This document shows, one piece after another, positions 1 through 64,000 of a stretch of DNA of 64,000 bases. The notes below the pieces were generated by a model, which was not told the origin of the DNA, did not search any database, and was given only the letters and a program-made list of their open reading frames with translations. Numbering within the stretch: position 1 is the stretch's first letter; each line of letters begins with the position of its first letter. The position numbers and the translations under genes are program-made. The DNA comes from Cyanomargarita calcarea GSE-NOS-MK-12-04C (GTDB lineage: Bacteria > Cyanobacteriota > Cyanobacteriia > Cyanobacteriales > Nostocaceae). The DNA lies in the NCBI GenBank assembly GCA_019359595.1, contig JAHHGZ010000029.1, positions 253 through 64,252 on the forward strand. The letters run 5' to 3'.

Positions 1-136
1 TTATTAGAATTTTCTAATGTTGCTGACTTAGAAGCTTGGTTGAATCAACAAGAAAGATAATTAATTGGTTGATCGTGTTGAAGACATATCCCTCTCTAGG
101 CTGGGAGGGATATTTTATATTTTCAAGACAAGTAGA

Positions 137-2194
137 CTAATTTGCATTCACAACCATTCCTAAAATATTCATCCGTCCAATTTTCAAGCTATCTAAAGCT
201 TGCACCAATGACGAACTCTTTGTTTTATGTATTCTAGTTACCAGCACTACACCATCAGTGTATGGTGCAAGCAAGCTAGTATCAGCTAATCCCACCATTG
301 GAGGAGCGTCATAAATCACCAAATCGAACGCTTTCTGGAACTCCTCCATCAAATATTTCATGTTACTTGATGAGAGCAAATAAGTGGGATCTGCTGGTAT
401 TGGTCCTGCAGGGATTGCAGATAATTTACTCATCTGAGGTAATTGCTGGATTGCCTGATCGAGTGGCATTTCTGTAGAAATCAAATTACTTAATCCCCGC
501 TCGTTATCCAAATTACATAGCGAGTGAATCCGGGGACGGCGCAAATCTGCATCTACAAGTAATACTCGTAAACCCATAGATGTAGCGATTTGAGCTAAGT
601 GATAAGCAATAGTAGATTTACCTTCTCCAGCTACAGGTGAACTCACCACCAAAGAGCGAATCGGGCGATCGTCACCGACTAGTTGAATATTTGTATGCAA
701 TACTCGCAGCGACTCTACAAATTTTCCAGCTTTATAAGGGTATTGACTTTTTTTGATTCGCTTTTGTAATGGAATAATTCCTAACAGCGGCAGTGAAATT
801 TCTGCTTTGAGAGCATCAAGACTATGGTAAGTACTATCTTGCTTTTCAATGAGTAAAGCAACGCCAACTCCTAAAACTGAACTGGCAACAAATCCCATAA
901 TCAAATTACGTGGTATATTCGGAGATATAGGCGCTCCCGGTTTTACTGGTGGCTGAAATAATTCCCAGCGGATTTCTGTCTGCGCTCCTTGAATTTCCAA
1001 AATTTCGCGGGTAGTTTTAAAACGATTTAAACTCTCAGTTGCTGCCTGTAAGTCCCGCTGTAATTCATTATATTTTCGTGCCAGTTTTGGTAATTGCTCA
1101 ACTTTTTGTTTGAGTTGCTCTTCGGCTTTCGACAGTTCAGAACTCTGTACCTCTAAAGTTTGAACTTGAGTCGCCACCTCAGCATATTTCACCCCTACAA
1201 CTCGTTGTGCCTCTTGTTGTAGCAAAGGCAACAAATTTTCTCGTTTATCCTTTAAGCTTTGGATATTTGGGCTGTCTTCATTAAAACGAGCTAATTCTCC
1301 AGAAATCTGAGTTTCTAATTGACGCAACTGAATAATTAACTGTTGATACACAGGTGCGTCTTGTAAAGCTGCGAGTTTTCCCTGCTCTCCCTCTAAGCTG
1401 GTCAAATTAGCATGAGCTTTAGCCAACTCTTGATTAACTCCTAATCTTCGATCTGACAAAAGCCGAACTTGATTGATAATTTGATCTGCCTGAACTGTGG
1501 GATCGATAAATTCAGATTTTTGTCGGAAGAATTGTAAAGATTTTTGAAGAGAATCGACTTTATTTTGTAAAGGTTGTTGTTGCTTTTCTACAAATTTAGC
1601 TCCCTGACGAACCCGGCTTTGCCTCTCTTCACGACTGTACTTTAAGAAAGCCTCAGCAACTTCATCCAATACTACTTTAACGTCATTTTGGCTATTACTC
1701 TTATAACTAACTTCTATAATTTTTGTTTCGCCTAGACGTTTGATATTTAGAGATTTTGCCAGTGAATCATCGTCTATTGTTGGATGATTGACTTGTAATT
1801 TATTCACAATGCCCTTCATCAATTTAGGACTCTTTAGCACCCGAATTTGAGTATCGTAATCCAAAGCAGTCTGAGTTACATTACGCTCTTTATCTGGCGT
1901 GAGGGTTGACAAAGTGTTTTCGTCGCTAATCGGTTCTACTAAGAGTTGAAAACTACCTTCATATTCTGGTTTTTGCTTCAGCGTCACGTTTACAACAACA
2001 GCCATCAGAGCAGCAGTTATCCCTGTAATAACGAATGCTCGCCGTTTTAAAACTCCCACGAAATCACGTAAATTCCAATCATCACCTTCACCTTGAGATA
2101 AAGAAAAAGGTTGAGATGGCAGCGATGGTGATGGAAATACAAGTTTCCCGTTTCGATCGGAACTTGAAATTCCATTAGAAGAATTCTCAATCAT
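137..2194 (-). CDS. wzc: Wzc-like polysaccharide co-polymerase / BY tyrosine autokinase (GumC/ExoP/EpsB family)
   Basis: 685 aa. N-terminal Wzz-type region has one TM then a long coiled-coil, and a second TM. C-terminal P-loop kinase domain carries VVSSPVAGEGKSTIAYHLAQIA (Walker A) and LLVDADLRRPRIH. The C-terminus (..MVVNAN) lacks a tyrosine-rich tail. Confidence 0.85.
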   Translation of the reverse strand: MIENSSNGISSSDRNGKLVFPSPSLPSQPFSLSQGEGDDWNLRDFVGVLKRRAFVITGITAALMAVVVNVTLKQKPEYEGSFQLLVEPISDENTLSTLTPDKERNVTQTALDYDTQIRVLKSPKLMKGIVNKLQVNHPTIDDDSLAKSLNIKRLGETKIIEVSYKSNSQNDVKVVLDEVAEAFLKYSREERQSRVRQGAKFVEKQQQPLQNKVDSLQKSLQFFRQKSEFIDPTVQADQIINQVRLLSDRRLGVNQELAKAHANLTSLEGEQGKLAALQDAPVYQQLIIQLRQLETQISGELARFNEDSPNIQSLKDKRENLLPLLQQEAQRVVGVKYAEVATQVQTLEVQSSELSKAEEQLKQKVEQLPKLARKYNELQRDLQAATESLNRFKTTREILEIQGAQTEIRWELFQPPVKPGAPISPNIPRNLIMGFVASSVLGVGVALLIEKQDSTYHSLDALKAEISLPLLGIIPLQKRIKKSQYPYKAGKFVESLRVLHTNIQLVGDDRPIRSLVVSSPVAGEGKSTIAYHLAQIATSMGLRVLLVDADLRRPRIHSLCNLDNERGLSNLISTEMPLDQAIQQLPQMSKLSAIPAGPIPADPTYLLSSSNMKYLMEEFQKAFDLVIYDAPPMVGLADTSLLAPYTDGVVLVTRIHKTKSSSLVQALDSLKIGRMNILGMVVNAN

Positions 2195-3627
2195 TGATTT
2201 ATGCTCGGTGATAATACAGCCAGGATTTATATAACAGCTTGTTTCAAACTGCTTTCAACCAGAACAGGAATCCAAGGGATGACTGCAACTTGAATCGGGA
2301 TTTCAACAGCTTTTTCAGCGATTCACTGAAGTTTTAGCTGCTTGCGGTTGCTGACAAACAATAATTACATTACTTTTGTCAAGCATAGGATTCACTTCTA
2401 GATATATACCCTGGCTGAAATTAGCTTGATGCCTGCTGTGCCAAAGTCTGTTATGGGTTCAGACTAATTCACTATGACTGGATTCTGCTGACTCTTGTTA
2501 TTTGCGGCTGGTATTCTGCACCTGATGACCCAGAAGGTAAAAGCCACTAGTATTATAGGTGACGTTTACCCTCGTAGATATATTTACGGCTTTTTATGTT
2601 CTCGTATGTAAATTTAGCATAAAACATAAACTTTTATTTACTCTTTCAAGTTAAGGCTTATTTATGAAACTTTTAAGTTTGTGTTATTTAGATGAAGATA
2701 AAATTTTGTCAATATTTTAAATTTTACGTATCTTAAGTAAAGATATCGTAAAGTTTATACATTCCTGTATCAATCTACGCACACATTATGTAATTTAGAG
2801 TTTAGATTACGACAGAAAGCCTGGGTGTCTATTTTACCTACTGACTCAACCTCCTATTTGATAGATGCTTTGAGAAGGTTATCGTAAAACAACTGCGCGA
2901 TCAACATTCTGATTTATTACTGAGGTATTTACATCTTAATTACACAGCGGGTACCTTCGCGGGTACTATTAAAGTCAGAGTGATTTTCGTACAGTATGTA
3001 CGTAAGGGATTTATCTATATTCAGACACGATTACCAGAATGGAAAACGTTTAGCAGTATAAAATTGTGCCTCTGTAACAGGATTGAAATATAGATATTTA
3101 GCATAACTCATCTAATTGGAGTTTAAACTAAACAATTATTTTCCTTGCCTTTATTGTGTCCTTTGAAACATCTTGTGGGTGAAACCTCTTTTATTGATGG
3201 AGACATTGCATAAGTTAAATTGAGTCAGAACTATTACTTTGTTAGTACTGATAGTCAGACAATTTCACTCTCGAAAAAAGATGGCTAAAAGTTAAGTCTG
3301 TTCAAAGTCGGGTTCGCTGCTCTAACTGTGGCTGCTTTTTCTGTAGGTAGCCACCTGGGATTTATCTACCACAACTAAAATCAAGCCGAAATTATGGGAA
3401 ATGGAGATTTCAACTCCATCAGTTTTGGCTTGCCTGCTGTACTCTTGTTAACTCGGCGGTGTTACGTAGACCACTTTTGACTAATCTACATAGCTAATAC
3501 CGATTAGAAGTTTAGTATCGATGGCTGCGAATGCAATTTAACTCTCAACCGAAGTAAATCCAATTTAGATAATGCCTTGGGAAGTTCTAGAGCATTGTGA
3601 AAACATTTGAGCAGGACAACATAGCCG
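2195..3627. promoter_or_regulatory. 1.4 kb AT-rich non-coding leader/divergent promoter region between wzc (-) and the GT operon (+)
   Basis: No ORF longer than 78 aa, low GC, and it lies between divergently oriented EPS genes. No specific motif was identified. Confidence 0.3.
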
Positions 3628-5025
3628 ATGACATCCAACAAACGAGTTAAAAAAAGCTTCTTTCCCCGAACCGATCGCTCAGAAAACAATTCACAAAGGA
3701 TAAAAGATAAAAAGCCAAGAATCTCCAATAATGGGAACAAACCAGAGTTTTTTCCTCACCCTACAAACTCCGAAGCTGACAATCAGCAGTTGATCGGAAC
3801 TCGGCAAGCGATTAAATTGTCGGTTGTCACCCAGTTTTTTGCCCCAGATTTTGCCGCAACAGGTCAACTACTTGATGAATTAGTCAGACATTTGGGGAAA
3901 CAGGGAGTAGATGTTGAAGTGTTTACAGGTCAGCCCGGTTATGCGTTTCAGGCTAGCTATGCCCCTGCGGTAGAAAAAGCGGAACGAGTCAAAATTAGGC
4001 GATCGCGTGCTTCACAACTTTGGCCGGGACGAGTCCGGGGCAAAGCGATGAATGGTGTTTTGTTCACCCTGCGTGCTGTCTTACATATTATCAAGGCTCA
4101 TCGGCAGCACGATGTATTGTTAGTCACCACAGCCCCCCCATTTTTGCCGATTCTGGGTTATTTAGCTAATGTCTGTTTCAAAATGCCTTATGTTTGTTTG
4201 CTTTACGACCTTTACCCGGATATTGCGATCGCTTTAGATGTGATTCCCAAGCATCACTGGTTGGCAATATTTTGGCAGAACATCAATATGATGGTTTGGC
4301 GAAGAGCGCGATCAATAGTGGTTCTCAGCCCGAATATGAAACAGCGGATAGCGTCCATATGTCCGGAGATTGAAGATAAGATTGCGGTGATTCACAGTTG
4401 GGCAGATCCAGAAGCAATCCTACCCATTGCCAAGCAGGAAAACTGGTTTGCTTGGAAGCATCACTTAGTTAAAAAATTTACCGTACTTTATTCAGGGAAT
4501 ATGGGGCGGTGTCATGACATAGACACCATCCTGGAAGCTGCCAAACTACTAAGAGACGAGCCAATTCAATTTGTCTGCATTGGCAGTGGAGCAAAGCGGA
4601 AAGATTTAATCTCGGAAGTGAAGCAATTAGGATTAGAGAACTTCGTATTTCTACCGTACCAAGACAAACAAGTGCTACCTTATTCGATGACAGCCTGCGA
4701 TTTGTCTTTAGTAAGTGTAGATGCTGGGATGGAAGGTTTAGTAGCTCCGAGCAAACTTTACCCAGCTTTAGCCGCCGAACGAGCAGTGGCCGTGATTTGT
4801 TCAAAAGATTCATATCTTAGAGATGTGATTGCAGATGCCAAATGTGGAGGCACCTTTGAGAACAAAGACGCTTCTGCTCTGGCTAAATTTATTTACCATC
4901 TCAGTTGCGATCGCAAACTAGCAGAGAGTATGGGTAAGGCGGGGCGGAGATATTTGCAGTCAAATTTTACGCCTCAGATTATCGCCAAACAATACTTAGA
5001 CGTTCTGCGTAAGTCCATTTTTTAG
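3628..5025 (+). CDS. glycosyltransferase family 4 (GT-B fold)
   Basis: 465 aa. The GT4-like domain starts around residue 60 (IKLSVVTQFFAPDFAATGQL) and the C-terminal half is GT-B. The N-terminal ~60 aa is basic and low-complexity, so the true start is uncertain. Confidence 0.75.
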   Translation: MTSNKRVKKSFFPRTDRSENNSQRIKDKKPRISNNGNKPEFFPHPTNSEADNQQLIGTRQAIKLSVVTQFFAPDFAATGQLLDELVRHLGKQGVDVEVFTGQPGYAFQASYAPAVEKAERVKIRRSRASQLWPGRVRGKAMNGVLFTLRAVLHIIKAHRQHDVLLVTTAPPFLPILGYLANVCFKMPYVCLLYDLYPDIAIALDVIPKHHWLAIFWQNINMMVWRRARSIVVLSPNMKQRIASICPEIEDKIAVIHSWADPEAILPIAKQENWFAWKHHLVKKFTVLYSGNMGRCHDIDTILEAAKLLRDEPIQFVCIGSGAKRKDLISEVKQLGLENFVFLPYQDKQVLPYSMTACDLSLVSVDAGMEGLVAPSKLYPALAAERAVAVICSKDSYLRDVIADAKCGGTFENKDASALAKFIYHLSCDRKLAESMGKAGRRYLQSNFTPQIIAKQYLDVLRKSIF

Positions 5026-5113
5026 CTGGTGGATTAATGTCAGAAACCCGGATTTTTGGTTATTCCGAACGAAGTCACGAAAACAAAAGTGTGTATCCCG
5101 GAAAATTAATTTT

Positions 5114-6310
5114 ATGGTGCGCTTGGCTTATTTTGTTTCCCACCCGATTCAGTATCAGGCTCCTCTGTTGCGTCGGATTGCAGCAGATCCAGATATTGAC
5201 CTAGAAGTCTCTTTTTACAGTGATTTTTCCTTAAAAGCATACAAAGACCCTGGTTTTGGCAAGTCAATTAAGTGGGATGTACCACTCACAGAGGGTTACG
5301 GACACCAATTTCTAGACTGTTGGGGTAGCAAGCAACAGCGTAGTTGGTATCAACAACCGATTGCCAAAGACATCCGCAAGTATCTGAAACAAGGGCAGTT
5401 TGATGCCGTTTGGGTACATGGCTGGTCGTGGCTTTGCAGTCTACAAGCAATACTGGCAGCAGAAAATTTAGGAATTCCGATTTTGCTGCGTGGTGAGTCT
5501 AATGGTGTCAAGGAAACTGCTCATCCAGCCAAGAAAATCGCAAAGCAGACATTCTTAAACTGGTTATTTCCAAAAATTGCCGGGTTTCTCTACATCGGAA
5601 CTATGAATCGGCAGTTCTACCAAAGCTATGGCATTAACGAAGAGCGTCTGTTTCACGTACCCTACGCCGTTGATAATGACTACTTTGGGCAGCAAGCAGC
5701 GGATTCCCGTGCCAATCAACAAAAACTGCGTCAGTCATTAAACTTAGAACCGGGCAGACCAATCATTTTGTATGCAGCCAAACTGATTGAAGTGAAGCGA
5801 CCGCAGGATTTGCTGGCTGCATATCAATTGCTCTCACCAGATGGAGTGCAAGAACCAGAACCTTATCTATTGTTTGTAGGTGACGGAGCATTAAGACCAG
5901 AGTTAGAAGAGAAAGCAAAAGCAACAGGCTGGAACTCAATTAGATTTTTGGGTTTCAGAAATCAGTCAGAAATACCTGCAATGTATGACTTGTGTGATGT
6001 GTTTGTCTTGCCTTCCAGTTTTGAACCTTGGGGGTTGGCAATCAATGAAGTGATGAATGCAGGCAAAGCTGTTGTTGTCAGCGACCAAGTTGGCTGCGCT
6101 CCCGATTTGGTATTAGAAGGACAAAATGGTCGGATTTTCCCTGTTGGAGATATCAAAGCTCTGGCTCTGGCAATGCAATGGGGAATTTGCAATCGCATTG
6201 AGGCCGGAGAAGTGAGCCGAAAGCACATCCAAAATTGGAGCTTTGAAGAAGATTTGTGCAGGCTAAAAACAGCTTTGAATCAAGTGAAGATAAAGGCAAT
6301 GGTGGATTAA
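5114..6310 (+). CDS. glycosyltransferase family 4
   Basis: 398 aa with an EX7E-type motif (EPWGLAINEVMNAGKAVVVSD) and GT-B architecture. Confidence 0.8.
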   Translation: MVRLAYFVSHPIQYQAPLLRRIAADPDIDLEVSFYSDFSLKAYKDPGFGKSIKWDVPLTEGYGHQFLDCWGSKQQRSWYQQPIAKDIRKYLKQGQFDAVWVHGWSWLCSLQAILAAENLGIPILLRGESNGVKETAHPAKKIAKQTFLNWLFPKIAGFLYIGTMNRQFYQSYGINEERLFHVPYAVDNDYFGQQAADSRANQQKLRQSLNLEPGRPIILYAAKLIEVKRPQDLLAAYQLLSPDGVQEPEPYLLFVGDGALRPELEEKAKATGWNSIRFLGFRNQSEIPAMYDLCDVFVLPSSFEPWGLAINEVMNAGKAVVVSDQVGCAPDLVLEGQNGRIFPVGDIKALALAMQWGICNRIEAGEVSRKHIQNWSFEEDLCRLKTALNQVKIKAMVD

Positions 6311-7354
6311 ATGCAGAAAGTTTTAATTGTTGGAGAAGTCTTAGAATTAGGTCGTACAGAAGAAGTTTACGGGCGAGGTTTTGCAGATTTTGGCTGCGAA
6401 GTCAAGCATTTTAATTGGACAGAAGCCGACCCGAGTTTTTTTGCTCGTTCTTTCAAAGATAAGTTGGCTTGGCGGCTAGGATGGCAGATGCTAGCAAGGT
6501 CAGCAAATCAAAAATTATTGCAGACAGCAAAGCAGTTTCAGCCTGATTTAACTTTAATCATTGCACCCAATTTAGTTCGACCTAAGAGCATCCAAGCTCT
6601 GAAAAAATACGGTTTAGTGTTTATCTTTTATACAGATAATCCCTTTGATTTGCATCATACTCATAGTAATGCTTGGGTTAGAAGTGGCTTTTCTCTGATT
6701 GATGCAGCCTTTATTTGGAGCCACGAACTTGTAGATAAGTTAACTGAAAATGGCGTTAAAAATGCCTTCTTTCATCCTTTCTGCAGCGATGTTCAATACC
6801 ATTATCCCAAAAAACAAAGTAACCCACTTTATGATGTAGCCTTTATTGGTAACTGGGACCCCAGCTACAAACGAGAGAAATATCTCAAAGCGATCGCTGA
6901 TTATCGTTTGGCAATTTGGGGGACAGATTATTGGGTGACTCGCTGTACAGAAACTTCCCTCCACAGCTTATGCAAGGGAACTTGTAGTTATAGCGAAATA
7001 CCTGAAATTTTGGGTTCTGCGAAAATGGGCTTAAATATTCTGCGTCCTCAGAATGAAATAGGTCACAATATCAGAACTTTTGAGATTCCGGCTTGTGGAG
7101 TTGTGACGATGAGCGAACGGAGTCAAGAATTGCTGAATCTATTTATAGAAGACAAAGAAGCTGTTTACTTTTCCAGTCCAGAGGAGTTGAAGCAGAAAGT
7201 AGAGTTTGTTTTGCAAAATGAAACTTTGGCGAAATCTATTGCTGAAGCTGGTTACAAAAAGGCACTAAGTTACACAATTAATCAGCGAATTGTAGAAATT
7301 TTTAACCTGTATACAAAAATGAAAAAATTGCCGGAGCTACAAGAACTTAGCTAG
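6311..7354 (+). CDS. CgeB-like glycosyltransferase (DUF3880 + GT1-like C-terminus)
   Basis: 347 aa. The C-terminal region (IPACGVVTMSERSQELLNLFIEDKEAVYF) resembles the CgeB/spore-maturation GT family. The start codon directly abuts the upstream stop (TAA-ATG). Confidence 0.55.
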   Translation: MQKVLIVGEVLELGRTEEVYGRGFADFGCEVKHFNWTEADPSFFARSFKDKLAWRLGWQMLARSANQKLLQTAKQFQPDLTLIIAPNLVRPKSIQALKKYGLVFIFYTDNPFDLHHTHSNAWVRSGFSLIDAAFIWSHELVDKLTENGVKNAFFHPFCSDVQYHYPKKQSNPLYDVAFIGNWDPSYKREKYLKAIADYRLAIWGTDYWVTRCTETSLHSLCKGTCSYSEIPEILGSAKMGLNILRPQNEIGHNIRTFEIPACGVVTMSERSQELLNLFIEDKEAVYFSSPEELKQKVEFVLQNETLAKSIAEAGYKKALSYTINQRIVEIFNLYTKMKKLPELQELS

Positions 7355-7501
7355 TCTACCTTTGCAGGCTCTATAGATTTCTTATAAAAGTGACAAGAAA
7401 TAAATAATTAACCGCAGATGAACACGGATGGACGCAGATGAAAAACACTTTTGGACTATTGTCTAATATAGGCTGTTTCCTTTCTTCCAACCCTTGAAAT
7501 C

Positions 7502-8698
7502 ATGAAAGTAACAGTTTCAGTTTTGGGTCGATTTCATGCCTTTAACCTCGCACAGCAGTTGCAGCAGAGAGGATATCTTCAGAGTTTAATTACTAGTTAT
7601 CCGAAATTTGCAGCGAAGAAATTTGGCGTTGATTCGGCTTTGGTTCGCTCTATTTGGCATTTAGAGTTATTGTCACGGGTTTGGCAGAAAACCCCAAGTA
7701 AAATTAAAGGCGATCGCAATCTCCAATTGTGGTTTTCTCAACAGTTTGACGAAGCCGCAAAGCACTATATTCAACCTAATTCTGACTTGTTTGTTGGTTG
7801 GTCGGGTATGTCGCTCGACTCATTGCAGCAAGCTCAGAAATTGGGAGTTTCAACAATAGTAGAACGTGGTAGCAGTCACATGACCTATCAAACGGAAATT
7901 TTGGAATCAGAATATGAGCGTTGGGGATTAAAGTTTACTGCCACTCATCCAGGAATTTACGAACGGGAATTACAGGAGTATGCCCAAGCTGATAAAATTG
8001 CGATTCCAAGCCTATTTGCCAAGCGTACTTTTTTGGAACAAGGTATACCAGAATCTAAGTTAATTCACGTACCCTACGGTACTTCTTTAAAAGAATTTTA
8101 CCCGGTTCCAAAAGAAGACAACATTTTTCGGGTAATTCACTGCGGTAGTATCTCTCTCCGCAAAGGAGTGCAGTATCTTCTCCAAGCTTTTTATGAATTA
8201 AATTTACCCGATGCCGAGCTATGGTTAGTCGGTACAGTTGACCCAGAAATCGAGCCATTCTTAACAAAATATCAAAGCGATCGCATTATCTTAAAAGGCA
8301 AGCATCCTCAAAATCAACTCCGGTACTTCTATTCCCAGTGTTCGGTATTTTGCATAGCTTCAATTGAAGATGGTTTTGGGATGGTGATTCCCCAAGCAAT
8401 GGCTTGTGGTTTACCTGTAATTCACACCACAAACACCGGTGGTGAGGATATTGTGCGACCTGGAATCGATGGTTTTTGCGTGCCTATCCGGGATGTGGAA
8501 GCACTCAAAGAAAAGATTTTATTCTGTTATAAAAATCCCGAACAACGGGCACAAATGGGGCAGAATGCATTAGAACAAGCTCGCAAATCTTTATCGTGGG
8601 ATGACTACGGTGAAAAAGCGATCGCTGCTTATGAAGGTGTTTTAGGACAAGTCTCAAAAAATGGAGAAAATCGTTGTCAAGTCTCACCAAATTTGTAA
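7502..8698 (+). CDS. glycosyltransferase family 4
   Basis: 398 aa with EDGFGMVIPQAMACGLPVIHTTNTGGEDIV (EX7E region). Confidence 0.8.
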   Translation: MKVTVSVLGRFHAFNLAQQLQQRGYLQSLITSYPKFAAKKFGVDSALVRSIWHLELLSRVWQKTPSKIKGDRNLQLWFSQQFDEAAKHYIQPNSDLFVGWSGMSLDSLQQAQKLGVSTIVERGSSHMTYQTEILESEYERWGLKFTATHPGIYERELQEYAQADKIAIPSLFAKRTFLEQGIPESKLIHVPYGTSLKEFYPVPKEDNIFRVIHCGSISLRKGVQYLLQAFYELNLPDAELWLVGTVDPEIEPFLTKYQSDRIILKGKHPQNQLRYFYSQCSVFCIASIEDGFGMVIPQAMACGLPVIHTTNTGGEDIVRPGIDGFCVPIRDVEALKEKILFCYKNPEQRAQMGQNALEQARKSLSWDDYGEKAIAAYEGVLGQVSKNGENRCQVSPNL

Positions 8699-10170
8699 AA
8701 GGAAGTGTACTTTTAAGCATTGCGAGCGTGGTTGTGCGCTTGTCAGGGATGTTAGTGCTGATTCCATTGGCACGAATGCTAGGAGCAGAACAGTTAGGAA
8801 TCTACAGTCTGGTGTTTTGGATGGTGCAATGCAGCACATCTGTAGGTATGTTAGGAGTCGATGTTGCAATGCATCGCAATGGGGCAAAACTTTATCAAAC
8901 CGATCCCATTGCTACCGGTCGCTTGCTGGGAACCGGGACACTACTGATGGGGACAAGTTTCACAACTCTTGCTCTCTCCTTGTGGATTTGGAGACTACCT
9001 TTAGCAGAGCATTGGATTGTCAATGTATCTGCTGCACGGTGGTTTGGTTTTGCCGCAGTGATGTTGCTCCTCGAAGGCATTGGTTTGATTGGCATGACTT
9101 TGCTCTTGAGTTTGCATCGCTTCCGGGAACACTCCTTAGCCACAGCCGCAGGAGCATTCGGAAGGTTACTGCTCTCTCCCCTCCTCGCATTAAACTACGG
9201 GTTAGCCGGAGCATTACTCGGCTTAACTCTGGCATCTTTTTTGCAATGCATAACAGCTTGGATCATCTTCTCTCGCACCAAAAAGCAGTATGGCATTCAC
9301 TTGAGTTGCAAAGGATTTTGGAAAGAAAGCCGCGAAATTTTCCAGTTTGGCATGCCTTTCTGGGCTGGTAACGCTTTGATTGCCTTGTTGACAATACCGA
9401 TTATGGGAGAAATTGGACGTGTAGCCGGAGTCGCAACCTTGGGACAAATGCGAATAGCTCAATCCCTAAGCCAAATAGTCAACTTTTTACCCGGAGCGAT
9501 CGCACCTGTTGCCATCTCAGTTTTGTCAGAAACTTACACCACAGAAAGCGACGATCGAGAATTTCGTCGATTGCGATCGCTTCATCTCCGTGGTAATTGG
9601 CTTCTAGCCTTAACCCTTGTTGTCTTTCTCAGTATAACCAGCCGTCCACTCATTCAGTTGCTATTTGGCGATGCTTATCAAGCAGCCGTTCCTCTAGTAA
9701 TTGGCATGGGTTGGGTATCACTAATGGTTGTGATTGTAGAAAACCTCAATCTGTACAGCCTCACTGCTGGAAACACAGGTTTAATTGCCATTGGTTCCAT
9801 TCTCCAAAAAGTTGCCTTTATTGGTCTAACATTCTGGTTAATTCCCTTAGCTGGTGGCATCGGTTTCGTTATTTCACTCTTTATCGGTTATGTAGTTCAA
9901 CTATTAGCCATCGTCACTGGACTTTGGCGAAACTTAGAAAAAACCCTCAAAGAAAACTTTTGGGTTCTTTCACTCTGGAGCGCTTTAATGTTTGGCATAG
10001 TTTATGGAACAATCTCCTTAAATTTGCCAACAATACTTACTTTATTTATCTCAATTCTATTTTCCTCAATTAATGCTGTTGTAGTTATATTGCTAGTTTT
10101 CACAAAAAACGAAAAACTTTCTCTGCAAAAAAATGTAGTTGCTTTGATAAACAAAAGGTTAAACCGATGA
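8674..10170 (+). CDS. wzx: Wzx-type oligosaccharide flippase (MOP superfamily polysaccharide biosynthesis protein)
   Basis: 498 aa with about 12-14 predicted TM helices throughout. It sits in the EPS locus and overlaps the upstream GT by 25 nt. Confidence 0.7.
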   Translation: MSSLTKFVKGSVLLSIASVVVRLSGMLVLIPLARMLGAEQLGIYSLVFWMVQCSTSVGMLGVDVAMHRNGAKLYQTDPIATGRLLGTGTLLMGTSFTTLALSLWIWRLPLAEHWIVNVSAARWFGFAAVMLLLEGIGLIGMTLLLSLHRFREHSLATAAGAFGRLLLSPLLALNYGLAGALLGLTLASFLQCITAWIIFSRTKKQYGIHLSCKGFWKESREIFQFGMPFWAGNALIALLTIPIMGEIGRVAGVATLGQMRIAQSLSQIVNFLPGAIAPVAISVLSETYTTESDDREFRRLRSLHLRGNWLLALTLVVFLSITSRPLIQLLFGDAYQAAVPLVIGMGWVSLMVVIVENLNLYSLTAGNTGLIAIGSILQKVAFIGLTFWLIPLAGGIGFVISLFIGYVVQLLAIVTGLWRNLEKTLKENFWVLSLWSALMFGIVYGTISLNLPTILTLFISILFSSINAVVVILLVFTKNEKLSLQKNVVALINKRLNR

Positions 10171-10431
10171 AATTGAAAAATTCCCTCCTATTCTCTTATT
10201 TGCAGAAGAGTATCTACAGCAAATTTCAACTTTGTGAGGTACAGAAATACCCCTCCCCAACCCTCCCCTTGCCAAGGGGAGGGGGTGTACTTCATTTACT
10301 TGCAAAGTGCTGTATGAATTAACCACGAAGACGCAATAGGCGCTTTGCGGTTAATCAAAAAAAAGCCCTCACCACCAATAAAAAATCCCCTAACCAGTGC
10401 ATCAATCTAATTTCCAAACCTCCGAAAAAAT

Positions 10432-11913
10432 ATGTACAGTTCCACAGACATTCAAACATACTGGCAACAAATTCAAAACCATCTAAAATCCGAAAAAGCA
10501 TCTTACCGTTACATAAAACTCCTACGTCAAATATTCCTCTTAGGACTCATATTACACAGCATTCACCTAATGGATACTCGTCCAGAAAGACTCCCCTTAG
10601 AAAATGCCCTTTTAGCCCTAGGTATCACATGGCTAGGCTTCCTACCAATGATACTTTATCTATACAATCGCAATCGACCACCGATGCCCTTCTTCCCCCT
10701 AGTAGGGCTATTTTACGCCACAAGTTTTGGCTTACCTAACTTTAATGCCGACAATGTAGGTACAGGTCGTTTAACACTAAATAATGTCACCACTGAATCT
10801 TTAGAATTGACATTAATCGCATTAGCAGGTATGAATATAGCCTACATCCTCTCGAAGTCGTGGCTATTAAAAAATGTTACTCCAATTAAATTAGCTGACA
10901 CATACCCCGTCAAAAAATTAATAAACTTTCTTTGGATATTACTTCTCGCTCATATTTCTTATCTTTATATACCTGCTATCAAAAACATTCCATCTATAGG
11001 TCAACTACTAGACCCATTAGGCTACGTCACCTACGGTTTATTTTATATTCTTTCACACGGCGGATTTTTGCCACAATTTCAGGCTGGATTGCTGTTATTT
11101 GTATTCCTACCAATTGAATTAATTCCCCGTCTGGCTAGTGGACTTTTAGCCGAGATAATGGTTTTCTTTTTATTCATGTTTAACGTTGTTTGGTATACAC
11201 GCAAAAGAATTCCCATAGTTGTTCTCACTATATTAGGAATTGTATATTTAACATTTGCTCCAGTCAAAGAAGACTATCGCAAATTAACCTGGAACAAAAA
11301 TAATCCAGCATCATCTGGTAATCCTATAGAAAAATTGCAAGTATTTGTTGACTTAGCAGTTGATTATCATCAGAAAAACACTTTTGGTTCCGAATCAAAT
11401 AACAGTATTAATGAAAAGCAAAAGAAAAAAGATAAAGATAAACTAGTTAGTCGGTCGGCACACATTATTACTTTATCTGCAGTCGTTGAAGATACTCCAG
11501 ACAGAGTTCCTTACTGGAATGGTGTAACATACTTGCCTGTATTTACAAAATATATTCCACGTCTTGTTTGGCCGGATAAGCCTGCGGAGACGGTAGGAAA
11601 TGAATTTGGTCGTCGCTATAACTACTTACAAAGTGATGACGATGTTACTTCTTATAATCTTCCTTGGATTGTGGAAATGTATGCCAATTTTGGCAGGGTA
11701 GGTGTTGTTGGGGGTATGTCTTTGCTTGGGTTATTGTTAGCTTTTTTGGAACAGAAAATGAATCATCCTGCTATGAATGCTGTGGAGTTTGTATTTGGTG
11801 CTACTTGTTTATTTGGACTTGTTTACCAAGAAGCAAATTTTTCTTTGATAGCTGGCAATATTATGAATCTTTCTGTGGCTTTATACTTGATTTTTAAATT
11901 TATTTCTAAATAA
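10432..11913 (+). CDS. Wzy-like polysaccharide polymerase / O-antigen-ligase-like membrane protein
   Basis: 493 aa polytopic membrane protein with a large hydrophilic loop (Lys-rich NEKQKKKDKDK). It lies directly after wzx inside the GT cluster. Confidence 0.5.
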   Translation: MYSSTDIQTYWQQIQNHLKSEKASYRYIKLLRQIFLLGLILHSIHLMDTRPERLPLENALLALGITWLGFLPMILYLYNRNRPPMPFFPLVGLFYATSFGLPNFNADNVGTGRLTLNNVTTESLELTLIALAGMNIAYILSKSWLLKNVTPIKLADTYPVKKLINFLWILLLAHISYLYIPAIKNIPSIGQLLDPLGYVTYGLFYILSHGGFLPQFQAGLLLFVFLPIELIPRLASGLLAEIMVFFLFMFNVVWYTRKRIPIVVLTILGIVYLTFAPVKEDYRKLTWNKNNPASSGNPIEKLQVFVDLAVDYHQKNTFGSESNNSINEKQKKKDKDKLVSRSAHIITLSAVVEDTPDRVPYWNGVTYLPVFTKYIPRLVWPDKPAETVGNEFGRRYNYLQSDDDVTSYNLPWIVEMYANFGRVGVVGGMSLLGLLLAFLEQKMNHPAMNAVEFVFGATCLFGLVYQEANFSLIAGNIMNLSVALYLIFKFISK

Positions 11914-11991
11914 GATATTTATGTGTTTTTAAACCCATAATTTTCCCATTTTTCTATCTGCCTTCTACCTAATGCTTGAAAACCTAAAAAT

Positions 11992-13170
11992 ATGCAAGAT
12001 ATGCAATTAACAGAAAAAACTATCCATTTATGGCTGCCTAATATGTTTGGGTTTAAGGGAGGTATTCAGGTATATTCAGCCTTTTTGTTGGAGGCAATAC
12101 AAAATATTTACCCGAAAGCTAAGTATGAAGTTTTTTTGAAACATGATGTGAGTCTGCCAGAAAATTACCCGTGTTTACCTGAGACTAAATTTCACTTTAC
12201 AGGCCAGATTCCACTAGCTTTCCGCAGTGCGGCTTTTGCAACCAAATTGATGCTGAGTGGCATTCAAAAGCGACCTAATTTAATTATTTCTAGCCATATT
12301 AATTTTACGGTTGTAGCTTCGACACTCAAGCGTATTTTTGGTATCCCTTACTGGGCTGTTGCTCATGGTGTTGATGCTTGGGATATTACAAACCCGACCC
12401 TAAAAAATGCCTTGGACAATGCCGATCGCATTCTGGCTGTGAGTGGTTATACACGCGATCGCTTTGTCAAAGAACAAAACTTTGAACCCAAAAAGGTTGA
12501 TATTTTACCCAATACTTTCGATCGCAGTCGTTTTCACCCTGCACCAAAGCCAGATTATTTACTCCAGAAACACGGACTCAAACGGGAGCAACCAGTAATA
12601 TTAACTGTTGCTCGACTGTCAAAGGCTGAACAGTATAAGGGGTATGACCAAATTATCAAAGCTCTTCCTGCGATTCGTCAGTATATTCCTGATGTTCGTT
12701 ACATCATTGTCGGCAAAGGAGATGACCGTCCCAGAATTGAACAGCTGATTGCTGAATTAGGTATGGAACATAACGTGACTTTAGCCGGGTTTGTGGCTGA
12801 TGAACAGTTGTGCGATTACTACAATCTCTGCGATGTCTTCGCTATGCCTAGCAAAGGGGAAGGCTTTGGTATCGTCTATTTGGAAGCATTAGCTTGCGGC
12901 AAACCTGTATTAGGTGGCAACCAAGATGGGGCAATTGATGCTCTTTGTCATGGTGAATTAGGGGCACTGGTTAACCCGGATGATACTCAAGCGATCGCTC
13001 AGACGTTGATTCAAATTCTCCAAGGTGTTTATCCCCACCGTTTGATGTATGAGCCTGAGAGGTTACGCTATGAAGTGATTGATACCTATGGATTTGAGCG
13101 GTTTCAAAAAACATTGGCTACACAGTTAGATGGACATTTTCAGTTGAAAAAGATGGGGGTGAAATCATGA
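11992..13170 (+). CDS. glycosyltransferase family 4
   Basis: 392 aa with GEGFGIVYLEALACGKPVLGGNQDGAIDAL. Confidence 0.8.
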   Translation: MQDMQLTEKTIHLWLPNMFGFKGGIQVYSAFLLEAIQNIYPKAKYEVFLKHDVSLPENYPCLPETKFHFTGQIPLAFRSAAFATKLMLSGIQKRPNLIISSHINFTVVASTLKRIFGIPYWAVAHGVDAWDITNPTLKNALDNADRILAVSGYTRDRFVKEQNFEPKKVDILPNTFDRSRFHPAPKPDYLLQKHGLKREQPVILTVARLSKAEQYKGYDQIIKALPAIRQYIPDVRYIIVGKGDDRPRIEQLIAELGMEHNVTLAGFVADEQLCDYYNLCDVFAMPSKGEGFGIVYLEALACGKPVLGGNQDGAIDALCHGELGALVNPDDTQAIAQTLIQILQGVYPHRLMYEPERLRYEVIDTYGFERFQKTLATQLDGHFQLKKMGVKS

Positions 13171-14366
13171 AAGTTCTACATGTGATTGCCTCAATTGCAC
13201 CAGTGCGTGGTGGCCCCAGTCAAGCTGTGTTGGAGATGGTTAAGGCACAGAGAGACTGCGGTATTGATGCGTCGATTGCGACTACCAATGATAATGGGCC
13301 AAATCTGCTGGATGTAACTCTCCTTAAGCCTACAGAGTACCAACAAGTCCCAGTTTGGTTTTTTCCCCGTTTTTCTCCTTCACTGCACCCTGTAAGAGAA
13401 TTCGCTTTTTCTTTTAAGTTTACCGCTTGGCTGTGGCAAGAGATTCACCAATACGATTTGCTCCATGTCCATGCGATTTTTTCCTACCCTTCTACAGTCG
13501 CAATGGCGATCGCACGGAGGAAAAAAGTTCCGTATATCGCTCAACCCCACGGTTTACTCTGCGAGTGGTCTTTACAGCAAAGCACCGGCAGAAAGGAACT
13601 TTTTTTTAAGCTCTTTGAACAAGCGAATCTGAATCACAGTAAGTATATTCAGTTTACTACCCAGCAAGAACAGAAAGAAACTTCCCGCTTAAATCTGAGT
13701 TGCCCCAACTTAGTCATCCCTCTGGGTTTATCCATCTCTCCTACCATCAACAATGCTCGTCAACGTCTGCGGGAATATCTAGAAGTTCCAGCCGATGAAC
13801 CGATAATTTTATTTTTGTCTCGCTTCCATCATAAAAAAGGTCTGGATTATCTAATTCCAGCTTTAGGAAAATTATCAGATAAACGCTTCACCTTTGTCTT
13901 GGCAGGTAGCGGTTCTCCAGATTATGAAGCGGAAGTGGAATCTCTTTTAGTCACTCATGGAATTCGGCAACGTACCCATCTTGTGGGATTTGTCAAAGGA
14001 GAAAACAAAGATTTATTGCTTCAAGGAGCAGACTTATTTGCTCTAACTTCCCACTCAGAAAACTTTGGAGTTTCGGTTCTAGAAGCTCTAGCTGCAGGTA
14101 TTCCGGCTCTTTTAACTCCTGGTGTTGCTCTAGCCAAGATGGTTGAACAGCAAGACGTTGGCTATGTTACCCAACTAAATGTAGATGCGATCGCATCCAA
14201 GCTAAGGCAGGTTCTAGAGAATCCCCAACAAGCAAAAAATATGGGCGATCGCGCTCGTCAACTCCTAAATGAAAAGTATACCTGGACGCAGATTGCTTCT
14301 CAAATGCAGCAAGTTTACCAAGACATTCTGCCAAACAACTACTCTGCTCAAAAGGGAGAATCGTAG
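13167..14366 (+). CDS. glycosyltransferase family 4
   Basis: 399 aa with ENFGVSVLEALAAGIPALLTPGVALAKMV. An ATGA overlap with the upstream GT suggests translational coupling. Confidence 0.8.
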   Translation: MKVLHVIASIAPVRGGPSQAVLEMVKAQRDCGIDASIATTNDNGPNLLDVTLLKPTEYQQVPVWFFPRFSPSLHPVREFAFSFKFTAWLWQEIHQYDLLHVHAIFSYPSTVAMAIARRKKVPYIAQPHGLLCEWSLQQSTGRKELFFKLFEQANLNHSKYIQFTTQQEQKETSRLNLSCPNLVIPLGLSISPTINNARQRLREYLEVPADEPIILFLSRFHHKKGLDYLIPALGKLSDKRFTFVLAGSGSPDYEAEVESLLVTHGIRQRTHLVGFVKGENKDLLLQGADLFALTSHSENFGVSVLEALAAGIPALLTPGVALAKMVEQQDVGYVTQLNVDAIASKLRQVLENPQQAKNMGDRARQLLNEKYTWTQIASQMQQVYQDILPNNYSAQKGES

Positions 14367-15886
14367 TGATAAATAAAAGATGGAATTTTATCTGGTCACC
14401 TTACACAGTTTTTGGATTTATTCTCGGAATATCATCACCACTATTTTTTTTACGAGGTATTGGAATATTTGATGATTCAGTCTATTTAAAAATTGGCGAA
14501 TTAATTAATCAGGATTTATATCCTTACAGAGATGTTTTTGACAATAAGCCCCCTGGGATATATTATTTATCCGCACTGATAGCATGGATAGGTCAAAATC
14601 ACTGGCTAACAAATAGGATATTCTTATTTATATTTGCTGTCATTCTCGGATTTAGCGTAATTAGATATACCAAATCCATCTGGGGGAATCTCTCGGCATA
14701 TTTTGCAGCATTGATATTTGGAACCTCATATATTATTACCCAAGGCTATAGCTTTCACACAGAACAATTTTGTACAGCTTTAGGTTTTGCAGCCATTTAT
14801 CTTGTCTCTCAAAGAAGCTCAGAACGAATAACTAATTGGATGTTAACAGGCTGTTTTGTGGGTATGGCATTTATATTTAAACAAGTTGCCATCCTTTATC
14901 TAATGGCCTTTATCCTTTGTGAATTATTTCTAGCTTTAATCAAAACCATCAGTTTCACTATAGCCATTCGTCGATGTGTATTTTTACTAATAGGTTTCTG
15001 CCTATTCATAGCGATTCCCTTCACATGGCTTTTTGTTAATGGCTTCTGGAGTAATTTTTATAAGGATGTTTTTTTGGGAGTTGTTCCCTTCGCAGGAAAC
15101 GAAATAAATTTTATCGATATTCTCAAACTATGGCTGAGAGTTCCGGCCACGTTGCTAGTAATACCTTTGGCAGTTATATTTATAATTAATAAAAATCTGC
15201 GTACAAGTATTATCAACTCCAAGAATTTTCCAGAAATATTGATACTTGTAGTAACTGGATGTTTATCGCTGTTACCCACTCTCAAGGTAAATAGTAATAC
15301 CCATTACAGTGGTACGGCAATTTTGGCATTGAGTATTGCCGAATCGGTAATTATTAGTCAACTTTGTAACTCGAAAACTATATATTTTTCAAAAATAAAG
15401 AAAAATATCCAAAAAAAGTTGATTTTAGTGTGGAGCTTGTTATTCATTCCCTACCTAATTGGTATTTCTTGGGGTTCATTTTTAATGACAAAAGAAAATC
15501 GAATCGGATACGATTTGGCACAAATGCATGAGGTGAGAAATATTCTGAATCAACATCTAAACCCTTACGAACCCGTTCTCGTGTTGTCTGAAAATGCGGC
15601 TCGTCTCAACTATATGAGCGGACGACTTCCACTGACAAAATATATATATTACTACTGGAATACAGATATGAAGATTAACCAGGCAGCAAAACTTTTGTTT
15701 ACTTCCGAAGTCGCTGGGGCCATTCTGGAATTACCTAATGATACTCCGGTTAATTGGTTGTCAGAAAAAGAGCTTGATGACCTGAATAATAGATATTCAA
15801 AAATTGAATTATCTTCTCAGAATGCAGCCCATACAAATGGGAATAAAGTTGAGATTTTAATCAGTAAAAATAAGCGTGAGTCATAA
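14366..15886 (+). CDS. GT-C fold membrane glycosyltransferase (ArnT/PMT-like, GT39/GT83 family)
   Basis: 506 aa. The N-terminal half is polytopic with a DNKPPGIYYL loop motif typical of ArnT/PMT-type polyprenyl-phosphate-sugar-dependent transferases. The C-terminal part is soluble. Confidence 0.6.
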   Translation: MINKRWNFIWSPYTVFGFILGISSPLFFLRGIGIFDDSVYLKIGELINQDLYPYRDVFDNKPPGIYYLSALIAWIGQNHWLTNRIFLFIFAVILGFSVIRYTKSIWGNLSAYFAALIFGTSYIITQGYSFHTEQFCTALGFAAIYLVSQRSSERITNWMLTGCFVGMAFIFKQVAILYLMAFILCELFLALIKTISFTIAIRRCVFLLIGFCLFIAIPFTWLFVNGFWSNFYKDVFLGVVPFAGNEINFIDILKLWLRVPATLLVIPLAVIFIINKNLRTSIINSKNFPEILILVVTGCLSLLPTLKVNSNTHYSGTAILALSIAESVIISQLCNSKTIYFSKIKKNIQKKLILVWSLLFIPYLIGISWGSFLMTKENRIGYDLAQMHEVRNILNQHLNPYEPVLVLSENAARLNYMSGRLPLTKYIYYYWNTDMKINQAAKLLFTSEVAGAILELPNDTPVNWLSEKELDDLNNRYSKIELSSQNAAHTNGNKVEILISKNKRES

Positions 15887-15926
15887 GCATACCCCAGGTC
15901 AGGGGTGTATATACAAGTCGTAAAAA

Positions 15927-16010
15927 TTCTTCCTTCGTGACTTCGTTTCTTCGCGGTTAAAAACATAATATTCTTTTTTAACCACGAAGACACGAAGGAC
16001 ACGAAGGAAG
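15927..16010. repeat. imperfect inverted repeat/hairpin (TTCTTCCTTCGTGACTTCG ... CGAAGGACACGAAGGAAG)
   Basis: Direct inspection shows arms of about 34 nt that are reverse complements with a few mismatches around an AT-rich loop. A related core (TTAACCACGAAGAC) recurs at 10319. Confidence 0.5.
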
Positions 16011-16092
16011 ACAATAACGAACCTTTTGAGTGAAATTTTTAGGATTTGAGTTTTATATTGCCAACCTCTCATTGTACGAGGAGATTATTTAG

Positions 16093-17340
16093 ATGAAAGT
16101 TCGTCAAACTCGGATATATTCCAACCCGCTCTACAAAGAGTTCCAAATTCCAAAGGAACCCGATCTACCGAAGGGGACATCAAAATCAGTCTCTAAAACT
16201 TTTAAGTTGTCATTAGTAATTCCCACCTACAACGAAAAATTAAATATTCACAAGATAGTCCGACTGCTAACCAATCTACTTGAGCCGGCAATTCCCGGTG
16301 AATATGAATTGATTGTGGTGGATGATAATAGTCCCGATGAAACCTGGAAGGTAGCACAGGAAATCACGGCAGAATACCCACAATTAAAGGTAATCCGACG
16401 ACAAAATGAACGGGGTTTATCATCTGCTGTTGTGCGAGGTTGGCAAGCATCTACAGGTGAAATTTTGGGGGTAATCGACGCTGATTTACAACACCCACCG
16501 GAAGTATTATTACAACTGTTTAACGCTGTCAGACAGGGAACTGATTTAGCGGTTGCCAGTCGTCATATCACTGGTGGTGGAGTCAGCAATTGGAGTCTTC
16601 CCAGACGCATATTATCTAGAGGAGCGCAGACTTTAGGGTTGATTATCTTACCTCAAGTGATTGGTCGTGTCACAGATCCAATGAGTGGCTATTTTCTAGT
16701 GCGTCGCAGCGCAATTGCCGCAAAAACCCTACATCCTCTTGGCTACAAAATTCTGATTGAAGTATTAGGTCGTGGGGACATCCAAAAGATTGCTGAGGTA
16801 GGTTATGTATTTCAAGAACGGGAAGACGGAGAGAGTAAAGTTACTCACAAACAGTATGTAGAATATTTACAACACCTAATCAGACTGCGGCTTTCAAGAG
16901 GAAAAATTGGCTGGTTGCAACAGCGTTTCCCATTAGCTCAATTTCTCCGATTTGCCTTAGTCGGGCTGAGTGGTGTATTTGTAGACATGGCAATCTTTTA
17001 CTTACTGAGTGACCCATCAACACTACATTGGGGACTAACACGCAGCAAAATCATCTCAGCGGAATTAGCGATCGCGAATAATTTTCTGTGGAATGACTTT
17101 TGGACATTTAGAGAAATCAGTCACCACCAGAAAGGATGGAAAAAACGCTTTAAACGGTTTTTGAAATTTAATGTGGTTTGCTCTGTAGGGTTAGTTCTGA
17201 ATGTCCTACTGCTGAACTTATTATTCAATACTTTAGGCATCAATCGTTACCTAGCAAATCTACTCGCAATCGGCTTGATAACTTTCTGGAATTTTTGGAT
17301 CAACTTGAAATTAAGTTGGCGCAGTACGGACTCGGAATAA
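16093..17340 (+). CDS. polyprenyl-phosphate sugar synthase, GT2 (DPM1/ArnC/GtrB-like) fused to a C-terminal GtrA-like flippase domain
   Basis: 415 aa. The N-terminal GT2 shows LSLVIPTYNE, VVDDNSPDETW and DADLQHPPE motifs. The C-terminal ~120 aa has 4 TM with NNFLWNDFWTF (GtrA-like). Confidence 0.85.
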   Translation: MKVRQTRIYSNPLYKEFQIPKEPDLPKGTSKSVSKTFKLSLVIPTYNEKLNIHKIVRLLTNLLEPAIPGEYELIVVDDNSPDETWKVAQEITAEYPQLKVIRRQNERGLSSAVVRGWQASTGEILGVIDADLQHPPEVLLQLFNAVRQGTDLAVASRHITGGGVSNWSLPRRILSRGAQTLGLIILPQVIGRVTDPMSGYFLVRRSAIAAKTLHPLGYKILIEVLGRGDIQKIAEVGYVFQEREDGESKVTHKQYVEYLQHLIRLRLSRGKIGWLQQRFPLAQFLRFALVGLSGVFVDMAIFYLLSDPSTLHWGLTRSKIISAELAIANNFLWNDFWTFREISHHQKGWKKRFKRFLKFNVVCSVGLVLNVLLLNLLFNTLGINRYLANLLAIGLITFWNFWINLKLSWRSTDSE

Positions 17341-17378
17341 ATCTGTTTGGTTGTCCATATATTTATATCTTCATCCCC

Positions 17379-18152
17379 ATGTTACCAGAAATAACACCCT
17401 TAATCTTAACATTCAATGAAGCTCCTAATATCAAACGCACTCTCGAACGTTTGACATGGGCAAAGACAATTGTTGTCATCGACAGTTTTAGTACAGATGA
17501 AACTTTGGATATTTTATATTCCTACCCTCAAGTTCAAGTTTTCCAAAGAAAGTTTGATTCTTTTGCTACTCAATGTAACTACGGATTGACAAAAATTACA
17601 TCGGAATGGGTACTTTCTCTAGATGCTGATTATGTCTTAACCGATGAATTAATTGAAGAAATCCAAGCCTTAAAATCAGAAGCAGATATCAATTGTTACA
17701 GTGTTAGATTTAATTACTGCGTCTTTGGCAAACCTTTACGTGGTACCCTCCTACCACCACGCAAAGTACTTTACAGACGAGAAAAAGCAACATATCAAGA
17801 TGATGGACATGCCCATCGAGTTTGCGTCACAGGTAACTCAAAAATGCTTTTGGCCCATATCCATCATGACGATCGCAAACCTCTGAGCCGTTGGTTGTGG
17901 GCACAAGATCGTTACATGACGATCGAGATAAAGAAGTTATTAGAAACACCAGTTTCGGAATTAAGCTTAGGCGATCGCATCCGCAAACAAAAAATTCTGG
18001 CTCCTTTCATTATCTTAGTCTACTGCCTCATCCTCAAAGGTGGTATTCTCGATGGTTGGCGTGGTTGGTACTATGCCTTTCAACGAATGCTAGCCGAAAT
18101 CCTATTATCAATTCGGATGATTGAGTATAAAGACTTAAATGCAATTGAATAA
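17379..18152 (+). CDS. glycosyltransferase family 2
   Basis: The ORF-track frame opens at 17178, but the GT2 domain starts at ATG 17379 (MLPEITPLILTFNEAPNIKRT ... VVIDSFSTDETLDI). Confidence 0.75.
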   Translation: MLPEITPLILTFNEAPNIKRTLERLTWAKTIVVIDSFSTDETLDILYSYPQVQVFQRKFDSFATQCNYGLTKITSEWVLSLDADYVLTDELIEEIQALKSEADINCYSVRFNYCVFGKPLRGTLLPPRKVLYRREKATYQDDGHAHRVCVTGNSKMLLAHIHHDDRKPLSRWLWAQDRYMTIEIKKLLETPVSELSLGDRIRKQKILAPFIILVYCLILKGGILDGWRGWYYAFQRMLAEILLSIRMIEYKDLNAIE

Positions 18153-18174
18153 AGTATACATTTAACTTTTTGTA

Positions 18175-18304
18175 AGAGGGTAAAGACAACAGAACTAAAT
18201 CCACGCCACATGCTACAAGTCGGCAGAGCCAAGAAACGCAGTGGCTCCCCAAGTATGTTCAACTGTGAATTTCCTTCTCCCCCCAGAATTGGGGGTCAGG
18301 GGGC
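18175..18304. repeat. dispersed short repeat, family A copy (GTAAAGACAACAGAACTAAATCC ... CCCCCAGAATTGGGGG..CAGGGGGC)
   Basis: It shares its 5' 25 nt and 3' palindromic core with the copy at 54296-54397 and, in inverted orientation, with the tandem units at 30785-30950. Confidence 0.7.
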
Positions 18305-18346
18305 AATTCCTATAGGGTATCCAAAATCTCAAATCTCAAATCCAAA

Positions 18347-18907
18347 ATGTTACCCCGATTCAAAAAATATGGAATTTTCTTCCTAACAGGTTTGATTATT
18401 TTCCTGTTAAGTATAATTCCGCTGCGTGTTTTCATCGCTTCCTATCAAGCTCCTCATCCCCAAGCTATTCTGACTCTTGGTGGAGGTATGGAGAGGGAAA
18501 GATTTACTGCTGAATTTGCGAAATCTTATCCCAATTTAGATATTTGGGTTTCTACTGGCATTCCCCCAGACCAAGCTTTGCCAATGTTTCAAGCTGCAGA
18601 TATACCCAGTCAGCGCATACATTTAGATTATCGTGCTGTTGATACAGTGACCAATTTTACCAGTTTGGTTTCCGAATTTAAACAACGCCAAATTCATCAC
18701 TTATTCTTAATTACCGCTGACTTTCATATGCCCCGAGCCAAAGCGATCGCGACTTTCGTCCTCGGTAGTCAAGGTATTATTTTTACTTCCATTTCTATTC
18801 CAACCAACCAACCCAAAGAAACTTTGCTGCACATTCTCCGTGATAGCGCTCGCTCCCTGTTGTGGATTGTTACAGGTAGAACTGGAGCCAGCTTCAAGAC
18901 CGTTTAA
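18347..18907 (+). CDS. DUF218 (YdcF/ElyC/SanA-like) domain protein
   Basis: 186 aa with an N-terminal TM and a DUF218-like core (AILTLGGGMERERF ... YRAVDTVTNFTSL ... FLITADFHMPRA). Confidence 0.6.
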   Translation: MLPRFKKYGIFFLTGLIIFLLSIIPLRVFIASYQAPHPQAILTLGGGMERERFTAEFAKSYPNLDIWVSTGIPPDQALPMFQAADIPSQRIHLDYRAVDTVTNFTSLVSEFKQRQIHHLFLITADFHMPRAKAIATFVLGSQGIIFTSISIPTNQPKETLLHILRDSARSLLWIVTGRTGASFKTV

Positions 18908-18957
18908 TATGAACTACGGACATAATATGAGCCAAAAAATCTAAAATCCAAAATCCT

Positions 18958-19512
18958 ATGCGTTTAGATAACTATAACCTTGGCACTTACACTCCGGGCG
19001 CACCCTACTGGAAGCAACTTTTATGGTACTTTATCGGGTCGCCTTTGGTTGAAAGTTACTGGCTTCCTTTGAACAATTTCAAAGTTTCCTTACTCCGGAG
19101 TTTTGGCGCTAAAATTGGTCAAGGAGTCCGGATTAAAAACGGAGTGCGGGTCAAGTTTCCTTGGCGGTTAACTGTCGGCAATCATGTATGGATCGGCGAA
19201 GATGCTTGGATTGATAACCTTGCTGATGTTACCATCGAAAGTCATGCTTGCATATCTCAAGGCGTTTATCTCTGTACTGGCAATCATGACTGGAATCATC
19301 CCGATTTTAAACTGATTCCCGCCCCAATCTACATTCAAGAAAGTAGTTGGATTGCAGCTAAATCGATAATTGGGCCTGGTGTGACAATTGGTCGAGGAGC
19401 AGTGCTGACTCTCGGTGGAGTGACTGGACGTTCCTTAGAACCGATGACAGTTTATGCCGGGAATCCTGCAGAACCGATAAAGAAGAGGAAAATAACGGAT
19501 ATACGGATGTGA
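18958..19512 (+). CDS. hexapeptide-repeat acetyltransferase, WcaF-like (polysaccharide O-acetyltransferase)
   Basis: 184 aa. It has a left-handed beta-helix hexapeptide pattern (GNHVWIGEDAWIDNLADVTIESHACISQGVYLCTGNHDW..) and high similarity to colanic-acid WcaF-type enzymes. Confidence 0.8.
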   Translation: MRLDNYNLGTYTPGAPYWKQLLWYFIGSPLVESYWLPLNNFKVSLLRSFGAKIGQGVRIKNGVRVKFPWRLTVGNHVWIGEDAWIDNLADVTIESHACISQGVYLCTGNHDWNHPDFKLIPAPIYIQESSWIAAKSIIGPGVTIGRGAVLTLGGVTGRSLEPMTVYAGNPAEPIKKRKITDIRM

Positions 19513-19527
19513 CGGATATCTTCCACC

Positions 19528-19610
19528 AATCCCAATAAGCCCGGAAATAAATTTCACAGCTTTAAGCCTAAACCCATTAAAATGGGTTAAAAAGCTTATT
19601 CAGTAAGCTA
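19528..19610. repeat. partial copy of repeat family B containing hairpin AACCCATTAAAATGGGTT
   Basis: The hairpin at 19571-19588 is identical to 27340-27357. The flanking AGCCCGGAAATAAATT resembles the TIR of the 27.3 kb element. Confidence 0.55.
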
Positions 19611-20134
19611 AAAGCGAAAGCTTTGATATCCAAATGCGTCACATACCAGTCTTTATAAGTACCAGCAACTAAATTTTCTTCAATCAACCGTGCTTCTTCC
19701 AAAAGTGTCCACAAGTTGTGGGTGGCTCGATTCCAAAAGCCTACACTTCCATTTTCTTGAAGACCAGCAACACCATAAATTTTACAAGCTGGACATTGAC
19801 ATTTTTCTAAGTGTTTTAACTCGTCTTGACGAGGAATTGGGCACCAGTCAGGTTTAGCACCTTGAATAAATTCTTCATAGTCGTTTGTTGTTATTTCCCC
19901 ACCACGACTAATAAAGTAGAACGCTCCATTGTCAAGGTAAAGCTTTACTTCTTCCGGGATGCCAAGATATTCTCTAAGACCTTGTTTCATAACTTTACGT
20001 CGAAGCACGGGTCTTTGATGAAATTCGGCGTAGGAAACCATAACTGCTCGCAATTGTGGAAGATAATAAGGAGAGTTTTTATCCCACACGCGAGGTTTGA
20101 TTCCCTTCAGACTGATACCAGCAACAATTTGCAT
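19577..20134 (-). CDS. short tRNA-guanine-transglycosylase (TGT)-like zinc-motif protein
   Basis: 185 aa. CQCPACK followed 20 residues later by ATHNL reproduces the TGT CxCxxC...H zinc site. LYLDNGAFYFISRGGE resembles the TGT catalytic Asp segment (FDCVMPTRNARNG). Only about half of a TGT barrel is present. Confidence 0.4.
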   Translation of the reverse strand: MQIVAGISLKGIKPRVWDKNSPYYLPQLRAVMVSYAEFHQRPVLRRKVMKQGLREYLGIPEEVKLYLDNGAFYFISRGGEITTNDYEEFIQGAKPDWCPIPRQDELKHLEKCQCPACKIYGVAGLQENGSVGFWNRATHNLWTLLEEARLIEENLVAGTYKDWYVTHLDIKAFAFSLLNKLFNPF

Positions 20135-20460
20135 TAATCATCATATCTAGCGATCGCTCTTAACAATTCTGATTGGGAGCGCTTACGTTGCGAACAACCG
20201 AGGATTAGTAGATTTTGGCTGTGTGTAGAGACTTCGCTTGTAAGGTTATCAAGACTATCTTGATCACAAAACTTAACCATTTTAGATGCCATTCCACACG
20301 TAAAGCGCCATACTCGATGAAAAACGCTGATTTTATGAATTACCCCCTGTAACACTAACTCACCCACTACCAAAATCCTCAACTCCGTCACCCACCTCAA
20401 AGCCTCATCATTGATTAAAAACGCTTTGCAGCGAGCCGTCAAAGCCGCCGCAACCTGCAA
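20134..20460 (-). CDS. hypothetical protein, translationally coupled to the TGT-like ORF
   Basis: 108 aa. Its stop overlaps the downstream ATG (ATGA) and it has no recognisable motif. Confidence 0.3.
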   Translation of the reverse strand: MQVAAALTARCKAFLINDEALRWVTELRILVVGELVLQGVIHKISVFHRVWRFTCGMASKMVKFCDQDSLDNLTSEVSTHSQNLLILGCSQRKRSQSELLRAIARYDD

Positions 20461-20637
20461 ACCATCGGGTAACTGAAGGTTAATTTTGAAGCTAGTTTTG
20501 TAACTTCCCCAACCGATAAATCAACAGACGAAGGCACTTCGGAGATGCTGTAGCCCATGTTAATTAGGCATACTGCTGCTTTTAAGAAAGGTTTGGCGTT
20601 CTAAGTCTTAGTAAATTCGTGTTCTTCAATATTCATT

Positions 20638-21423
20638 CTATGTACTCTGCTGTGCGGCAGACTGGACAGCTTCTACATCAACATTAAGCTGTTGAGCAAT
20701 CTGCTCCACGCTCATCCCTGCTTTTAGTAACAGAGGCACAGTTGCTCTCAATATTTCTTCCCTGCCGTCAGCTTTCGCTTCTTGATAAAACCTTGTTTGC
20801 TCTAAAGTTAGTCCCAGCATAGCTTCCACTTCCTCTCTACTCAAAAACGAAAATTTATAAACGGCGATTGTTGTAATAATATCTATTATTTCGCTTTTCG
20901 GCAGTGTGTCTGTTTCTTCTAATTATACCCGCTCAATTAACAGACGAGCTTGCTCCGCCATTGCTTTCTCTGAGGCAATTGTCAACTGCATTAAATTTAT
21001 GGCTACTGGTAGGGTATTGGGAGTGCCCAACTCATCTAAGTAAATGCGCTGTACTTGGTTACTGTTCAAAAATATTCGATGAGTTTTTTTATCGCTTGGT
21101 TCCAAATTGCGGGATGGAAAAATTACGACACAGTACCAGTCATCATATTGAGACTGATTCCGGTTTAAATACATCATTGACTCAGTAAACAATCGATGGT
21201 GTAGAGCTTCATCTTTCTGGAATTGAACTTCTGCGAAAAAAATGATTCTGGGTGTTGTACCCTCTGGAGGTAAAAATACTCCATCAATCCGGAAAGCGGT
21301 TTCTTTTACCTCAACTGATTCAAATCGATAGTTTTGTGCCTGTTGGGGACGGTCATCAACGAATTCAAAAAGCAACCCAGGAAAACGCTTAAAAATTTGG
21401 TAATAAATAGAGTCGCGTCTCAC
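20638..21423 (-). pseudogene. Rpn-family recombination-promoting nuclease/putative transposase (PD-(D/E)XK + DUF4351) interrupted by one in-frame TAA
   Basis: The 166-aa ORF (20923-21423, FFAEVQFQKD core) and the 68-aa ORF (20638-20844, SREEVEAMLGLTLEQTRFYQEAKADGREEIL) are in the same frame. The 26 intervening codons translate to LEETDTLPKSEIIDIITTIAVYKFSFL, matching the family consensus. Only the TAA at 20923-20925 separates them. Confidence 0.7.
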
Positions 21424-21634
21424 TCAACTATCCTAAAATTTACTGATTATTCAATGTTTATTTTATCGCTAAATTGGCACCATAAATTATCTAAGTTTGG
21501 CAGCAGTTTTTAGATAATTTATCTATGTTTTTGGTCAGTACCAAGATACTTTGTGTACATCCCACTATTGAGTAGTAATATATATGTCAGAGTAATCACT
21601 CTCATCAGAAACCCAAGGGATAAGTCAGGTTGCT

Positions 21635-22909
21635 ATGACTCATTTTGGTATTATCTGTCCAGCATCTACAGGTCACCTCAATACGATGTTTCCTTTAGGA
21701 AGGGAACTGCAAAGGCGCGGTCATTGCGTTACATTATTGGGAATTCTTGATCTCCAAGCGAAAGCGATCGCAGCAGGATTAGAATTTCAGGCGATCGCAG
21801 AATCTGATTCTCCTTTGGGGTCGATGGAAAAAATCTTTGCAAAGATAGGGGAACTAAGTGGTTCGGCTGCCATCCGTTTTACTGTCGGAGCGCTGAAAAA
21901 TGCTAGCGTGGCAATCTTACGGGATGCTCCGGATGCAATCAAACAAGTGGGTATCGAAGCGCTGTTGGTGGATCAACTTTGCCCTGCGGGTGGGACTGTT
22001 GCCGAATATTTAGGTATACCCTTCATAACCGTGTGCAGTGCTGTGGTCATGAATCAAGAAGATGGCGTTCCCCCTTGGTTTAAGGTATGGAGTTATAACC
22101 CCGGATGGTGGGCACGTGTACGCAACCAAATTAGTCACTCGGCAATGAATCGGATTGCCAAACCGATTCAAGAACCGATAATCGAGTATCGCCAACGCTG
22201 GAATTTGCCACAACACTCGAATCGCAGCGATGCTTACTCTAAACTAGCAATTATCAGCCAACAGCCAGCGGAGTTTGAATTTCCCCGGCGCAATTTGCCC
22301 CCATACTTCCACTTTACAGGCCCATATCACGACTCAACAGGACGGCCAGGGGTTGATTTCCCCTTTGAAAAGCTGAACGGGAAACCCCTAATCTACGCTT
22401 CAATGGGAACCCTACAAAATCGTTTGCAATCTGTTTTTCAAACCATCGCCGAAGCTTGTGTGGGTTTGGATGCTCAATTGGTAATTTCTCTTGGTGGCGC
22501 ACTCGAACCCGAGGGGCTGAAATTATCCGGTGAACCTTTGGTAGTGAAATATGCACCGCAACTAGAATTACTGCAAAAAGCTAGCCTTGTTATCACTCAC
22601 GCCGGACTGAATACCACCTTAGAATCACTGAAGAATGCTGTGCCGATGGTTGCAATACCCGTTACCAACGACCAACCGGGAGTAGCTGCACGGATAGCTT
22701 GGACTGGTGCGGGAGAACTTGTGCCCCTCGACAAATTGAGTGTTCCTAAATTGCGAGATGCTATTTCTAGGGTGCTGACGCAAGAGTCTTATAAACAAAA
22801 TGCAGTTAGGTTGCAAGAAGCTATTGCCTCTGCTGGGGGGGTGAGTCGCGCTATTGATATTGTGGAAAATGCGATATCTACAGGAAAGGCGATTATACAA
22901 AGCGCCTAA
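21635..22909 (+). CDS. GT1 UDP-glycosyltransferase (MGT/macrolide-glycosyltransferase-like)
   Basis: 424 aa. The N-terminal region is GHLNTMFPLGRELQRRGH and the C-terminal UDPGT signature region is VITHAGLNTTLESLKNAVPMVAIPVTNDQPGVAARI. Confidence 0.8.
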   Translation: MTHFGIICPASTGHLNTMFPLGRELQRRGHCVTLLGILDLQAKAIAAGLEFQAIAESDSPLGSMEKIFAKIGELSGSAAIRFTVGALKNASVAILRDAPDAIKQVGIEALLVDQLCPAGGTVAEYLGIPFITVCSAVVMNQEDGVPPWFKVWSYNPGWWARVRNQISHSAMNRIAKPIQEPIIEYRQRWNLPQHSNRSDAYSKLAIISQQPAEFEFPRRNLPPYFHFTGPYHDSTGRPGVDFPFEKLNGKPLIYASMGTLQNRLQSVFQTIAEACVGLDAQLVISLGGALEPEGLKLSGEPLVVKYAPQLELLQKASLVITHAGLNTTLESLKNAVPMVAIPVTNDQPGVAARIAWTGAGELVPLDKLSVPKLRDAISRVLTQESYKQNAVRLQEAIASAGGVSRAIDIVENAISTGKAIIQSA

Positions 22910-22945
22910 CTCGGAAAAAATCAACTGCTTTCTACAACACTAATT

Positions 22946-24292
22946 ATGAACTACCCCAATAGAAAACTTGGTTTAATTGAGAACTTGTTCGATATTATTC
23001 ATGATTTAGGCGGCATGATTGATGTCAATGTTGCTCGCATAGAAGGGTCAATAACACCTGTAATTCTGCAACAGGCTCTCGATTTATTACAAAAGCGTCA
23101 TCCAATGCTTCAATTTCATATTGTTAAGTTGGAAGATGGAGCTTATTTTCAATCAAAAGGTACAACAAAAATACCTCTACGTGTCATAGATAAGCAAAAT
23201 GAGAATCAATGGCTGCAAATTGCTGAAGATGAGTTACACGAAAAATTTCCTAACGATACTAGTCCTCTTTGTCGGGTGACTTTGCTAAGTTCTGCAGAAA
23301 ACAGTATTAGTGAAATAATTGCAACATTTCATCACGCGATAACTGATGGAATTTCATGTATGTTGTTTATTGATGAACTATTGTCCTACTGTCAAAAAAT
23401 CGCTGCTGATGAGGATATACCCTTATTTGTGACAATGCAACTACTTCCGGCACTAGAGAACTTGATTGACAGCAGCCTTACTAGTAAAAATAACATTGTC
23501 GAAGAGCAAACCAAGGAGGTAATCCCTACACCCCAGTTAATTATTGAAGAAGAAGCACCTATAAGCGATCGCCGCACTTGTCTTGTACCCCGAATCCTCA
23601 ATAAAGAAATGACTATTATGCTGATAAACCGTTGCAAGCAAGAGGAAACAACGGTTCATGGAGCCTTATGTGCGGCAATGTTATCGGCAGTAGCAGAAAA
23701 TGCTTTTACTGGAACTATAAATTTATCCTGTGGTTCAAACGTAAATTTACGACAATCTTGTCAACCTGAAGTGGCTACTAACTATATAGGTTGCTTTATA
23801 TCTATTGTAGAAGAAATTCATACCTTAGAAGAAAATACTAAATTTTGGGATTTGGCACGGGAATGTAAATCCAAAATTAGTCATTCTATTAGTTTAGGAA
23901 TTCCAATTAATCGTATTTGTGACGCTAAATTGCAATATGTAAATCAGGATATGATTCTTGAAATTTCTAAGCATCAAATGGGACGAAAAAATACAATAGA
24001 GTTATCAAATCGTGGCAAATTCAATGTTGCTAAAAAATATGGTGAATTAAAACTGAAAGAGTTATATTTTGCTACGGGACAGCATTTGGTTGGTGGTTCT
24101 TTTTGGTTAGGTGTAGTAACTTTTCACGAACAGCTATTTTGTACTTTTGCCCATATCGTTCCTCTAGTAAGTACTAAGACAGCAGAGTTATTAGCAGATT
24201 CTGTTATGGTCAATATCCAGAAAGCATGTATGTCTGAATCTTTTACATTGAGTAAGTTAAATGAAAATGAAGTTGCTTTTTCAAAGGATTAA
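22946..24292 (+). CDS. stand-alone condensation-domain acyltransferase (HHxxxDG; NRPS C-domain / PapA5 / WS-DGAT-like)
   Basis: 448 aa with an HHAITDGIS active-site motif at about residue 130. Its size and layout match free-standing C-domain O-acyltransferases. Confidence 0.6.
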   Translation: MNYPNRKLGLIENLFDIIHDLGGMIDVNVARIEGSITPVILQQALDLLQKRHPMLQFHIVKLEDGAYFQSKGTTKIPLRVIDKQNENQWLQIAEDELHEKFPNDTSPLCRVTLLSSAENSISEIIATFHHAITDGISCMLFIDELLSYCQKIAADEDIPLFVTMQLLPALENLIDSSLTSKNNIVEEQTKEVIPTPQLIIEEEAPISDRRTCLVPRILNKEMTIMLINRCKQEETTVHGALCAAMLSAVAENAFTGTINLSCGSNVNLRQSCQPEVATNYIGCFISIVEEIHTLEENTKFWDLARECKSKISHSISLGIPINRICDAKLQYVNQDMILEISKHQMGRKNTIELSNRGKFNVAKKYGELKLKELYFATGQHLVGGSFWLGVVTFHEQLFCTFAHIVPLVSTKTAELLADSVMVNIQKACMSESFTLSKLNENEVAFSKD

Positions 24293-24312
24293 TCAGCCCC
24301 AAGAGAAAAAAT

Positions 24313-25581
24313 ATGCGAATTACAATTTTAACAGTTGGAACACGCGGTGATGTCCAACCTTACATTGCTCTGGGGCTGGGTTTACAAGCTGCTGGTCACA
24401 AAGTGCGACTAGCAACAAATGCTCTGTTTCATGAGTTCGTCATCAGTCACGGGCTGGACTTCGCTCCGGTGGGAGGTAATCCCCAAGAAATTATCAAGCG
24501 GTTGAAGACTGAAGCCAGCAAGAGCAATAAAACATTATTACCAAAAAAATTGCAATTGAAGGCGCAATTTTGGCGAATTTTCTGCTCAGGGCTTGAACGT
24601 CTCATAGCTGATTCCTGGGATGCATGTCAGGACGCAGAAGCTATAATCTATTCCCAGCTAGCGTTACCCGGTTATCATATTGCTGAGAAGTTGGGAATAC
24701 CTGGGTATGCAGCCTATACACACCCTTTTACCCGCACTCGTACTTTCCCTCACCCACTCAATAAATTCGATTTTCATTTGGGTGGTACCTTCAACTGGTT
24801 GACTTACATCTTTGAAGAACAAGTATGGTGGCAATTTACTAAAAAAATAATCAATCAGTGGCGAGAGGAAACCCTTAAGCTACCTTCAATTCCTCCGATT
24901 GGTCTTTATCGTCGGCAGCAAAAGCAGCAGATCCCCATTCTCTATTGCTATAGCTCTGCTGTAGTTCCAAAGCCGCTTGATTGGCCTGATTGGGTACATC
25001 TGACAGGTTACTGGTTCTTAGATTGCCCGTCAGACTGGCAACCACCAACAGATTTGGTTGATTTTCTAGCTGCTGGCCCGCCGCCAGTGTATATAGGTTT
25101 CGGCAGCATGAGTGGTCTTAAACCAGAAGCATTGACAGAGTTAGTACTGGAAGTTCTAGTTAGGACTGGACAGAGGGGTATATTGCTAACCGGGTGGGGT
25201 GGTTTGAGTAATGCCGATTTACCTGATAATGTGCTTAAAATTGCATCGGCTCCCCATGATTGGTTGTTTCCTCAAATGGCCGCAGTGGTTCATCATGGTG
25301 GCGCTGGTACAACGGCAGCTGGTCTGCGTGCTGGTATACCCTCTGTGATCATCCCCTTTGGTGCCGAACAGCCTTTTTGGGGACAGCGAGTAGCTGACTT
25401 GGGTGTGGGTTCTGCGCTTATACCGCAAACAGACTTGACGGTAGAGGTATTAGCATCTGCGATTAAGACCGTCACAAGCGACGAGTCGATGAAAGCTCGC
25501 GCTCATGCTTTAGGGGAAAAAATTCGCTCAGAAGATGGTGTGGCAAAGGCACTCGAAATTTTTCATCGCTATCTGCCCTAA
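24313..25581 (+). CDS. GT1 UDP-glucosyltransferase (sterol/lipid glucosyltransferase-like, GT28 N-terminus + UDPGT C-terminus)
   Basis: 422 aa with MRITILTVGTRGDVQPYIALGLGLQAAGH and a C-terminal HHGGAGTTAAGLRAGIPSVIIPFGAEQPFW. Confidence 0.8.
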   Translation: MRITILTVGTRGDVQPYIALGLGLQAAGHKVRLATNALFHEFVISHGLDFAPVGGNPQEIIKRLKTEASKSNKTLLPKKLQLKAQFWRIFCSGLERLIADSWDACQDAEAIIYSQLALPGYHIAEKLGIPGYAAYTHPFTRTRTFPHPLNKFDFHLGGTFNWLTYIFEEQVWWQFTKKIINQWREETLKLPSIPPIGLYRRQQKQQIPILYCYSSAVVPKPLDWPDWVHLTGYWFLDCPSDWQPPTDLVDFLAAGPPPVYIGFGSMSGLKPEALTELVLEVLVRTGQRGILLTGWGGLSNADLPDNVLKIASAPHDWLFPQMAAVVHHGGAGTTAAGLRAGIPSVIIPFGAEQPFWGQRVADLGVGSALIPQTDLTVEVLASAIKTVTSDESMKARAHALGEKIRSEDGVAKALEIFHRYLP

Positions 25582-25669
25582 CCTTAGGCATCAAGTAAAA
25601 ATAAGTAGTGCGTTAGCGTAGCGTGTCCGTAGGCCAAACATCTTGCTCGCACTACAAATATCAAATTGT

Positions 25670-27064
25670 TCAACTTATTTTTACACGACTCTCCAAAATC
25701 CGCTGATTTTGAGGACGTTTCCCCGTTACCACCATTGGCACACCTCCTGATGGCCCCAACAGAGCGCCTTTACGTGTTGGCTGCACTGCTTTGGTATCCG
25801 CAAGCGCCATCTGCCAATTAGATAGAACTGTCGCCAAAACGAGTTTCATCTCAAGTAAAGCAAATGCCATGCCAATACAGCGCCGATTTCCACCACCAAA
25901 TGGCAAATACTCAGAGGGAGTAAATTGACGTTCTAGAAAACGTTCTGGCTTAAACTGCTTGGAATCGGGATATAAATCTTCTTGATGATGGGTGAGATAA
26001 ATACAAGGAATTACCAAAGTTCCGGGCTGCAATTGGTAGTCCATAATTTCTAGTGGTGATTTGACCACGCGATTTAATGCCAACATTGCCACCGGATAAA
26101 GGCGTAATGTTTCAGAACAGACAGCATTTAAATAAGGCAATCGCAAAATAGTATTTGGATCGGGTTTTTCACCCAAGCTATCCAACTCTTGTACCAGTTT
26201 CTCTCGCACAAGAGGCAAATGGTGAATCCAGTACAATGCCCAAGCTAATGAAGTTGCAGTGGTTTCGTGACCTGCGACCAACAGAGTGATTAATTCATCA
26301 CGTAGCTCTACATCCGTCATCGGCTGCCCCTCTTCGTCGCGAGCAGCCATCATCAAAGACAGGATATCACTGCGAGAAGGGTCTGGTTGCTCTTTGCGTT
26401 CCTGAATCTCGGCGTATATCAGTTCGTCCATTTGCTCCTTCAAACGCAGGAACTTTCCCCAAGGACTCCACGCACCTAAATCAGTTTGCAGTGATGGAAA
26501 AACAATTGCCATTGCCAAAAAGAACGGTTGCTGGGGATTCAAGATTTCAAGTAGAAGTGCTTTGAGTTTTTCGTAACGCAGTCCTGACTCTAGACCAAAT
26601 ACGGCACTCAAAATAACCTGGAAGGAGATTGCTTGCATTGAAGGAAGGACTTTGAAAGGTTCGCCAACCTTCCATTGACTAGTCACTTGCTCCGTGATGT
26701 CGGCGATCGCCTCACTGTAAGCCAGCATCCGTTCCCCATGCAAAGGGGGTGTTAAGAGCTTGCGCTGCCGTTGGTGGGGCTTGCCGGATAGCGCCAACAT
26801 TGATTGCTGCCCTAGCAAAGGCGATTTAATACCTGCTGCTTCACCAGAGTCCAACTGTTTTGGATCGGTGGAAAAAATCTGCCCAATTGCTTTGGGGTTG
26901 CTAATGAATACTTGAGGAGCAAATACTGGACCAATCCGCAGGGTGAAGATGTCACCATAATGTTTAGCACAGGTTTCCATATATTCCAAGGGGTTAGTCA
27001 GCCACTGGAATGTTTGTACCCACGGGTGAGTCTTGGGACCATTAGGTAGTTGATGTGCAGGCAT
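25670..27064 (-). CDS. cytochrome P450
   Basis: 464 aa with the heme-thiolate loop FGGGNRRCIGMAFA, an EXXR (ETLRL) and an oxygen-binding AGHETT. Confidence 0.9.
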   Translation of the reverse strand: MPAHQLPNGPKTHPWVQTFQWLTNPLEYMETCAKHYGDIFTLRIGPVFAPQVFISNPKAIGQIFSTDPKQLDSGEAAGIKSPLLGQQSMLALSGKPHQRQRKLLTPPLHGERMLAYSEAIADITEQVTSQWKVGEPFKVLPSMQAISFQVILSAVFGLESGLRYEKLKALLLEILNPQQPFFLAMAIVFPSLQTDLGAWSPWGKFLRLKEQMDELIYAEIQERKEQPDPSRSDILSLMMAARDEEGQPMTDVELRDELITLLVAGHETTATSLAWALYWIHHLPLVREKLVQELDSLGEKPDPNTILRLPYLNAVCSETLRLYPVAMLALNRVVKSPLEIMDYQLQPGTLVIPCIYLTHHQEDLYPDSKQFKPERFLERQFTPSEYLPFGGGNRRCIGMAFALLEMKLVLATVLSNWQMALADTKAVQPTRKGALLGPSGGVPMVVTGKRPQNQRILESRVKIS

Positions 27065-27252
27065 TTTTTTCTCACTATAAATGAAGTAAGACTGAAATCA
27101 GCTGATAAATCATGCACGTTTGGCTTGATTCATTTTAGGACAGGGATGGGACTATGAGTTTAATAGTTGTAATTTCAATCAACTTATGCGGCAACTCCTG
27201 TTGTAACGGATGTAACTCACATCTTGCACCAATGTCAGGAAGCCCAGAATTC

Positions 27253-27411
27253 AGCCCTGAAATAAATTACTCGCTCCGCGAGAAGCAAGCTACACAGCTT
27301 TTAGCTTAAGTAAGCGGTCATCTTACTAAATAAGTTTTTAACCCATTAAAATGGGTTAAAGCTTTAAGCCCGTTCGCGCAGCGTCCCGAAGGGATAATTT
27401 ATTTCAGGGCT
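27253..27411. mobile_element. MITE-like element with 17-bp perfect terminal inverted repeats (AGCCCTGAAATAAATTA) enclosing hairpin AACCCATTAAAATGGGTT
   Basis: The TIRs at 27253-27269 and 27395-27411 are exact reverse complements. The internal hairpin is identical to 19571-19588. The element has no coding capacity and lies in a convergent intergenic region. Confidence 0.6.
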
Positions 27412-27419
27412 AAAAATGT

Positions 27420-27452
27420 CCTAACTCCTAACTCCTAACTCCTAACTCCTCC
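27420..27452. repeat. heptanucleotide microsatellite (CCTAACT)x4
   Basis: A direct tandem repeat is visible immediately right of the MITE-like element. Confidence 0.8.
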
Positions 27453-27497
27453 TAAAATTAAAAATATGTGGTTTATACGCAAGGGGCAAGATATGAT

Positions 27498-28307
27498 TTA
27501 CATCCGTTTTATATCCATTGCCAGTAGTTCCTGAATTTTTTTAGGACTCAATTCCTGCACATTCCCTAAAACGATCGCCGCTCCCGCTTTTAATAGTATC
27601 TGAGTATATGCATCACGAACCTCTACAGTCTGCTGCACATGGGGTGGTAAAACACCTACAGCAATCCAAGTGCGGTTCGGATGGAGTTTTCGTGCTTTCT
27701 CCACTGTGTACATATCCGCTACCGTATCTCCTACGTAAACTACAGGTGTATTTTCCTGCTCTTCATTTTCTAGCAGTTGCAGCGTAGCGAAAAGTCCGGT
27801 AGGGTCTGGTTTACTGGGGGCATCTTCCATTGCAATCAATACTGGTGACTTTAAATCGAGGCGTTTTTCCAAAATATAGGTTGCACTCAAGCGAGTCGCA
27901 CCGCTGAAAAAGCCCCAAGGAATTTCAGCTAATGTCAATTGTTCTAAATAACTGGGCTGTAATAATAAAGGCTCGTCACATATGTACCCATTCCAGTTGT
28001 CCGGGTCAGTACCACGGTAACGAGATTGAAAAAAAGCGACAATAGTGTTGTAATCCAGTTTTTTGCTTTCGCGTGACTGCCCTTGAGTTTCAAAATGGCG
28101 ATAAATAAATTCTTGTGAGGCTTCCCAATCGTTATTCCAGATGCCTTCAGACTTGAGTTTGTCAATATCTCCTGGTGTCGGACGATACGTATCCCCAGTA
28201 AAATGTTCTACAGTATCTGCGATCGCACGCCGATAGGAACCTGATACATCGCGTACTACACCATCAATATCGAAAATCACAATAGCACTTGTTGAGGATT
28301 CAGTCAT
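27498..28307 (-). CDS. HAD-superfamily hydrolase
   Basis: 269 aa with an N-terminal IVIFDIDGVV (DxDG motif I) and later VGDTVAD (motif IV). Confidence 0.7.
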   Translation of the reverse strand: MTESSTSAIVIFDIDGVVRDVSGSYRRAIADTVEHFTGDTYRPTPGDIDKLKSEGIWNNDWEASQEFIYRHFETQGQSRESKKLDYNTIVAFFQSRYRGTDPDNWNGYICDEPLLLQPSYLEQLTLAEIPWGFFSGATRLSATYILEKRLDLKSPVLIAMEDAPSKPDPTGLFATLQLLENEEQENTPVVYVGDTVADMYTVEKARKLHPNRTWIAVGVLPPHVQQTVEVRDAYTQILLKAGAAIVLGNVQELSPKKIQELLAMDIKRM

Positions 28308-28701
28308 GAGATTTTAGATTTTGGATTTTTAAATTTTAGATTGATAATACCGTTTCTTTATAAAGATGCGCCTAATTAGCCCACCTGCGTGGGCTACCTA
28401 CGGAAGGCGAAGCGCCTATGTTTGTATAGCCTTTGCCAGTGCGTTGGGCGGCTTGGCCGACTTGTTCGCGTAGCGTCTCCTTATTGAGAAGCACCTGGCG
28501 TCCAGGCTTGCTGCCTGTGGGTGAATAAAGCGCAACCTCATAGAGAATTGGTATAAGTTGTAAAAATAGAAATTTTTCCCCATTTCCCATCTTCCCACCT
28601 CCCCCCTCCCAAATGATTCTTTGCTCAAAATGTAACTATTAGGTTAAAATAAGCGATTGCAAAGATAGATAAGTATTGCCCGGTATTTCCCGGAGGTGTG
28701 A

Positions 28702-29001
28702 TTGACCAAGTTTATTCTGAAAATTCTTTGGTTGGACGAAAACGTCGCTTTAGCAGTGGATCAAGTTGTAGGCAAAGGCACCAGTCCTTTGACTAAGTAC
28801 TTTTTCTGGCCCAGGAATGATGCCTGGGAAGAACTGAAAAAAGAGCTAGAGTCAAAACATTGGATCACCGATGTGGATCGCGTCGAGTTGCTTAACAAAG
28901 CAACAGAAGTGATTAACTACTGGCAAGAGGAAGGTAGAAACCGTCCGATGGTTGAGGCTCAGTCTAAGTTCCCTGAAGTTGCCTTCACAGGTAGCGCATA
29001 G
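28702..29001 (+). CDS. ycf65: probable 30S ribosomal protein PSRP-3 (Ycf65)
   Basis: 99 aa with the highly conserved core [40 protein letters not shown], which is diagnostic of PSRP-3. Confidence 0.85.
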
Positions 29002-29003
29002 GG

Positions 29004-30752
29004 TTATACAAGCTGCCAGAGCTTAATAGTTTTGTCCCTGCTGCCGCTAGCAATCAGTTGTGCAACAGGGCTAACAGCAACGGCAGACACTGAGTTTACA
29101 TGACCGGGGAAAGTGGCTATTTCTTCTGCTGTACTTACGCTCCAAAGTTTGATTGTGCGATCGCAACTTCCACTAATCAATGTTTCCCCATTAGTACTAA
29201 AAGTCAGTGCCACCACCGACCATGAATGACCTAAGAGCGTGTGAATCAGTTGACCGTTGTTTGCATCCCACAAGTTAATGGTGTTATCGTCGCTACCCGT
29301 AGCCAAAATTTTACCGTCGGGACTGAATGCGAGTGTTAGAACTGCCCATGTATGACCTGAAAGGGTGTAACAAGGGCAGTTTTCAAATTTTTTTTTGGAG
29401 GCAAAATCTACAGGGAGTTTCCACAAGCGAATAGTTCTGTCAAAACTAGCGCTGGCTAAATAAGGGGAGATTGGACTAAACGCAACTGCACTCACTTGTA
29501 ATTGATGTCCTGCCAGGGTAGAAATTTCTGTACCAATACTGACATTCCAGAGCTTGATTGTTTTATCCCAGCTACCACTAGCTAAAATTCCCGCATTCCC
29601 AGGATAAAAAACGATTGATTTAACACCTCTTGAGTGTCCGATGAGGGTGTTGATTTCTTGATGTGTGTTGAGATTCCACAATTTGATGGTTTTATCATCG
29701 CTAGCTGATGCCAACATTTCTCCATCTGGACTAAAAGCAACTGATTTCACCGCTTGAGAATGTCCAGTGAGGGTAGCTACTAGTTGTTTGGAGTTTAAAT
29801 CCCACAATCTAATTGTTTTGTCGTCACTACCACTGGCTAAAGTATTACCGTCACAACTGATAGCAATTGAATTTACGGCAAAAGAAGTACTTAAGTGTGT
29901 CGTAAAAGTATGTACGCATTCCCACAACGGATTTGTAATTTGAGATTGTACATTTAAGATTGGGGATTGAATGCCAAGAGCTTGCATCACTTCATCAGCA
30001 GATTGATAGCGTTGATTTGTGGAATATTCTAGAAGCTTGTCAAGGATTTTGCCCAGACGTTCGCTCAACTTGTTACTGAGATAATGCCGCCAAACCCAAC
30101 AATCATTTGCGACATCAAACAAATCAAAGGGCGGAATTTGAGTAAGTAAATAAATACAAATTACACCCAAGCTATAAAGGTCACTTGCAAATACAGGTTT
30201 AGACTGAATTTGCTCTGGTGCGGCATATTCTGGACTGCCGATTTTCGCAGGTGTTTGCAGTCGGCTAATTTGTGTCACCAGTTGAACTGCGCTAAAATCC
30301 ACCAAGATTAGATCCTTCCCTTGGTCTGCCGTTCGGGATGTAAGAATAATATTCTCTGGTTTAATATCGCAATGGATAAGATTATGCTCGTGGATAAACT
30401 TAAGAATTGGCAACAAATTCTCTAAAAGGTGCCATATCTGAGTCTCACTAAAGGCTCCTAATTCTTCTACTAAGGTAGCTAAATTACTACCCTCAATAAA
30501 CTCCTGCACTAAATAAAAGTCATTTTCTTGCTGAAAGTATGCCAATAAATTTGGAATTTGTGGATGTTTTCCTAACTCCAGAAGTTGCTGTACTTTTTGC
30601 TCAAAAACTTCTGACGTAAAATTTTTATTTTTGAATTGTTGGACGACACAAGGAATTGCAGGGAATTCACCTTCATCTACAGCGAGGAAGGTTTTAGCAA
30701 ATCCCCCTTTACCAATCTGTTTGAGTAATCGGTAACGCTGTTGTAATAACAT
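29004..30752 (-). CDS. Ser/Thr protein kinase fused to 7 WD40 repeats
   Basis: 582 aa. The N-terminal Hanks kinase has GKGGFAKTF, HCDIKPENI and DFS. The C-terminal half has 7 WD repeats (GH...WD pattern). Confidence 0.9.
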   Translation of the reverse strand: MLLQQRYRLLKQIGKGGFAKTFLAVDEGEFPAIPCVVQQFKNKNFTSEVFEQKVQQLLELGKHPQIPNLLAYFQQENDFYLVQEFIEGSNLATLVEELGAFSETQIWHLLENLLPILKFIHEHNLIHCDIKPENIILTSRTADQGKDLILVDFSAVQLVTQISRLQTPAKIGSPEYAAPEQIQSKPVFASDLYSLGVICIYLLTQIPPFDLFDVANDCWVWRHYLSNKLSERLGKILDKLLEYSTNQRYQSADEVMQALGIQSPILNVQSQITNPLWECVHTFTTHLSTSFAVNSIAISCDGNTLASGSDDKTIRLWDLNSKQLVATLTGHSQAVKSVAFSPDGEMLASASDDKTIKLWNLNTHQEINTLIGHSRGVKSIVFYPGNAGILASGSWDKTIKLWNVSIGTEISTLAGHQLQVSAVAFSPISPYLASASFDRTIRLWKLPVDFASKKKFENCPCYTLSGHTWAVLTLAFSPDGKILATGSDDNTINLWDANNGQLIHTLLGHSWSVVALTFSTNGETLISGSCDRTIKLWSVSTAEEIATFPGHVNSVSAVAVSPVAQLIASGSRDKTIKLWQLV

Positions 30753-30784
30753 AGGACTTGCTAGAAACTTTGATTTATAGAACG

Positions 30785-30950
30785 CCTTTATCCCCCTGCC
30801 CCCAATTCTGGGGGAAAAGAAAGTTCAATTCAAAGTCCCCCAATTATGTTCGATTTAGGGGGCTTGCCTTTATCCCCCTGCCCCCAATTCTGGGGGAAAA
30901 GAAAATTAAATTCAAAGTCCCCCAATTATGTTCGATTTAGGGGGCTTGCC
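30785..30950. repeat. 2 x 82-bp tandem direct repeat; each unit is an inverted copy of dispersed repeat family A (contains palindrome CCCCCAATTCTGGGGG)
   Basis: Units 30785-30866 and 30867-30948 differ at about 4 positions. The reverse complement matches 54340-54397 and 18262-18304. These units generate the two artefactual ORFs 30758-30940 and 30846-31091. Confidence 0.8.
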
Positions 30951-30956
30951 TTAATT

Positions 30957-33065
30957 TTACTTCTCCAAAGGAAAATCAACAGTTGCCGATGGAAAACCAT
31001 TTTGGGTGTTAGTTGGTGGTTTCACAACTGGAATTTTCCCTTGCATCGACGGTACCATGACTTCACCAGGCTTCGCTGTTTGATTCCATAAAATCATTGA
31101 TAGCAAACCATCCACCAAACCGTTCGCACCTCCGTTCGCACCAACTAAGACATCTGGAATCAAACGGACATTGCGATCGCCGATAATTTGCATCAACTGC
31201 ATCGCTGTATAACCTTGCGATCCCAAGGCTTCCACACCAGCGCTGTAGGTTTCAGCTTTGGCGTTACCTATGGCACGAATTCCTTCAGCTTCACCGATTG
31301 CGTTGAGTTTTATCGATTCAGCCTCACCTGTGGCTTGCTTAATTTGCGCTTGCGCTTTCAAATCAGCAATTTGCACGCTTTGCTCAGATTTCACCATCTC
31401 CTGCTGAATCTCAGCTAGTGCAGTTTCCCGTACTAATTGCTGACGTTGGGTTTGCGCCATTTGCTGCACTTCATAAGTCTTACGTTGCTCCTCCGCAATC
31501 TTACGGTCAGTTTGTGTTTGCATTAATGTCGCTGGCGGTTGAATATCACCGATGAGGGTGTCTATTGCCTGCACGTCATAACTGCGTAATGCTACTTTAA
31601 TAAACTCAGCAGCCTCGGTTTGTCGGTCGCTGCGGGCACTGAGAAAGTCGAGGACTGTACAATCTTGCGCCGAGTTGCGGAAATAGTTACCAATGGTAGG
31701 CTCTAACACATGGTCTACTAAGTTCTGCATCGAACCAACCCGAGAAATCACCTTCGGAGCATCCAAAGCACCGACATGGATAATTTGCGCTACTTCCAAA
31801 TCAAAAGCAAACCCGTCTCTAGAACGGACTGTCAGAGAAGCAAGTTTCGTATCATAACTGTGGCGTTCGGTACGACCAGACCAGTTTAAAACTATATTGG
31901 TTGTCGGCACCAGTTCAATTTTCATGATCCGGCTATTAATCGGGTGTTTGCCGGGATATAACGGTTCCACCCACACACCCTTATGTCCGGAATTTACCAA
32001 ATTACCGTGGGTGAATGCTGCACCGCTAACATCTTGATGTGCTTTGCCTACGTAAGAAATCACCACACCCACATACCCGATGGGAATTTCCGTCATTGGT
32101 ACTGGCTCAACCTGTACCAACCAAGGATTCAAGTTCCAAGAACCAGAAAGTAGAGTCTGCTCTTGCAAACCCCGTCGTCCACCACCATCAACGAATTTTT
32201 GACCGCTTTGGAAGTTGTCGTGTCCCCCAATCACCGGGCCTGCCATCTCACCTGCCGGAATCGGAATACCATCGAGGGTAGTAACAATGCCAACTTTATC
32301 TGCGGGAAGGCTATACACTCGCAACTGTTCCGGACTCATGCCCTGTTGACTGGCATTTGCGGCCGTAATCACTTTAAATAAGGCAGTATTGATGCGGTAT
32401 GTACCCGCTGTGAGAAAGCCAATCTGCCGACCTTTTTCCCCTCCTTGGGTGAGGAATTTTCGCGCATCTTGGAAATTATCGCTATCTACTACCTTACCCA
32501 AAATGCGTTCTGGTGGGTTGGATGCCCCATCTGCTGCGACGATGAGCGCGATTTCTCCTTGGGGAACAACGACCACTGCCTCTTTTTTCACTGCATATTG
32601 CCAGGGGAAATAACCCCAGTGCCAACCAGGAGCGAGAGTATCAGCTTGCAAACCAGACTCACCGTTCAGGGCAATCAACCTTCCTGGGGGTAATCCACGT
32701 CCGGAAATGGCAAATTTTTTCACCACAATCCCAACTTCTCGTTCCCCGATAACAACCAATCCGCCAAAAAACAAGGGGAAGAAGATCGCAAAACCTCCCA
32801 CAACGACTATGGGGATAATTCCCAACGGCTGTAGCTGCGCTGGTATCTGAGCAATTGTTACCGTTTTTGGCTGAGTAGCCTGAATTGATGCGGAGGAAAT
32901 TTGCTTTGCTGTAACTGATTTTATGGGATTTGCGTTGGCTGAATCAATTCCACCCGCCAAGGCCAAAGTTGCTATTAATGATGCTCCAAACCGAAGTACT
33001 TGATTTAACTTACCTGAACTCCGAGAGTATTGACAGCTTTTCATATAATTTGCCCCTCTGGGCAA
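30957..33065 (-). CDS. flotillin-family SPFH/Band-7 membrane-microdomain protein
   Basis: 702 aa with an N-terminal signal/TM, an SPFH domain and a long Ala/Glu/Gln-rich coiled coil (AEEQRKTYEVQQMAQTQRQQLVRETALAEIQQ..). This matches the bacterial flotillin (YqiK-like) layout. Confidence 0.75.
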   Translation of the reverse strand: MPRGANYMKSCQYSRSSGKLNQVLRFGASLIATLALAGGIDSANANPIKSVTAKQISSASIQATQPKTVTIAQIPAQLQPLGIIPIVVVGGFAIFFPLFFGGLVVIGEREVGIVVKKFAISGRGLPPGRLIALNGESGLQADTLAPGWHWGYFPWQYAVKKEAVVVVPQGEIALIVAADGASNPPERILGKVVDSDNFQDARKFLTQGGEKGRQIGFLTAGTYRINTALFKVITAANASQQGMSPEQLRVYSLPADKVGIVTTLDGIPIPAGEMAGPVIGGHDNFQSGQKFVDGGGRRGLQEQTLLSGSWNLNPWLVQVEPVPMTEIPIGYVGVVISYVGKAHQDVSGAAFTHGNLVNSGHKGVWVEPLYPGKHPINSRIMKIELVPTTNIVLNWSGRTERHSYDTKLASLTVRSRDGFAFDLEVAQIIHVGALDAPKVISRVGSMQNLVDHVLEPTIGNYFRNSAQDCTVLDFLSARSDRQTEAAEFIKVALRSYDVQAIDTLIGDIQPPATLMQTQTDRKIAEEQRKTYEVQQMAQTQRQQLVRETALAEIQQEMVKSEQSVQIADLKAQAQIKQATGEAESIKLNAIGEAEGIRAIGNAKAETYSAGVEALGSQGYTAMQLMQIIGDRNVRLIPDVLVGANGGANGLVDGLLSMILWNQTAKPGEVMVPSMQGKIPVVKPPTNTQNGFPSATVDFPLEK

Positions 33066-33433
33066 TTAATTGTCTAATGTATAACTACATTTAGTGTTCC
33101 CGTGATTCCTTAAACTTGCTGTAATCAGTTACAAAAATCCATAAATATCTCGAAAAGTCGCAAGCATTAACTGTTTCCACAATGCTCTATTCATTTTTGC
33201 CTAATTTAACTTTTGCTTAATAGAGGAATTGGGCACAACATCACAGAGAATTGGTATAAGATGACCAAAAAGCAATTTATAAGTATAATCACGGAAGTCG
33301 AATATGCGAACTTTGTGCAACATAAAGTAGAGTAACCATCTACATTAATTAGTTCAGGCTACTAATTACTGATAGCAACAATTAAGTTGATAGTTGTAGG
33401 GTTCCCGACAGTAAAAATTTTCAATAGGGTGGC

Positions 33434-34075
33434 ATGATGATTCCAATTATTAATAATATTTTAGAGAGATTTTTTGCTAAAGATGACAGGCTCAATAATA
33501 CGCAAATATTTGGATATTTTGTCGAAGAACCGTTAAAAGATGAACATTTGACATTAGGTTTTTCACCTTCACGCATTGCCCTAAAAAAACGGTGGCGAAA
33601 TAATGGTTTATCAGCTGATTTTATCGCTGAATATTTAACTACTTTTTTCCCCAGAGATACTCATGAAGATAGCAAGACTAATACAAAGTCTGAAATAAAA
33701 AGTGCCGTAAGTTATATTGCTAACGAGTTGCTAGAAAATGCAATAAAATATTGTGATGCAAATGTGGAATATCCCATAACTCTGCACCTAGAATTACAAA
33801 GTAATGAAGTAAGAATTTTTATAAACAATAGTGTCACTGCTTCCGGGGTAGAAAAATTTAAAAGTTTTATTAAGGAGTTAAGTGATTCAAATCCAGATGA
33901 GTTTTATCTCCGTCAGCTAGAAAAAAATGCTGAAGATGAGAATAACGATGGTTCTGGATTGGGCTTTTTAACTATAGTGAATGATTATTGTGCCAAAATT
34001 GGTTGGAAATTTCAGATTGTTCAGCACGAGCCAGATTTAATTGCTGTAACTACAATGGTTCAATTGACAGTCTAA
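33434..34075 (+). CDS. GHKL-type ATPase, RsbW/SpoIIAB-like anti-sigma-factor serine kinase candidate
   Basis: 213 aa with an N-box-like ELLENAIKY and a G-box DGSGLGF. It sits immediately upstream of a STAS protein. Confidence 0.5.
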   Translation: MMIPIINNILERFFAKDDRLNNTQIFGYFVEEPLKDEHLTLGFSPSRIALKKRWRNNGLSADFIAEYLTTFFPRDTHEDSKTNTKSEIKSAVSYIANELLENAIKYCDANVEYPITLHLELQSNEVRIFINNSVTASGVEKFKSFIKELSDSNPDEFYLRQLEKNAEDENNDGSGLGFLTIVNDYCAKIGWKFQIVQHEPDLIAVTTMVQLTV

Positions 34076-34122
34076 AAGTTTTGAAATATTTACTTGTTAG
34101 AAGATAAAAAGGACTTATAACA

Positions 34123-34467
34123 ATGCAAATTAAAGGCGAAAATTATAATGTTTGGTGTGAAGCAAACACTACAATAGTAAATTTTACTGGTTCACTTCGA
34201 CTCAGTGGGATGGAAGAATATGCTTCTATTTTGCAGTTGATGAATAGTCTGGCAGAGAGCAATCCAGCAACCATTATTCTCAATATTCAGCATTTAGAAT
34301 TCCTGAATAGTTCGGGTATAAGTATGCTGTCAAAGTTTGTCATTGAGATGCGGAAAAGACAAAATATACAGATAAGCATACTAGGTTCTACCTTAATACC
34401 TTGGCAAGGAAAATCATTAAAAAACTTGCAGCGGTTGATGCCTAGCTTGATATTAGAATTGCAGTAA
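34123..34467 (+). CDS. STAS-domain anti-sigma-factor antagonist-like protein
   Basis: 114 aa of SpoIIAA-like size with a conserved Ser region (LEFLNSSGISMLS). Confidence 0.55.
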   Translation: MQIKGENYNVWCEANTTIVNFTGSLRLSGMEEYASILQLMNSLAESNPATIILNIQHLEFLNSSGISMLSKFVIEMRKRQNIQISILGSTLIPWQGKSLKNLQRLMPSLILELQ

Positions 34468-34630
34468 TAAATATCTTCTGAGAAAGATTGTGATCCCAAA
34501 ATATAATCGCAATTATAGGCTATTTCTTCATTTGACATCATGCTATTAAATAACTGTAAATATCGCGATTGAATTATTTTATTTAGCGATCGCCAGTAAT
34601 TTCCCCTCAAAAAACTTTGCTTTAAAAAAT

Positions 34631-36634
34631 ATGAAGAAAATATTTAGACCTGCGATCGCTGTGATGAATCGCCTTAAATATCCACAAAAATTTTCTTTGA
34701 TTAGTTGCGTTTTTATATTACCATTGGGCTTGGTAATGTATTTACTAATCTCAGAAATTCAATCACGAAATGACTTTGCAGCAAAAGAGATATCTGGCAA
34801 CATCTACCTTCGTCCAGTGCGTCAATTGTGGGCAGATATTACCCGACTGAAACTTACCAGCTATGGCACCTCAACTCAAGACGAAATAAAGCAGATTAAA
34901 TCTCAAATTAATACCAAAATTGAATCGCTGGAAGCTGTTGATGGAAAACTAGGGCAAACATTACTGACGACAGATAAATTTAACGCTCTTAAACAAACTT
35001 GGCAAAAGTTACAAAAAAATCAAGACAATAGCATTTTTGAAGGCAAAAATCCAGAAGACAAGCTTATCAGACAGCAAATTAATGAATTAATAGTTCATGT
35101 TGGCGACAAATCAAACTTGATTCTCGACCCAGATTTAGATACTTATTATTTAATGGATGCAACTCTGTTAAAATTACCACAAATACAAAAAACATTAGTC
35201 GATATCCAGTCATTAGCCAAACGAGGGATTAGGGGTTATCAAGCAACTCCAACAGAACGCACGGAGCTAATTATCCTCCTCGGTAACTTGCAAGATTATA
35301 ACGAGGAATTAAAGAGGAATATGGAAGTGGCCTTTAGCAATAATCCTGCTGGCAACTTACGTCCCAACCTGACAAATTCGTTAAACGATTTCACCAAGCA
35401 AATTGATTTACTAACCAAGCAGGTAGAGTTACTTGTTGGTACAGAAGTAATAAAAGACCCTGTAATTTATTTTCTAGAAGCCGAGAAAAGCTTAAATAAA
35501 AGTTTTAATTTATGGGATAAAGCGATTCAAGAGCAAGACTTACTTTTACAGTATAGAATTGACGGTTTTGCCAGAAAACAGATATTAATATCTATTTTTG
35601 TACTGACGATTTTAGCCATTGTCTTATATCTTTTTGTCGGATTTTATCTAGGTGTAATCCGGACAGTTTCTACCTTAAGTACAGCATCCAAACAGATGAT
35701 TGCTGGCAGTATAATTGAGAGTATTAGCCTAGATAACCGTGATGAATTAGGAGAAGTTGTCCACTCATTTAATAATATTGCTTTAGCTCTTGTTCAAACC
35801 AACCAGAAAATTAGTGTTTTGAATCAACGTCTTGAAAATGAAAATACCCGGATGGGTGCAGAGTTAGAAATAACCAGCAAACTCCAGCGAATGATTTTAC
35901 CAAGAGAGGAGGAACTGAAGAATATTCCTGGTTTAGATATTGCAGGTTTTATGAAGCCAGCTTCGGAAATTGGTGGTGATTATTACGATGTTCTTCAGCA
36001 AGGTGGACGTGTAAAAATTGGCATCGGTGATGTCACCGGACACGGCTTAGAAAGTGGTGTATTGATGATTATGGTGCAAACCGCTGTCCGGACTTTGTTG
36101 GAAAGTCATGAAACCGATCCGAAGAAATTCCTCAGTATTTTGAATCGCACAATTTATCAAAATGTGCAGCGGATGCAGTCAGATAAAAGTCTTACACTTT
36201 GCTTGCTAGATTATGAGGATGGAATGCTACGGGTAAGTGGACAACATGAAGAGATGATTGTCATCCGTCAGGGAAAAGAGGTAGAACGAATTGACACGAT
36301 GGATTTGGGTTTTCCCATCGGGTTAGAAGAAGATATTACTGATTTTATCGCTTATACAGATGTGAAGTTATATTCAGGTGATGTCGTAGTGCTGTATACT
36401 GACGGCATTACGGAAGCCGAAAATCTTGGTGGTGTGCAGTACGGATTGGAGCGATTGACTGAATTAATCAAGGAAAATTCCCGACGCTCTGCACATCAAA
36501 TTAGACACGCTGTACTTAGTGATGTGCGACACCACATTGGAGAACAGAAGGTTTTTGATGATATTACTTTGGTGGTGTTGAAACAAAAACCGACAACGGA
36601 TTTGAAGAAGGAAGAAGGAATTCCTGTGTTTTGA
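34631..36634 (+). CDS. sensor PP2C phosphatase (periplasmic sensor + TM + HAMP + SpoIIE/RsbU-type PP2C)
   Basis: 667 aa with TM1 near the N-terminus and TM2 near residue 310 followed by a HAMP. The C-terminal PP2C has GGDYYDV and GDVTGHG. Confidence 0.8.
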   Translation: MKKIFRPAIAVMNRLKYPQKFSLISCVFILPLGLVMYLLISEIQSRNDFAAKEISGNIYLRPVRQLWADITRLKLTSYGTSTQDEIKQIKSQINTKIESLEAVDGKLGQTLLTTDKFNALKQTWQKLQKNQDNSIFEGKNPEDKLIRQQINELIVHVGDKSNLILDPDLDTYYLMDATLLKLPQIQKTLVDIQSLAKRGIRGYQATPTERTELIILLGNLQDYNEELKRNMEVAFSNNPAGNLRPNLTNSLNDFTKQIDLLTKQVELLVGTEVIKDPVIYFLEAEKSLNKSFNLWDKAIQEQDLLLQYRIDGFARKQILISIFVLTILAIVLYLFVGFYLGVIRTVSTLSTASKQMIAGSIIESISLDNRDELGEVVHSFNNIALALVQTNQKISVLNQRLENENTRMGAELEITSKLQRMILPREEELKNIPGLDIAGFMKPASEIGGDYYDVLQQGGRVKIGIGDVTGHGLESGVLMIMVQTAVRTLLESHETDPKKFLSILNRTIYQNVQRMQSDKSLTLCLLDYEDGMLRVSGQHEEMIVIRQGKEVERIDTMDLGFPIGLEEDITDFIAYTDVKLYSGDVVVLYTDGITEAENLGGVQYGLERLTELIKENSRRSAHQIRHAVLSDVRHHIGEQKVFDDITLVVLKQKPTTDLKKEEGIPVF

Positions 36635-36787
36635 GATGGGCAGATGGATGTAACGCATGAACGGTTGCCCAAAAGAATAGCTCTTCTTATCGATTCTTGC
36701 TCTTAACTCTGTGTGCCTAGTTTAGATTGATAGAATTAAAGCAGTAGCACAGTTCAACCTAGTTGTTGAGAGAGTGAGTTAAAAACC

Positions 36788-37351
36788 ATGCCTTCGTCCA
36801 TTGCTGTTGAAAAGAAAAAGTTAAAAAATCCGCCCTTGCAACTCCATTACCTGGGCGATCGCGTCCTGCGTCAACCCGCTAAACGGATTACTAAAATCGA
36901 TGACGAACTCCGCAAACTAGTGCGGCAAATGTTGCAAACTATGTACAGCAACGATGGCATTGGTTTGGCTGCTCCCCAAGTGGGGGTTAACAAACAACTA
37001 ATCGTCATTGACTGTGAACCAGAAAACCCAGATTATCCCCCATTGGTGTTGATTAACCCCACAATCAAAAACTTTAGTGGAGATATCTGCGTTGCTCAAG
37101 AAGGATGTTTGAGCATTCCCAATGTTTATCTGGATGTCAAACGTCCTGAAGTTGTGGAAGTGTTATACAAAGATGAGTACGGACGGCCCCGGACTTTAAA
37201 AGCTAACGACTTACTCGGACGTTGCATTCAGCATGAGATGGATCACCTTAACGGCGTAGTATTTGTAGACAGAGTGGAAAACTCTCTAGCTTTGGCGGAG
37301 GAGCTATCTAAACATGGATTCTCCCATCAATCTGTAAAACCTGTAGCTTAA
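36788..37351 (+). CDS. def: peptide deformylase
   Basis: 187 aa with GIGLAAPQVG, EGCLS and HEMDHLNG motifs. Confidence 0.95.
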   Translation: MPSSIAVEKKKLKNPPLQLHYLGDRVLRQPAKRITKIDDELRKLVRQMLQTMYSNDGIGLAAPQVGVNKQLIVIDCEPENPDYPPLVLINPTIKNFSGDICVAQEGCLSIPNVYLDVKRPEVVEVLYKDEYGRPRTLKANDLLGRCIQHEMDHLNGVVFVDRVENSLALAEELSKHGFSHQSVKPVA

Positions 37352-37364
37352 GGTGCCCTGAAAC

Positions 37365-37571
37365 ATGAATGTAATGACCCCAAAAAGCGGTCTTTTCCTC
37401 GCTGTTTGCTGTGTAACAGCGATCGCCGCAGTCGGTTCCGTTTTTGAACTCACTTCTGGTGAACCGAAGTTCGGTACCCAAATCACTGCGATTATCCTGG
37501 CTTTGAGTATTCCTCTGACAGGATTATTTTTCTTTGCAGCTGTTAGGGATGCTAGAGCTAATATTAAATAA
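37365..37571 (+). CDS. small two-TM membrane protein (hypothetical)
   Basis: 68 aa with two hydrophobic helices. It lies 14 nt after def, followed by a hairpin terminator. Confidence 0.4.
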   Translation: MNVMTPKSGLFLAVCCVTAIAAVGSVFELTSGEPKFGTQITAIILALSIPLTGLFFFAAVRDARANIK

Positions 37572-37587
37572 GCATCAGGTTTAGATG

Positions 37588-37640
37588 AAGGAAAAGGAAA
37601 AAGGATAAATTCATCCTTTTACCTTTTACCTTTTATCTTT
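37588..37640 (+). terminator. probable rho-independent terminator
   Basis: AAGGAAAAGGAAAAAGGA ... TCCTTTTACCTTTTACCTTTT forms an imperfect stem with a T-rich 3' tail right after the def-small ORF pair. Confidence 0.45.
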
Positions 37641-38292
37641 TCTGCCCAAATTCGCCCCGAGTAGTTCTAGTGCAACAAATTTTCTTAATATAACTTTACA
37701 TTGTCAGTTTTTCTTGACTTAAATCGAGAAATCGGTAAGGACTGTTTTAATTCATCTCTTGCGTCTATACGTAAAAATCACTAATTCCCCATTTCAATAG
37801 TACTTTATGTGACATTGCGAAATAACATTTGTTAATAGTCCGATGAGCGAGGACTTCGGCTATGAGACAGGGAGTTAAAGGAGAATGGCGGACAGAACCA
37901 CAGTTAAGAAATCTGTAAGTACTTAGTTTTTTGTGTATTTACTTATACTATGTGCGGAATGTCAATTAACGGATACAGCGGATAATTGGCTTCCCTGGCT
38001 AGTATTAATTGTCTTCAGTACAAGATATTTATATAGTATCGATTTATTTTTTCTACTCAAATTTTTCCGAAATGATTTTCTACAAGACTGTAGCTGTTAT
38101 CAGTCGGGGATAAACCGCTAATATGGTGTCTAGTCAACTAAGCCAACCTCATATAGCTCCTGACTTTTTAATAACTATAGTCGCACCTAGGAATCAAAGG
38201 TAAAAAATAACCTTAACGAAATAGAACTTGGGGACTGTAGCTGCTAAAATCAATGTTTTCAAAGCAGCAAATCAACTGAGACTGAGGTACAA

Positions 38293-40020
38293 ATGAGACA
38301 CGAAAAACTTTCCCCCGGATTGCTCTTAGCGTTTGAAGACTATCAACGCGAAGGAGAGGAAGGATTAATCACACAAAAGCGATCGCTTGGTATTATTGCA
38401 CCACTAAACACAATCAAACCAGCCCGCACTGTCGTTTTTATCTACTGTGACGAACAAGCGGACTTGAGCCATTTGGAGCAGTACGGTATCGAGATCAACC
38501 AGGATACAGGACATGTACGGACTGCTTACCTACCCATTGATGCTTTGGATGCCTTATCAGAAGACCCAGAGGTGCAGCGCATCAAGCCCTCTCGCAAAAT
38601 GTACCAGCGAATGGACATAGCACCAGGGAAAGTTAAATTACCAGAATTTAAGAACAAAACTGGACTAACAGGCAAGGGAGTTGTAATTGGCATTGTAGAT
38701 AGCGGAATCGATCCGAAACACCCCGCATTTGCCGGCAGAATTTTACGCATTTGGGATCAGACACTTCCCGGTCCTGGTGTTAAAGAAGGCGGTTATGGCG
38801 CAGAATTTACCGGAGCGCAACTGACAGTTTCCAATGATACTGTCGGTCACGGTACCCACGTTGCAGGTATTGCCTCAGGTGCTGACAGTAACTATGGCGG
38901 TGTCGCACCTTTATCAGAATTGGTCATCGTCAAAACAGATATGCAGGATGCTCACATTGCCGATGGTATCCGCTACGCTTTCCGGGTAGCTAGTGAATTG
39001 GGACGTCCAGCAGTAGTAAATCTCAGTTTGGGTGGACATGCCGATGCTCACGATGGCAGCGACTCGCTATCAAAAATTATTGACTCGGAATCTGGACCAG
39101 GGCGGATTATTTGCTGTGCGGCCGGTAACGAAGGCAACGACAATATTCACGGTCAGGCGATCGTACCCCGTGGCAAGTCAGCTTTTATGCGCTTTAGCGT
39201 TCCTTTGATGCAAACAAGCATCGTATGGTTAAACGGCTGGTATTCTGGCAACAACCAGATGGAAATATCTCTGCGGAGTCCTAATGGTTTCGTCACCCCA
39301 TTCCAAAAGATTGTAGTTAAGGGCAATCCTACACAGGAATACACCTTGCTAGATTCACGGGTGCAAATCGTGACACCAGGTCCAGATCCAGCCAATGGTG
39401 ACCATAATTTCTTTGTTCAAATTCGCGGTACAGGTCCGATGCCAGTAAGTGGTGGTGTTTGGCAATTGCGAGTCCGCAATACTTCCTCAACTGAAGCACG
39501 TTTGGATGTGTGGACATTAGATGACCAGTCATCCGTGTTTTTTACGGGTAAGAGCGCCCAAGATACCATGAAAATTGGCTCACCTGGGGCTGCTACCAGT
39601 GCGGTAACAGTTGCTTCTTACACCACAATGGTGAAATACACGGATATTGACAATAAGGATCGAGAAGTAGGCTTGGAGTTGGATGATATTTCTGATTTCA
39701 GCAGTGAAGGCCCCCTACGGAATAAGGCTCAGAAACCCGACATTGCGGCACCAGGAGCGATGATTGTTTCGACACAATCCTCGGGTGCAAAATTCGATCG
39801 CTCAGTGATGGTTAATTCCAAGTTTGTGGTGATGGCTGGTACCAGTATGGCGGCCCCGTTTGTCACAGGTTTGGTGGCATTACTGTTGCAGCGAGATCCC
39901 AAACTTGACCCTGCGAAAGTAAAGGAATTGCTGCGTAAAAATAGTTCTATTCCCAAACAACCAGCAGGAACCTATGACAATAAGTGGGGTTATGGATTGA
40001 TTAACATTGAAAATATGTAA
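38293..40020 (+). CDS. S8 subtilisin-family serine peptidase with N-terminal propeptide-like domain
   Basis: 575 aa with the catalytic triad context VIGIVDSGID (Asp), HGTHVAGIA (His) and GTSMAAPFVTG (Ser). Confidence 0.9.
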   Translation: MRHEKLSPGLLLAFEDYQREGEEGLITQKRSLGIIAPLNTIKPARTVVFIYCDEQADLSHLEQYGIEINQDTGHVRTAYLPIDALDALSEDPEVQRIKPSRKMYQRMDIAPGKVKLPEFKNKTGLTGKGVVIGIVDSGIDPKHPAFAGRILRIWDQTLPGPGVKEGGYGAEFTGAQLTVSNDTVGHGTHVAGIASGADSNYGGVAPLSELVIVKTDMQDAHIADGIRYAFRVASELGRPAVVNLSLGGHADAHDGSDSLSKIIDSESGPGRIICCAAGNEGNDNIHGQAIVPRGKSAFMRFSVPLMQTSIVWLNGWYSGNNQMEISLRSPNGFVTPFQKIVVKGNPTQEYTLLDSRVQIVTPGPDPANGDHNFFVQIRGTGPMPVSGGVWQLRVRNTSSTEARLDVWTLDDQSSVFFTGKSAQDTMKIGSPGAATSAVTVASYTTMVKYTDIDNKDREVGLELDDISDFSSEGPLRNKAQKPDIAAPGAMIVSTQSSGAKFDRSVMVNSKFVVMAGTSMAAPFVTGLVALLLQRDPKLDPAKVKELLRKNSSIPKQPAGTYDNKWGYGLINIENM

Positions 40021-40152
40021 TTAGACGGAAGGAGTTATATATTGCATCTATACAAGGGTAGGCAATAAAAAGCGAGAAATCTGATAATTTGGTAGAAGAG
40101 GAGGTACAAAAAAGCCTGCTCTTTTGCCAGTTTATTGACTGATGACCTATAA

Positions 40153-40458
40153 GTGCTTTTTATTCAAGGAATGGTTATGAATTATCAAAAGCTAGATACC
40201 GCCCTTGCTATGGCGTTGAATGATGTTCAAGACCCTGAAGAACCTAGTTTGATAGTATTTATTCATACTAAAGAAGCCCCAGATGCAGATGCGATCGCTT
40301 TGCTAGAAAATTTGGGCGTTAATGGTGTCAGTAGTGCAAATGATATCTTTACTGCTACATTGTCGGTTAATGCTATTTCTCAGTTGTCGGAGGAACCTTG
40401 GGTACAGTATATAAAATTGTCGCAAAAATTACGTTTCCTTAATCAAGTGCTTCGTTGA
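40153..40458 (+). CDS. free-standing paralogue of the subtilase N-terminal (propeptide-like) domain
   Basis: 101 aa that aligns with residues about 10-100 of the upstream S8 protein. LIVFIHTKEAPDADAIALLENLGV..TATLSVNAISQLSEEPWVQYIKLSQKL matches VVFIYCDEQADLSHLEQYGI..TAYLPIDALDALSEDPEVQRIKPSRKM. Confidence 0.5.
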   Translation: MLFIQGMVMNYQKLDTALAMALNDVQDPEEPSLIVFIHTKEAPDADAIALLENLGVNGVSSANDIFTATLSVNAISQLSEEPWVQYIKLSQKLRFLNQVLR

Positions 40459-41074
40459 TAAGTAGGTAGATTGACATAAATAAACTTAAAGTAAAATTTT
40501 GTTGATAGGGCGGGCAGGATACCAACTCCACAAGAGTGATATGAATATTGTGGGGTGAGGCTCTCTAGTCCGCCCATTTTATATTTAATCCAGAGGTTGA
40601 GCATTTTTCAGTCTCACTTGATGCCTGAGATAAGACTGAAGTTTTTTGTGGGATATTCAAGCTAATTGGAGTCCGACAATTGAAAAACAAATTATCGCAG
40701 AACTAAAGGAACCTGTTGCAGAGAAAGGGAAGAAAAATAAGCCAAAATCTACAGTTCAAGCTCTCTGTTTGTTTGTTGCAGGTATAGGATTGCTAAGTTT
40801 GGGTTTATGTATGCAGGCAAATGCGATGTTCCCAAGGGGAACCGCTACGCGATCGCGCAAGCTTTGCGAGAAGCAGCCAGAATTTCAGTACAACAAGCAA
40901 TTCCAAGTTTAAGTGATAAGTAAATAAGGTGAAACAACCGTAGAAAGCTTGCTTGGTTGCATACTTGTCGTCATAGGAGTGCATAAGTTGATTTTGCTTA
41001 CACCTATTGAGTATAGGAGGAAGTTGCAAGCAAGCTTAACTTCTGTCATTTCAATTACACTCGAAGAGGTGCAA

Positions 41075-41357
41075 GATCCCCGACTTCTTAAAGAATACCG
41101 CTGGTGAATCAGGGGTAAGACCCCTCCGAAACCCGTAATCCCACCGTCACCATATAATGGTGCGGCTAATTGAACAAAGCCCACAGTAAGGTGGGCTAAA
41201 TAAAGAATTTAGCCCACCTTACTGTGGGCTTTGTATCAATAGCCCCAGGCTTCTAGCCTACGGGCGGTTGTTGGGTATATGAGAGAACTGCTTGAATCAA
41301 TATTGAGGGGTTAGACCTACCATTCGCTCTTCTGTATCCTTTAAGAAGTAGGGGATC
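41075..41357. mobile_element. MITE-like element with 24-bp TIRs (GATCCCCGACTTCTTAAAGAATAC / GTATCCTTTAAGAAGTAGGGGATC) and a nested perfect 25-bp-stem palindrome
   Basis: The TIRs at 41075-41098 and 41334-41357 are reverse complements with 2 mismatches. The internal AAAGCCCACAGTAAGGTGGGCTAAA-taaagaa-TTTAGCCCACCTTACTGTGGGCTTT spans 41176-41232. The element is non-coding. Confidence 0.6.
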
Positions 41358-41514
41358 TGACCCTCACAAGTCGTCATAATTAATGTGGTGGAGTACTAAG
41401 TTCGACGGAAATAAACCGACCATCATAAATAGCACCGAAACCTTACTATATAATTCTTCTTTCTTGTTACTTTTGCCTTTTCACTTTTGCCTTATTCTAC
41501 TAGGGTGTTAATTT

Positions 41515-44500
41515 ATGGAAATATGGATAAATTTGGAGTTTGGTGACGGGAACTTTGAATGCGGATTTGCTAAAATCAATCTTAACGTAACGGTAGCAAA
41601 TGGACAGGAGAATATCACACAACAAGAAGTCCAACTACCTCCAAATACAGAAATTTCAGATTCCTATCAACGTTGGAAAGAGCAATACTATTCCTTACTA
41701 AACCATTCCAGAGGTGGTTTTAAAAATAACCAAGTTACTCATATATCCAAAATAGATTGTCATAGTTCTGCTCAGGGTTTATGCCGTCATCTTCATCAGT
41801 GGCTTCACCCTATTCAGTCACAATTAGAACAAGCACTCTCACAAGACTCTCAACCAGAAATTCGTTTATTTATCCACACAGAGAAAATTACCTGCCTCAC
41901 CACCAAAGACATCTTACATCGACTACCTTGGCAAGAATGGGGTTTTTTCGCTCAAAAGTTTTTCTGCGAAGCGGCTGTTTGTTTTCACTCTTTTGTTGCA
42001 AGTACTGCGACATCGAAAAAATTATCGACTTCTGGTAAAATTAGAAGAGCTAGGATTATCAGTATTTTTGGAGACAGTACAGATATTGATATCAGTGGAG
42101 ATAAAAAATTACTTGAAAAATTGAAGAAACGGTCGGCAGAACTCATCATTCTGACAGAACCAACTCGTTCTGATTTTAATATGCTCTGGGAAGAAGCCTG
42201 CGATATCCTATTTTTTGCCGGTCATAGCGAAACAAAAGGTGAGGGTCAAACAGGCATAATAAATATTAATCCCAATGATAGTTTAAGTTTAGCAGAAATC
42301 AAAAGAACATTGAAGGCAGCAATTAATAAAGGTTTAAAATTAGCAATTTTCAATTCCTGCGATGGTCTAGGTTTAGCAAAGCAATTAGCAGATTTAAACT
42401 TACCTTATATTATTGTTTGGCGGGAAGTTGTACCAGATAAATTAGCACAAAAGTTTCTCCAATATTTTTTAAGTTCTTTTTCCAAGGGTGAATCTTTATT
42501 TAATTCAGTCCGACAAGCAAGAGATAAGCTGAAAGAACTTGCAAACGACAAAGATATTGAGAAGCGGCTACCGGGGGTAAGTTGGTTGCCAATTATCTGT
42601 AAAAATACAACTGAGCTTGCACCGAGTTGGGAAGATTTAGGAGGGCTTTCTGGTGAACTTCCTCTTAGTCCCTACCAGGGTTTATCTGCGTTTCAAAAGG
42701 AAAATGCAGATTACTTTTTTGGTAGGGAGAAGTTTATTGCTAAGTTAGTAGAAGCAGCCAACAGCAACCCGTTAGTGCCTGTCATTGGTGCATCTGGGAG
42801 TGGAAAGTCGTCTGTAGTGTTTGCCGGGTTGATTCCCCGTTTACAAGCTACTGAGAATGCAGAGATAATCAATTTTCGACCGGGGAAAAATCCGTTTGAT
42901 GCAATGGCAGTGGCATTGAGCAAATATTGCCAGTCTGCGGTACTAGAATTTGAGGTCAACTTGCGACATGATGAGACAGTATTATGCCGTTTGATTGAAA
43001 ATATTGTTAATTCTTTAGGATATCAGCGTTTGGTGTTAGTAGCAGATCAGTTTGAAGAACTTTACACTCTTGCTGCTCAGGAAGAACGTCACAGTTTTTT
43101 AAGATCGCTGCTTTTGGCTGTAACATATGCTCGGTCGTTTACGCTGGTGCTAACATTGCGAGCAGATTTTTTGGGAATTGTGCTTGACGAGCAATCAATG
43201 GGAAAGGCTTTGCAACAATACCCCCCATTGTTACTGACTGCGATGGATAGGGAGGAATTGCGAGATGCGATCGAAAAACCAGCGTTAAAGATGAAGGTGG
43301 AACTGGAGGAGGGGTTAACAAGTAAACTAATTAATGATGTAGGCGATCGCCCTGGTCGTTTACCTCTTTTGGAGTTTGCCTTAACTCAACTGTGGTCGAA
43401 ACAGAAAAATTGGTATTTGACGCATCAAGCTTATGAAGAAATTGGCGGTTTAGAAAAAGCTTTAGCAAAACATGCTTCGGAAGTCTTAAAGCTGCTATCT
43501 GCCGTGAAAGAACAACAAGCAGAAAGGGTGTTTATTCAGTTAGTGCGTCCAGGGGAAGGGACGGAGGATACCAGACGTGTTGCGACTCGCAACGAGGTGA
43601 GGGAAGAAAATTGGGGTTTAGTCAAACATTTGGCTGATGAGCGTTTGGTGGTGACTGGGTGGGATGAAGTTAATGAAATAGAAACAGTAGAAATTGTCCA
43701 TGAAGCGTTGATTCGAGAATGGGGAACTCTGCGAGAGTGGATAACAGCTAACCGTGAGTTTCGCATTTGGCAAGAAAGGTTCAAGGAAGATGTGCGTGAC
43801 TGGGAAAATAGTAATCAAAACCCAGAAGCATTATTGCAAGGAACGCGCCTAGCTGTAGCAGAAGATTGGTATAATCACAGAGGAGATGAATTAACACCAC
43901 GAGCGCGAGATTTTATTACTGCTAGCATTACATGGCGGAAACAAGAGCAGCAAAAACAGAGGCACAGACGACAGCTAACTACTTTTGGGCTTACTGGTGT
44001 TTCGCTGGTAGCTTTGATGCTAGCTGGGGCCGCTTGGTGGCAATCGCAGAATGCCCAATTGAACGAAATCAAAGCTATTAGTGTATCAAGTAAAGCGCTT
44101 TTAACCTTGGAGCAAGATTTTGAAGCGCTGATAGAAAGTTTAAGGGCATCTAGAAAACTGAAAGAAACACCATCTGTTCTGATATTTCATAGATTTCAGG
44201 AAAAGGCTGATATCCAAAAGCAGATTGATATTTTATTACAAAATGCACTCTATAAAGTTACGGAACGCAATCGACTAGAAAAGCATAAAGATGAGGTTAC
44301 AGACGTTAGTTTCAGCCCCGACGGTAAGATAATTGCCACTGCAAGTAAAGACAAAACTGTCAAACTCTGGAGTTTGGATGGGGCTCAGATACAAACACTC
44401 AAAGGTCATAAAGATTGGGTGCGTAGTGTCCGTTTTAGCTCCACAGGGAAAACAATTGCCACAGCTAGTTGGGATGGAACTGTCAAACTTTGGACAACAG

Positions 44501-46137
44501 AAGGTAAATTAATGACTACTCTAACAGGGCATAATACAAAGGTTTATAGTGTGAGCTTTAGCCCTGACGGAAAGACAATTGCTAGCGCTGATGCCAAAGG
44601 ATATGTAAAAGTCTGGACTTTGGAAGGTAAATTCATCAAAACTTTCAAGGCACATGACCAGCCTGTCTTGAGCCTGAGTTTCAGTCCTGATGGTAATACT
44701 CTTGCCACTGCCAGTCAGGATAAAACTGTCAAACTCTGGAGCCGGAATGAGAAACTACTGCGAACCTTGACTGGACATAAAGATTGGGTTTGGAGCGTTA
44801 GTTTCAGCCCTGATAGTCAAAAAATTGCTACCGCTAGTAGGGATGAAACTGGGAAGCTCTGGAGCATTGAGGGAAAAGAGATAAAAACCCTAAAGGATGA
44901 TAAAAATTCGGTCACTAGCGTTAGTTTTAGTCCTGATGGAAAGCAAATTGTTACTGTCGGTGCTGACCAAACTATTAAAATCTGGGACGAATCTGGCCAG
45001 AAGCTCCAAACCCTGATGAGCGGACATAAAGATTGGATCTGGAGCGTCAGTTTCAGTCCTGACGGAAAGATGATGGCCACTGCTAGCAAGGATGGAACTG
45101 CAAAACTCTGGCAATTGAAAGGGAAAAAACATTACATTCAGCAGGCGCATAATGTTGCGATTTATTGCGTAAGTTTTAGCCCTGATGAAAAGGAATATGC
45201 CACCGCTAGTAAGGACAAAACTGTCAAACTTTGGAAGCGCTCAGGTGAATTAATTAAAACCCTTAAATTAGATAACAGTAGCAATGATACATGGTTTACT
45301 CACATCAGTTTTAGCCCTAATGGACAAAGAATTGCTACCGCTACTCAAGATGGCACTGTCATACTTTGGAATCGTCAAGGAGAGAAAATAAAAACTTTCC
45401 AAGGGCACAATAAAAAATGGATATGGCAAGTGAGTTTTAGCCCTGATGGCAACACTCTTGCCACTGCCGGTCATGACGGCATTGTCAAATTCTGGAACTT
45501 AGATGGTAAGCTAATCCAAAGTATTAAGGCACATACAAAAGGTAAAAATGAAGATGGGGAAGGGGCTAATAGCGTCAGTTTTAGTCCTGATGGCAAAATT
45601 ATCGCCACCGCTGGTTGGGACAAAACAGTCAAACTTTGGACAAGAGAAGGTAAACTAATCAAAACCCTTAGACAGCATCAAGATGGGGTTCATAGTGTCA
45701 GTTTCAGTCCCAACGGCAAGATGATTGCTAGTGCCAGTGAGGATAGAACTGTTAAACTTTGGACGCTTGAAGGTAAATTAATCACAACTCTCAAAGGCCA
45801 TGAAGCTGGAGTCTTCCGTGTCAAATTTAGTCCAGATAGCAAAACAATTGCTACTGGCAGTTTAGATAAGACTGTAAAACTCTGGAGTCTTGACGGTAAA
45901 GAACTGAAAACCTACAAAGGACATGGTGATTCTGTCATGAGCCTTAATTTCAGCCGTGATGGGAATCACCTGATCTCAGCCGATAAAGCCGGAAAAATTA
46001 TTATCTGGGATTTGGGATTAGACTCAAATCAACTACTGATTGATGGTTGCAATTGGGTAGGTGACTATCTGAAGAATAATCCCCAGGTGAGTGAGAGCGA
46101 TCGCACTTTGTGTCAGGGAATTGGAATTCAAAAGTGA
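41515..46137 (+). CDS. CHAT (caspase-like) protease - STAND/NACHT-type P-loop NTPase - TM - 14 x WD40 repeat protein
   Basis: 1540 aa. The CHAT His/Cys dyad context is FFAGHSETKGEGQ and AIFNSCDGLGLA. Walker A is VIGASGSGKSSVVFAG and Walker B is LVLVADQFEEL. A hydrophobic helix LTGVSLVALMLAGAAWW sits near residue 830. From about 900 onward there are 14 WD repeats (SFSPDGK..WD). Confidence 0.85.
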   Translation: MEIWINLEFGDGNFECGFAKINLNVTVANGQENITQQEVQLPPNTEISDSYQRWKEQYYSLLNHSRGGFKNNQVTHISKIDCHSSAQGLCRHLHQWLHPIQSQLEQALSQDSQPEIRLFIHTEKITCLTTKDILHRLPWQEWGFFAQKFFCEAAVCFHSFVASTATSKKLSTSGKIRRARIISIFGDSTDIDISGDKKLLEKLKKRSAELIILTEPTRSDFNMLWEEACDILFFAGHSETKGEGQTGIININPNDSLSLAEIKRTLKAAINKGLKLAIFNSCDGLGLAKQLADLNLPYIIVWREVVPDKLAQKFLQYFLSSFSKGESLFNSVRQARDKLKELANDKDIEKRLPGVSWLPIICKNTTELAPSWEDLGGLSGELPLSPYQGLSAFQKENADYFFGREKFIAKLVEAANSNPLVPVIGASGSGKSSVVFAGLIPRLQATENAEIINFRPGKNPFDAMAVALSKYCQSAVLEFEVNLRHDETVLCRLIENIVNSLGYQRLVLVADQFEELYTLAAQEERHSFLRSLLLAVTYARSFTLVLTLRADFLGIVLDEQSMGKALQQYPPLLLTAMDREELRDAIEKPALKMKVELEEGLTSKLINDVGDRPGRLPLLEFALTQLWSKQKNWYLTHQAYEEIGGLEKALAKHASEVLKLLSAVKEQQAERVFIQLVRPGEGTEDTRRVATRNEVREENWGLVKHLADERLVVTGWDEVNEIETVEIVHEALIREWGTLREWITANREFRIWQERFKEDVRDWENSNQNPEALLQGTRLAVAEDWYNHRGDELTPRARDFITASITWRKQEQQKQRHRRQLTTFGLTGVSLVALMLAGAAWWQSQNAQLNEIKAISVSSKALLTLEQDFEALIESLRASRKLKETPSVLIFHRFQEKADIQKQIDILLQNALYKVTERNRLEKHKDEVTDVSFSPDGKIIATASKDKTVKLWSLDGAQIQTLKGHKDWVRSVRFSSTGKTIATASWDGTVKLWTTEGKLMTTLTGHNTKVYSVSFSPDGKTIASADAKGYVKVWTLEGKFIKTFKAHDQPVLSLSFSPDGNTLATASQDKTVKLWSRNEKLLRTLTGHKDWVWSVSFSPDSQKIATASRDETGKLWSIEGKEIKTLKDDKNSVTSVSFSPDGKQIVTVGADQTIKIWDESGQKLQTLMSGHKDWIWSVSFSPDGKMMATASKDGTAKLWQLKGKKHYIQQAHNVAIYCVSFSPDEKEYATASKDKTVKLWKRSGELIKTLKLDNSSNDTWFTHISFSPNGQRIATATQDGTVILWNRQGEKIKTFQGHNKKWIWQVSFSPDGNTLATAGHDGIVKFWNLDGKLIQSIKAHTKGKNEDGEGANSVSFSPDGKIIATAGWDKTVKLWTREGKLIKTLRQHQDGVHSVSFSPNGKMIASASEDRTVKLWTLEGKLITTLKGHEAGVFRVKFSPDSKTIATGSLDKTVKLWSLDGKELKTYKGHGDSVMSLNFSRDGNHLISADKAGKIIIWDLGLDSNQLLIDGCNWVGDYLKNNPQVSESDRTLCQGIGIQK

Positions 46138-46184
46138 ACGACTAAAAGCACAAAAGAATTCTAATAATGCTGACAGTGTTTTCC

Positions 46185-46928
46185 CTAGTCAAAAGGAGTT
46201 TTGAATCCAGCAAATTCCCTTAAGTAGGCGAGAATAGAAGTGCCATTTTCATCTGTAGAACCCTGGTTACTCAGCAGCAGATTGGCAACCCCTCTTTCGC
46301 CACGCAGATGCGCCGCTGCCAGAATTCCGGATGGAGTGACGACTACTCCTCCTCGTTTTTGCCCAATAAATTCTTTTATTGAGCGTCCATTGAGTTGATT
46401 TTTGATCAAACCCCACTTGTATTGCATAGCTTCTTGAATAGCTATTTCTTGCACATTGTTCTTATTGTTCAGGAAATCTTGCTTGCTATTGATCCCATTT
46501 TTTCCTCTCCATGTACCGCGCCAATAATTCCTATCTACACCATTTCCTCCACCGATATAGGGATTAGGTGTATCGTAATAGCCAAGGTCTTTTAGCAAGG
46601 CTTCTCCGAATTGATACTTGCCTATAAAACCCAGCTGGTTCTCAATGTTAGTAGGTGGATTTTGTTGTCCTGTTTCCCTGCGTGCAAGTGCTGTAAAAAA
46701 GTCTTTGTAACTTCCCCTAACTCCAGATTTCTGCTTTGTTTGTGCGGTATCATCGCTTTTGTTGAAGATACTACTAGCGTAGCTAGATTCGGGTGGTAAA
46801 AATGATATTGTTAAAAGTGAACACGCCACTAGTCCAACAGCAGAAAGTTTATTAATTTTTCGTTTCAAGGATTTTGTTTTGAGCAATTGAGTCATGATAT
46901 TTGATGCAATGTAAGGTTTTAATTTCAT
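46185..46928 (-). CDS. hypothetical secreted protein (signal peptide; possible cell-wall-binding/muramidase-like)
   Basis: 247 aa with an N-terminal signal-like segment (LSAVGLVACSLLTISFL). The GFIGKYQFGEALLKDLGYY region is unassigned. Confidence 0.3.
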   Translation of the reverse strand: MKLKPYIASNIMTQLLKTKSLKRKINKLSAVGLVACSLLTISFLPPESSYASSIFNKSDDTAQTKQKSGVRGSYKDFFTALARRETGQQNPPTNIENQLGFIGKYQFGEALLKDLGYYDTPNPYIGGGNGVDRNYWRGTWRGKNGINSKQDFLNNKNNVQEIAIQEAMQYKWGLIKNQLNGRSIKEFIGQKRGGVVVTPSGILAAAHLRGERGVANLLLSNQGSTDENGTSILAYLREFAGFKTPFD

Positions 46929-46985
46929 CAGAATGTTTATTTGATTGTTAGCCCCAAAAATTTTAGGACTTGAACATTAACAGAG

Positions 46986-48446
46986 TTATTCAGATTCGCA
47001 CTGACTCAATTTTAAAGAGAGCGCTTCTATCCTATTCAATCCAAACCCGCCAAAACTTCCTACGATTTTTTTCAACAAGAAAATATTTCCGAAACGCCCT
47101 ACTGGTAGGTGTCCACGAGGAGCCTGATCAATATCGAATATGAGGTTTTTTCCGTACCATATTATTTCATACTTTTTGTGCCAGCCAACACGCTCTGCAA
47201 ACTGTTCATACATTTCCCAGTTAGGGTTAGGGTTTCCGCCAACAATTTCCTTCCAAATACGATTCTGGATACTAAAGCCGAAGCGTCCGTTACTGTATTT
47301 CACCCACAAATCATCAATTGTGAGTAAGATTTCGCACGGAAAATTTTTGAGGCTTTCGATGTCCAGGTAACCTTGTTTCACTCGCCCTGCCTGCTCAAGC
47401 ATAAGATTTACGGTTTCACGATCTGCACCCTTCCAATCTTTAACTTTGAGACACGCCAACAATACTGTGTATTTTTCATCTAATAAGTGAGGATTTAGTC
47501 GTGGACTTTTGAAGGCTTTCAGTACTTTATCTATTGAATGATAGCGTTTCCTGAAGTCGTGATATACCATTTTGTCTATAATATAAGCCAACTCATCGCT
47601 AACATTTATATCAGTCAAACCCTCGCCAATATTTATATCAGTCAAACTCTCGGTAATATTTATTTTAGTCAAACCCTCGTTAATATTTATTTTAGTCAAA
47701 CTCTTGCTAATATTTATATTTTTTCGCCAAATGAGTTCTCCTGTTGTAGAGTCTATTGGTATATTAATAATATCTCTGCCGGTTAAGGCTTGAATCCCAA
47801 TCATTCCTACTGCATAAATATCGCTGCAATAGTTTGCCTGACCCATGATTTGTTCAATTGGCATATAATCAGGAGTACCAACTACAGCTGATACGCTAGG
47901 TTGCCCTTTTGCATCGGATGTCAAAATACTAATTTGCTTAACTGCACCAAAGTCAATCACAACAATCTTGCCATCTTGTTTACGCCGCATTAAATTCTGC
48001 GGTTTAATATCTCGGTGGATAATGTTGTTGTCGTGAACAAATGCCAAGACTTCCAAAATATTCTTTAACAGTTCAACAACTGCTTGCTCATCCATCTGCT
48101 TGCCTGGAATAAGTTCTTCAGTCAAGTCATGCCCTTCAATAAATTCTTGAACTAAGTAGAATTCTCCATTTTCTTCAAAGTAGGCAAAAAGCTCAGGAAT
48201 TTGATCGTGTTGTTTCCCTAAATTCTGTAAACTTTTTGCTTCTCTATCAAAAAGCTTTTTTGCAATCTCCAAAACTTTAGGATCGCTGTCTTGAGGTTTT
48301 AAATGTTTAACGACACAAGGGCGTTCTGAGCTCAAATCTTTATCGATAGCACGATAAGTAATCCCAAACCCACCATTTCCCAAGAGTTCTTCAATACGAT
48401 AGCGTTCCTTAAGTGTTTTCCCAACTAAAGAGTTATTCTCTATCAT
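46986..48446 (-). CDS. Ser/Thr protein kinase with internal 8-aa tandem repeats and C-terminal GUN4-like domain
   Basis: 486 aa. The kinase has GNGGFGITY, HRDIKPQNL and DFG. A TKININEGLTKINITESLTDINIGEGLTDINVSDE linker follows. The C-terminal ~180 aa resemble GUN4-like domains fused to cyanobacterial kinases. Confidence 0.75.
   Translation of the reverse strand: MIENNSLVGKTLKERYRIEELLGNGGFGITYRAIDKDLSSERPCVVKHLKPQDSDPKVLEIAKKLFDREAKSLQNLGKQHDQIPELFAYFEENGEFYLVQEFIEGHDLTEELIPGKQMDEQAVVELLKNILEVLAFVHDNNIIHRDIKPQNLMRRKQDGKIVVIDFGAVKQISILTSDAKGQPSVSAVVGTPDYMPIEQIMGQANYCSDIYAVGMIGIQALTGRDIINIPIDSTTGELIWRKNINISKSLTKININEGLTKINITESLTDINIGEGLTDINVSDELAYIIDKMVYHDFRKRYHSIDKVLKAFKSPRLNPHLLDEKYTVLLACLKVKDWKGADRETVNLMLEQAGRVKQGYLDIESLKNFPCEILLTIDDLWVKYSNGRFGFSIQNRIWKEIVGGNPNPNWEMYEQFAERVGWHKKYEIIWYGKNLIFDIDQAPRGHLPVGRFGNIFLLKKIVGSFGGFGLNRIEALSLKLSQCESE
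47601..47715. repeat. 24-bp tandem repeat x ~4.5 inside the kinase CDS
   Basis: The units are AATATTTAT(A/T)T(C/T)AGTCAAAC(C/T)CT(C/T)G(C/G/T)(C/T), with successive units differing at 2-4 positions. They encode the 8-aa repeat block. Confidence 0.8.
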
Positions 48447-48524
48447 TTGGCTTCTTTCCTTGCTAGATTATTAACAATGTGTTTTTACAATCGCCGTCTC
48501 TTGTATTATGGTCTGTTTAGCTCT

Positions 48525-50420
48525 TTAAGTAGTAAGTAATTTGTCTAACTCTCGACTCATAGATGATTTTTCAGATACAAAACCAGTTGCAGAAAGTTTT
48601 TCTTTTAACTTACTCAAATATGTGATTATATTTATACGAATAATTTCGCCTTGCATATCTGGATAATCAGAATTCTCTGTAAACTCATCAATTTGTTTAA
48701 TCATTACACTGAGATTTCGACTAATTTCATTTTTTACCTCCACAGGAATTTCTTCTTTAATAACTATTGTTCTGAAAGCATCAAGCATTTTACGCAGATA
48801 AGAAATACCTCCATCACGATCTGGTTGACTTCTAAGAATTTCACCTGTAACTCTAGTTGCAGACCGACCACGCTGAATTTCAGAGAAATAACGTTTAAAA
48901 TTACCTATGCCATCTGTTGCTGAATAACCCTCAATGTCGATACTGGATGTACACTTTAGGGCATTTCTAAAAGCCGGATGAACAATAAAAACCTTATCTG
49001 TTTCTTCAACAGTTTTCGCATTCTGATAATAAAATACACTTTTATCTACACGTTCAACGCCAAGAAAACCTATTCCGTATAATATATTAAGTACAGTGTC
49101 AATATTCAAATAATTTTTATAATTACTATATCGTTCTTCTAATGCTGGAATTACACGTTCAAACACAATCTCAAAGCACTGCCTTGGAACCACATAACTT
49201 GTATTACTAAACAAAATTAGTAAATCATTTAAGAAGGGATAATTAATTATGTATTCGCCTATTAAATCATTAAGTTTCCAGTTTGAATAAGAATCAATTG
49301 CTTGTGTGATATGTTTACACTCAACGGTTATACTACCTTCACGTCGAGCTGTATCTACACATAAATTACACAGTTGAATAATCTCCCTTGGTCGCATTAG
49401 AGTGTAAGATAAAATAAAATCAGACGTTGTTTCAGTATTTATTTGCTGAGGAAAGTATTCTGACCAAAAACTATCAGATGTTAGATCCCTATTTTTTGTA
49501 GAAGCTTTGGCTCTCTCTAATATAATTTCAGGCAGTTTTTCAGAAGTCCAAGTAACGCTTACTTCATCACCGCGTAGTTTGTCCTTATCAAAAAACTGTA
49601 ATTGTTCATAAATGTCTGCTCTGAGAAATACAGTACAAAAAGCATTATCATAAATCTCGTTTATCTGCTTCGAGGCCATAAGTAAGCCTATGACCGTTTT
49701 GTCAGATGAAGTATCATTATCCCAAATTTCATCTACTTTATCTACTAAAATATAAAATTTATATTTCTGAAAAAATTTTAAAAGTTTTTCAAGATACTTT
49801 TCTAAAAAATCTAGTTTATAATCAAAATTTTTACCTTCATTAGTTTCATGATTAGTTTCTATTTCTGCTGATTGGTCAAAAGCTTTGAGCGTAATTTTTG
49901 TTTGAATTCTATTTATTATACTCCAGAACTTTTCTTGAAAATTGAGATCATCAACTTCATTATTTTCTACAAGAAAACTTCGTATTTTGTTTAGTGTATG
50001 AGATAAATCATTTTCGACTGACCAATCAGAATTATCTGAGCTTGATTCCCAATCATTGTGATTTCTTGCTACTTCAAGTAAAAATTTACAAATTTGTACT
50101 AAAAAAATATATTTCCAAATCAATTTTTTTGACTGTTGTTCATTAACGCCACTCATTTGAAATTGTCTGATTTCATCAGCAGAAATAGCATCAGGTGTAA
50201 CAAGGCATACATAAGTTTTTTCTTCTAAACTTAATTCTTTTTTTAGCATTAAACATAAAGCACTTTTACCTGACCCTTTTCTGCCAATAACTAATGATTT
50301 CTTACGCGATTTGATATCCTCGTATATTGTTGTTTTTAAAAAACTACCTTGCAAAAGTCCGCTACCTTTAAAATCTGTTTCAGCGTCATCTTTGCCAAAA
50401 TATAAACTCTGAATAGTCAT
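48525..50420 (-). CDS. P-loop NTPase of unknown function (KAP/AAA-like), in AT-rich island
   Basis: 631 aa with Walker A LVIGRKGSGKSALCLM at about residue 45 and Walker B YILVDKVDE at about residue 220. The C-terminal 400 aa are unassigned. GC content is conspicuously low. Confidence 0.55.
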   Translation of the reverse strand: MTIQSLYFGKDDAETDFKGSGLLQGSFLKTTIYEDIKSRKKSLVIGRKGSGKSALCLMLKKELSLEEKTYVCLVTPDAISADEIRQFQMSGVNEQQSKKLIWKYIFLVQICKFLLEVARNHNDWESSSDNSDWSVENDLSHTLNKIRSFLVENNEVDDLNFQEKFWSIINRIQTKITLKAFDQSAEIETNHETNEGKNFDYKLDFLEKYLEKLLKFFQKYKFYILVDKVDEIWDNDTSSDKTVIGLLMASKQINEIYDNAFCTVFLRADIYEQLQFFDKDKLRGDEVSVTWTSEKLPEIILERAKASTKNRDLTSDSFWSEYFPQQINTETTSDFILSYTLMRPREIIQLCNLCVDTARREGSITVECKHITQAIDSYSNWKLNDLIGEYIINYPFLNDLLILFSNTSYVVPRQCFEIVFERVIPALEERYSNYKNYLNIDTVLNILYGIGFLGVERVDKSVFYYQNAKTVEETDKVFIVHPAFRNALKCTSSIDIEGYSATDGIGNFKRYFSEIQRGRSATRVTGEILRSQPDRDGGISYLRKMLDAFRTIVIKEEIPVEVKNEISRNLSVMIKQIDEFTENSDYPDMQGEIIRINIITYLSKLKEKLSATGFVSEKSSMSRELDKLLTT

Positions 50421-50933
50421 ATAGTTACATCTTTAACCAATAGGTATAGAGAGATTGAATACTTGCGTAAAAATGGAATACCACCAGACGGAGTAGTTGG
50501 AACCAAAATGTACACATATTCCTAAGCAAAATTTTGCTTAGGAATATGTGTTCCTAAACAGGAGAAAGCAAGAAATTATATTGAGATTGTTCAGAAGGTA
50601 ATTGCTTGTTTTTCCTGCTTCTACTTTTATATAGGTTCAAGTCTAATTGACTTATACACTTCTATGATGCCAAGATAAAATTTGTGTTGCAAAAACTTGT
50701 CGAGGATAAAATATCTGGATGAGAAAGATATACTTATGCAGTAAATGCGACAAAAGGGAATAAAAAACCAAAATAATCAACCTTTCAATCAGCTTGATTT
50801 TCTGATTGTTTATTCTTTTGTGTCTGTTCTGTTTGAGGAGTCACTGCTGAGTTGCTCTACCATCGCTGTTTATTGTTATTCAAGCTGTAAGTACTGGCAA
50901 AAGTCTACTCTAGACTAAACACCATAAAAAAAA

Positions 50934-52040
50934 TTACAACAAAAATTCCTCAACAATCACAGCACCCTGAAAGCCGACTTCAACCTGAAATTGCTTCCCT
51001 ACAATCTCACTAAATTCTAACTGAATGAGATTATCAGCTTTCCTCGTAATAACTTCCTGACTTTCTGACTCAGAAGTATTAGGATTAAGAGTCACTTTCA
51101 ACTTCAACGCAGACGGTAGATATTCCTCATTATAAGGAATAACCTGTACAAGCACATCAACTTCATTATCTTCCAACCGTTTTACATTGATAACTAAAGC
51201 TAATTTTTGACCATTTAGTAATAGTCCAAAATCTAACTTTTTGACCCCACAATGATAATCAATTGACTTACTTCTTACAACACCCCAAGCATAGTTACTA
51301 TCAAGCGTCTTCAGCATATCCTTAGTGGATTGCCAACCTTCTTCAAAAACTCCAAGGCACCAACTGCTCACGTTGACTAACGCTTTATTAACGATGCTTG
51401 TACTCTGGCTTAGAGTTTGTATATCTGTACGATCAACCCCAACTACCGATGGTAAAGGAATAGCATCTGGTGACAAAAAAGACGAGTACAGCAATAGGTT
51501 ATTCACCTCAGAATCAAACCAAGAAAGTGGTAGCTGATAACAACTATCAGATTTAGCTTCCAAGTTAATTGATTGGCAATATTCAATTAATTTATCGTAA
51601 CGTAAAAAACCGTGGATGTTTAATTTTTCTTCCTCTTCTAATACCTCAAGCAATACATAAAAATGAGCAATCATTTTTGGAGAGTTGATGACTTCTTTTG
51701 GTACAGTCACAAAATCATCAATTAGGTTGTCAACACTAATTAAGCAAAGGCTGAATCCACCGACACTTAGATTCCAAACAACATTCATCGCATTAGCGCT
51801 ATCAGATTCAAATATCGAGCAGTTATCTCGATTAATTTTCACATCTGGAATTCTTTCTCTTAGCCATTCTTCAAAACCAAGTAGCGCTAGTGCATTTAAA
51901 TAAATTGTCCACTGGTTTGTTTCGCTTAAGTTTCGGTCGCTAATTTTTTTAGCTTCTTCAAAATGCTCCGATTCCAGCCAAATAACTTTTGCTGACAATT
52001 CTTGTCTCCAGTATCTTGAATAAACAGAGGTATTAGTCAT
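50934..52040 (-). CDS. DUF1822-like cyanobacterial protein (tentative)
   Basis: 368 aa. The N-terminal WLESEHFEEA..SETNQWTIYLNALALLGFEEWL pattern recalls the DUF1822 family from memory. It is AT-rich. Confidence 0.4.
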   Translation of the reverse strand: MTNTSVYSRYWRQELSAKVIWLESEHFEEAKKISDRNLSETNQWTIYLNALALLGFEEWLRERIPDVKINRDNCSIFESDSANAMNVVWNLSVGGFSLCLISVDNLIDDFVTVPKEVINSPKMIAHFYVLLEVLEEEEKLNIHGFLRYDKLIEYCQSINLEAKSDSCYQLPLSWFDSEVNNLLLYSSFLSPDAIPLPSVVGVDRTDIQTLSQSTSIVNKALVNVSSWCLGVFEEGWQSTKDMLKTLDSNYAWGVVRSKSIDYHCGVKKLDFGLLLNGQKLALVINVKRLEDNEVDVLVQVIPYNEEYLPSALKLKVTLNPNTSESESQEVITRKADNLIQLEFSEIVGKQFQVEVGFQGAVIVEEFLL

Positions 52041-52085
52041 ATCTTAGCTCATGGTTCTATAGAACGTTGCGAGAAAATAATTTGT

Positions 52086-53648
52086 TCATGCTGCCTTTTT
52101 GATTAAATCATTAAGATAGCGACGTGTCATTTTGGCAAATAAGCTATTTTTTTGCTGTTTTTTCCCGCTTAGGATTTCTGCGTGTGCATCGTTGAATGCT
52201 TTCTTCAAAGCATAACTTCTAATTTCATCAGCAACATTTTTTAGATAGTCTGGGTTACTAGAAATTGTAGTTACTCGATATTGTGTCGGCGATTTACAAA
52301 TTTTGTCAATAAATTTTTCTTCTGTGCGATACTGAACCCGATCGAGAAAATTTTCTAATTGAAATATTCGTCTAACTTTACACCAAGGTATCCCCCATAA
52401 TTTACCAATCTCCCCTAAAGACATATTCTTTTGATATAAAAGTTGCAAACCTTCATGAAATTGTTGGGCAAAACTTTTGTAACCTTTACTTTTTTTCAAT
52501 CCTTCAATTTTTTGGTAAGTAACTTCTGATATTGCTTGATATAAAACCTCTTCAAATAAGTCATGACAATCCTCTTTTAATTGGTTTAATTCAATCTCCT
52601 CTAAATCGGTGTCAACATAATAATCTAATTCTCGATTGGGAATATAATCATTAGTGGAGTTGTCATACACTTCTATAGGTATAGTTTTGGGACTACCTGT
52701 TCTCCTCGAAAGCGTATCCTGACGTAAGACTTCTGCAATTCTTTTGAGATGATAAATTAGTTTTATATGAGAACTCATGATATTTCGTTGTTGCAACAAA
52801 TCATGCATTTCCTGTAATTGGTTTAGCGTAGGTTCAGAACAACGTCCTTTTTCATCTGATTTGCGTCTGTCTCGACGATAGACTGCATGAAATACCTCTA
52901 AAATTTCCCTGTCTCCTTTTTCAAGATGCGATTCCAAGGAACGGGGAATATGTCCACATAGTAAGGCCCAGTCACTGGGAGTCCGTACCCCCAATTCCCA
53001 TAGAAATAACCTTAAATTTTGATTCTGTTGAGTTAGTCTCCAAGTCCAATTATCCAAGCTTTCATTGGAACTTAAGGTTGGATTAAATTTTCTTAAAATT
53101 TCAACGCTAAAAAACTCTCCTCCTTTAGGTATTGGTCGAGTTGTATCATCTTGATTCAAGATAAGTTGAGTTTGACCTTCACTATCCAACAGTATCTGTT
53201 CTTTACCATCATCATTTAAAACGAATGGAAGCAAATCAATATAGCTAAAAGGGTTCTCAATTTCTTTTTTACAGGTGTGAGGAATTTTTTTGCAGCTAAT
53301 GAGAATCGTCTGAGATACATAGCATCTCAAACAAAGTCCAGCAGAAGCACGATCACGCATATCGGAAGCTGAACAAAAAATCTTCCACACAACAGCTTGA
53401 ATATGCCTGTTTTCTTCTGACGATAGTGTGGGTTGGCTGGCTAGCTGGGGGAATTGTATACTGAAGAACTCCTGTGCTAGGCGGATTGTCCTGGATTTGT
53501 AGCCATCTTTTAGCTTATTGTCTACCACCCTAGGAGAATCAATTATCCACATTATCCAGTATCTTGACGATGCTACCATAGGTTTTAAAATTACCTCGCT
53601 TCTCATCAGACATGACATCAACAGCGAACCTATTTCACCAGAAACCAT
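52086..53648 (-). CDS. hypothetical protein with sigma-70 region-4-like HTH near C-terminus
   Basis: 520 aa. MSLGEIGKLWGIPWCKVRRIFQLE resembles the region-4 HTH (TLEEIG..GVTRERIRQIE). The rest is unassigned, the start is ambiguous (several Met in the first 25 aa) and it is AT-rich. Confidence 0.35.
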   Translation of the reverse strand: MVSGEIGSLLMSCLMRSEVILKPMVASSRYWIMWIIDSPRVVDNKLKDGYKSRTIRLAQEFFSIQFPQLASQPTLSSEENRHIQAVVWKIFCSASDMRDRASAGLCLRCYVSQTILISCKKIPHTCKKEIENPFSYIDLLPFVLNDDGKEQILLDSEGQTQLILNQDDTTRPIPKGGEFFSVEILRKFNPTLSSNESLDNWTWRLTQQNQNLRLFLWELGVRTPSDWALLCGHIPRSLESHLEKGDREILEVFHAVYRRDRRKSDEKGRCSEPTLNQLQEMHDLLQQRNIMSSHIKLIYHLKRIAEVLRQDTLSRRTGSPKTIPIEVYDNSTNDYIPNRELDYYVDTDLEEIELNQLKEDCHDLFEEVLYQAISEVTYQKIEGLKKSKGYKSFAQQFHEGLQLLYQKNMSLGEIGKLWGIPWCKVRRIFQLENFLDRVQYRTEEKFIDKICKSPTQYRVTTISSNPDYLKNVADEIRSYALKKAFNDAHAEILSGKKQQKNSLFAKMTRRYLNDLIKKAA

Positions 53649-54295
53649 TTTTTCTCAATGTTCTGGAGAGCTACATATATATAGTGTTTGGTTTTGTGAA
53701 CTTATACACTTTGAGTCGAATGGCACTCTTGTTGAGCCCTGAAATTGGTGCAAGATATCAGCCTAGTAGCGGGCGCGGCGATCGCGGAGCGTAAAATATG
53801 AAAATAACACATTTTTTTTGTAACCCTTGCTATATATGGATTGTGGAATGTGTTAGTTAGGAGTTAAAACGGACTCAGTACAAGGATTTGAGACAATCAC
53901 GGGTGTCACCCCTGAGTTAATTGACCCACAGCATCATTTATTTCTGGGCTTGTTGGAATTAATGCAAGATGTAATTTTAAATGAGCTGAAACCTCTGTCT
54001 TAGCTAGCTTTAGTAGACCTCAATGTCCAGCCTCACGTAAAAAATTTAGCTAACACAACCCACATAAAGTGCATAAGTCTATTCGACTTGAAACTATTTA
54101 TAAGTAGAAGCAGGAAAAACAAGCAATTATCTTAAGCTTCTCGTTCTGCTCAAAAGAATAGCTCAAATTCTAGCTTTTCTGTCAGACTGGCTGATTTTAG
54201 AATCCGGGAAACCAGTAGTGGAGACGTATTGCCAATTTTTGGAGATGTTGAATTTTTTTCCTTTTGATTACCTAATATTCTACCACATTAATTTT

Positions 54296-54397
54296 GAGAG
54301 GTAAAGACAACAGAACTAAATCCCCCGTGACCCCTATGTTGGGGGTACTATGTTCAACTTTGAATTTTATCCTCCCCCAGAATTGGGGCAGGGGGGC
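54296..54397. repeat. dispersed short repeat, family A copy
   Basis: GTAAAGACAACAGAACTAAATCC ... ATGTTCAACTTTGAATTTTATCCTCCCCCAGAATTGGGGCAGGGGGGC shares both ends with 18175-18304. Confidence 0.7.
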
Positions 54398-54504
54398 TTC
54401 CGAGTCGGGAAAGAGCGCATAACTAATATGGTCGTCCACTAGTTTTCAGACTAATTGCTAGCTTAATCGCTTCTAGAATTTCTCAACTTAAAAGGTTTTC
54501 AACG

Positions 54505-54912
54505 ATGAATCGTAACTTTATCTATCGCATTGTAGAACTGACTAATGCTCAACGTCGTCAGGTCGGTTTGCCAGACCTAAGATTTAACCCTGTGTTAGCA
54601 GCAGCGGCACAGAAACATAGTGCAGACATGGCATTGGAGGATTTTTTCAATCATAAAAGCCCAAATGGAAGCAAGCCTTCGGATCGTGCCCAAGCTGAAG
54701 GATATCCATCAACATATGTCGGTGAAAACATCTATGCAGGTGGTTCCACCCCAGAAAATGCTTTTGAAGGATGGATGAAGAGTGAAGGACATCGTAATAA
54801 CATCCTGAGTCCAAATTATCAAGACATTGGAGTTGGTTACTATTTTCTAGGGAACGATACGGGTAATGTTAATTACAACCATTACTGGACACAATGCTTT
54901 GGCAAACCCTAA
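54505..54912 (+). CDS. CAP/SCP/PR-1-like domain protein
   Basis: 135 aa with HSADMALEDFFNH, GENIYAG and GHRNNIL..IGVGYY, the conserved CAP motifs. No signal peptide is evident. Confidence 0.8.
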   Translation: MNRNFIYRIVELTNAQRRQVGLPDLRFNPVLAAAAQKHSADMALEDFFNHKSPNGSKPSDRAQAEGYPSTYVGENIYAGGSTPENAFEGWMKSEGHRNNILSPNYQDIGVGYYFLGNDTGNVNYNHYWTQCFGKP

Positions 54913-54973
54913 TCAAAGAATTTAGTTGAATTTAACCAAATCACCCCTTTTCTACATTTTAGAGGTTATTACC

Positions 54974-55384
54974 ATGAGCCAAGAATTTATCAATCGTGTT
55001 GTAGAACTCACTAACGTCGAACGTCAGAGAGCAGGTTTACCACCACTGAAATTCAATGGTCGGTTAGCTGTAGCCGCTCAAAAGCACAGTGTAGACATGG
55101 CAATGCGCGACTTTTTCAATCACAAAGGAGAAGATGGTTCATCCCCATTTGACCGTATTAAAGCTACAGGCTATCGATACTCCCGTGCAGCAGAAAACAT
55201 TTCAGCAGGCAACTCTACCCCAGAAGATTCCGTCAAGGGATGGATGAACAGCCAAGGACATCGCAAAAACATTCTGACTCCAGATTATAAGGAAATTGGG
55301 GTTGGTTATTATTTTCTAGGTAATGATACGGGCGACGTTAATTACAAACACTACTGGACACAAGTTTTTGGTACACCTTTGTAA
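54974..55384 (+). CDS. CAP/SCP/PR-1-like domain protein (tandem paralogue)
   Basis: The track ORF opens at 54926, but AGAGGT is followed by ATG at 54974 (MSQEFINRVVELTNVERQRAGL). It is about 55% identical to the upstream CAP protein. Confidence 0.8.
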   Translation: MSQEFINRVVELTNVERQRAGLPPLKFNGRLAVAAQKHSVDMAMRDFFNHKGEDGSSPFDRIKATGYRYSRAAENISAGNSTPEDSVKGWMNSQGHRKNILTPDYKEIGVGYYFLGNDTGDVNYKHYWTQVFGTPL

Positions 55385-55432
55385 TTTGCATTGTCACGGC
55401 AATTCTAGAATTTCATTTTTTGGAGTTCATTT

Positions 55433-55978
55433 ATGTCTTGTACAGTCGGTAATTCATACATTGTCAAGTCGGGAGATACGCTTTTTATCATTGCCCAACA
55501 ACAATTAGGTGATGGTAACCGTTGGCGTGAAATCAAAAAACCAGATGGCACTTCATTTACAGACCAAGACGCTTCTAATTTGCTTGTTGGTCAGGAAATT
55601 TGCATTCCTGGGTCTATTTCTCCACCTCCTCCCTCCGGGAACCAAATCAAGCTAGAAGCCAGATTTTATAGCATGGAAGAAACAAGGTGTCACACACCAG
55701 CCTCTGGTGTACATGGAGTGACCTTGCGGGCAGCGCTTGCAGGTCAATGGCAGTCACAATGTCAAGGTCAAAGCGTTGGACGTTTGCAGTGTGCAGTAGA
55801 CCCAAATGTTATTCCTCTGTTAACAAATTTTACCTTGATGCTTTGGGATGGTAGGCAAGTTCCCGCAGCAGCCTTAGATATAGGTACGGCAATTCTAGGT
55901 AAGAAGATTGATATCTTCGTTGATACCGTTCAAGAAGCGATCAATTTAGGTGTACAGCCTGTTACAGCAATTTTGTAA
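55433..55978 (+). CDS. LysM + 3D (MltA/YabE-like) domain protein
   Basis: 181 aa. The N-terminal LysM is [26 protein letters not shown]. The C-terminus (VDPNVIPLLTNFTLMLWDGRQVPAAALDIGTAILGKKIDIFVDT) resembles 3D domains. Confidence 0.6.
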   Translation: MSCTVGNSYIVKSGDTLFIIAQQQLGDGNRWREIKKPDGTSFTDQDASNLLVGQEICIPGSISPPPPSGNQIKLEARFYSMEETRCHTPASGVHGVTLRAALAGQWQSQCQGQSVGRLQCAVDPNVIPLLTNFTLMLWDGRQVPAAALDIGTAILGKKIDIFVDTVQEAINLGVQPVTAIL

Positions 55979-56140
55979 AAAGTAAATCCCCATAAATTTA
56001 GGGGCTTTTAACCCTTTTTATTTCTTCTTTCTTTTACCTTCTTACAAAGTTAGGCGGGACGGAAACCGACACCGCCTACTTTGCGCTTCTTACTTTTTAC
56101 TTTTGCCTTGTTCAGTAATTTCATTTTTTGGAGTTGATTT

Positions 56141-57064
56141 ATGTCTTGTACAGTTGGTAATTCATACATTGTCAAGTCGGGAGACACGCTTTTTATCATT
56201 GCCCAACAACAATTAGGTGATGGTAACCGTTGGCGTGAAATCAAAAAAACAGATGGTACTCCCTACACAGATGCAGATGCCGCGAATTTACAGGTAGGTC
56301 AGGAAATCTGCATTCCGAACGGGTCCACTCCCCCTCCCCCAACGGGCAATGGTTTCGCGAGTATTGTGTCACGCCAAAGCTACGAAGCCATGTTCCCAAA
56401 CCGTAACGGTCTGTACACCTACGACGGTCTAGTGGCCGCAACACAAAAATACCCAAGCTTCTGCAATGAAGGATCTGACGTGCAACGCAAGCGTGAAGCA
56501 GCTGCTTTTTTAGCAAACATTGCCCACGAAACCACTGGTGGTTGGGATGCTGCTCCTGGTGGACGTTATGCTTGGGGTCTGCACTTTATTGAAGAGCAGA
56601 AACCCCAAGGCATATACTGCGATTCGTCGAATAGTACCTATCCCTGCAAACCCGGCAAATCCTATCACGGTCGCGGCCCTATCCAACTTTCGTGGAACTA
56701 CAACTATGGTCAAGTGGGTCAAGCTTTGGGCCTCGATCTGCTCTCCAACCCTGACCTGGTGAAGTCCGATAGTGCGATCGCCTTCCAAACTGCCTTGTGG
56801 TTCTGGATGACCCCCCAGCAACCCAAGCCTTCTTGTCATGCGGTGATGACTGGTAAATGGACACCTTCTGGCGATGATGCGAGCAAGGGACGTGCGCCTG
56901 GTTTTGGCATGACCATTAATATTATCAACGGTGGTCTTGAATGTGGCATGGGCACCCCTCCTGCCGTGACGGATAGGGTTGGCTTTTACAATCATTTCAC
57001 CCAATTGTTGGGTGTGAACGCGGGCGATAACCTCTACTGCGATCGCATGGGTCCCTACCGCTAA
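56141..57064 (+). CDS. LysM + glycoside hydrolase family 19 chitinase
   Basis: 307 aa with GH19 signatures [12 protein letters not shown] and [14 protein letters not shown]. The N-terminal LysM is nearly identical at nucleotide level to the previous gene. Confidence 0.9.
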
Positions 57065-57643
57065 GGTCTTACAGCAATTCTGTATGAAGATGCACATAAT
57101 CAAGACCCCCCTGTAGTCCCCCCTTGCCAAGGGGGGACGGCGTAGCCGGGGGGTAATATATGCAGCTTCACAAAGAAACGGTCTTACAGCAATTTTCACT
57201 CCCTTTGTACCACAATCCCAAACCTAATCCCCCTCCGGATGTTCAAGAAGGGGGAATATCAAAGCCTCTCTTCTTCTTGAGAGGTATCCCTAGCACTGGA
57301 AAGACCACTGCGTGAACGGGGAAGCAAGCTATGGAGAGAGGTCAAAAATGTGGTTTATTTACCCGAAAATAGCTGTAAAAAAGTTTTTTTGCTGGTGTGC
57401 TAAATATCTGCCTAAGGAACACCTGGTAAAGAGAATTATCCATTGCCCGAAATCCTCTGTAGCTACAATACCCTGCGGGAAGCTCCGCTATATGAATTGT
57501 AGCTACCTTGCCCAAGTTCCTCCAGAAAATCCTTGGTCTGGATCAAACGGTGCTGAGGGAAACTACGGTCTGTGGTATCTCAACGACCAAGGAAAGTATA
57601 CAGACAAGACAAGCCCCTGAGACTATAGCAGCCGATTGGAATT

Positions 57644-58561
57644 ATGAATGACAAAATTGAGACAGACTATTCCGTAATCATGACTAAAAGTAGAAAATTT
57701 TCATCAGCCCTGTCCAGAGCTTCTATCACGCTTTTGATGGTATCACTTTCACTCTTGATCCTGTTTGTCAATCCCCAAGGTGCGATGGCGCAGGAGTCAA
57801 GAGCCACAAGCCATACGACTCGCTTGTCAGTTACTAACCAGTGTGACTTTCCCGTGTGGATGGCAACAATACCTAACGCCAATATAACTCCTTTGTCGGA
57901 TGGTACTGTTAAACTATCCAAGGGTCAATCACATGATTACTCCATACCCAATAGCGGCTGGGCTGGAAGATTCTGGCCCAAAAGCGGGTGTGATTCCAAT
58001 GGCATGAACTGCACCGCAGGAGAAGCAGTACCACCATGTCCTGCAACAGGTTGTCAACCCCCAGCCGACACCAAAGTTGAAATTAACTTTCCCAACCTCT
58101 CTTCAAGGGATAATGCTTGGTATAATATCAGCCTCGTAGACGGGTATAGCCTTCCTGTGGAGATTAAACCTAGAGAAGGAGAGTCAGGTTCATGTATAAC
58201 AACGAATTGTAATCTTTCTCTTAATAGCTGTCCTCAAGATGAAACACAGGGTTTAGGGGATCTTCGAGTCTTCAATGCTGGGAAAGCCGTACAATGCCTG
58301 TCTCCGTGTAAGAAATGGAACTATCCCGCTCCTTTCGGTCTAGGAAAGCCTGAAACCGAAGCACCTGGTATCGATTTATGTTGTCCGTACAACGATGTCG
58401 AGCGGTGTCGCAGGGGACCTGTCGTACAAACAAAGTTTGTCCAGACTGTACATAAAACATGTCCTACTGCTTATGGCTATGCTTACGACGATGAAGCCGG
58501 GTTGCACAATTGTCCAACGCAGAAGAGCTTTGATGTGACGCTTTGTTCAGTAGGACGTTAA
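57644..58561 (+). CDS. thaumatin-like protein (PR-5 family)
   Basis: 305 aa. A signal peptide is present if the start is M13 (57680: MTKSRKFSSALSRASITLLMVSLSLLILFVNPQGAMA). The mature region has the thaumatin Cys framework and motifs (NQCDFPVW, GRFWPKSGC, DGYSLPVEI, CPTAYGYAYDDE). Confidence 0.85.
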   Translation: MNDKIETDYSVIMTKSRKFSSALSRASITLLMVSLSLLILFVNPQGAMAQESRATSHTTRLSVTNQCDFPVWMATIPNANITPLSDGTVKLSKGQSHDYSIPNSGWAGRFWPKSGCDSNGMNCTAGEAVPPCPATGCQPPADTKVEINFPNLSSRDNAWYNISLVDGYSLPVEIKPREGESGSCITTNCNLSLNSCPQDETQGLGDLRVFNAGKAVQCLSPCKKWNYPAPFGLGKPETEAPGIDLCCPYNDVERCRRGPVVQTKFVQTVHKTCPTAYGYAYDDEAGLHNCPTQKSFDVTLCSVGR

Positions 58562-58746
58562 TGGTCTCAGATCAAGATGCTTTATAAACAAGCCTTCTGC
58601 TTGAAAAGTTAATCAGCAGTATTAGCCTTTCAACGAGTGCAGGAGAGTAACAAAAAAATACCTAATTGTTTGTTGTTAGATGAGCATGAGGTTCCAAGTC
58701 GTGGCAACAAGCAATTACCTTTTTCAGTTGTCTTTGGAGGTCAATT

Positions 58747-59889
58747 ATGACGTGTCAATCTGGTCGTTCATACACCATAAAAGTGGGAGATACGCTTTAT
58801 ATCATTGCTCAAAATGAGTTAGGTGATGGTAACCGTTGGCGTGAAATTCTAAAATCAAGCGGTACTTCATTTACAGAAGAAGAGGCTAGTAATTTGCAAC
58901 TGGGTCAGGAGGTCTGCATCCCTCAAACTAATACCACACCTCCCACACCTCCTACACCGTCTCCCAATGAAGGCAAACTATTTGTTGGCTACTTCCAGAG
59001 TTGGTCTGAGAAATGGGGTAGCGAACCCAATCAACTACAACTGGCTAATTTACCGTCTTATGTCAACATGGTGATTGTGTCTTTTATGAAGCCAGACGCT
59101 ACCTACGGAGGTAACCTAAGTTTGGCGGGTACAGGGCTTGATTTTAGTGCAGATGGTTCAGTGGTAAAAGGTGCGATCGCATTGCTCAAGCAAAGAAATC
59201 CCAATACAAAAGTGCTGGTAGCTGTCGGTGGAGCTACTTACCATAATTTTGCTGGTCTGAATGTCGGTGCGATCGCTTCTGTTGTGAAAGACTTTGGATT
59301 TGACGGTGTAGATATTGACTACGAGCCGTTTAATACTGCTCAGTGCTCATCTACAAACGGTAAGATATCCTGCACGTCTGATACTGAGTATCGTCGGATT
59401 GTAAACGAAATTCGCCAAGCACTTCCAAGGCCCTATCTGGTTACGCTTGCCGCTTGGAGCATCGGTGCCTATGGTGAGGGGGAGTGGACAAATTCTAAGC
59501 CTCAAGGTGCGCTGACCGGTTTACTCTTAAATTTGCTTCAGTCGTCTGATGCTAACAAGATTGACCTACTCAATGTCATGTCCTATGATGCCAGTCCCGA
59601 ATACAAACCACAAGAAGCTTTAGTAGCATATCAAAACTATTTCAAGGGAAAAATTGTCATGGGCGTTGAAGTCCCACCAGAAGGATGGGGGGGGCATATT
59701 TACACCATACCCGAAGTTCGTAATCTGGTAAATGCAGTTCGTGAAAAAAATGCAGCAGGGATGATGCTGTGGAGCATTCAAAAACAGCCAAATGGAACGC
59801 CTAGTGATAACAATCCAAGCGCTCAGATGATTGCCAAAGAAATCTGTCAACAATTATCTCTAGGCAATTGCGATCTGCCACTTTCTTAA
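58747..59889 (+). CDS. LysM + glycoside hydrolase family 18 (class III chitinase/hevamine-like)
   Basis: 380 aa with an N-terminal LysM, then a (b/a)8-type sequence with the catalytic FDGVDIDYE (DxxDxDxE). Confidence 0.85.
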   Translation: MTCQSGRSYTIKVGDTLYIIAQNELGDGNRWREILKSSGTSFTEEEASNLQLGQEVCIPQTNTTPPTPPTPSPNEGKLFVGYFQSWSEKWGSEPNQLQLANLPSYVNMVIVSFMKPDATYGGNLSLAGTGLDFSADGSVVKGAIALLKQRNPNTKVLVAVGGATYHNFAGLNVGAIASVVKDFGFDGVDIDYEPFNTAQCSSTNGKISCTSDTEYRRIVNEIRQALPRPYLVTLAAWSIGAYGEGEWTNSKPQGALTGLLLNLLQSSDANKIDLLNVMSYDASPEYKPQEALVAYQNYFKGKIVMGVEVPPEGWGGHIYTIPEVRNLVNAVREKNAAGMMLWSIQKQPNGTPSDNNPSAQMIAKEICQQLSLGNCDLPLS

Positions 59890-59991
59890 GCCAATAATTC
59901 GTACAGAATAACCAAGCATCTCATCTTCCAAAACTTAAAGCGGTCATCTTTTACTTAGCAATAAAACTCAACTTCAAAGAAGGAGAAAATC

Positions 59992-60981
59992 ATGACTAAC
60001 AATGAAGACACAACAAACTTTGATGGATTATTGAAGAGTGGCGATATTTGCACAGGTTTCATATCTGGAGCTACTTTTAAGAATAAGGCAATTCAGTACT
60101 CAGTCGTCGATGGGCTAGCCATTTTTGAAGGCTGCATCTGTCTTGGCACCGTTGAAGAAATGGAGAAGAAAACAGCTGCTATCCGAGCCGGACAAGATAT
60201 TGAAGAGAACCCTCCTACACGCGGTCTATTCATCCCAGGACAGCAGTATCGCTGGACAAATGGTATTGTGCCCTATGAAATCGATCCTAATCTCCCCAAT
60301 CAGAAGCGCGTTACGGATGCGATCGCTCACTGGGAACAAAAGACTCACATCAGGTTCGTGAATCGAACAAGCAACAATGCCAATCAATATCCGAACTACA
60401 TTCGCTTCCGACCTGCCGATGGCTGCTGGTCTCTTATCGGTATGCGAGGGGGCAAGCAAGATATTGGTCTAGCCAATGGTTGCGGCTTGGGTTCTACAAT
60501 CCACGAAATTGGTCATGCATTGGGGCTTTGGCACGAGCAAAGTCGAGAAGATAGAGATAGACACATTCAAATTCATTGGCAGAACATTGAGTCTGACCAT
60601 CAGCATAACTTTAACCAACACATCAATGACGGTGATGACCACGGTTCTTACGATTATGACTCGATCATGCATTACGGATCGACAGCTTTTTCTAAAAACG
60701 GTCAACCAACAATTACAACCGTTTCATCTGGAAGACCCATCGGGCAAAGAAATGGTCTTAGCAATGGTGATATAGCTACTATCCGATTTCTCTATCCAGG
60801 GACAACTCCTCAGTTACGTCCGTACACCATAAAACAGGGAGATACATTGTTTTTAATTGCTGAACGAGAGTTAGGTGATGGTAACCGTTGGCGTGAAATC
60901 ATGAAAACATCTAATGGCGGCTCTTTTACAGAACAGGAGGCTAATAATTTGCAAGTGGGTCAGGTAGTCTACCTTCCTTAA
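59992..60981 (+). CDS. astacin-family (M12A) zinc metalloprotease with C-terminal LysM
   Basis: 329 aa with HEIGHALGLWHEQSREDRD (HExxHxxGxxHE), a Met-turn SIMHY, and a C-terminal Lys[27 protein letters not shown]. Confidence 0.85.
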   Translation: MTNNEDTTNFDGLLKSGDICTGFISGATFKNKAIQYSVVDGLAIFEGCICLGTVEEMEKKTAAIRAGQDIEENPPTRGLFIPGQQYRWTNGIVPYEIDPNLPNQKRVTDAIAHWEQKTHIRFVNRTSNNANQYPNYIRFRPADGCWSLIGMRGGKQDIGLANGCGLGSTIHEIGHALGLWHEQSREDRDRHIQIHWQNIESDHQHNFNQHINDGDDHGSYDYDSIMHYGSTAFSKNGQPTITTVSSGRPIGQRNGLSNGDIATIRFLYPGTTPQLRPYTIKQGDTLFLIAERELGDGNRWREIMKTSNGGSFTEQEANNLQVGQVVYLP

Positions 60982-61305
60982 CTTGAGGATGTATCCTAAC
61001 AGGACTTACGATATTGTCACAAATCATCGAAGGGAAGAGACGCTACAAACCTTTATTTATTTGTGCCGACCTACTTAGTACAGTTTTGCATTAATTCGTA
61101 GCGTTTTTAAACGCAGAGGTACGCAGAGTTTTTTTAAGAGGATTCGCTACGAATTTATGAAATTGTGTACTTAGTCCGGAATCGAAAACTCTCATCGGAA
61201 GAATAAAGTTTCCTAAATAAATTAGCTGGCAAAACTTATCCTGCTAAATTTAGGACTACTGAGACTCTAATGGAAGACAGCTACTCTGTTTTTTAATGAA
61301 CGTAA

Positions 61306-61671
61306 ATGTCAAATAATGTGTCCCGACTTGTAATAGGTGAAATCGTTTTCTCTGAAAAGCTGGATTCATTCTCTGGAGCCAACGTGAATGTATATCTTGA
61401 AGATGTGAGTTCTCTGGATGCTCCCTCTAGGATTGTCGTCAAACAAGTGATTGCTGATATTTCCCATGAAATAGGGACTGAGAATCGGGTTAAATTTGCT
61501 TTAAAAGGTGAGAATTTAAATGAATGGGCAAGTTATTCAATCCGTGTACATATCTCTCTTCATGGAGATGAACAAATCCACCGTGGAGACTATATCACTA
61601 TGGAGAGCTATCCAGTTCTTACATTTGGATATCCAAATCAGGTATTAGTATATGTACAAAAGGTGAAGTAG
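61306..61671 (+). CDS. hypothetical protein
   Basis: 121-aa ORF downstream of the astacin gene with no recognisable motif. Confidence 0.3.
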   Translation: MSNNVSRLVIGEIVFSEKLDSFSGANVNVYLEDVSSLDAPSRIVVKQVIADISHEIGTENRVKFALKGENLNEWASYSIRVHISLHGDEQIHRGDYITMESYPVLTFGYPNQVLVYVQKVK

Positions 61672-61761
61672 CATTTTTAGGGAAGATAACAGCCAAAAAA
61701 TCATCAAGAGAAGTAAATAGCTAGAGAGGGCCTTTTGTAGTGAAACTTTATCTCTTGAAGA

Positions 61762-62010
61762 AGGAAGAAGGAAGAGGTTTTTGAGTTGGAGATTCAGACC
61801 CCAACTCAATACGGGCAACTTGTAGAGGTCGGGGTATTAAACCCCCTGCTCCCGGATAAAAAATGCCTATTTTAGTCACAGAAATCGACGCTTAAATTAG
61901 AGATTAAATTCAGATTAATACTGAATTATTTATCCTCGCCGGGGGGTTAATACCCCAACTCAAAACTTCCTTCTTCCTTCTTCCTTCTTCCTTCTTCCTT
62001 CTTCCTTCAT
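61762..62010. mobile_element. MITE-like inverted-repeat element ending in (TTCCTTC)n microsatellite
   Basis: The left arm is GAAGAAGGAAGAAGGAAGAGGTTTTTGAGTTGG...GGGGTATTAAACCCC. The right arm is GGGGGGTTAATACCCCAACTCAAAACTTCCTTCTTCCTTC... The two are imperfect reverse complements, and the right end carries 6 x TTCCTTC. Confidence 0.5.
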
Positions 62011-62026
62011 TCATTGGTACTTAATT

Positions 62027-64000
62027 GTGAACGAACAACACCATCAAACTTATATAAACCTGATTGAATCTTTGCTAAAATGTAGAAATAGCGAAGAAGT
62101 CTCAGCTATTTTAAATAGTAACCAAGCCATTGTAGATTCTGATTTGGTGCGAATTATGTTAGAAGTCACAGAAAATCTGAAAGCTCAGGGTAACATAGAT
62201 GCTTCTAATTATTTAACAAATATTGCTGTTCATTTGTTAATTGTTATTGGAAATAAGTTATTAGATCAAAAGAATCTTTCCAAGGCTAGAGAGTTGTATG
62301 AGCAAAGTTTGAATATCGCCAATAAAATAGATACCAACTCAAGCAAGTTACTACAGGTAGATATTCTCAATGCTTTAGGAAGCTCTCACAATCCCCCGCA
62401 CGACTGGAACTTAGACAAAGCAATAGAGGTCTGCGAAAAAAGTTTGGGTATTGCTAAAGATATAGGCTACCGTCATGGAGAAGGCGTTGCTTTAATATGC
62501 ATAGGAAAAGCTTATTCTTGGTATCCCGGTCAGAAAAGGAACTTTCCCGAGGCGATAAAGTGCTACGAGCAGGCTAAAGCGATCTTCCAGGAGACAAACA
62601 ATCTTCAAGGGGTATTGGATGCTCTGTGGCCTTTGCAGGATTCTTATTATTATATAAGCAATTATGGCTCGGCGATAAAGTCCAATAATGAGATATTGGA
62701 TATTGCACGACGTTTTAATATACGCACTTTAGAAGCTAGCGCTCTGTTTCAACTGGGGATTAATTACCAAGCCTTAGACCAATTAGCCGAAGCGAAAAAG
62801 TGCTACGAAGAGAGTTTGAACATCGCAAATGAATTAGATATTGAAGTTGGAGGTCAGATCAAGGTAGGTAGTTTGCAAGGTATGGGAAGCTATCACAAGA
62901 GGAAGAGAGAATTAGCCAAGGCGTTGGAGAGCTATAAACAGAGTTTTGATGTTACTGAGAAGATATTAGACATTGCTAAGAACAAAAACGATCGCCAACT
63001 TCAAGAAAGGACTCTACAGGGACAAGCTAATGCTTTGCAACCTCTGGCTGAGATATACTTATCCCAAGGAAACTTAGCTCTGGCATGGGAGTACAACGAA
63101 CGGAGCTTGAAAATTAAGCAAGAACTTCAAGATCAGATCGGTACAGGAAACTCTATAGGCTTTCGGGGAAGTATTTATCTTGTGCAAGGCAAATATACCG
63201 AAGCACTGAGTTACTTTGAGCAGAGTTTGACAATCATGGAAGAAGTCAAAAACGCCTCTGGAAAAGCAAGTACTCTGACTGATATAGGAGTTGCTTACCT
63301 TGGCTTAAATCAAATTGAGAAAGCAGAAAATAGGCTACGCTTGGGGATTGAACTATGGGAGTCTGTTCGGGGAAAATTGGGTGAGCATGATGATTTCCAA
63401 GTATCAATCTTTGAGCAGCAAGCCAGAACCTACCATCTACTGCAAGCTGCTCTCATTGACCAGGAGAAACCCCTGGCAGCTTTGGAAATTGCTGAACGCG
63501 GTCGAGCTAGGGCGCTTGTAGAGTTATTGAGCAGGGGTTTACAGGGGCAATTGGCTGAAAGAGAAATCACTTCTTCAACTCTTCAGCAGATTCAACAAAT
63601 TGCTAAAGAGCAAAATGCCACATTGATTGAATATTCAATTTTGTGGTCTAGAACTTTATTAATTTGGGTTATCAAACCCACTGGGGAAATTGCTTTTCGC
63701 CAAGTTGATCTACAATCCTTATTACAGCAGGCAAATACGTCAGTGGAAGAACTAGTTTCCATTGCCCGTAATTCCATAGGTGTTAGGGGAATGCGCTTTG
63801 TTAGTTCGGATTTAGACGATGGCGATCGCAAGGTTCTTCAAGATGACAACAAACCGTTACAGCTACTTTATGAAATCTTGATCCAACCGATCGCTGACCT
63901 TCTGCCAAAAGATGCAAATGAGCGCGTGATTTTTATCCCTCAAAACAGTCTGTTTCTCGTTCCATTCCCTGCTCTCCAAGATGCTTCTGGTAAATACCTA
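62027..64000 (+). CDS. TPR-repeat + CHAT-domain protein (3' truncated by window end)
   Basis: This gene is not in the ORF track because it has no stop in the window. My translation from GTG 62027 gives about 10 TPR-like repeats (..ALFQLGINYQALDQLAEAKKCYEESLNIANEL..) followed by the CHAT N-terminus (RVIFIPQNSLFLVPFPAL). An alternative start is ATG at about 62155. Confidence 0.65.
   Translation, partial: MNEQHHQTYINLIESLLKCRNSEEVSAILNSNQAIVDSDLVRIMLEVTENLKAQGNIDASNYLTNIAVHLLIVIGNKLLDQKNLSKARELYEQSLNIANKIDTNSSKLLQVDILNALGSSHNPPHDWNLDKAIEVCEKSLGIAKDIGYRHGEGVALICIGKAYSWYPGQKRNFPEAIKCYEQAKAIFQETNNLQGVLDALWPLQDSYYYISNYGSAIKSNNEILDIARRFNIRTLEASALFQLGINYQALDQLAEAKKCYEESLNIANELDIEVGGQIKVGSLQGMGSYHKRKRELAKALESYKQSFDVTEKILDIAKNKNDRQLQERTLQGQANALQPLAEIYLSQGNLALAWEYNERSLKIKQELQDQIGTGNSIGFRGSIYLVQGKYTEALSYFEQSLTIMEEVKNASGKASTLTDIGVAYLGLNQIEKAENRLRLGIELWESVRGKLGEHDDFQVSIFEQQARTYHLLQAALIDQEKPLAALEIAERGRARALVELLSRGLQGQLAEREITSSTLQQIQQIAKEQNATLIEYSILWSRTLLIWVIKPTGEIAFRQVDLQSLLQQANTSVEELVSIARNSIGVRGMRFVSSDLDDGDRKVLQDDNKPLQLLYEILIQPIADLLPKDANERVIFIPQNSLFLVPFPALQDASGKYL

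Follow-up and report, generated by a model that had tools for sequence, protein, structure and literature searches.

A short transglycosylase-like ORF and its apparent partner in Cyanomargarita calcarea as probable debris of gene decay

Two overlapping ORFs in an accessory region

The window, a 64-kb stretch of DNA from a MAG of Cyanomargarita calcarea GSE-NOS-MK-12-04C (Nostocales), contains a 185-aa ORF (19577–20134, minus strand) that is an annotated coding sequence at NCBI (MBW4670274.1, KME60_23380; ‘hypothetical protein’) and bears the name ‘tRNA-guanine(15) transglycosylase-like domain-containing protein’ in UniRef. Immediately upstream lies a 108-aa ORF (20134–20460, minus strand), to which the source annotation assigns no protein accession. 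The stop codon of the latter and the start codon of the former overlap in the sequence TAATG and share one A at position 20134. This replaces the ATGA overlap given in an earlier note on this DNA; the two ORFs and their motifs are present as that note gives them.

The two ORFs are flanked on one side by genes encoding a GT2 protein, a DUF218 protein, and a WcaF-type acetyltransferase, and on the other by a DUF2887 (Rpn-like) pseudogene (20638–21423, minus strand) in which one in-frame TAA (20920–20922) breaks the reading frame, so that the previously proposed location between an exopolysaccharide locus and an Rpn pseudogene stands. The part of the DUF2887 gene downstream of the TAA is still in frame and forms a 68-aa ORF. 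A promoter scan of positions 19400–20700 yielded no sigma-70-like promoter, and a terminator scan returned one terminator-like hairpin, which is at chance level. No RNA elements or tRNAs were found.

The 185-aa product contains YLDNGAFYFISRGGE, CQCPACK, and ATHNL. Its putative zinc ligands are Cys112, Cys114, and Cys117 (CQCPACK) and His139 (ATHNL), with the spacing CxCx2Cx21H; the corresponding columns are invariant in an alignment of 47 homologues and coincide in profile alignments with the zinc ligands of the archaeosine transglycosylase (1iq8) and of DpdA (7ui4). A database search with the 185-aa ORF retrieved 119 homologues, with a 310-aa TGT-family protein (P0001) as the best match (E = 1e-78). 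The full-length homologues, most of which have a PF01702 domain, are ~290–325 aa long as called and ~340–353 aa long if a conserved N-terminal extension (xIVAGLSLKN) is counted. At the nucleotide level (blastn), the ORF is 91–97% identical to the intact genes of ~341–353 aa in other Nostocales. Judged by these alignments, the ORF descends from the TGT superfamily, with a similarity far above chance, and its CxCx2C...H motif is the homologous zinc site of this superfamily, which upholds the relationship first proposed from the motifs.

Curated models match the 185-aa ORF weakly and in two separate pieces. Residues 45–91 correspond to positions 70–117 of the DpdA profile and residues 104–165 to positions of about 267–356 of the TGT and TgtA profiles, and ~27 residues of the ORF stand in place of ~170 in the models. 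The scores remain below the cutoffs of Pfam TGT (17.3 vs 26.3 bits) and of the NCBIfam models TgtA (17.8 vs 350), DpdA (14.4 vs 200), and tgt_general (11.3 vs 47.6).

Internal deletion and 3' truncation of the transglycosylase-like gene

In the protein alignment, the 185-aa ORF differs from its homologues by one clean gap of ~156 residues and by a divergent C-terminal tail. A blastn comparison with seven Nostocales genes, of which six are intact (L001, L003–L005, L007, and L008) and one is near-intact (L006), resolved the ORF into two collinear blocks that are 468–471 nt apart in the subject sequences and 0–1 nt apart in the window. The 5' block (19831–20137, minus strand) comprises codons 1–101 and 3 nt of the leader; it corresponds to gene nucleotides −3 to 304 with 91–97% identity (96.7% to L006 9998–10304 and 91.5% to L001 5905–6211). 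The 3' block (19624–19829, minus strand) corresponds to gene nucleotides 774–979 with 77–92% identity, encodes residues 259–325 of the intact protein, and includes the zinc site (19718–19801).

The two blocks meet in a hybrid arginine codon, CGT (19829–19831, minus strand), whose first base comes from codon 102 (Gln) and whose other two are the final bases of codon 258 (Ser), in the numbering of the intact gene. Exactly 468 nt (156 codons) were lost in frame, and residues 102–257 of the intact protein are gone. In the parental sequence, the deleted stretch is flanked on both sides by the direct repeat TCAAGA.

The 90%-identity cluster of the 185-aa ORF also includes a fragment of the same TGT-like gene from a 147-kb contig of another genome (P0135, 88 aa), which ends in ...CPIPQ followed by A, adjoining the deletion breakpoint of the window. 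The breakpoint may be shared with the window, or the position may be a deletion hotspot.

Homology to the intact genes ends at 19624. Where the intact gene has its final ~16 codons, the ORF has 15 codons and a stop codon (19577–19623, minus strand) supplied by a short palindromic, dispersed repeat (19553–19615; core AACCCATTTTAATGGGTT), a second copy of which lies at ~27300–27370. On both strands of the window, the exact core has 4 matches, compared with 0.18 expected. One copy of the repeat abuts the 3' truncation, and short-read contigs, among them one of Logan, break there. The ORF is thus short because a gene of ~340 aa (~341 aa in the closest intact copies) has undergone an in-frame deletion of 156 codons and a 3' truncation.

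The interpretation of the ORF as a half-size, minimal, or split-barrel module, which the earlier note had put forward, gives way to a 468-nt deletion from a gene of normal length; none of 688 family representatives (of 1.84 billion) has a conserved half-size architecture. A conserved half-size subfamily was also considered and rejected: the short matches in the family are contiguous fragments or frameshifted pieces, and the one other internally deleted match examined (P0002) stems from a decayed locus. Likewise, tblastn with all proteins of the system rules out that a different frame or another part of the window encodes the missing barrel half, as it finds only the two TGT blocks and a short DUF6884 stub.

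Loss of the catalytic core

The profile of the TGT-like family aligns to both the archaeosine TGT (1iq8; E = 3e-9) and DpdA (7ui4; E = 4e-5), and the catalytic positions can be read from these alignments with the roles assigned to the aspartates of DpdA (PMC10164549). Asp68 of the 185-aa product, which lies within LYLDNGAFYFISRGGE and is encoded at 19931–19933, belongs to the motif YLDNGAF; this motif aligns to DSGSF of 1iq8 and DCGAF of 7ui4, which contain the general acid/base aspartate (Asp95 in DpdA and Asp95 in ArcTGT). The segment LYLDNGAF had been compared with the FDCV segment that holds the nucleophile of bacterial Tgt, but it represents the general acid/base motif (DSGG/DCGAF), and the nucleophile segment itself is absent.

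The other two catalytic aspartates are missing. The motif PQDFIP of the intact family aligns to the base-recognition aspartate (DpdA Asp130), and its invariant Asp103 is located just inside the deletion; the ‘QD’ on the 3' side of the junction stems from the downstream SQDELK and not from PQDFIP. The motif VDSSGW aligns to LFDSAS/SIDST, which contain the nucleophile (DpdA Asp256; ArcTGT Asp249), and the invariant VDSSGWRNRAARG with the nucleophile Asp223 falls into the deleted part. The deletion has therefore removed two of the three invariant catalytic aspartates, the nucleophile among them, and the remnant has no equivalents of Asp130 and Asp256 of DpdA.

The same deletion covers the strands at residues 106–214 in the structural model of the intact homologue P0001, which was predicted with good confidence (pLDDT 90, pTM 0.84) to adopt a TGT fold and matches ArcTGT, QTRT1, bacterial TGT, and DpdA with a Foldseek probability of 1.0. 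With 156 residues missing relative to its orthologues, the 185-aa ORF does not encode a complete (beta/alpha)8 TIM barrel. Its own AlphaFold model is poor (pLDDT 52, two strands) and was based on a shallow alignment of nine sequences; it is consistent with decay but not decisive. Because both the nucleophile and the base-recognition aspartate are absent, the 185-aa product should be unable to catalyse base exchange, and it should also be unable to form a (beta/alpha)8 barrel. The missing barrel and the two missing catalytic aspartates are the decisive argument against a live enzyme.

Composite origin of the 108-aa ORF

The 108-aa ORF is a read-through of two unrelated gene fragments. The distal fragment (20350–20481, minus strand) is the 3' end of a vapC gene encoding a PIN toxin and comprises the last 44 codons (residues 103–146 of 146), with 84% identity to a VapC of Calothrix (P0123). 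It has lost its own stop codon, and the first 102 codons are gone. The upstream part of VapC was found in none of the frames, and the PIN domain is incomplete and lacks the acidic catalytic residues of its N-terminus.

The proximal fragment (20140–20280, minus strand) represents codons 1–47 of a gene for a DUF6884 (DpdC-like) protein. It is 83% identical to P0122 and corresponds to the N-terminal ends of the DUF6884 proteins encoded in the loci L002 and L090. The DUF6884 part of the ORF has no Pfam match. DUF6884/DpdC-like domains have a length of ~135 aa and are characterised by the motifs CxxxK and LSAxxG (PMC11701544); the fragment contains the former (CSQRK) and ends at codon 47, before the latter (LSAEFG). 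Codon 48 of the DUF6884 gene abuts the leader of the TGT-like gene, 5 nt ahead of its ATG.

The overlap of the two ORFs does not reflect a functional coupling. In L001, L006, and L007, TAATG is likewise present at the ATG of the TGT gene, and no ORF from upstream terminates in it. Since the TAATG belongs natively to the TGT leader, the coupling between the 108-aa and the 185-aa ORF is an accident of deletion. We infer that the 108-aa ORF is not a gene.

The suggestion that the 108-aa ORF supplies the missing half of the barrel does not survive this result, because the ORF resolves into vapC and DUF6884 fragments that have no TGT homology. There is virtually no probability that the two ORFs constitute a true DpdA-like transglycosylase of minimal or split type, whose two products would jointly rebuild the barrel and insert 7-deazaguanine into DNA. 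The weak matches to TGT and DpdA profiles, the single base shared by the ORFs, and the Dpd-like neighbours of the parent family (see below) are what speaks for such an enzyme. They are outweighed by the absence of both the nucleophile and the base-recognition aspartate from the entire locus, by the 156 missing residues, which are not encoded in another frame, and by the lack of preQ0 genes in the window (searched with QueC and YhhQ as queries). A fusion of the two ORFs by a frameshift is also ruled out, as they derive from different parent genes (DUF6884 and TGT).

The source of the window is a MAG, and short-read contigs break at the repeat adjoining the 185-aa ORF, which raises the question of whether the deletions are assembly artefacts that conceal an intact gene or cluster in the real genome. 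This is very improbable. A second Logan assembly, made independently from SRR11676926 (L083), reproduces the DUF6884–TGT junction without a difference (100% over 1062 nt), a confirmation that covers this junction only. Exact-protein look-ups of the 185-aa ORF, P0122, P0135, and P0136 gave no match, and those of the neighbouring proteins gave only short Logan contigs. Moreover, an assembly graph would not collapse at a repeat of just 6 nt, the window contains no second copy of any gene of the system, and the presence of four separate junctions together with a nonsense codon in a neighbouring gene fits real decay.

A related arrangement occurs on a metagenome contig (L084; JGI), where an intact vapBC operon lies upstream of the same DUF6884 stub. 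Comparison of L084 989–1210 with positions 20139–20482 of the window places the end of the stub at the same codon (after ...RAIARYD). The right partner of the stub differs between the two sequences and is the 3' side of an HNH gene in L084. A HIP1 site, GCGATCGC, is located 10 nt upstream of the shared breakpoint (14 nt from the HIP1 centre).

The parent operon in other genomes

The intact relatives of the 185-aa ORF form a family of uncharacterised proteins of ~340–353 aa, such as BAZ78743.1 from plasmid6 of Aulosira laxa NIES-50 and LEP3755_02610 from Leptolyngbya sp. NIES-3755. The window sequence is a direct orthologue by descent, with 86–97% identity over the parts that were kept, and has in common with the family the motifs xIVAGLSLKN, YLDNGAF, CxCPAC, and NRATHNLW. 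By contrast, it lacks residues 102–257, the last ~16 residues, and every operon partner.

Among 80 genome loci, the TGT-like gene occupies the 3' end of conserved operons, and in about 50 of them the gene order is DUF6884, NurA (or an unknown protein of ~545 aa), HerA, and TGT. The DUF6884–NurA–HerA–TGT operon is present in L002, L056, L058, and L090 and in about 50 further loci (L009–L082); in L056 and L058, it is combined with a module encoding a sigma70-like protein, an M78 peptidase, and HerA-like, Mre11-like, and Rad50-like proteins.

The cluster closest to the window, which is found in Nostocales, encodes a DUF6884 protein, a sigma70-like protein, an unknown protein, an M78 peptidase, a second unknown protein, and HerA-like, Mre11/SbcD-like, and Rad50/SbcC-like proteins, followed by the TGT. 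Aulosira laxa NIES-50 and Tolypothrix tenuis PCC 7101 each have all nine genes intact on a plasmid of 40,278 bp, with every gene annotated as hypothetical. The plasmid is identical in length in these two differently named strains (plasmid5 of PCC 7101, L005; plasmid6 of NIES-50, L090), and the cluster adjoins parA and an integrase gene on both. The occurrence of the cluster on these replicons suggests that the parent system travels on plasmids.

The best structural and profile match of the parent family is ArcTGT (TgtA; PDB 1iq8; Foldseek E = 5e-9, TMq 0.68, in addition to the profile match given above). The columns corresponding to the catalytic Asp95 and Asp249 of ArcTGT and to its zinc ligands Cys279, Cys281, Cys284, and His307 are conserved in the intact members. 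Unlike ArcTGT, the parent family has no C-terminal PUA or tRNA-binding domains, and it scores 32 bits against a cutoff of 350. With DpdA of Salmonella Montevideo (PDB 7ui4; PMC10164549), the window sequence has in common the ancestry of the TGT fold, the zinc site (CxCx2Cx22H in DpdA vs CxCx2Cx21H in the window), and the general acid/base aspartate. The intact members, however, reach only 25–28 bits with the NCBIfam model of DpdA (cutoff 200) and, judged by their length (~340 vs ~410 aa), lack the large Ins8 of DpdA. They fall far below the curated cutoffs of TgtA, DpdA, and tgt_general alike.

The genomic context of the parent family resembles that of DpdA in part. The family is linked to a gene for a DUF6884/DpdC-like protein and sometimes to QueC or YhhQ: a member of YhhQ/Vut_1, the preQ0 transporter family, is encoded in or beside the operon in 11 of the 80 loci, and QueC is encoded within 10 kb in four of them and again in L085. 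DpdC is listed as a DUF6884 protein (PMC11888242), and the DUF6884 partner of the intact family matches the DpdC models of PADLOC weakly (E about 5e-4) and also matches PDC-M57A (E = 1e-8). Genes for DpdB or DpdD–K are not found in the neighbourhood, and HerA/NurA or Mre11/Rad50-like genes are present in their place. The links to DpdC, YhhQ, and QueC favour, indirectly, a Dpd-like 7-deazaguanine function, in which HerA/NurA would replace DpdB and DpdD–K. As the target, the operon context favours DNA over tRNA.

The Dpd-like context proposed for the 185-aa ORF thus holds for the parent family, with its DUF6884/DpdC-like, QueC, and YhhQ neighbours, but not for the window. A tblastn search with all proteins of the system detected only the two TGT blocks and the DUF6884 stub in the 64 kb, and queries with QueC and YhhQ returned no preQ0-related gene in the window. 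A set of DpdA, DpdB (ParB-like ATPase), and DpdC is not encoded there; the 47-codon DUF6884 fragment is the one trace of DpdC.

No description of the parent operon was found in the literature searched. One system combining TGT and HerA has been reported (PMC12839542), but its composition is different and centred on PglZ and STAND proteins. The intact operon could tentatively be regarded as a new Dpd-like system for 7-deazaguanine modification and restriction or repair of DNA, which would be spread among Cyanobacteriota, Chloroflexota, Acidobacteriota, and Planctomycetota, would once have been present in this lineage, and would often have been inactivated; we consider this possible rather than probable.

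Successive deletions in a formerly larger cluster

The region from 19577 to 20481 is best explained as an accumulation of gene fragments that successive deletions have left behind in an accessory region, that is, as pseudogene debris (probability about 0.9). The ancestor would have had a multi-gene cluster like that on plasmid6 of Aulosira laxa NIES-50 or plasmid5 of Tolypothrix tenuis PCC 7101. A deletion of ~10 kb fused the DUF6884 gene, at codon 48, to the TGT leader 5 nt before the start codon; with the plasmid cluster as a template, ~10.3 kb between codon ~41 of DUF6884 and the TGT start are missing from the window. A second deletion of 468 nt removed residues 102–257 of the TGT-like protein in frame, the last ~16 TGT codons were replaced by the sequence of a short dispersed repeat, and the upstream vapC lost its first 102 codons. 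Together with the DUF2887 gene, the debris extends from 19577 to 21423 and includes at least four deletion or truncation junctions and one nonsense mutation.

Independent decay of the same system is documented also in other genomes. In Calothrix sp. FI2-JRJ7 (L006 8900–11030), a frameshift disrupts the DUF6884 gene, an in-frame stop codon interrupts the TGT gene, and the last 66 codons are all that is left of the SbcC-like gene. In a metagenome contig (L085 1617–3205; JGI), the TGT gene (P0002) has a different in-frame deletion in its core, and HerA retains only the C-terminal half, which appears to be fused to the end of NurA, as its N-terminus begins with a short NurA-like stretch; the NurA part was inferred by eye from sequence resemblance. 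The parent system therefore seems to be inactivated often.

The intact zinc-site residues and Asp68 of the 185-aa ORF count against its interpretation as a pseudogene. Since the deletion has left the reading frame open and in phase, a small protein may still be expressed. The dN/dS values are 0.22–0.52 between the window and its nearest relatives and 0.04–0.44 among the relatives, and the changes specific to the window (three synonymous and six non-synonymous) are within the range of intact relatives, both comparisons being based on too few changes to be decisive.

The open frame, the in-frame deletion, and the intact zinc ligands, together with the intact N-terminal segment and the annotation as a coding sequence, would also fit a remnant that is expressed and has taken on a new, non-catalytic role, for example, as a nucleic-acid-binding protein based on the zinc subdomain or as a regulator. 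The second, independent in-frame core deletion in the distant relative P0002 could be taken to point in the same direction, but the P0002 locus, with its HerA cut in half, is itself decayed. Since the 3' end of the ORF is derived from a repeat, the operon once upstream has been lost together with its promoter context, no sigma-70-like promoter was found in 19400–20700, the model of the product is of low confidence, and no conserved family has the architecture of the remnant, we consider a new role unlikely. Successive deletion of a once larger cluster thus remains the preferred explanation.

In most respects, the region resembles the products of ordinary pseudogene formation in accessory and defence islands, with which it has in common several junctions, a repeat-associated truncation, and decayed neighbours (vapC and DUF2887). 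The sole oddity is the main deletion, which is exactly in-frame and hence left a plausible-looking ORF.

Implications

The outcome is corrective: an ORF that bears conserved motifs and the apparent coupling to its neighbour are products of deletion and not of functional design. A pseudogene annotation is appropriate for the 185-aa ORF, and the 108-aa ORF should be left out of gene calls. Even if the parent operon encodes a new Dpd-like system, the copy in the window would still be dead, and the lead for follow-up is the intact operon in other genomes rather than the locus in Cyanomargarita calcarea.

Follow-up and report, generated by a model that had tools for sequence, protein, structure and literature searches.

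The four genes at positions 21635-27064 of the window (the whole 64-kb stretch of Cyanomargarita calcarea DNA analysed here) raise the question of what two glycosyltransferases, a stand-alone condensation-superfamily (C-domain) protein and a cytochrome P450 might make together. Our reading, to which we give a probability of about 0.45, is that tailoring-only loci of this kind are widespread in cyanobacteria, the islet being one version, and make a decorated glycoside from a hydroxylated lipophilic primary metabolite. The coordinates and strands of all four ORFs proved to be exactly those given in an earlier note on this DNA, which had described three co-directional genes less than 40 nt apart and a convergent P450 gene: GT1a and the C-domain gene are separated by 36 nt, the C-domain gene and GT1b by 20 nt, and GT1b and the oppositely facing P450 gene by 88 nt. 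The features are as follows.

20923-21423, minus strand: truncated Rpn/DUF2887 recombination-promoting nuclease / putative transposase gene, the upstream boundary
21424-21634, plus strand: intergenic region 5' of GT1a, presumed promoter region of the three-gene operon
21635-22909, plus strand: GT1a (424 aa), GT1-family UDP-glycosyltransferase, the conserved anchor of the locus
22946-24292, plus strand: stand-alone condensation-superfamily enzyme (448 aa) with an HHxxxDG motif, the variable cassette gene
24313-25581, plus strand: GT1b (422 aa), UGT51/UGT80-type (sterol-glucosyltransferase-like) GT1, the optional second glycosyltransferase of the cassette
25670-27064, minus strand: CYP110-family cytochrome P450 (464 aa), a conserved Nostocales flank

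The start codon of GT1a lies 211 nt from the Rpn/DUF2887 fragment, which matched Pfam DUF2887 over 163 of 200 profile positions, scored under the cutoff of TIGR01784, and marks a synteny break outside the pathway; the ruvB and TPR genes located 5' of GT1a in Nostoc, Chlorogloeopsis and Fortiea were absent from the whole window. A consensus promoter scan of 21424-21634 gave no sites above chance expectation, and an Rfam search of the same region found no element. No PKS, NRPS, terpene synthase, acyl ligase, acyl carrier or exporter gene was found across the 64-kb window, and no scaffold synthase gene in about 25 related loci, so that the acceptor must be made elsewhere, as the earlier note had also held. 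The grouping of the genes is beyond chance. The four-gene layout is repeated identically in two Nostoc-type contigs (L014 and L051), and of about 20 de-duplicated loci with 1.3 kb or more of upstream sequence, 15 had GT1a 5' of the C-domain gene, inside the fetched locus; about a quarter of the C-domain homologues (L010, L018, L021, L024 and L026) had no GT1a nearby. In Okeania, orthologues of GT1a, the C-domain gene and GT1b occur together with flanks not shared with the window, supporting the view that these three genes behave as a single module. The module is also present in non-heterocystous Crocosphaera, Okeania and Crinalium, which makes a heterocyst-type glycolipid, one of the products suggested earlier, unlikely. 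A literature search found no experiment or product for any gene of the islet.

The segment holding the C-domain gene, with or without a glycosyltransferase gene, had been overlooked as an exchangeable cassette by the earlier reader. L014 and L025 share 97-99% nucleotide identity up to the 3' end of GT1a and again from the stop codon of the P450 gene; between these breakpoints, their C-domain genes share 69% nucleotide (56% amino acid) identity, and L025 lacks GT1b. L003 has the C-domain allele of L014 with GT1b missing, a clean presence/absence indel, and L011 has a C-domain allele of 47% identity plus a GT4 gene. Such divergent alleles, accompanied by GT1b, GT4 or nothing in near-identical Nostoc backgrounds, together with the sharp recombination breakpoints at the 3' ends of GT1a and of the P450 gene, show GT1a and the P450 to be conserved partners, and the C-domain gene with its extra glycosyltransferase (GT1b, GT4 or none) to be an exchangeable cassette. 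With the cassettes swapped, related strains are predicted to decorate the same core glycoside differently. In other orders, the locus gains a sulfotransferase or an MFS transporter; Okeania and L023 have an MFS efflux gene, the Okeania and Crocosphaera versions combine a sulfotransferase with a transporter, and the partners at other loci (sulfotransferase, GT4, GT11, methyltransferase, MFS) all have functions in hydroxyl decoration or export.

The domain calls of the earlier note (MGT-like glycosyltransferase, HHxxxDG enzyme, sterol-glucosyltransferase-like GT1 and P450) agreed with Pfam and NCBIfam. GT1a scored 84 bits against Pfam UDPGT (cutoff 19.5), also matched EryCIII-like_C, and reached 177 bits against the NCBIfam MGT model TIGR01426, under its cutoff of 260. 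Its top 120 homologues, with 63-71% identity, come from Nostocales, Oscillatoriales, Chroococcales and Pleurocapsales, and sequence comparison assigns GT1a to a phylum-wide cyanobacterial orthologue group. A GT1a paralogue on a Nostoc plasmid (63% identical) adjoins genes for a fatty-acid desaturase, an acyl-CoA dehydrogenase and a DevBCA-type exporter. GT1b, only 24% identical to GT1a, contains the Pfam Glyco_transf_28 N-terminal domain, EryCIII-like_C and the nucleotide-sugar motif HHGGAGT, and its closest relative is the yeast sterol 3-beta-glucosyltransferase UGT51, with the catalytic domain of which it shares 43% identity over 400 aligned residues (E 1e-94). Orthologues of GT1b are 68% identical in L014 and L051 and 62-65% identical in Okeania, and Nostoc plasmids often carry paralogues of 45-49% identity. 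To our knowledge, most cyanobacteria do not synthesise sterols, so the acceptor of GT1b probably differs. GT1b is optional, a correction to the earlier note: most Nostocales loci are without it or have GT4 in its place.

Taking each step from the chemistry of its enzyme family, we infer that the CYP110 P450 would introduce or expose a hydroxyl on a hydrophobic acceptor, for which a long-chain fatty acyl or alkyl chain is the leading candidate, followed by a carotenoid or a hopanoid. GT1a, as the conserved anchor, would put on the first hexose from a UDP-sugar, GT1b may attach another sugar, to the first one or to a second hydroxyl, and the stand-alone HHxxxDG C-domain enzyme would esterify a hydroxyl of the sugar or of the aglycone. 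The acyl donor would be an acyl thioester, probably acyl-ACP, because fatty acids in cyanobacteria are activated to ACP rather than to CoA. The acceptor is presumed to be lipid in character.

The P450 might be only a syntenic neighbour, in which case the three-gene operon alone, or only GT1a with the C-domain gene, would act on a pre-hydroxylated acceptor, a reading that we consider somewhat unlikely. The P450 (Pfam p450, 283 bits) has its heme loop FGGGNRRCIG, ExxR and AGHET motifs intact, and one member of the CYP110 family binds C10-C20 fatty acids and was proposed to act as an omega-hydroxylase (PMC9214053). Orthologues named 'cytochrome P450 family 110', 74-83% identical, are present in very many Nostocales, and the P450 and HAD genes form a conserved Nostocales synteny in which they hold their position at 75-83% identity, like housekeeping flanks. 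In N. punctiforme, the P450 is intact, GT1a is a 39-residue remnant and the C-domain gene is gone, so that the P450 cannot depend on the glycosyltransferases; it is also convergent, on the opposite strand, and thus a separate transcription unit, and the loci of Okeania hirsuta, Crocosphaera (L009) and Crinalium have no P450. However, P450s of the same subfamily (58-64% identical to that of the window) are located beside GT1a in L015, L023 and L050 (two copies in the last), in gene orders that are all different, non-syntenic, outside Nostocales and often with a sulfotransferase, which inherited synteny explains poorly and which points to a functional link; the placing of the cassette breakpoints argues in the same direction. 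The P450 is thus probably a functional, though non-obligate, partner that hydroxylates the acceptor, and not a plain part of the islet, as the earlier note had it. For the C-domain protein, which scored over cutoff against Pfam Condensation (66 bits), PapA_C (50 bits) and AATase (51 bits), a condensation-type fold was confirmed in an AF2 model (pLDDT 91.1). It may not be an acyltransferase at all, and might instead catalyse an AzeD-like dehydration, lactonisation or epimerisation on the glycoside or aglycone, with the rest of the pathway kept; we regard this as unlikely. AzeD (8s6l) was its best relative by sequence (E 2e-27, the sole PDB match below 1e-4) and by fold (Foldseek TM 0.81-0.83, against 0.65-0.76 for PapA5, 1q9j), and is a proven dehydratase of the C_standalone clade (bioRxiv 10.64898/2026.07.17.738954), other members of which have no settled function; in addition, acyl carrier or ligase genes are linked at no locus, and the NCBIfam PapA5 models, with cutoffs of 396-716 bits, scored 18-62 bits. 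The C-domain protein and AzeD share only 24% identity, however, and the authors of the AzeD study link the dehydratase chemistry to a His-to-Pro change, giving PHxxxDG (bioRxiv 10.64898/2026.07.17.738954), whereas the C-domain protein keeps the canonical motif (HHAITDG, residues 129-135); across 115 homologues, conservation is 90% or more for H129 and H130, and D134 and G135 are invariant. The PapA_C and alcohol-acetyltransferase matches, and neighbours (glycosyltransferases, sulfotransferases and a methyltransferase) that are all group-transfer enzymes on hydroxyls, also favour a putative O-acyltransferase, probably acting on the glycoside; the acyltransferase of the earlier note is thus likely, but not secure, since the closest solved relative is a dehydratase.

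The same enzymes might serve conjugation or detoxification and no dedicated natural product, with the P450 as phase I and the glycosyltransferases, sulfotransferase and an acyl(malonyl)transferase-like enzyme as phase II acting promiscuously on exogenous or damaged lipophiles, in parallel with the CYP/UGT/SULT and acyl-conjugation logic of plants and animals. The lack of scaffold genes in the roughly 25 loci, the recurrence of exactly P450, PF00201 UDPGT and PF00685 Sulfotransfer_1 as partners, and the efflux genes of Okeania and L023 are consistent with this proposal, and changing cassette content would fit shifting substrate spectra. The best PDB matches of GT1a were the Bacillus glycosyltransferases YojK/YjiC, which are promiscuous enzymes, and the macrolide glycosyltransferase OleD, and those of the P450 included the xenobiotic CYP3A. 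The CYP3A likeness, however, is generic to class II-like P450s (CYP120, CYP51, CYP4 and BM3 scored about equally), no xenobiotic-response-type regulator is adjacent in the window, and a slowly evolving, phylum-wide single orthologue group such as that of GT1a fits a fixed endogenous substrate better, making detoxification distinctly unlikely in our view. Highly doubtful is a thermozeaxanthin-like carotenoid glycoside ester, for which GT1a would be a true CrtX-type enzyme, the P450 a carotenoid hydroxylase, and the C-domain enzyme would place a fatty acid on the sugar. The closest characterised homologue found for GT1a is a genuine Pantoea CrtX located in crtE-X-Y-I-B (31-32% identity over the full length, about 220 bits, versus about 26% identity for macrolide glycosyltransferases), many GT1a orthologues are annotated by JGI as 'zeaxanthin glucosyltransferase', CYP97A3/LUT5, a carotenoid hydroxylase, and CYP120A1, a retinoid hydroxylase, are among the PDB matches of the P450, and carotenoid glucoside fatty-acid esters, such as thermozeaxanthins, occur in bacteria (PMC5884252). 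However, about 31% identity is far under orthology, JGI assigns its label automatically, the resemblance seen for the P450 is non-specific, crt/cru genes are absent from the window and all of the approximately 25 loci, and we found no evidence for carotenoid glycoside ester pigments in these cyanobacteria. We know of no report of zeaxanthin glycosides or acylated carotenoid glycosides from Nostocales, in which the glycosylated carotenoids are myxol glycosides, attributed to CruG.

Read as a tailoring-only locus for a decorated glycoside, the islet is an uncharacterised variant of known glycoside-tailoring systems. In the Starmerella bombicola sophorolipid cluster (CYP52M1, UgtA1, UgtB1, an acetyltransferase and an MDR transporter), a P450 likewise hydroxylates a fatty acid of primary metabolism, two GT1 enzymes attach two sugars one after the other, the sugar is esterified by an acyltransferase, and a dedicated scaffold synthase is absent; the transporter also has its like in the Okeania and L023 versions (MFS). 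The sophorolipid cluster, however, is fungal, its acyltransferase does not have the C-domain fold, and it has no counterpart to the cyanobacterial sulfotransferase and GT4 variants or to cassette swapping, whereas the window has no transporter and its P450 is CYP110 rather than CYP52, with a non-obligate linkage. Carotenoid glycoside ester pathways (Pantoea crtEXYIBZ and Thermus thermozeaxanthins) similarly give a fatty-acid-esterified glycoside of a lipophilic alcohol (PMC5884252). CrtX glycosylates a lipophilic hydroxyl, as proposed for GT1a, but the islet loci have no linked carotenoid genes and their acyltransferase is of another type. In mycobacteria, PapA5 serves PDIM, and PapA1/PapA2 serve sulfolipid-1 together with the Stf0 sulfotransferase; like the C-domain protein, with its PapA_C match, these are stand-alone HHxxxDG C-superfamily enzymes, which O-acylate hydroxyls of lipids or sugars, and the sulfolipid-1 locus is echoed by the sulfotransferase and transporter of the Okeania and Crocosphaera versions. 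Their identity to the C-domain protein is only 14-16%, however, and here no PKS is linked, the partners being glycosyltransferases. AzeD is also a stand-alone C-family protein of about 450 aa, but it is a PHxxxDG dehydratase of the Pseudomonas aeruginosa azetidomonamide NRPS cluster, whereas the C-domain protein retains HHxxxDG and is linked to glycosyltransferases, never to NRPS or PKS genes. Finally, the alignment of GT1b with the UGT51 catalytic domain runs from end to end, and GT1b has the HHGG(A/S)GTT motif in common with UGT51/UGT80, but it consists of the catalytic domain alone, without the N-terminal PH/GRAM region of the eukaryotic enzymes.

The islet consists of three co-directional genes and a convergent P450 gene, and all four reading frames lie exactly where the earlier note, a model's reading of the sequence alone, had placed them:

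21635-22909, + strand, glycosyltransferase GT1a, 424 aa
22946-24292, + strand, stand-alone condensation-domain (C-domain) protein, 448 aa
24313-25581, + strand, glycosyltransferase GT1b, 422 aa
25670-27064, - strand, cytochrome P450, 464 aa

By these coordinates, 36 nt separate GT1a from the C-domain gene and 20 nt separate the latter from GT1b, with 88 nt before the convergent P450 gene. The domain call for each gene was confirmed by Pfam and NCBIfam, and no membrane segments were predicted in any of the four proteins. GT1a and GT1b share only 24% identity, indicating that they are not recent duplicates. Promoter and terminator scans of positions 21300-27600 returned no more sites than shuffled controls, and operon boundaries were therefore drawn from gene spacing; no RNA elements were detected in the window with Rfam or by tRNA scanning. 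The description of the islet as lacking a scaffold synthase was correct, with PKS, NRPS, terpene synthase and acyl ligase genes all absent from the 64-kb window, which also contains no exporter gene. Thus, what the earlier note had observed was borne out, whereas its interpretation, the tailoring of a di-glycosylated and acylated lipid, was supported in part.

In other Nostocales, hisA-ruvB-TPR precedes the GT1a locus, whereas in the window, whose sequence is a 100% match to Cyanomargarita calcarea GSE-NOS-MK-12-04C, an exopolysaccharide (EPS) cluster and an Rpn fragment occupy this position:

137-19512, Wzy-type EPS cluster
137-2194, - strand, Wzz/Wzc-like gene of the EPS cluster
8674-10170, flippase gene of the EPS cluster
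20923-21423, truncated Rpn/DUF2887 gene
downstream of the islet, HAD, PSRP-3, STK-WD40 kinase and Band7 genes
further downstream, signalling genes and secreted-protein genes

The Rpn fragment marks a rearrangement in this genome. Furthermore, the GT1a of the window is unusually divergent, being 58-66% identical to all others, which are mostly 68-77% identical among themselves. This divergence, together with the replacement of the upstream synteny by the Rpn fragment and the EPS cluster, points to an upstream part of the locus that was rearranged or imported. A link between the islet and the EPS cluster was rejected, their adjacency being found in this genome only, and the HAD gene was rejected as a pathway member since it is missing from every non-Nostocales version of the locus.

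Several other features of the window were recorded. The EPS cluster also contains five GT4 genes and genes for PMT_2, GT2-GtrA, GT2, DUF218 and a hexapeptide acyltransferase. Between this cluster and the Rpn fragment, two ORFs overlap each other (19577-20460, - strand; 185 aa and 108 aa), neither having a significant family match in Pfam or NCBIfam. An nSTAND1 NTPase of 1540 aa with about 13 WD40 repeats is encoded at 41515-46137 (+ strand), and a DUF1822 gene is found at 50934-52040; in Chlorogloeopsis, DUF1822 adjoins CHAT and TPR proteins. At 46986-48446 (- strand), a Ser/Thr protein kinase is fused with a porphyrin-binding GUN4 domain, an uncommon combination that might couple phosphorylation signalling to tetrapyrrole status. 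A co-directional run at 54505-60981 (+ strand) encodes domains that mirror plant pathogenesis-related proteins and resembles a secreted arsenal directed at chitin or fungi, here in a cyanobacterium:

54505-54912, + strand, CAP/PR-1-like protein
55433-55978, + strand, LysM and 3D domains
56141-57064, + strand, LysM and GH19 class I chitinase
57644-58561, + strand, thaumatin
58747-59889, + strand, GH18
59992-60981, + strand, astacin protease

GT1a exceeded the Pfam cutoff for UDPGT (84.4 bits against 19.5) and fell below the NCBIfam cutoff for the TIGR01426 MGT model (177.4 bits against 260), placing it in the GT1/UDPGT superfamily and outside the curated MGT subfamily. Its best 120 matches, 63-71% identical, came from Nostocales, Oscillatoriales, Chroococcales and Pleurocapsales, and GT1a is a member of a very large, slowly evolving, phylum-wide cyanobacterial orthologue group. 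A role as a macrolide-resistance glycosyltransferase was rejected, as the resistance-type NCBIfam models all scored far below cutoff and GT1a is an orthologue found on chromosomes across the phylum. For slr1125 of Synechocystis, a possible GT1a orthologue and no more than a lead, literature searches gave no functional data. GT1b matched the catalytic domain of the yeast sterol glucosyltransferase UGT51 (E 1e-94, 43% identity over 400 residues), with residues 4-418 aligning with 23-436 of 5xvm; it thus combines the full-length catalytic-domain similarity and the intact nucleotide-sugar motif, HHGGAGT, expected of the UGT51/UGT80 group.

The motifs of the P450 are likewise intact (heme loop FGGGNRRCIG, the ExxR motif as ETLR, and AGHET in the I-helix), and orthologues 74-83% identical are present in very many Nostocales. 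Its assignment to CYP110 rests on the JGI label 'cytochrome P450 family 110' carried by orthologues of 74-82% identity. The C-domain protein scored above the Pfam cutoffs for Condensation (66.3 bits against 30.6), PapA_C (49.6 against 30) and AATase. An AF2/AlphaFold model built with a 115-sequence alignment (pLDDT 91.1) retrieved with Foldseek only C-family or E-family domains as top matches, and the protein has both features that characterise the superfamily, a two-lobed chloramphenicol-acetyltransferase-like fold and an HHxxxDG motif where the lobes meet. This motif (HHAITDG, residues 129-135) is intact and is conserved among the 115 homologues, with both histidines at 90% or more and the aspartate and glycine invariant. 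The homologues are all stand-alone proteins of about 430-460 aa. In a profile search with the family at a threshold of E<=1e-30, 1,246 representative clusters (50% identity) were matched, and the tight cyanobacterial family accounts for about 11 of them; its next relatives are uncharacterised proteins of Planctomycetota and Oscillatoriales, and more distant paralogues on plasmids of Calothrix, Nostoc UHCC 0302 and Crinalium had uninformative gene contexts.

We collected about 25 independent loci and mapped the window proteins onto each. L014 and L051, both contigs of Nostoc type, have the identical four-gene layout, with hisA-ruvB-TPR upstream and HAD-DUF29-PSRP3-STK-Band7 downstream, and their proteins are 76% (C-domain), 68% (GT1b) and 81% (P450) identical to those of the window. 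Other loci had different gene contents:

L002, L003, L005 and L025: GT1a, C-domain gene and reverse-strand P450, without GT1b
L011: GT1a, C-domain gene, GT4 and reverse-strand P450
Fortiea and L013: GT1a and reverse-strand P450 only
L015, outside Nostocales: P450 (58%), GT1a, sulfotransferase and C-domain gene, in this order
L023, outside Nostocales: two GT1a genes, reverse-strand P450 (63%), C-domain gene, GT4, and reverse-strand sulfotransferase and MFS genes
L050, Crocosphaera XPORK-15E: GT1a, then on the reverse strand a sulfotransferase, a GT1b fragment and two P450 genes (64% and 60%)

Chlorogloeopsis fritschii PCC 9212 likewise carries GT1a, the C-domain gene and the P450 gene. GT1a and the C-domain gene keep company, sharing a locus in 15 of the approximately 20 cases with enough upstream sequence, and GT1b is an optional module gene in Nostocales. 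That GT1b belongs to the module is seen in Okeania, in which orthologues of GT1a (58%), the C-domain protein (46%) and GT1b (62-65%) share one locus, along with genes for an NTP-transferase, MFS, GT4, a sulfotransferase and a methyltransferase, and with no flanks common to the window. MFS genes were seen only in Okeania and L023, and scaffold synthases were absent from all of the approximately 25 loci. In two Crocosphaera genomes, an LpxD-like N-acyltransferase gene lies directly upstream of GT1a (L009, 6610-7653; L050, 7959-8999), separated from it by 1 nt in L050 and following an Arn-like set (GT2, formyltransferase, methyltransferase and DegT aminotransferase) in L009, and a GT1a link to modification of lipid A or envelope lipids is possible.

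Pairwise matrices and nucleotide alignments showed that three near-identical Nostoc backgrounds, in which GT1a is 96-100%, the P450 93-97% and the flanks 91-99% identical at the nucleotide level, differ in what lies between GT1a and the P450 gene, indicating that the C-domain gene, with or without a GT gene, constitutes a cassette that can be exchanged while the anchors on its two sides are conserved. For example, L014 and L025 share 97-99% identity as far as the 3' end of GT1a, and this level is regained from the P450 stop codon onward; between these points the C-domain genes share only 69% nucleotide (56% amino acid) identity, and L025 has no GT1b. In L011 the C-domain allele, of the Okeania type, has 47% identity and is accompanied by GT4, and L003 has the L014 C-domain allele (91% nucleotide identity) with GT1b absent as a clean indel. 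Cassette turnover has a further sign at L021 (7100-11359), in which a DDE transposase gene and a GT11-type glycosyltransferase gene precede the C-domain gene in place of GT1a, and the C-domain gene is apparently frameshifted, with an ORF of 334 aa though the match spans about 450 aa. Patterns of this kind are typical where diversifying selection acts on a locus, as it does on surface-glycan loci. It is possible, albeit doubtful, that the locus is a small-molecule glycoconjugate analogue of O-antigen or capsule diversity loci, making, under diversifying selection, amphiphilic glycosides whose decoration is specific to the strain; the GT1a and CYP110 anchors would then flank a recombination-exchanged cassette of divergent C-domain alleles, accompanied by GT1b, GT4 or nothing and elsewhere by a sulfotransferase. 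If so, the products may serve in roles such as symbiotic recognition or evasion of phages or grazers, and the C-domain family would be the first functional branch of the recently defined C_standalone clade to act on glycosides.

These data may be best explained by a general model, with a probability of roughly 0.45, in which the P450, GT1a, GT1b and C-domain enzymes tailor a hydrophobic primary metabolite into a decorated glycoside. The P450 would hydroxylate this metabolite, GT1a would attach the first sugar and GT1b the second, and the C-domain enzyme would esterify a hydroxyl from an acyl thioester donor; sulfate, more sugars or an exporter may be added in other lineages. As for the acceptor, a fatty acyl or alkyl chain is weakly favoured, because the gene content is sophorolipid-like, because a GT1a paralogue adjoins desaturase, acyl-CoA dehydrogenase and DevBCA genes, and because one CYP110 member binds C10-C20 fatty acids, with an omega-hydroxylase role proposed only (review, PMC9214053). 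The paralogue (63% identity) lies in an uncharacterised cluster on plasmid pC052_E of Nostoc sp. C052 (L043/L045, about 177.7-192 kb), which contains SDR, nitric-oxide-synthase oxygenase, SDR, fatty-acid desaturase and class III aminotransferase genes as well as SRPBCC, GNAT, acyl-CoA dehydrogenase, GT, formyltransferase and DevBCA-type exporter genes. On account of the similarity of GT1b to UGT51, polycyclic isoprenoids such as hopanoids also remain candidate acceptors. The heterocyst-type glycolipid suggested earlier was rejected on taxonomy, as Crocosphaera, Okeania and Crinalium carry the module although they form no heterocysts; moreover, the window contains no PKS or Dev genes and does not qualify as an hgl locus.

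Carotenoids were among the products first proposed, and their candidacy as acceptors is kept in play by the resemblance of GT1a to CrtX. Many GT1a orthologues carry the JGI label 'zeaxanthin glucosyltransferase', and GT1a is 31-32% identical over its full length to the plasmid-borne Pantoea CrtX, verified as genuine by its position between crtE and crtY; macrolide GTs, at 24-27%, are lower. GT1a is thus closer to CrtX than to macrolide GTs, yet far from CrtX orthology, and it lies outside any crt cluster: neither the window nor the approximately 25 related loci contain crt or cru genes. A carotenoid-glycoside-ester pathway is considered improbable. We also consider it distinctly unlikely that the genes form a promiscuous conjugation or detoxification system of the P450/UGT/SULT type, into which the PF00685 sulfotransferases accompanying GT1a in six independent loci would fit.

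The remaining alternatives, that the C-domain enzyme catalyses dehydration or some reaction other than acyl transfer and that the P450 is merely a neighbour of the functional unit, each modify a single step of the general model, so that the estimates are not additive. The dehydratase AzeD (8s6l) was the first Foldseek match to the C-domain model (TM 0.81-0.83, 24% identity), ranking above the acyltransferase PapA5 (TM 0.65-0.76), and was by far the best PDB sequence match (E 2e-27, the next being 1e-4); PapA5 (1q9j) did not reach E 0.01 by phmmer. The NCBIfam PapA5 models NF006787, NF006788 and NF006790 gave 62.3, 18 and 32.1 bits, below their cutoffs of 396, 539 and 716, so that of the PapA models Pfam PapA_C alone was passed. 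AzeD is the founding member of the 'C_standalone' clade, in which no other member has an assigned function, and its chemistry is tied to a PHxxxDG motif variant (bioRxiv 10.64898/2026.07.17.738954). The C-domain protein lacks this variant and keeps HHAITDG. Given the retained HHxxxDG and the Pfam acyltransferase matches, acyl transfer seems the more likely chemistry, and a non-acyl-transfer catalyst is unlikely. With regard to the P450, it and HAD are part of a conserved Nostocales backbone, and it is independent of the GTs, since N. punctiforme keeps both genes with GT1a reduced to a 39-residue remnant (70% identity; L012, 9676-9795) beside the intact P450 gene. This remnant documents deletion of the GT/C-domain cassette and makes N. 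punctiforme a natural null host for complementation. Outside Nostocales, the recurrent, order-independent association of GT1a and P450 supports a functional link, and a bystander role for the P450 seems rather unlikely.

If the general model is correct, a near-universal cyanobacterial GT now mislabelled 'zeaxanthin glucosyltransferase' would gain a pathway context, as would the widespread CYP110, and Nostoc, Crocosphaera, Okeania and Microcoleus, all ecologically important genera, would be expected to make a hitherto unknown class of acylated or sulfated glycosides that vary between strains. Because the stand-alone C-domain family is nearly uncharacterised, its sole characterised member being a distant dehydratase, a function assigned here would annotate many proteins. 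The cassette polymorphism also offers natural near-isogenic comparisons for product discovery by comparative metabolomics.

Literature searches on PapA5-like enzymes, CYP110/GT and P450/GT/acyltransferase glycolipid clusters in cyanobacteria gave no description of this gene set. The islet would work like clusters already known to tailor glycosides and glycolipids, such as sophorolipids, thermozeaxanthins and PapA-dependent sulfolipids. A sophorolipid-type cluster would bring together a P450, two GT1 enzymes, an acyltransferase and an exporter under common regulation; the window has a P450 gene, two GT1 genes and a C-domain gene side by side and no exporter. It differs from these clusters, however, in that its scaffold gene is never present, its acyltransferase candidate is a C_standalone/PapA-like enzyme, its anchors are a phylum-wide GT1 and a CYP110, and its decoration cassette is swapped by recombination.

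Follow-up and report, generated by a model that had tools for sequence, protein, structure and literature searches.

Within a 64,000-nucleotide stretch of DNA from Cyanomargarita calcarea GSE-NOS-MK-12-04C (the whole of which is here called the window), a single ORF fuses a caspase-like protease, a STAND NTPase and WD40 repeats, which raises the question of what such a protein senses, on which side of the membrane, and upon what its protease acts. An earlier note had read it as a four-part, one-protein sense-and-cleave module. The single 1540-aa ORF and its four parts are borne out by the ORF coordinates and by Pfam (CHAT, nSTAND1 and WD40; Table 1), the motifs quoted for them lie where they were placed (AGHSE at aa 235, NSCDG at aa 280, GASGSGKSS at aa 425 and LVLVADQFEE at aa 506), and the protein is 100% identical to the 'CHAT domain-containing protein [Cyanomargarita calcarea GSE-NOS-MK-12-04C]' of the MAG annotation. 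Judged by its sequence, it is a member of the already catalogued EACC2-caspase class of cyanobacterial 'conflict/signalling' systems; this class and the nSTAND1 clade were both defined by Kaur, Iyer, Burroughs and Aravind (2021, eLife; PMC8195603). EACC2 plus a caspase domain forms the constant module of about 1900 protein clusters, the named ones nearly all cyanobacterial, and among the loci that we retrieved the family is exclusively cyanobacterial, mainly from filamentous forms. The possibility, raised earlier, that the gene is one of dozens of paralogues holds in part: there is multiplicity at the family level, relatives having several paralogues per genome.

Table 1. Features of the locus, in window coordinates
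Feature	Position	Strand	Basis
EACC2-CHAT-nSTAND1-TM-14xWD40 gene, 1540 aa	41515..46137	+	ORF list and translation, ATG start
N-terminal alpha+beta domain, aa 1-112, assigned to EACC2	41515..41850	+	AF2 model, conservation, literature description
CHAT/caspase-like protease, aa 113-365	41851..42609	+	PF12770, invariant dyad, AF2, Foldseek
Catalytic His237	42223-42225	+	invariant GHS
Catalytic Cys282	42358-42360	+	invariant NSC
nSTAND1 NTPase and helical arm, aa 386-770	42670..43824	+	PF20703
Walker A, aa 425-433, GASGSGKSS	42787-42813	+	motif conservation
Walker B, aa 506-515		+	motif conservation
Predicted single transmembrane helix (N-in, C-out), aa 821-843	43975..44043	+	hydropathy, conservation, charge bias
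14 WD40 blades, aa 921-1508, presumed sensor	44275..46038	+	PF00400, blade register
C-terminal tail, aa 1509-1540, GC.W..YL...C motif (two Cys)	46039..46134	+	homologue comparison
MITE-like element, 285 bp, between upstream genes and promoter region	41074..41358	.	inverted repeats
Convergent secreted lysozyme-like protein, 247 aa	46185..46928	-	PHROG 27932
DUF1822 protein, 368 aa	50934..52040	-	PF08852, E 4.5e-48
Sigma-factor-like protein 'P500', 520 aa, directly upstream of the DUF1822 gene	52086..53648	-	

The CHAT protease, with the intact His and Cys that had been claimed for it, stands: PF12770 matches aa 201-341 at 33.6 bits (cut-off 24), and all of the 114 homologues compared keep both His237 and Cys282. 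In the AF2 model His237 comes after strand 231-235, Cys282 lies at the end of strand 276-283, and the whole aa 1-385 module (pLDDT 82.7) adopts a CHAT/separase/Csx29-like fold. The best structural match found by Foldseek is the Craspase protease Csx29 (8eey_B, E 2.3e-12, TMq 0.57), other matches being separase (5fc2_B, 5e-9), SAVED-CHAT (8tl0, 1e-7) and DdvA (8rot, 7e-5). Csx29, the TPR-CHAT protein of type III-E CRISPR systems with Csx30/Csx31/RpoE, is likewise an allosterically switched CHAT protease linked to a sigma-factor module, but the two proteins share only about 10% sequence identity and that of C. calcarea lacks the N-terminal TPR. Furthermore, the window holds no Cas7-11-sized gene (no other ORF exceeds 702 aa), and whereas Craspase is activated via target RNA, the C. 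calcarea protein would use its STAND NTPase.

Ahead of the protease, the domain first described as a '~150-aa unknown' measures about 110 aa, because the CHAT module begins near aa 113, and is already in the literature. Its AF2 model is a three-stranded beta meander (strands 2-9, 17-28 and 34-41) with three helices (45-63, 79-96 and 98-107). No Pfam model matched aa 1-112; the domain is conserved from residue 1 across all homologues, and the profile match is always found at the protein N-terminus. By position and predicted structure we assign this domain to EACC2 (Kaur et al. 2021, PMC8195603).

The NTPase matches PF20703 (nSTAND1) at 384 bits over aa 386-770, covering positions 1-378 of the 379 in the profile, and GASGSGKSS, ADQFEELYTL and TLRADF are each at least 95% conserved across 111 homologues. 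The P-loop STAND assignment is thus upheld, and the enzyme, judged by its intact Walker motifs, looks active; a sequence search for a solved structure related to the nSTAND1 part found none.

The 14 WD40 blades previously counted are confirmed by 14 PF00400 stretches and by the blade register (period 41-48 aa), and are predicted to form two 7-bladed propellers. A STAND domain followed by 14 blades in two 7-bladed propellers is also the layout of the WRAP/Npun_R6612-type proteins (Dunin-Horkawicz et al. 2014; Pereira and Lupas 2022, PMC9218822; PDB 2YMU), for which a role in innate immunity has been proposed and whose propellers turn over rapidly (PMC9218822). WRAP blades are, however, near-identical (>60% median identity) whereas those of C. 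calcarea are 45% identical (mean, with the median also given as 45%), with no DNA-level tandem repeat found in the WD40 region; and the effector is a fused CHAT protease in C. calcarea but a separate TIR-STAND gene in WRAP. Compared with the closest orthologue the propellers are 84% identical and the N-terminal domains 93-99%; compared with a distant paralogue the propellers are 73% identical and the N-terminal parts 27-41%, and module swapping is seen among paralogues. We presume from these comparisons that the propellers are a fast-evolving sensor. The motif of the C-terminal tail recurs in 43 of 81 full-length homologues.

Which side of the membrane this sensor occupies depends on the segment that precedes it. 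The top hydrophobic window of the protein (aa 821-839, Kyte-Doolittle 1.76) is preceded by RKQEQQKQRHRRQ and followed by AWWQSQN, and a K/R-rich stretch lies N-terminal of the helix. A hydrophobic helix is kept here in 99 of 108 homologues, with 6.5 K+R over the 15 aa on its N-terminal side and 1.9 after it, and identity within the segment is only 27%. Of 24 independent nSTAND1 loci, 20 have the helix, and it is retained where pentapeptide or TPR repeats stand instead of WD40; among the non-STAND EACC2-CHAT proteins (88 loci), 61 of 69 have at least one TM-like segment C-terminal of the protease. Thus the segment, proposed earlier as a TM helix between NTPase and propeller, behaves across the family as a true membrane-spanning helix and, given its conservation and the strong positive-inside bias, we predict that the propellers lie outside the cytoplasm, a topology call made from hydropathy and charge bias alone. 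Together with the persistence of the helix upon repeat replacement, this makes the cross-membrane sensing suggested by the earlier note a fair inference: the conserved membrane helix suggests that signals are sensed from outside the cell. Kaur et al. (2021, PMC8195603) place STAND versions inside the cell, whereas the family to which the C. calcarea protein belongs has a conserved TM helix between NTPase and repeats; a membrane anchor has been verified by experiment in HetF, a cyanobacterial CHAT-TM-TPR protein (PMC8406250).

The protein is not, as had been supposed, a self-contained module. According to Kaur et al. [quoted passage not shown] Among 88 EACC2-CHAT loci, which are not phylogenetically independent, 75 have a DUF1822 gene no more than 10 kb away (median gap 141 bp); in 54 of these 75 it sits directly upstream in the same orientation, the usual order being sigma-like, DUF1822, EACC2-CHAT. 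The C. calcarea protein thus shares with the described systems (PMC8195603) a constant N-terminal alpha+beta domain with caspase/CHAT, a variable C-terminus in which a STAND NTPase is possible, nearby sigma-like and DUF1822 genes, and a chiefly cyanobacterial distribution. It differs in that its sigma-like/DUF1822 pair (50934-53648) lies apart from it, 4.8 kb downstream in the opposite orientation and beyond three other genes, and in that the sigma-like partner (probable true start 53579) is enlarged to 520 aa and has no Pfam match. This linkage speaks for a transcriptional output at least as strongly as for an executioner role.

As the best, if still tentative, explanation for the 1540-aa protein we propose a transmembrane, NTP-gated signalling protease acting on the sigma/DUF1822 module; Kaur et al. 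(2021, PMC8195603) put forward the same logic for the EACC2-caspase class. EACC2-CHAT and nSTAND1 would be cytoplasmic, aa 821-843 would cross the membrane, and the two propellers would face the periplasm or lumen, consistent with the conserved helix and positive-inside bias; this would require the 690-aa propeller region to be exported behind a cytoplasmic part of 820 aa. The propellers, with their fast divergence and domain swapping, could bind a variable extracytoplasmic ligand, and the signal might pass through helix and helical arm to bring about nucleotide exchange and oligomerisation of the NTPase, following the STAND paradigm and in keeping with the intact Walker motifs. Oligomerisation would in turn switch on the His237/Cys282 protease, whose dyad is intact, to cleave itself and/or the linked DUF1822/sigma-like pair and so produce a transcriptional response; the linkage is observed, the substrate is our suggestion, and cell death is a possible outcome. 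Such an output would be comparable to Csx29-Csx30-RpoE and to DdvA-DdvS of Myxococcus xanthus, a transmembrane TPR-CHAT anti-sigma with its ECF sigma (PMC11506125, PDB 8ROT). DdvA, too, is a single-pass CHAT membrane protein coupled to a sigma factor, one that controls a defence response (PMC11506125). However, its CHAT domain is periplasmic and its sigma-binding domain cytoplasmic, while in C. calcarea the CHAT domain is predicted to be cytoplasmic with the repeats outside; DdvA also lacks an NTPase. Counting against the proposal are the distance of the DUF1822/sigma-like pair from the gene in this window, the phylogenetic non-independence of the 88 loci, and the intracellular placement of STAND versions by Kaur et al. 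(2021, PMC8195603).

An unlikely alternative, yet the strongest of the rivals, is a cytoplasmic, Avs/apoptosome-like abortive-infection sensor, in which WD40 binds a phage protein, the NTPase oligomerises and CHAT kills by degrading essential proteins, the hydrophobic segment being a tether or buried; this is the 'sensor/executioner' of the earlier note. In its favour, Avs, bNACHT and Apaf-1 show the same succession of effector, STAND and repeats, the sensor diversifies fast, STAND versions are treated as intracellular by Kaur et al. (PMC8195603), and there are defence-like neighbours: a kinase gene matching PD-T4-6 at 384 bits and a Sll1717-family ATPase with weak anti-phage matches. Apaf-1 and Avs share with the C. 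calcarea protein the effector-NTPase-repeat sensor logic and, for the protease, activation driven by oligomerisation, but they are soluble cytoplasmic proteins, unlike the predicted membrane-spanning protein here, whose single conserved helix and K+R bias (6.5 versus 1.9) indicate that the membrane separates its two halves. Apaf-1, moreover, recruits a separate caspase via its CARD, and Avs sensors are TPR-like with PADLOC models, none of which match the C. calcarea protein. PADLOC returned no match for the N-terminal 900 aa and a sole, WD40-driven match for the full-length protein; no gasdermin or other death substrate was found among the neighbours scanned; and the sigma-like/DUF1822 pair, as a family-wide partner, suggests transcriptional output instead. 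The relations drawn in the earlier note to Craspase, gasdermin operons and Avs are therefore analogies, there being no Cas7-11-sized ORF, gasdermin or PADLOC match for the N-terminal 900 aa.

Somewhat less probable again is a HetF-like developmental or cell-envelope regulator, with outer repeats that monitor peptidoglycan or the septum and a protease that degrades a specific regulator during division, differentiation or wall remodelling. HetF of Anabaena PCC 7120 shares the N-terminal CHAT, one anchoring TM helix and C-terminal repeats; it resides at the membrane, interacts with FtsI and breaks down the specific regulator PatU3 (PMC8406250, PMC9457339). It has no STAND NTPase, though, carries TPR in place of WD40, and is a single-copy developmental gene. 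The multiple paralogues per genome, the exchange of sensors and the fast divergence of the propellers are more in keeping with recognition of variable ligands than with a housekeeping role. The downstream secreted protein gene noted earlier also bears on this. Its product carries a signal-like run of hydrophobic residues at the N-terminus, and its lysozyme-like domain is recognised through a match to PHROG 27932 ('baseplate hub subunit and tail lysozyme', E 1.6e-11). The gene is a conserved convergent neighbour in the four genomes with the closest orthologous loci, at 38-64% identity, and in Nostoc UHCC 0870 it is fused to LysM; but it is found at just 5 of 88 loci overall.

That the protein is a self/non-self (kin) recognition receptor of the multicellular filament, like fungal HET-E/NWD STAND-WD40 proteins, with outward propellers recognising neighbours' surface or secreted molecules, would accord with the family being cyanobacterial and mostly filamentous among the loci retrieved, with its expanded paralogues and variable propeller surfaces, and with the multicellular habit associated with such systems (Kaur et al. 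2020/2021), but blade identity is moderate (45%) against the near-identity of concerted-evolution propellers, and we regard this reading as quite improbable.

Upstream of the gene, the label 'MITE-like' is reasonable, because the element has an inverted-repeat structure (25-nt terminal inverted repeats, 92% complementary, with a 41-nt palindrome within) and its terminal motif recurs in at least 119 metagenome contigs, which share the ends alone (25-59 nt) and have variable interiors; within the window it is present as a single copy.

The gene under study encodes a protein whose four-part architecture, proposed earlier from the sequence alone, agrees with the Pfam search, the motif positions and the register of the WD40 blades (see table). 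The motifs lie where the earlier note had placed them: AGHSE from aa 235 (His237), NSCDG from aa 280 (Cys282), GASGSGKSS from aa 425 and LVLVADQFEE from aa 506. The database entry ‘CHAT domain-containing protein [Cyanomargarita calcarea GSE-NOS-MK-12-04C]’ is 100% identical to it, and its relatives are usually named ‘nSTAND1 domain-containing NTPase’. Its annotation in public databases, its domains and its system class are already known, with relatives in the thousands; it is a fresh member of a published, computationally defined class (EACC2-caspase proteins with nSTAND1), and ordinary as a catalogue entry. What goes beyond the literature that we found is a predicted transmembrane (TM) helix that separates STAND NTPase from repeat sensor throughout the family, combined with an enlarged sigma-like partner.

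Coordinates of the target gene, its domains and other features of the window (aa, residues of the target protein)
Feature	Position	Strand	Remarks
Target ORF	41515-46137	+	1540 codons (ORF list and translation)
CHAT, PF12770	aa 201-341		Pfam 33.6 bits against a gathering score of 24
nSTAND1, PF20703	aa 386-770		Pfam 384 bits, profile 1-378 of 379
WD40, PF00400			14 repeat matches (Pfam)
C-terminal tail	aa 1509-1540 (46039-46134)		motif GC.W..YL...C, two Cys
MITE-like element	41074-41358		285 bp; 25-nt terminal inverted repeats, inner 41-nt perfect-stem palindrome (41161-41247)
Subtilase S8, 575 aa, then 101-aa acidic ORF	38293-40458	+	upstream of target gene
Secreted lysozyme-like protein	46185-46928	-	convergent; PHROG tail-lysozyme E 1.6e-11; motif RRETG...GFIGKYQFG
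Lysozyme-like counterparts	L001 10698-11420; L002 10784-11575; L003 10722-11774		L001-L003, homologous loci
Two intervening genes	46986-50420	-	between lysozyme-like gene and DUF1822 pair
DUF1822 protein	50934-52040	-	displaced
Sigma-like protein, 520 aa	52086-53648	-	displaced with DUF1822
Seven-gene run	54505-60981	+	two CAP/PR-1, LysM+3D, LysM+GH19 class I chitinase, thaumatin/PR-5, GH18, astacin metalloprotease
PkwA-like Ser/Thr kinase	29004-30752	-	fused to 7 WD40 repeats
Possible glycolipid or natural-product cluster	21635-27064		glycosyltransferases, condensation-domain protein, cytochrome P450
Exopolysaccharide-type region	137-18152		glycosyltransferases, Wzz-ParA-like tyrosine-kinase protein

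The protease module (EACC2, the domain ahead of CHAT, plus CHAT itself; aa 1-385) is kept as a single unit, starting at residue 1, in all homologues retrieved. Aligning 114 homologues showed no variation in GHS (236-238) or NSC (280-282). A confident AlphaFold2 model of the module (mean pLDDT 82.7, pTM 0.87) has His237 directly behind strand 231-235 and Cys282 where strand 276-283 ends, the arrangement expected of the caspase/haemoglobinase fold. The earlier note had named a dyad off the family positions as grounds for giving up its reading; since the dyad is invariant in the alignment and stands at strand ends in the predicted fold, it is upheld, and with a score above the gathering threshold the domain has the marks of a CHAT peptidase (PF12770, MEROPS clan CD). 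Because the profile of aa 1-385 gave only spurious nucleoporin coiled-coil matches when compared by sequence with the PDB, a fold search was needed. Foldseek against the PDB returned Csx29, the Craspase protease (8eey_B; E 2.3e-12, TMq 0.57, about 400 columns), separase (5fc2_B; E 5e-9), a SAVED-CHAT filament (8tl0; E 1e-7), the anti-sigma protein DdvA (8rot; E 7e-5), gingipain (1cvr; E 7e-5) and caspase-6 (3s8e; E 1.9e-3).

The first ~110 residues match no Pfam model; in the AlphaFold2 model they form a three-stranded meander and three helices. Kaur et al. (2021) gave the name EACC2 to a ‘novel alpha+beta domain’ that makes up, with a caspase domain, a constant N-terminal module in proteins with highly variable C-termini, STAND NTPases included, and they also defined nSTAND1 (PMC8195603). 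The target fits this description: in the model aa 1-112 are alpha+beta and aa 113-365 caspase-like, while the variable C-terminal position is taken by nSTAND1, and the N-terminal domain is assigned to EACC2 by published description and position, not by a curated HMM. A profile of the module (377 positions) found 1914 cluster representatives at E<=1e-30 in a search of 1.84 billion proteins, with matches that start nearly always at residue 1 (about 1900 cluster representatives). Scanning species-representative genomes located the module at no fewer than 595 loci; among the 80 of these that were listed every named organism is a cyanobacterium, and some genomes hold several paralogues (Mastigocoleus testarum 4, Tolypothrix FACHB-123 3, among the same 80); the C. 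calcarea MAG is absent from that set. nSTAND1 is present in only 26 of the 103 EACC2-CHAT genes at 88 loci, the remainder having different tails.

In the target protein the nSTAND1 profile (PF20703) is matched over its full length, both Walker motifs included; by sequence the domain had no match in the PDB. Walker A (GASGSGKSS), Walker B (ADQFEELYTL) and TLRADF are at least 95% conserved across 111 homologues, so that the domain would be expected to work as an active switch. Beyond it, between RKQEQQKQRHRRQ and AWWQSQN, aa 821-839 form the 19-residue window with the highest hydrophobicity in the protein. Of 108 homologues that reach 900 aa or more, 99 have a hydrophobic segment at the same position, and Lys+Arg average 6.5 in the 15 residues before it and 1.9 in the 15 after. 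The segment is also encoded by 20 of the 24 complete genes with nSTAND1 at loci that were retrieved independently, and it is retained where pentapeptide or TPR repeats stand in for WD40. Among EACC2-CHAT proteins lacking STAND, the protease is followed by one or more TM-like segments in 61 of 69. Because its position and charge bias are conserved, and because its hydrophobic character is retained although its sequence is only 27% identical between homologues, we predict that the segment very probably spans the membrane. Hydropathy and charge are those expected of a bitopic N-in/C-out protein across the homologues; protease and NTPase would then be cytoplasmic, with the propellers beyond the membrane. 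In the classification by Kaur et al. the STAND versions count as intracellular (PMC8195603), and we found no description of a TM-separated STAND sensor in the literature searched. HetF of Anabaena is a CHAT-TM-TPR protein whose single TM is required for membrane localisation (PMC8406250), and a HetF-like envelope or developmental protease is a rival reading of the target protein.

The 14 blades are in register, with a period of 41-48 residues and a blade-to-blade identity of about 45% (mean and median; maximum 67%), and Tandem Repeats Finder detected no tandem repeat at the DNA level. A recently amplified WRAP propeller, for which median blade-to-blade identity exceeds 60% with near-identical DNA repeats, was rejected on both counts, which sets the target propellers apart from the Npun_R6612 type (PMC9218822). 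Comparison with the closest orthologue (P0002) gives 93-99% identity for EACC2, CHAT and nSTAND1 and only 84% for the propellers; several relatives share ~80% in the N-terminal parts and ~45% in the propellers, whereas a plasmid-borne Nostoc paralogue has propellers 71-73% identical and a protease module 27-41% identical. Discordant identities of the propeller and the N-terminal protease/NTPase were also noted between the target protein (P0001) and homologues P0005-P0013, P0010 and P0096. This suggests that sensor modules may have been exchanged between paralogues. The two closest propellers differ by 96 substitutions, which fall most often at blade positions 0-5 and 15-18, overlapping the positions that vary most between blades. 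Discordance and substitution pattern together indicate probable sensor swapping and rapid change, as for a receptor of variable ligands; a kin-recognition receptor is a further rival reading. The tail motif occurs in 43 of 81 full-length homologues, and a disulfide in the tail is conceivable if the region is periplasmic.

The earlier note had described a one-protein sense-and-cleave module. That interpretation is half borne out: the intact dyad and the predicted helix stand; the stand-alone character does not, as neighbour profiling of eight nSTAND1 homologues found a recurrent DUF1822 gene with a sigma-like gene ahead of it. With profiles built for this analysis, DUF1822 was located within 10 kb of the EACC2-CHAT gene in 75 of 88 loci (median gap 141 bp in the 88-locus set), directly upstream on the same strand in 54 of the 75. 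In the window the pair is displaced, lying 4.8 kb past the end of the target gene with three genes in between. The 520-aa partner has no Pfam or NCBIfam match, and its profile-profile comparison with the short ECF-like partners of other loci was not significant; only structure comparison points to a sigma-factor likeness.

With domain set, intact catalytic and nucleotide-binding motifs, conserved helix, charge bias, sensor diversification and genetic linkage as observations, the reading of topology, oligomerisation, substrate and output that we infer, and the best-supported one, has five steps. The target protein would be a bitopic membrane receptor, whose outer propellers would bind a variable ligand; the helix and the helical arm would carry the signal to the nSTAND1 switch, which would oligomerise; the EACC2-CHAT modules, once clustered, would turn active; and these would set free a transcriptional programme by cleaving either the DUF1822/sigma-like pair or the target protein. 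It is a tentative proposal, in its specific form, that a transmembrane NLR-like receptor uses periplasmic WD40 to switch STAND, with cytoplasmic CHAT freeing the enlarged sigma-like factor from its DUF1822 partner; that multicellular cyanobacteria would thereby have a proteolytic route, gated by NTP and running outside-in, to transcription (or death) is likewise possible rather than probable. Such a route for STAND proteins is not described in the literature searched.

The Csx29 protease has Csx30 as its substrate, and Csx30 is in turn tied to RpoE. DdvS is under the control of DdvA, a CHAT anti-sigma protein of the membrane (PMC11506125). Both are analogies for mechanism, their homology to the target being limited to the protease fold. 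The neighbours scanned (subtilase, small ORFs, lysozyme-like protein, kinase-GUN4 protein, Sll1717 ATPase, DUF1822 and sigma-like protein) include no gasdermin, which does not place the gene in a gasdermin-protease operon of the kind that the earlier note had invoked. Type III-E Craspase comprises TPR-CHAT with Cas7-11 (gRAMP), a CRISPR array and Csx30/Csx31/RpoE. The 64-kb window holds no other ORF above 702 aa and the scanned neighbours no Cas families; of the features compared, the target shares with Craspase only the protease fold. The likeness to Avs and other antiphage STAND proteins found no counterpart among curated defence-system models, PADLOC giving no family for aa 1-900 and, for the full protein, only a WD40-driven HEAT-ARM_XIII match. 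A cytoplasmic Avs-like abortive-infection executioner ranks lower than the receptor reading, because the predicted helix, the sigma-like partner, the N-terminal 900 aa lacking a PADLOC match and the absence of a death substrate among nearby genes all count against it.

The current picture of STAND/NLR proteins is one of soluble sensors inside the cell. Should the conserved helix truly place WD40 on the outer side, this large family would amount to an NLR-type switch serving as a surface receptor, to which a caspase-like protease and a dedicated sigma factor are coupled; this would connect sigma/anti-sigma signalling, in a way that can be tested, with the bacterial roots of apoptosis machinery. 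TM helix and enlarged sigma-like partner frame a concrete, testable hypothesis of outside-in NLR-like signalling, with dyad, Walker A lysine, helix and partner genes as experimental handles.

Of the flanking features predicted earlier, the secreted protein gene downstream is present and its product lysozyme-like. It is a conserved convergent neighbour of the four closest orthologues, whose other flanking genes differ, and the copy in Nostoc UHCC 0870 includes LysM; as a general partner it was rejected, being found in 5 of 88 loci. Compared with the Dulcicalothrix locus (L001), two genes stand between it and the DUF1822 pair. The Ser/Thr kinase-GUN4 protein matches PADLOC PD-T4-6 models (384 bits over the kinase domain), and the Sll1717-family P-loop ATPase (NCBIfam 323 bits) is weakly similar to an anti-phage protein and to nSTAND1; the spot may be a defence-gene insertion site. 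Upstream, the subtilase matches PADLOC ‘subtilase’ and, weakly, IetS, the 101-aa ORF matches no family, and neither is conserved upstream of orthologues. An EACC1-type two-gene system (EACC1 systems are mainly actinobacterial) with the small upstream ORF 40646-40912, which has one hydrophobic helix, was rejected because this ORF has no family match and each genome has other genes upstream of the orthologue.

The upstream element is consistent with membership of a MITE-like family, as had been supposed: it has terminal inverted repeats, and its terminal motif GATCCCCNACTTCTTAAAG recurs in 119 or more metagenome contigs, around interiors that differ in length and sequence. Its internal palindrome also scores as a terminator-like hairpin.

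Several products of the seven-gene run resemble plant pathogenesis-related proteins, and the run has the look of a cyanobacterial arsenal against fungi or chitin. The PkwA-like kinase, which has no obvious hydrophobic helix, is a second WD40 signalling protein in the window. The exopolysaccharide-type glycosyltransferase region is large.

Follow-up and report, generated by a model that had tools for sequence, protein, structure and literature searches.

Three adjacent genes on the minus strand, encoding a P-loop ATPase, a DUF1822 protein and a divergent sigma-70-family-like protein (here named X520), raise the question of whether they act as one system. The first-pass annotation had read them as a single horizontally acquired defence-type island, set between a kinase gene and a spacer with repeats, and as a candidate for an undescribed module. 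The layout itself was confirmed in the window (the whole stretch of 64,000 nt analysed here), as all three reading frames, the flanking Ser/Thr kinase gene with GUN4 and, on the other side, an 856-bp spacer with repeats (53649-54504) are present (Table 1). This spacer carries one arm of a 67-nt inverted repeat and a dispersed repeat (54300-54388) that recurs at 18179-18294. With a probability of about 0.6, we interpret the region as a composite of two unrelated things, a core made of X520, DUF1822 and a CHAT gene, and a variable slot holding a separately mobile ATPase.

Table 1. Features of the locus, in window coordinates
Feature	Position	Strand	Length	Remarks
Weak motif variant GAGTGCATAAGTTGATTTTGCTTACACCTAT	40972-41012	plus		about 500 nt upstream of CHAT gene
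CHAT caspase-like protease + nSTAND1 NTPase + WD40 gene	41515-46137	plus	1540 aa	
p247 ORF	46185-46928	minus	247 aa	N-terminal hydrophobic segment
Ser/Thr protein kinase + 9-aa repeats + GUN4	46986-48446	minus		Pfam Pkinase 2.5e-39, GUN4 4.5e-35
P-loop ATPase gene	48525-50420	minus	631 aa	
Perfect palindrome, then T-tract on minus strand	50512-50551		40 nt	between class B element and ATPase start
Class B element, AAGTGTATAAGT-N15-CTATATAAA + conserved leader GTAGAAGCAGGAAAAACAAGCAATTACC	50595-50661	minus	67 nt	toward ATPase
DUF1822 gene	50934-52040	minus	368 aa	
X520 gene, divergent sigma-70-family-like protein	52086-53648	minus	520 aa	
Class A motif, AAGTGTATAAGT-N15-CTATATATA	53676-53711	minus		28 nt upstream of X520 ATG; PWM 34.6 bits
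Class B element, second arm of inverted repeat	54067-54133	plus	67 nt	toward CAP genes; 24.8 bits
CAP, CAP, LysM+3D, LysM+GH19 chitinase genes	54505-57064	plus		behind class B element; Pfam

X520 and DUF1822 form a conserved two-gene unit

The middle protein had been likened to DUF1822, and Pfam confirmed this (PF08852, E 4.5e-48, profile positions 1-369 of 370). We collected 80 loci related to X520, and in 70 of the 77 that are full-length a DUF1822 gene lies directly downstream of X520, with a median gap of about 78 nt across loci and of 45 nt in the window; DUF1822 is presumably co-transcribed with X520. X520 and DUF1822 are thus a strongly conserved two-gene unit, with 757 and 241 homologues in Nostocales and other filamentous cyanobacteria, and with paralogous copies in single genomes, three in Scytonema NIES-4073 and three in Mastigocoleus BC008. 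Most relatives of X520 start at the equivalent of M24.

The helix-turn-helix motif that had been reported at the end of X520, with a resemblance to sigma-70 region 4, is real but is located near residues 397-430, short of the C-terminus. At the sequence level the resemblance is weak, as the window protein has no Pfam or NCBIfam match, with neither the Sigma70_r2 nor the Sigma70_r4 model passed, and Sigma70_r4 matches were observed in 3 of 16 X520 relatives, at E 0.022 or weaker. Structure comparison favours a sigma-like fold, and these fold matches, together with the weak matches in relatives, suggest that X520 may be a sigma factor.

A CHAT-nSTAND1-WD40 gene is the recurrent third partner

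The recurrent third partner of the pair is not the ATPase gene but a CHAT gene, which lies outside the three-gene region first proposed, 5 kb from X520/DUF1822 and convergent with them. Its product combines a CHAT domain (Pfam, 7e-8), an nSTAND1 domain (8e-29) and WD40 repeats. Of the 38 loci in which both flanks extend for 8 kb or more, 33 have a CHAT homologue no further than 10 kb from X520. Across loci, the N-terminal 170 aa show conservation along with the CHAT domain (20-88% identity). This part of the protein is a candidate EACC2 domain, and its conservation is consistent with a constant module. The gene shares 93% nucleotide identity with its copy in the nearest relative (L087, 97% identical), where CHAT abuts DUF1822.

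X520, DUF1822 and CHAT are probably a member of the EACC2-caspase/ECF-sigma/DUF1822 neighbourhoods of Kaur, Iyer, Burroughs and Aravind (eLife 2021, PMC8195603), which that study described computationally and predicted to serve in the conflicts or immunity of multicellular bacteria. The arrangement of these three genes is therefore not undescribed: in the account given there, sigma-like and DUF1822 genes share one neighbourhood, and the distribution is in multicellular cyanobacteria, as here. The neighbourhoods also include a CHAT caspase protein with a variable C-terminal region, which is present here as well. That account, however, gives the association one sentence and calls DUF1822 a TPR protein, whereas the AF2 model is alpha/beta plus beta-sandwich, not TPR; within the same account, no promoter motif, output genes or cargo slot are reported. 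In addition, the three genes are split in the window by a 4.8-kb insertion.

The slot between DUF1822 and CHAT carries an Sll1717-family ATPase

In L087 the gene order is CAP-CAP-[X520>DUF1822>]<CHAT, with 260 bp between DUF1822 and CHAT, and window positions 46140-50914 have no counterpart. This segment, with the ATPase gene, the kinase-GUN4 gene and the 247-aa ORF (p247), is therefore extra in the window. The interval between DUF1822 and CHAT appears, on balance, to be a variable slot, occupied here by 4.8 kb that the nearest relative lacks. For p247 there was no Pfam, NCBIfam or PADLOC match; tblastn detected homologues in about 9 X520 loci, in two of which (L018 and L027) the homologue lies directly behind a class B copy of the motif analysed below. 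Judging from these matches, p247 is a recurrent neighbour or putative output gene of the X520 system in other genomes. The kinase-GUN4 gene is absent from all 80 X520 loci. In PADLOC it matched PD-T4-6 (E 3e-115) over its catalytic domain only (residues 11-252), leaving the C-terminal repeats and GUN4 uncovered, and generic Hanks kinases match PD-T4-6 models.

The Walker-type NTPase domain claimed for the 631-aa protein was borne out, with Walker A (GRKGSGKS) and Walker B both present, but its KAP-like reading was ruled out, since PF07693 gave no Pfam match at E<=1. Its weak Pfam matches are, at best, to ORC-CDC6-like, nSTAND1 and AAA_22. The protein belongs to the NCBIfam family NF047389 ("P-loop ATPase, Sll1717 family"; 323.4 bits, cut-off 75), with residues 8-488 covering profile positions 1-454 of 454. 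It has 783 homologues across phyla, with members in Cyanobacteria, actinomycetes and Alphaproteobacteria. Of five other contexts, three show the homologue beside transposases or integrases: IS91/ISL3 transposases; ParA, ParE, an integrase and a telomere resolvase; or an integrase.

Base composition separates the ATPase gene from the pair. The low GC described for all three genes is strong for the ATPase (GC 0.306, z -2.45, GC3 0.19), the lowest of the 41 genes of the window, but modest for DUF1822 (0.361) and X520 (0.364), each about 1.2 sd under the mean of window genes, with five other window genes as low or lower. X520/DUF1822 pairs are lower in GC than their flanks in 59 of 62 loci, so that low GC is a family trait and not evidence of recent acquisition here. 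Homologues of the ATPase gene are AT-richer than their flanks in 5 of 5 other loci. Recent horizontal acquisition is thus well supported for the ATPase gene only, which we read as a separately, horizontally mobile stand-alone gene that landed in the pair-CHAT slot.

By sequence comparison the ATPase is only a distant relative of DS-41 ("AAA2"), a validated single-gene P-loop anti-phage system of E. coli (DefensePredictor, Science 2026, PMC13092281). Both are stand-alone P-loop NTPase genes, and the alignment to the DS-41 model NF053860 spans the NTPase and what follows it (residues 31-394), scoring 52.7 bits (E 3.3e-14; cut-off 370). At 631 aa, compared with about 500, the window protein is longer, and it is placed in the other named family (Sll1717), for which no defence phenotype is known. 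No effector domain was recognisable in the ATPase. Most likely it would act alone, as an ORC/Cdc6- or STAND-like NTP-dependent switch, and it may have become wired to X520 via the class B copy of the promoter that precedes it.

A promoter-like motif marks X520, CHAT and secreted-protein genes

A bipartite promoter-like motif, AAGTGTATARG-N14/15-CTATATATA, was found to precede X520, CHAT genes and variable genes for secreted proteins; no description of it was found in the literature searched. A PWM made from X520-upstream sites only gave 90 matches of at least 16 bits in 1.49 Mb, compared to 1 in reversed-sequence controls, and no match in ATPase-only loci. If the X520-upstream sites are set aside, the remaining matches are 10 times denser at distances up to 1 kb from the module. 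The genes behind them encode CHAT, CAP, p247 homologues and signal-peptide proteins, and further a Nif11-type bacteriocin precursor, a C39-like peptidase and a dynamin-like GTPase. The motif loci were all collected around X520, except two matches from a motif-first metagenome scan, and X520 and DUF1822 lie beside the motif in both.

Three strong copies are present in the window, before X520, before the ATPase gene and before the CAP/chitinase/thaumatin cluster, with 0.21 expected by chance; all are at the module and none elsewhere in the 64 kb. The class A motif upstream of X520 is conserved across Nostocales loci. The class B copy facing the ATPase gene (28.5 bits with class A training only, 32.9 bits with all sites; nhmmer E 3.6e-10) forms with the other 67-nt copy an inverted repeat that brackets X520/DUF1822, and a syntenic class B copy precedes the CAP genes also in L087, L088 and L001. 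The weak variant upstream of the CHAT gene (nhmmer E 0.13; PWM 12 bits) matches the -35-like box well and the -10-like box poorly, and this type is also found upstream of the CHAT genes of L003, L067 and L087. The 40-nt palindrome is unique in the window and in the loci and is terminator- or attenuator-like, and the 206-nt leader folds with a z of -6.1; because the palindrome separates the class B element from the ATPase start, read-through into the ATPase gene is uncertain. We infer that X520, as a sigma factor, drives the motif-bearing genes; the motif is AT-rich, unlike classical ECF promoters, and another regulator could be its binder.

Beyond the chitinase cluster, Pfam identified thaumatin, GH18 and astacin genes, up to position 60981. 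The CAP/chitinase cluster, which would be under the control of the motif, is syntenic with L087, L088 and L001. This linkage is limited to the closest relatives (L001, L010, L037 and L087-L089), and outside these the output genes are other small secreted proteins.

Alternative interpretations of the locus

That the ATPase, DUF1822 and X520 work together as one defence or addiction module, acquired as a unit, would agree with their adjacency on the same strand, with a GC under the window's mean in all three and with the class B copy standing in front of the ATPase gene in this genome. We nevertheless regard it as very improbable. The ATPase gene was found in 0 of 80 X520-relative loci and is missing from the 97%-identical nearest relative as well, so that the co-occurrence test largely refutes the trio; its homologues are solitary and in unrelated contexts, three of five with mobile elements, and its GC3 of 0.19 is unlike that of the pair (0.30). 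Moreover, the 513-bp gap between the ATPase and DUF1822 genes holds a promoter-like element and the terminator-like palindrome, which means that the three genes do not make up a single tight operon. What survives of the first-pass annotation is the general idea of a conflict- or defence-type accessory region, not the three-gene unit. Even this idea would fall if X520/DUF1822 were a regulatory pair of the ordinary chromosomal kind, such as a sigma factor for development or stress and its partner, having the nearby CHAT gene and secreted enzymes as mere regulon members or neighbours. Such a pair would fit a widespread and vertically conserved distribution in filamentous cyanobacteria, the lack of a PADLOC match for either protein and output genes that are mostly secreted proteins rather than classical anti-phage effectors. 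We consider it unlikely in view of the several paralogous copies per genome, the variable neighbours and cargo slot, the consistent linkage with a caspase-STAND-WD40 (NLR-like) protein and a GC systematically under that of the flanks, traits of the kind argued in PMC8195603 to be those of conflict systems.

The 67-nt element calls for a similar evaluation, as it may be a small mobile repeat or recombination substrate and not an X520-dependent promoter; in variants of this view it would allow inversion of the X520-DUF1822 segment, be the site of another regulator or mark a small RNA's 5' end. In the window, the pair is indeed bracketed by two inverted copies, and tandem arrays of the element occur in L012 and L062. 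Conservation extends beyond both boxes to the spacer and to about 25 nt of leader, which can form a hairpin, so that class B could be a small mobile or RNA-level element. Against this, the sites upstream of X520 have the same boxes at the same spacing but an unrelated spacer, and the PWM from those sites alone recovers the class B copies. The element is always aimed at a downstream gene, and there are only 3 copies in 64 kb, all at the module. L087, L088 and L001 carry a single copy with the same orientation of X520 relative to CAP, and thus give no sign of inversion. Taking both sides together, we find a non-promoter role doubtful.

A proposed signalling route from CHAT to secreted proteins

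With X520, DUF1822 and CHAT as the core of a conflict-type system, the STAND-WD40 part would sense a trigger and oligomerise, and the CHAT protease would become activated. The active protease would then release or activate X520, with DUF1822 or X520 itself as its most plausible target, and X520 would guide RNA polymerase to promoters carrying AAGTGTATA(A/G)G-N14/15-CTATATATA. Among these promoters would be that of the X520 operon, giving autoregulation, together with those of CHAT genes and variable output genes, mostly for small secreted proteins; in this genome, the output sites would lie before the CAP-CAP-LysM/3D-GH19 chitinase cluster and before the inserted segment.

This scheme resembles ECF (group 4) sigma/anti-sigma pairs under the control of regulated proteolysis, in which a sigma-like gene is co-transcribed with a partner, a conserved bipartite motif precedes the own operon and the target genes, and a protease gene is associated. 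The differences are several: X520 has about 500 aa compared with about 180-200 aa for ECF sigmas and passes no Sigma70_r2/r4 model, the boxes are AT-rich (TGTATA / TATATA) where the AAC / CGT type is usual, no known anti-sigma domain resembles DUF1822, and the protease is a cytoplasmic caspase-like STAND protein, unlike the site-1/site-2 membrane protease of ECF systems. By analogy only, the locus may also be compared with the NLR-triggered induction of PR proteins in plants. A gene for an NLR-like STAND/WD40 sensor adjoins genes for PR-like secreted proteins, namely CAP (similar to PR-1), GH19 chitinase (PR-3), thaumatin (PR-5) and GH18 (PR-8), and the shared promoter-like element stands before the first of them.

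The ATPase does not travel with X520 and DUF1822

The first-pass annotation had described an AT-rich island of three minus-strand genes, encoding a KAP-like P-loop NTPase, a DUF1822-like protein and a protein with a sigma-region-4-like helix-turn-helix (HTH), as a candidate undescribed module. The three open reading frames were confirmed (see table below), the middle protein matches DUF1822 over its full length (Pfam, E 4.5e-48), and the 631-aa protein, hereafter the ATPase, carries both Walker A and Walker B motifs. The KAP assignment found no match in Pfam, where the ATPase gave weak ORC/Cdc6-like, nSTAND1 and AAA matches only. The 520-aa protein, here named X520, had no match in Pfam, NCBIfam or PADLOC profile searches.

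Against a window GC of 0.407, the ATPase gene has the lowest GC of the 41 genes (0.306, z -2.45; GC3 0.19, z -2.9), but DUF1822 (0.361) and X520 (0.364) lie only about 1.2 sd under the mean and are not exceptional. Between the ATPase and DUF1822 there are 513 bp, and between X520 and DUF1822 45 bp. A second low-GC stretch (GC 0.33-0.36) contains a gene with a GC of 0.324 (z -2.1); a gene for a SpoIIE-type phosphatase is found in or near this stretch.

Genomes scanned with 16 aligned X520 homologues yielded 80 loci with flanks of up to 10 kb, against which the window proteins were compared by tblastn. Neither the Sll1717-type ATPase nor the kinase-GUN4 protein was found in any of the 80 loci. 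Adjacency and low GC had pointed to a three-gene module that this co-occurrence analysis fails to back: the ATPase belongs to a family already named by NCBI, and X520 and DUF1822 are parts of a system for which a published prediction exists.

Positions of the features discussed
Feature	Position	Strand	Remarks
Second low-GC stretch	33001-36000		
Gene in this stretch	33434-34075		
SpoIIE-type phosphatase gene	34631-36634		
Weaker motif variant	40972-41012		precedes CHAT gene
Long hairpin	41180-41230		
CHAT gene	41515-46137	+	1540 aa
Extra segment	46140-50914		p247, kinase-GUN4, ATPase, 513-bp spacer
p247	46185-46928	-	247 aa
Kinase-GUN4	46986-48446	-	
27-nt tandem repeats	47581-47719		inside kinase-GUN4 gene
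ATPase	48525-50420	-	631 aa
Palindrome with T-tract	50512-50551		
Class B leader	50545-50625	-	
67-nt inverted repeat	50595-50661, 54067-54133		
Class B copy	50626-50661	-	faces ATPase, kinase-GUN4, p247
DUF1822	50934-52040	-	368 aa
X520	52086-53648	-	520 aa
Class A site	53676-53711		just 5' of X520
Class B copy	54067-54102	+	faces CAP, CAP, LysM+3D, LysM+GH19 chitinase
Dispersed repeat	18179-18294, 54300-54388		intergenic; 856-bp spacer
Secreted-protein run	54505-60981	+	CAP x2, LysM+3D, LysM+GH19 chitinase, thaumatin, GH18, astacin+LysM

X520, DUF1822 and a CHAT-STAND-WD40 gene form a conserved unit

The 757 homologues of X520 are all cyanobacterial, and nearly all are annotated as hypothetical. 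In 70 of the 77 loci with a full-length X520, the next gene 3' of it, on the same strand, is DUF1822 (median gap about 78 nt), and homologues of the window's CHAT protein (CHAT, 7e-8; nSTAND1, 8e-29; WD40 repeats) occur within 10 kb of X520, in varying orientation and at varying distance, in 33 of the 38 loci with at least 8 kb on both sides. The conserved unit is therefore composed of CHAT-STAND-WD40, X520 and DUF1822. Several genomes, such as Scytonema NIES-4073 and Mastigocoleus BC008, carry the X520-DUF1822 pair in 2 or 3 copies. On a Rivularia contig (JBHJOU010000990.1), two inverted copies of the X520 region enclose homologues of p247; this palindromic layout may have arisen in assembly or may reflect a genuine inverted duplication. 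The GC of the pair is under that of its flanks in 59 of 62 loci (median difference -4.5 points), so its low GC is a family property and does not indicate that the pair reached this genome recently.

This unit matches a computational prediction by Kaur, Iyer, Burroughs and Aravind (eLife 2021; PMC8195603), which describes proteins combining a constant EACC2 domain, a caspase domain and a variable C-terminus, among them STAND NTPases, and proposes a sigma factor as mediator of the transcriptional output. No report of an experimental test of these caspase-STAND/sigma/DUF1822 neighbourhoods, predicted in 2021, was found in the literature searched.

Predicted folds of X520 and DUF1822

An AlphaFold2 model of X520 (16-sequence alignment, mean pLDDT 77.8) was compared with the PDB by Foldseek. 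The four best matches are sigma factors, SigB twice, sigmaS and sigmaA (best match E 0.025, probability 0.96; 359-407 alignment columns), and the remaining matches have E above 1.6. Among 16 X520 relatives the most frequent weak Pfam match is Sigma70_r4 (3/16, E 0.022 or weaker), while YlxM is matched by one relative and is the JGI name of two. A conserved stretch at about residues 397-430, SLGEIAK.W.I.W.KARRIF, reads like a region 4.2 HTH. Considering the fold matches, the weak Sigma70_r4 matches and this HTH-like stretch, X520 is best described as a divergent, putative sigma-70-family-like protein, although sequence models do not place it in that family. The X520 profile retrieved nothing meaningful from PDB sequences (best, a DeoR-type HTH, E 0.16), and hhalign gave a probability of 0.1 against a two-sequence ECF sigma profile that is too thin to inform.

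The DUF1822 model combines an alpha/beta part with a C-terminal beta-sandwich and has weak matches to restriction-endonuclease folds (Hjc, D212, I-Ssp6803I). This predicted fold is at odds with the "TPR protein" label given in PMC8195603.

A promoter-like motif marks X520 and its neighbours

The window carries a 67-nt inverted repeat, its two copies 90% complementary, that contains both of the boxes present immediately 5' of X520. The common pattern is AAGTGTATA(A/G)G, 14-15 nt, CTATATATA; in its strict form it has exactly 3 sites in the 64 kb, compared to 0.21 expected by chance. We distinguish class A, located 5' of X520 in almost every Nostocales locus and having an A-rich spacer that is not conserved (a variant, TGCATAAG...CATCTATTTAT, is found in more distant clades), from class B, the version in the 67-nt repeat, with the consensus AAGTGTATAGGTyGATTrGACTTGAACTTATATAAAAGTAGAAGCAGGA, which is placed divergently from X520 or just 3' of DUF1822 and always faces a gene.

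When only the two class A boxes were used for training, a weight matrix gave 90 matches of at least 16 bits in 1.49 Mb (both strands), compared to 1 in reversed-sequence controls; it recovered the class B sites at 16-28 bits and had no matches in loci carrying the ATPase alone. Leaving aside those 5' of X520, the density of matches is tenfold higher within 1 kb of the X520-DUF1822 pair than farther away. Among the genes behind these other matches are five EACC2/CHAT-type genes, CAP genes, p247 homologues, many small proteins with signal-peptide-like N-termini, a Nif11-leader bacteriocin precursor, a C39-like peptidase, a beta/gamma-crystallin-like protein and a dynamin-like GTPase. A weaker variant precedes the CHAT gene of the window and recurs before CHAT genes in three other loci (L003, L067, L087). 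A motif-first scan of metagenome contigs with the strict class B pattern returned two loci, both with X520 and DUF1822 beside the motif, too few for statistics. Tandem arrays of five class B-like copies were observed in Capilliphycus (L012, 9215-9543, 72-nt spacing), 5' of a C39/AvrRpt2-like cysteine peptidase gene, and in Microseira (L062, 5782-6207, 97-nt spacing).

A conserved bipartite element with fixed spacing, before a sigma gene's own operon and its neighbours, is what classically marks an alternative sigma factor under autoregulation, as established for ECF sigmas, and we infer that X520 recognizes the motif. The NtcA-type site (GTA-N8-TAC) was considered as another identity for the motif, but its 3' half does not fit in several sites inspected by eye. 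The inverted repeat could also have been taken for an invertible segment; L087 (the nearest X520 relative), L088 and L001 have a single copy in the same orientation, and in L003 a copy of the element lies with a CAP-gene remnant 3' of DUF1822, pointing to duplication or rearrangement rather than a switch. The motif does not appear in the portion of the text of Kaur et al. (PMC8195603) considered. It is a concrete handle linking a sigma-like gene, a caspase-STAND gene and variable secreted-protein genes, so that the regulon becomes predictable from sequence, and reporter fusions on it could reveal when an NLR-like sensor of bacteria is activated.

The ATPase segment occupies a variable slot

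The protein most similar to X520 (97% identical) is on a JGI metagenome contig, L087, with the gene order GH19, 3D, CAP, CAP, [X520 > DUF1822 >] < CHAT-STAND-WD40 and a DUF1822-CHAT gap of 260 bp. By blastn, window positions 41409-46139 and 50915-53709 align with this contig at 93% and 97.5% identity, and the 4.8-kb segment between them has no counterpart there. Its junctions are 2 nt past the CHAT stop codon and 19 nt past that of DUF1822, no target-site duplications were found at its edges, and the 255-bp filler of L087 is unrelated to it. This slot is filled by a GH16 gene and small ORFs in Hassallia (L088), and by a 181-aa ORF in Scytonema and Stigonema (L003, L004). The ATPase segment is an insertion between DUF1822 and the CHAT gene.

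The ATPase belongs, with a full-length match, to NCBIfam NF047389, "P-loop ATPase, Sll1717 family" (323 bits, cut-off 75). This family has at least 783 members, 33-40% identical over their full length, from Cyanobacteria, Actinomadura, Streptomyces, Dactylosporangium and Alphaproteobacteria. One homologue is surrounded by IS91, ISL3 and DDE transposases, another adjoins an integrase, and others have ordinary chromosomal surroundings. On two Nostocaceae metagenome contigs the neighbours of a 72% identical homologue are ParA, ParE/RHH, a tyrosine integrase and a ResT/TelK telomere resolvase, suggesting carriage on a linear plasmid or linear plasmid-prophage. The gene is AT-richer than its flanks in 5 of 5 contexts (e.g., 0.356 versus 0.590). 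The ATPase is a stand-alone, horizontally mobile gene.

The ATPase profile matched only designed coiled coils among PDB sequences. The NCBIfam model of DS-41 ("AAA2"), a single E. coli gene of about 500 aa that was phage-validated in the DefensePredictor study (PMC13092281), matches residues 31-394 of the ATPase (E 3e-14, 52.7 bits; cut-off 370), which is distant homology and not membership. The region shows how a mobile ATPase, kin of a validated defence gene, can come to lie in a cargo slot behind a promoter-like copy belonging to the system.

A recurrent pairing of ATPase and kinase was considered and rejected, as a kinase adjoins in one other locus only (L085), where it is divergent. The Ser/Thr kinase-GUN4 protein matches PADLOC PD-T4-6 models (E 3e-115) in its catalytic domain only, probably as a generic Hanks kinase and not as evidence of a PD-T4-6 system. 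Its gene contains at least four tandem 27-nt repeats, encoding 9-aa repeats (INI-S/T-E-S/G-LT-K/D) between the kinase and GUN4 domains.

Secreted proteins and a proposed pathway

The secreted-protein cluster recalls plant pathogenesis-related (PR) proteins: CAP is PR-1-like, GH19 PR-3-like, thaumatin PR-5-like and GH18 PR-8-like. Synteny of the cluster extends to L087, L001 and L088, the last with an additional GH17 gene. By tblastn, CAP genes occur in only a handful of the 80 X520 loci, so the specific output is lineage-variable.

We propose that the class A site would drive X520-DUF1822 on the minus strand, that the STAND-WD40 part of the CHAT protein would sense a trigger, and that CHAT proteolysis, of DUF1822 or of X520 itself, would activate X520, which would then drive motif-bearing promoters; the ATPase would work independently, as an ORC/Cdc6- or STAND-like NTPase switch in a role of the defence type. 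The composite architecture, a conserved unit with an inserted ATPase segment, is highly probable; the sigma cascade is tentative, at somewhat under even odds, and for the explanation as a whole we estimate a probability of about 0.6. A broader reading, which we consider unlikely, would make X520 the output arm of an NLR-like immune pathway, in which sensor proteolysis would free X520 from DUF1822 to act on AAGTGTATARG-N14/15-CTATATATA promoters before a secreted arsenal that varies between lineages (in this window CAP proteins, GH19/GH18 chitinases, thaumatin and astacin; in other loci bacteriocin-like peptides) and captured defence genes such as the Sll1717-type ATPase. If true, this would be a prokaryotic counterpart of plant NLR-induced PR-gene expression, with fungi or grazers as targets as much as phages. 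With the promoter motif, the cargo slot and a connection to PR-like secreted proteins, the predicted NLR-like bacterial system becomes directly testable.

Leaders, palindrome and other repeats

In two other loci (L018 and L027) a p247 homologue lies directly behind a class B site, and in the simplest history the ATPase, perhaps with the kinase, was inserted between an output promoter and p247. Between the class B copy and the ATPase start there is a perfect 40-nt palindrome with a T-tract, which could be a terminator, attenuator or operator, and the 206-nt ATPase leader is unusually structured (z -6.1), so that read-through into the ATPase is uncertain. The palindrome is single in the window and absent from all loci retrieved, and an Rfam scan of 46-56 kb gave only a spurious miRNA match on it. 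The transcribed-side leader of class B, GTAGAAGCAGGAnAAACAAGCAATTA, is almost invariant across genera (the window, L002, L013, L016, L019 and L018) and can pair with a downstream complement (GGAnAAACAAGCAA / TTGCTTGTTTTCTCC), with one compensatory pair in 5 sequences; it could act as a regulatory hairpin at the RNA level or be part of a small RNA.

The 500-nt stretch between the weak motif and the CHAT start contains a long hairpin (cccacagtaaggtgggctaa...ttagcccaccttactgtgggc), which may be an inserted small repeat and, if so, would explain why the CHAT leader is long compared to that of L003 (198 nt). The G/C-rich hairpin sequences of the 856-bp spacer are single copy at up to 3 mismatches. 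By blastn, this spacer shares with one other intergenic region a dispersed repeat (about 90-115 nt) whose hairpin arms are G-rich and C-rich. This repeat has no relation to the 67-nt element and is probably the "family-A repeat" of the first-pass annotation.
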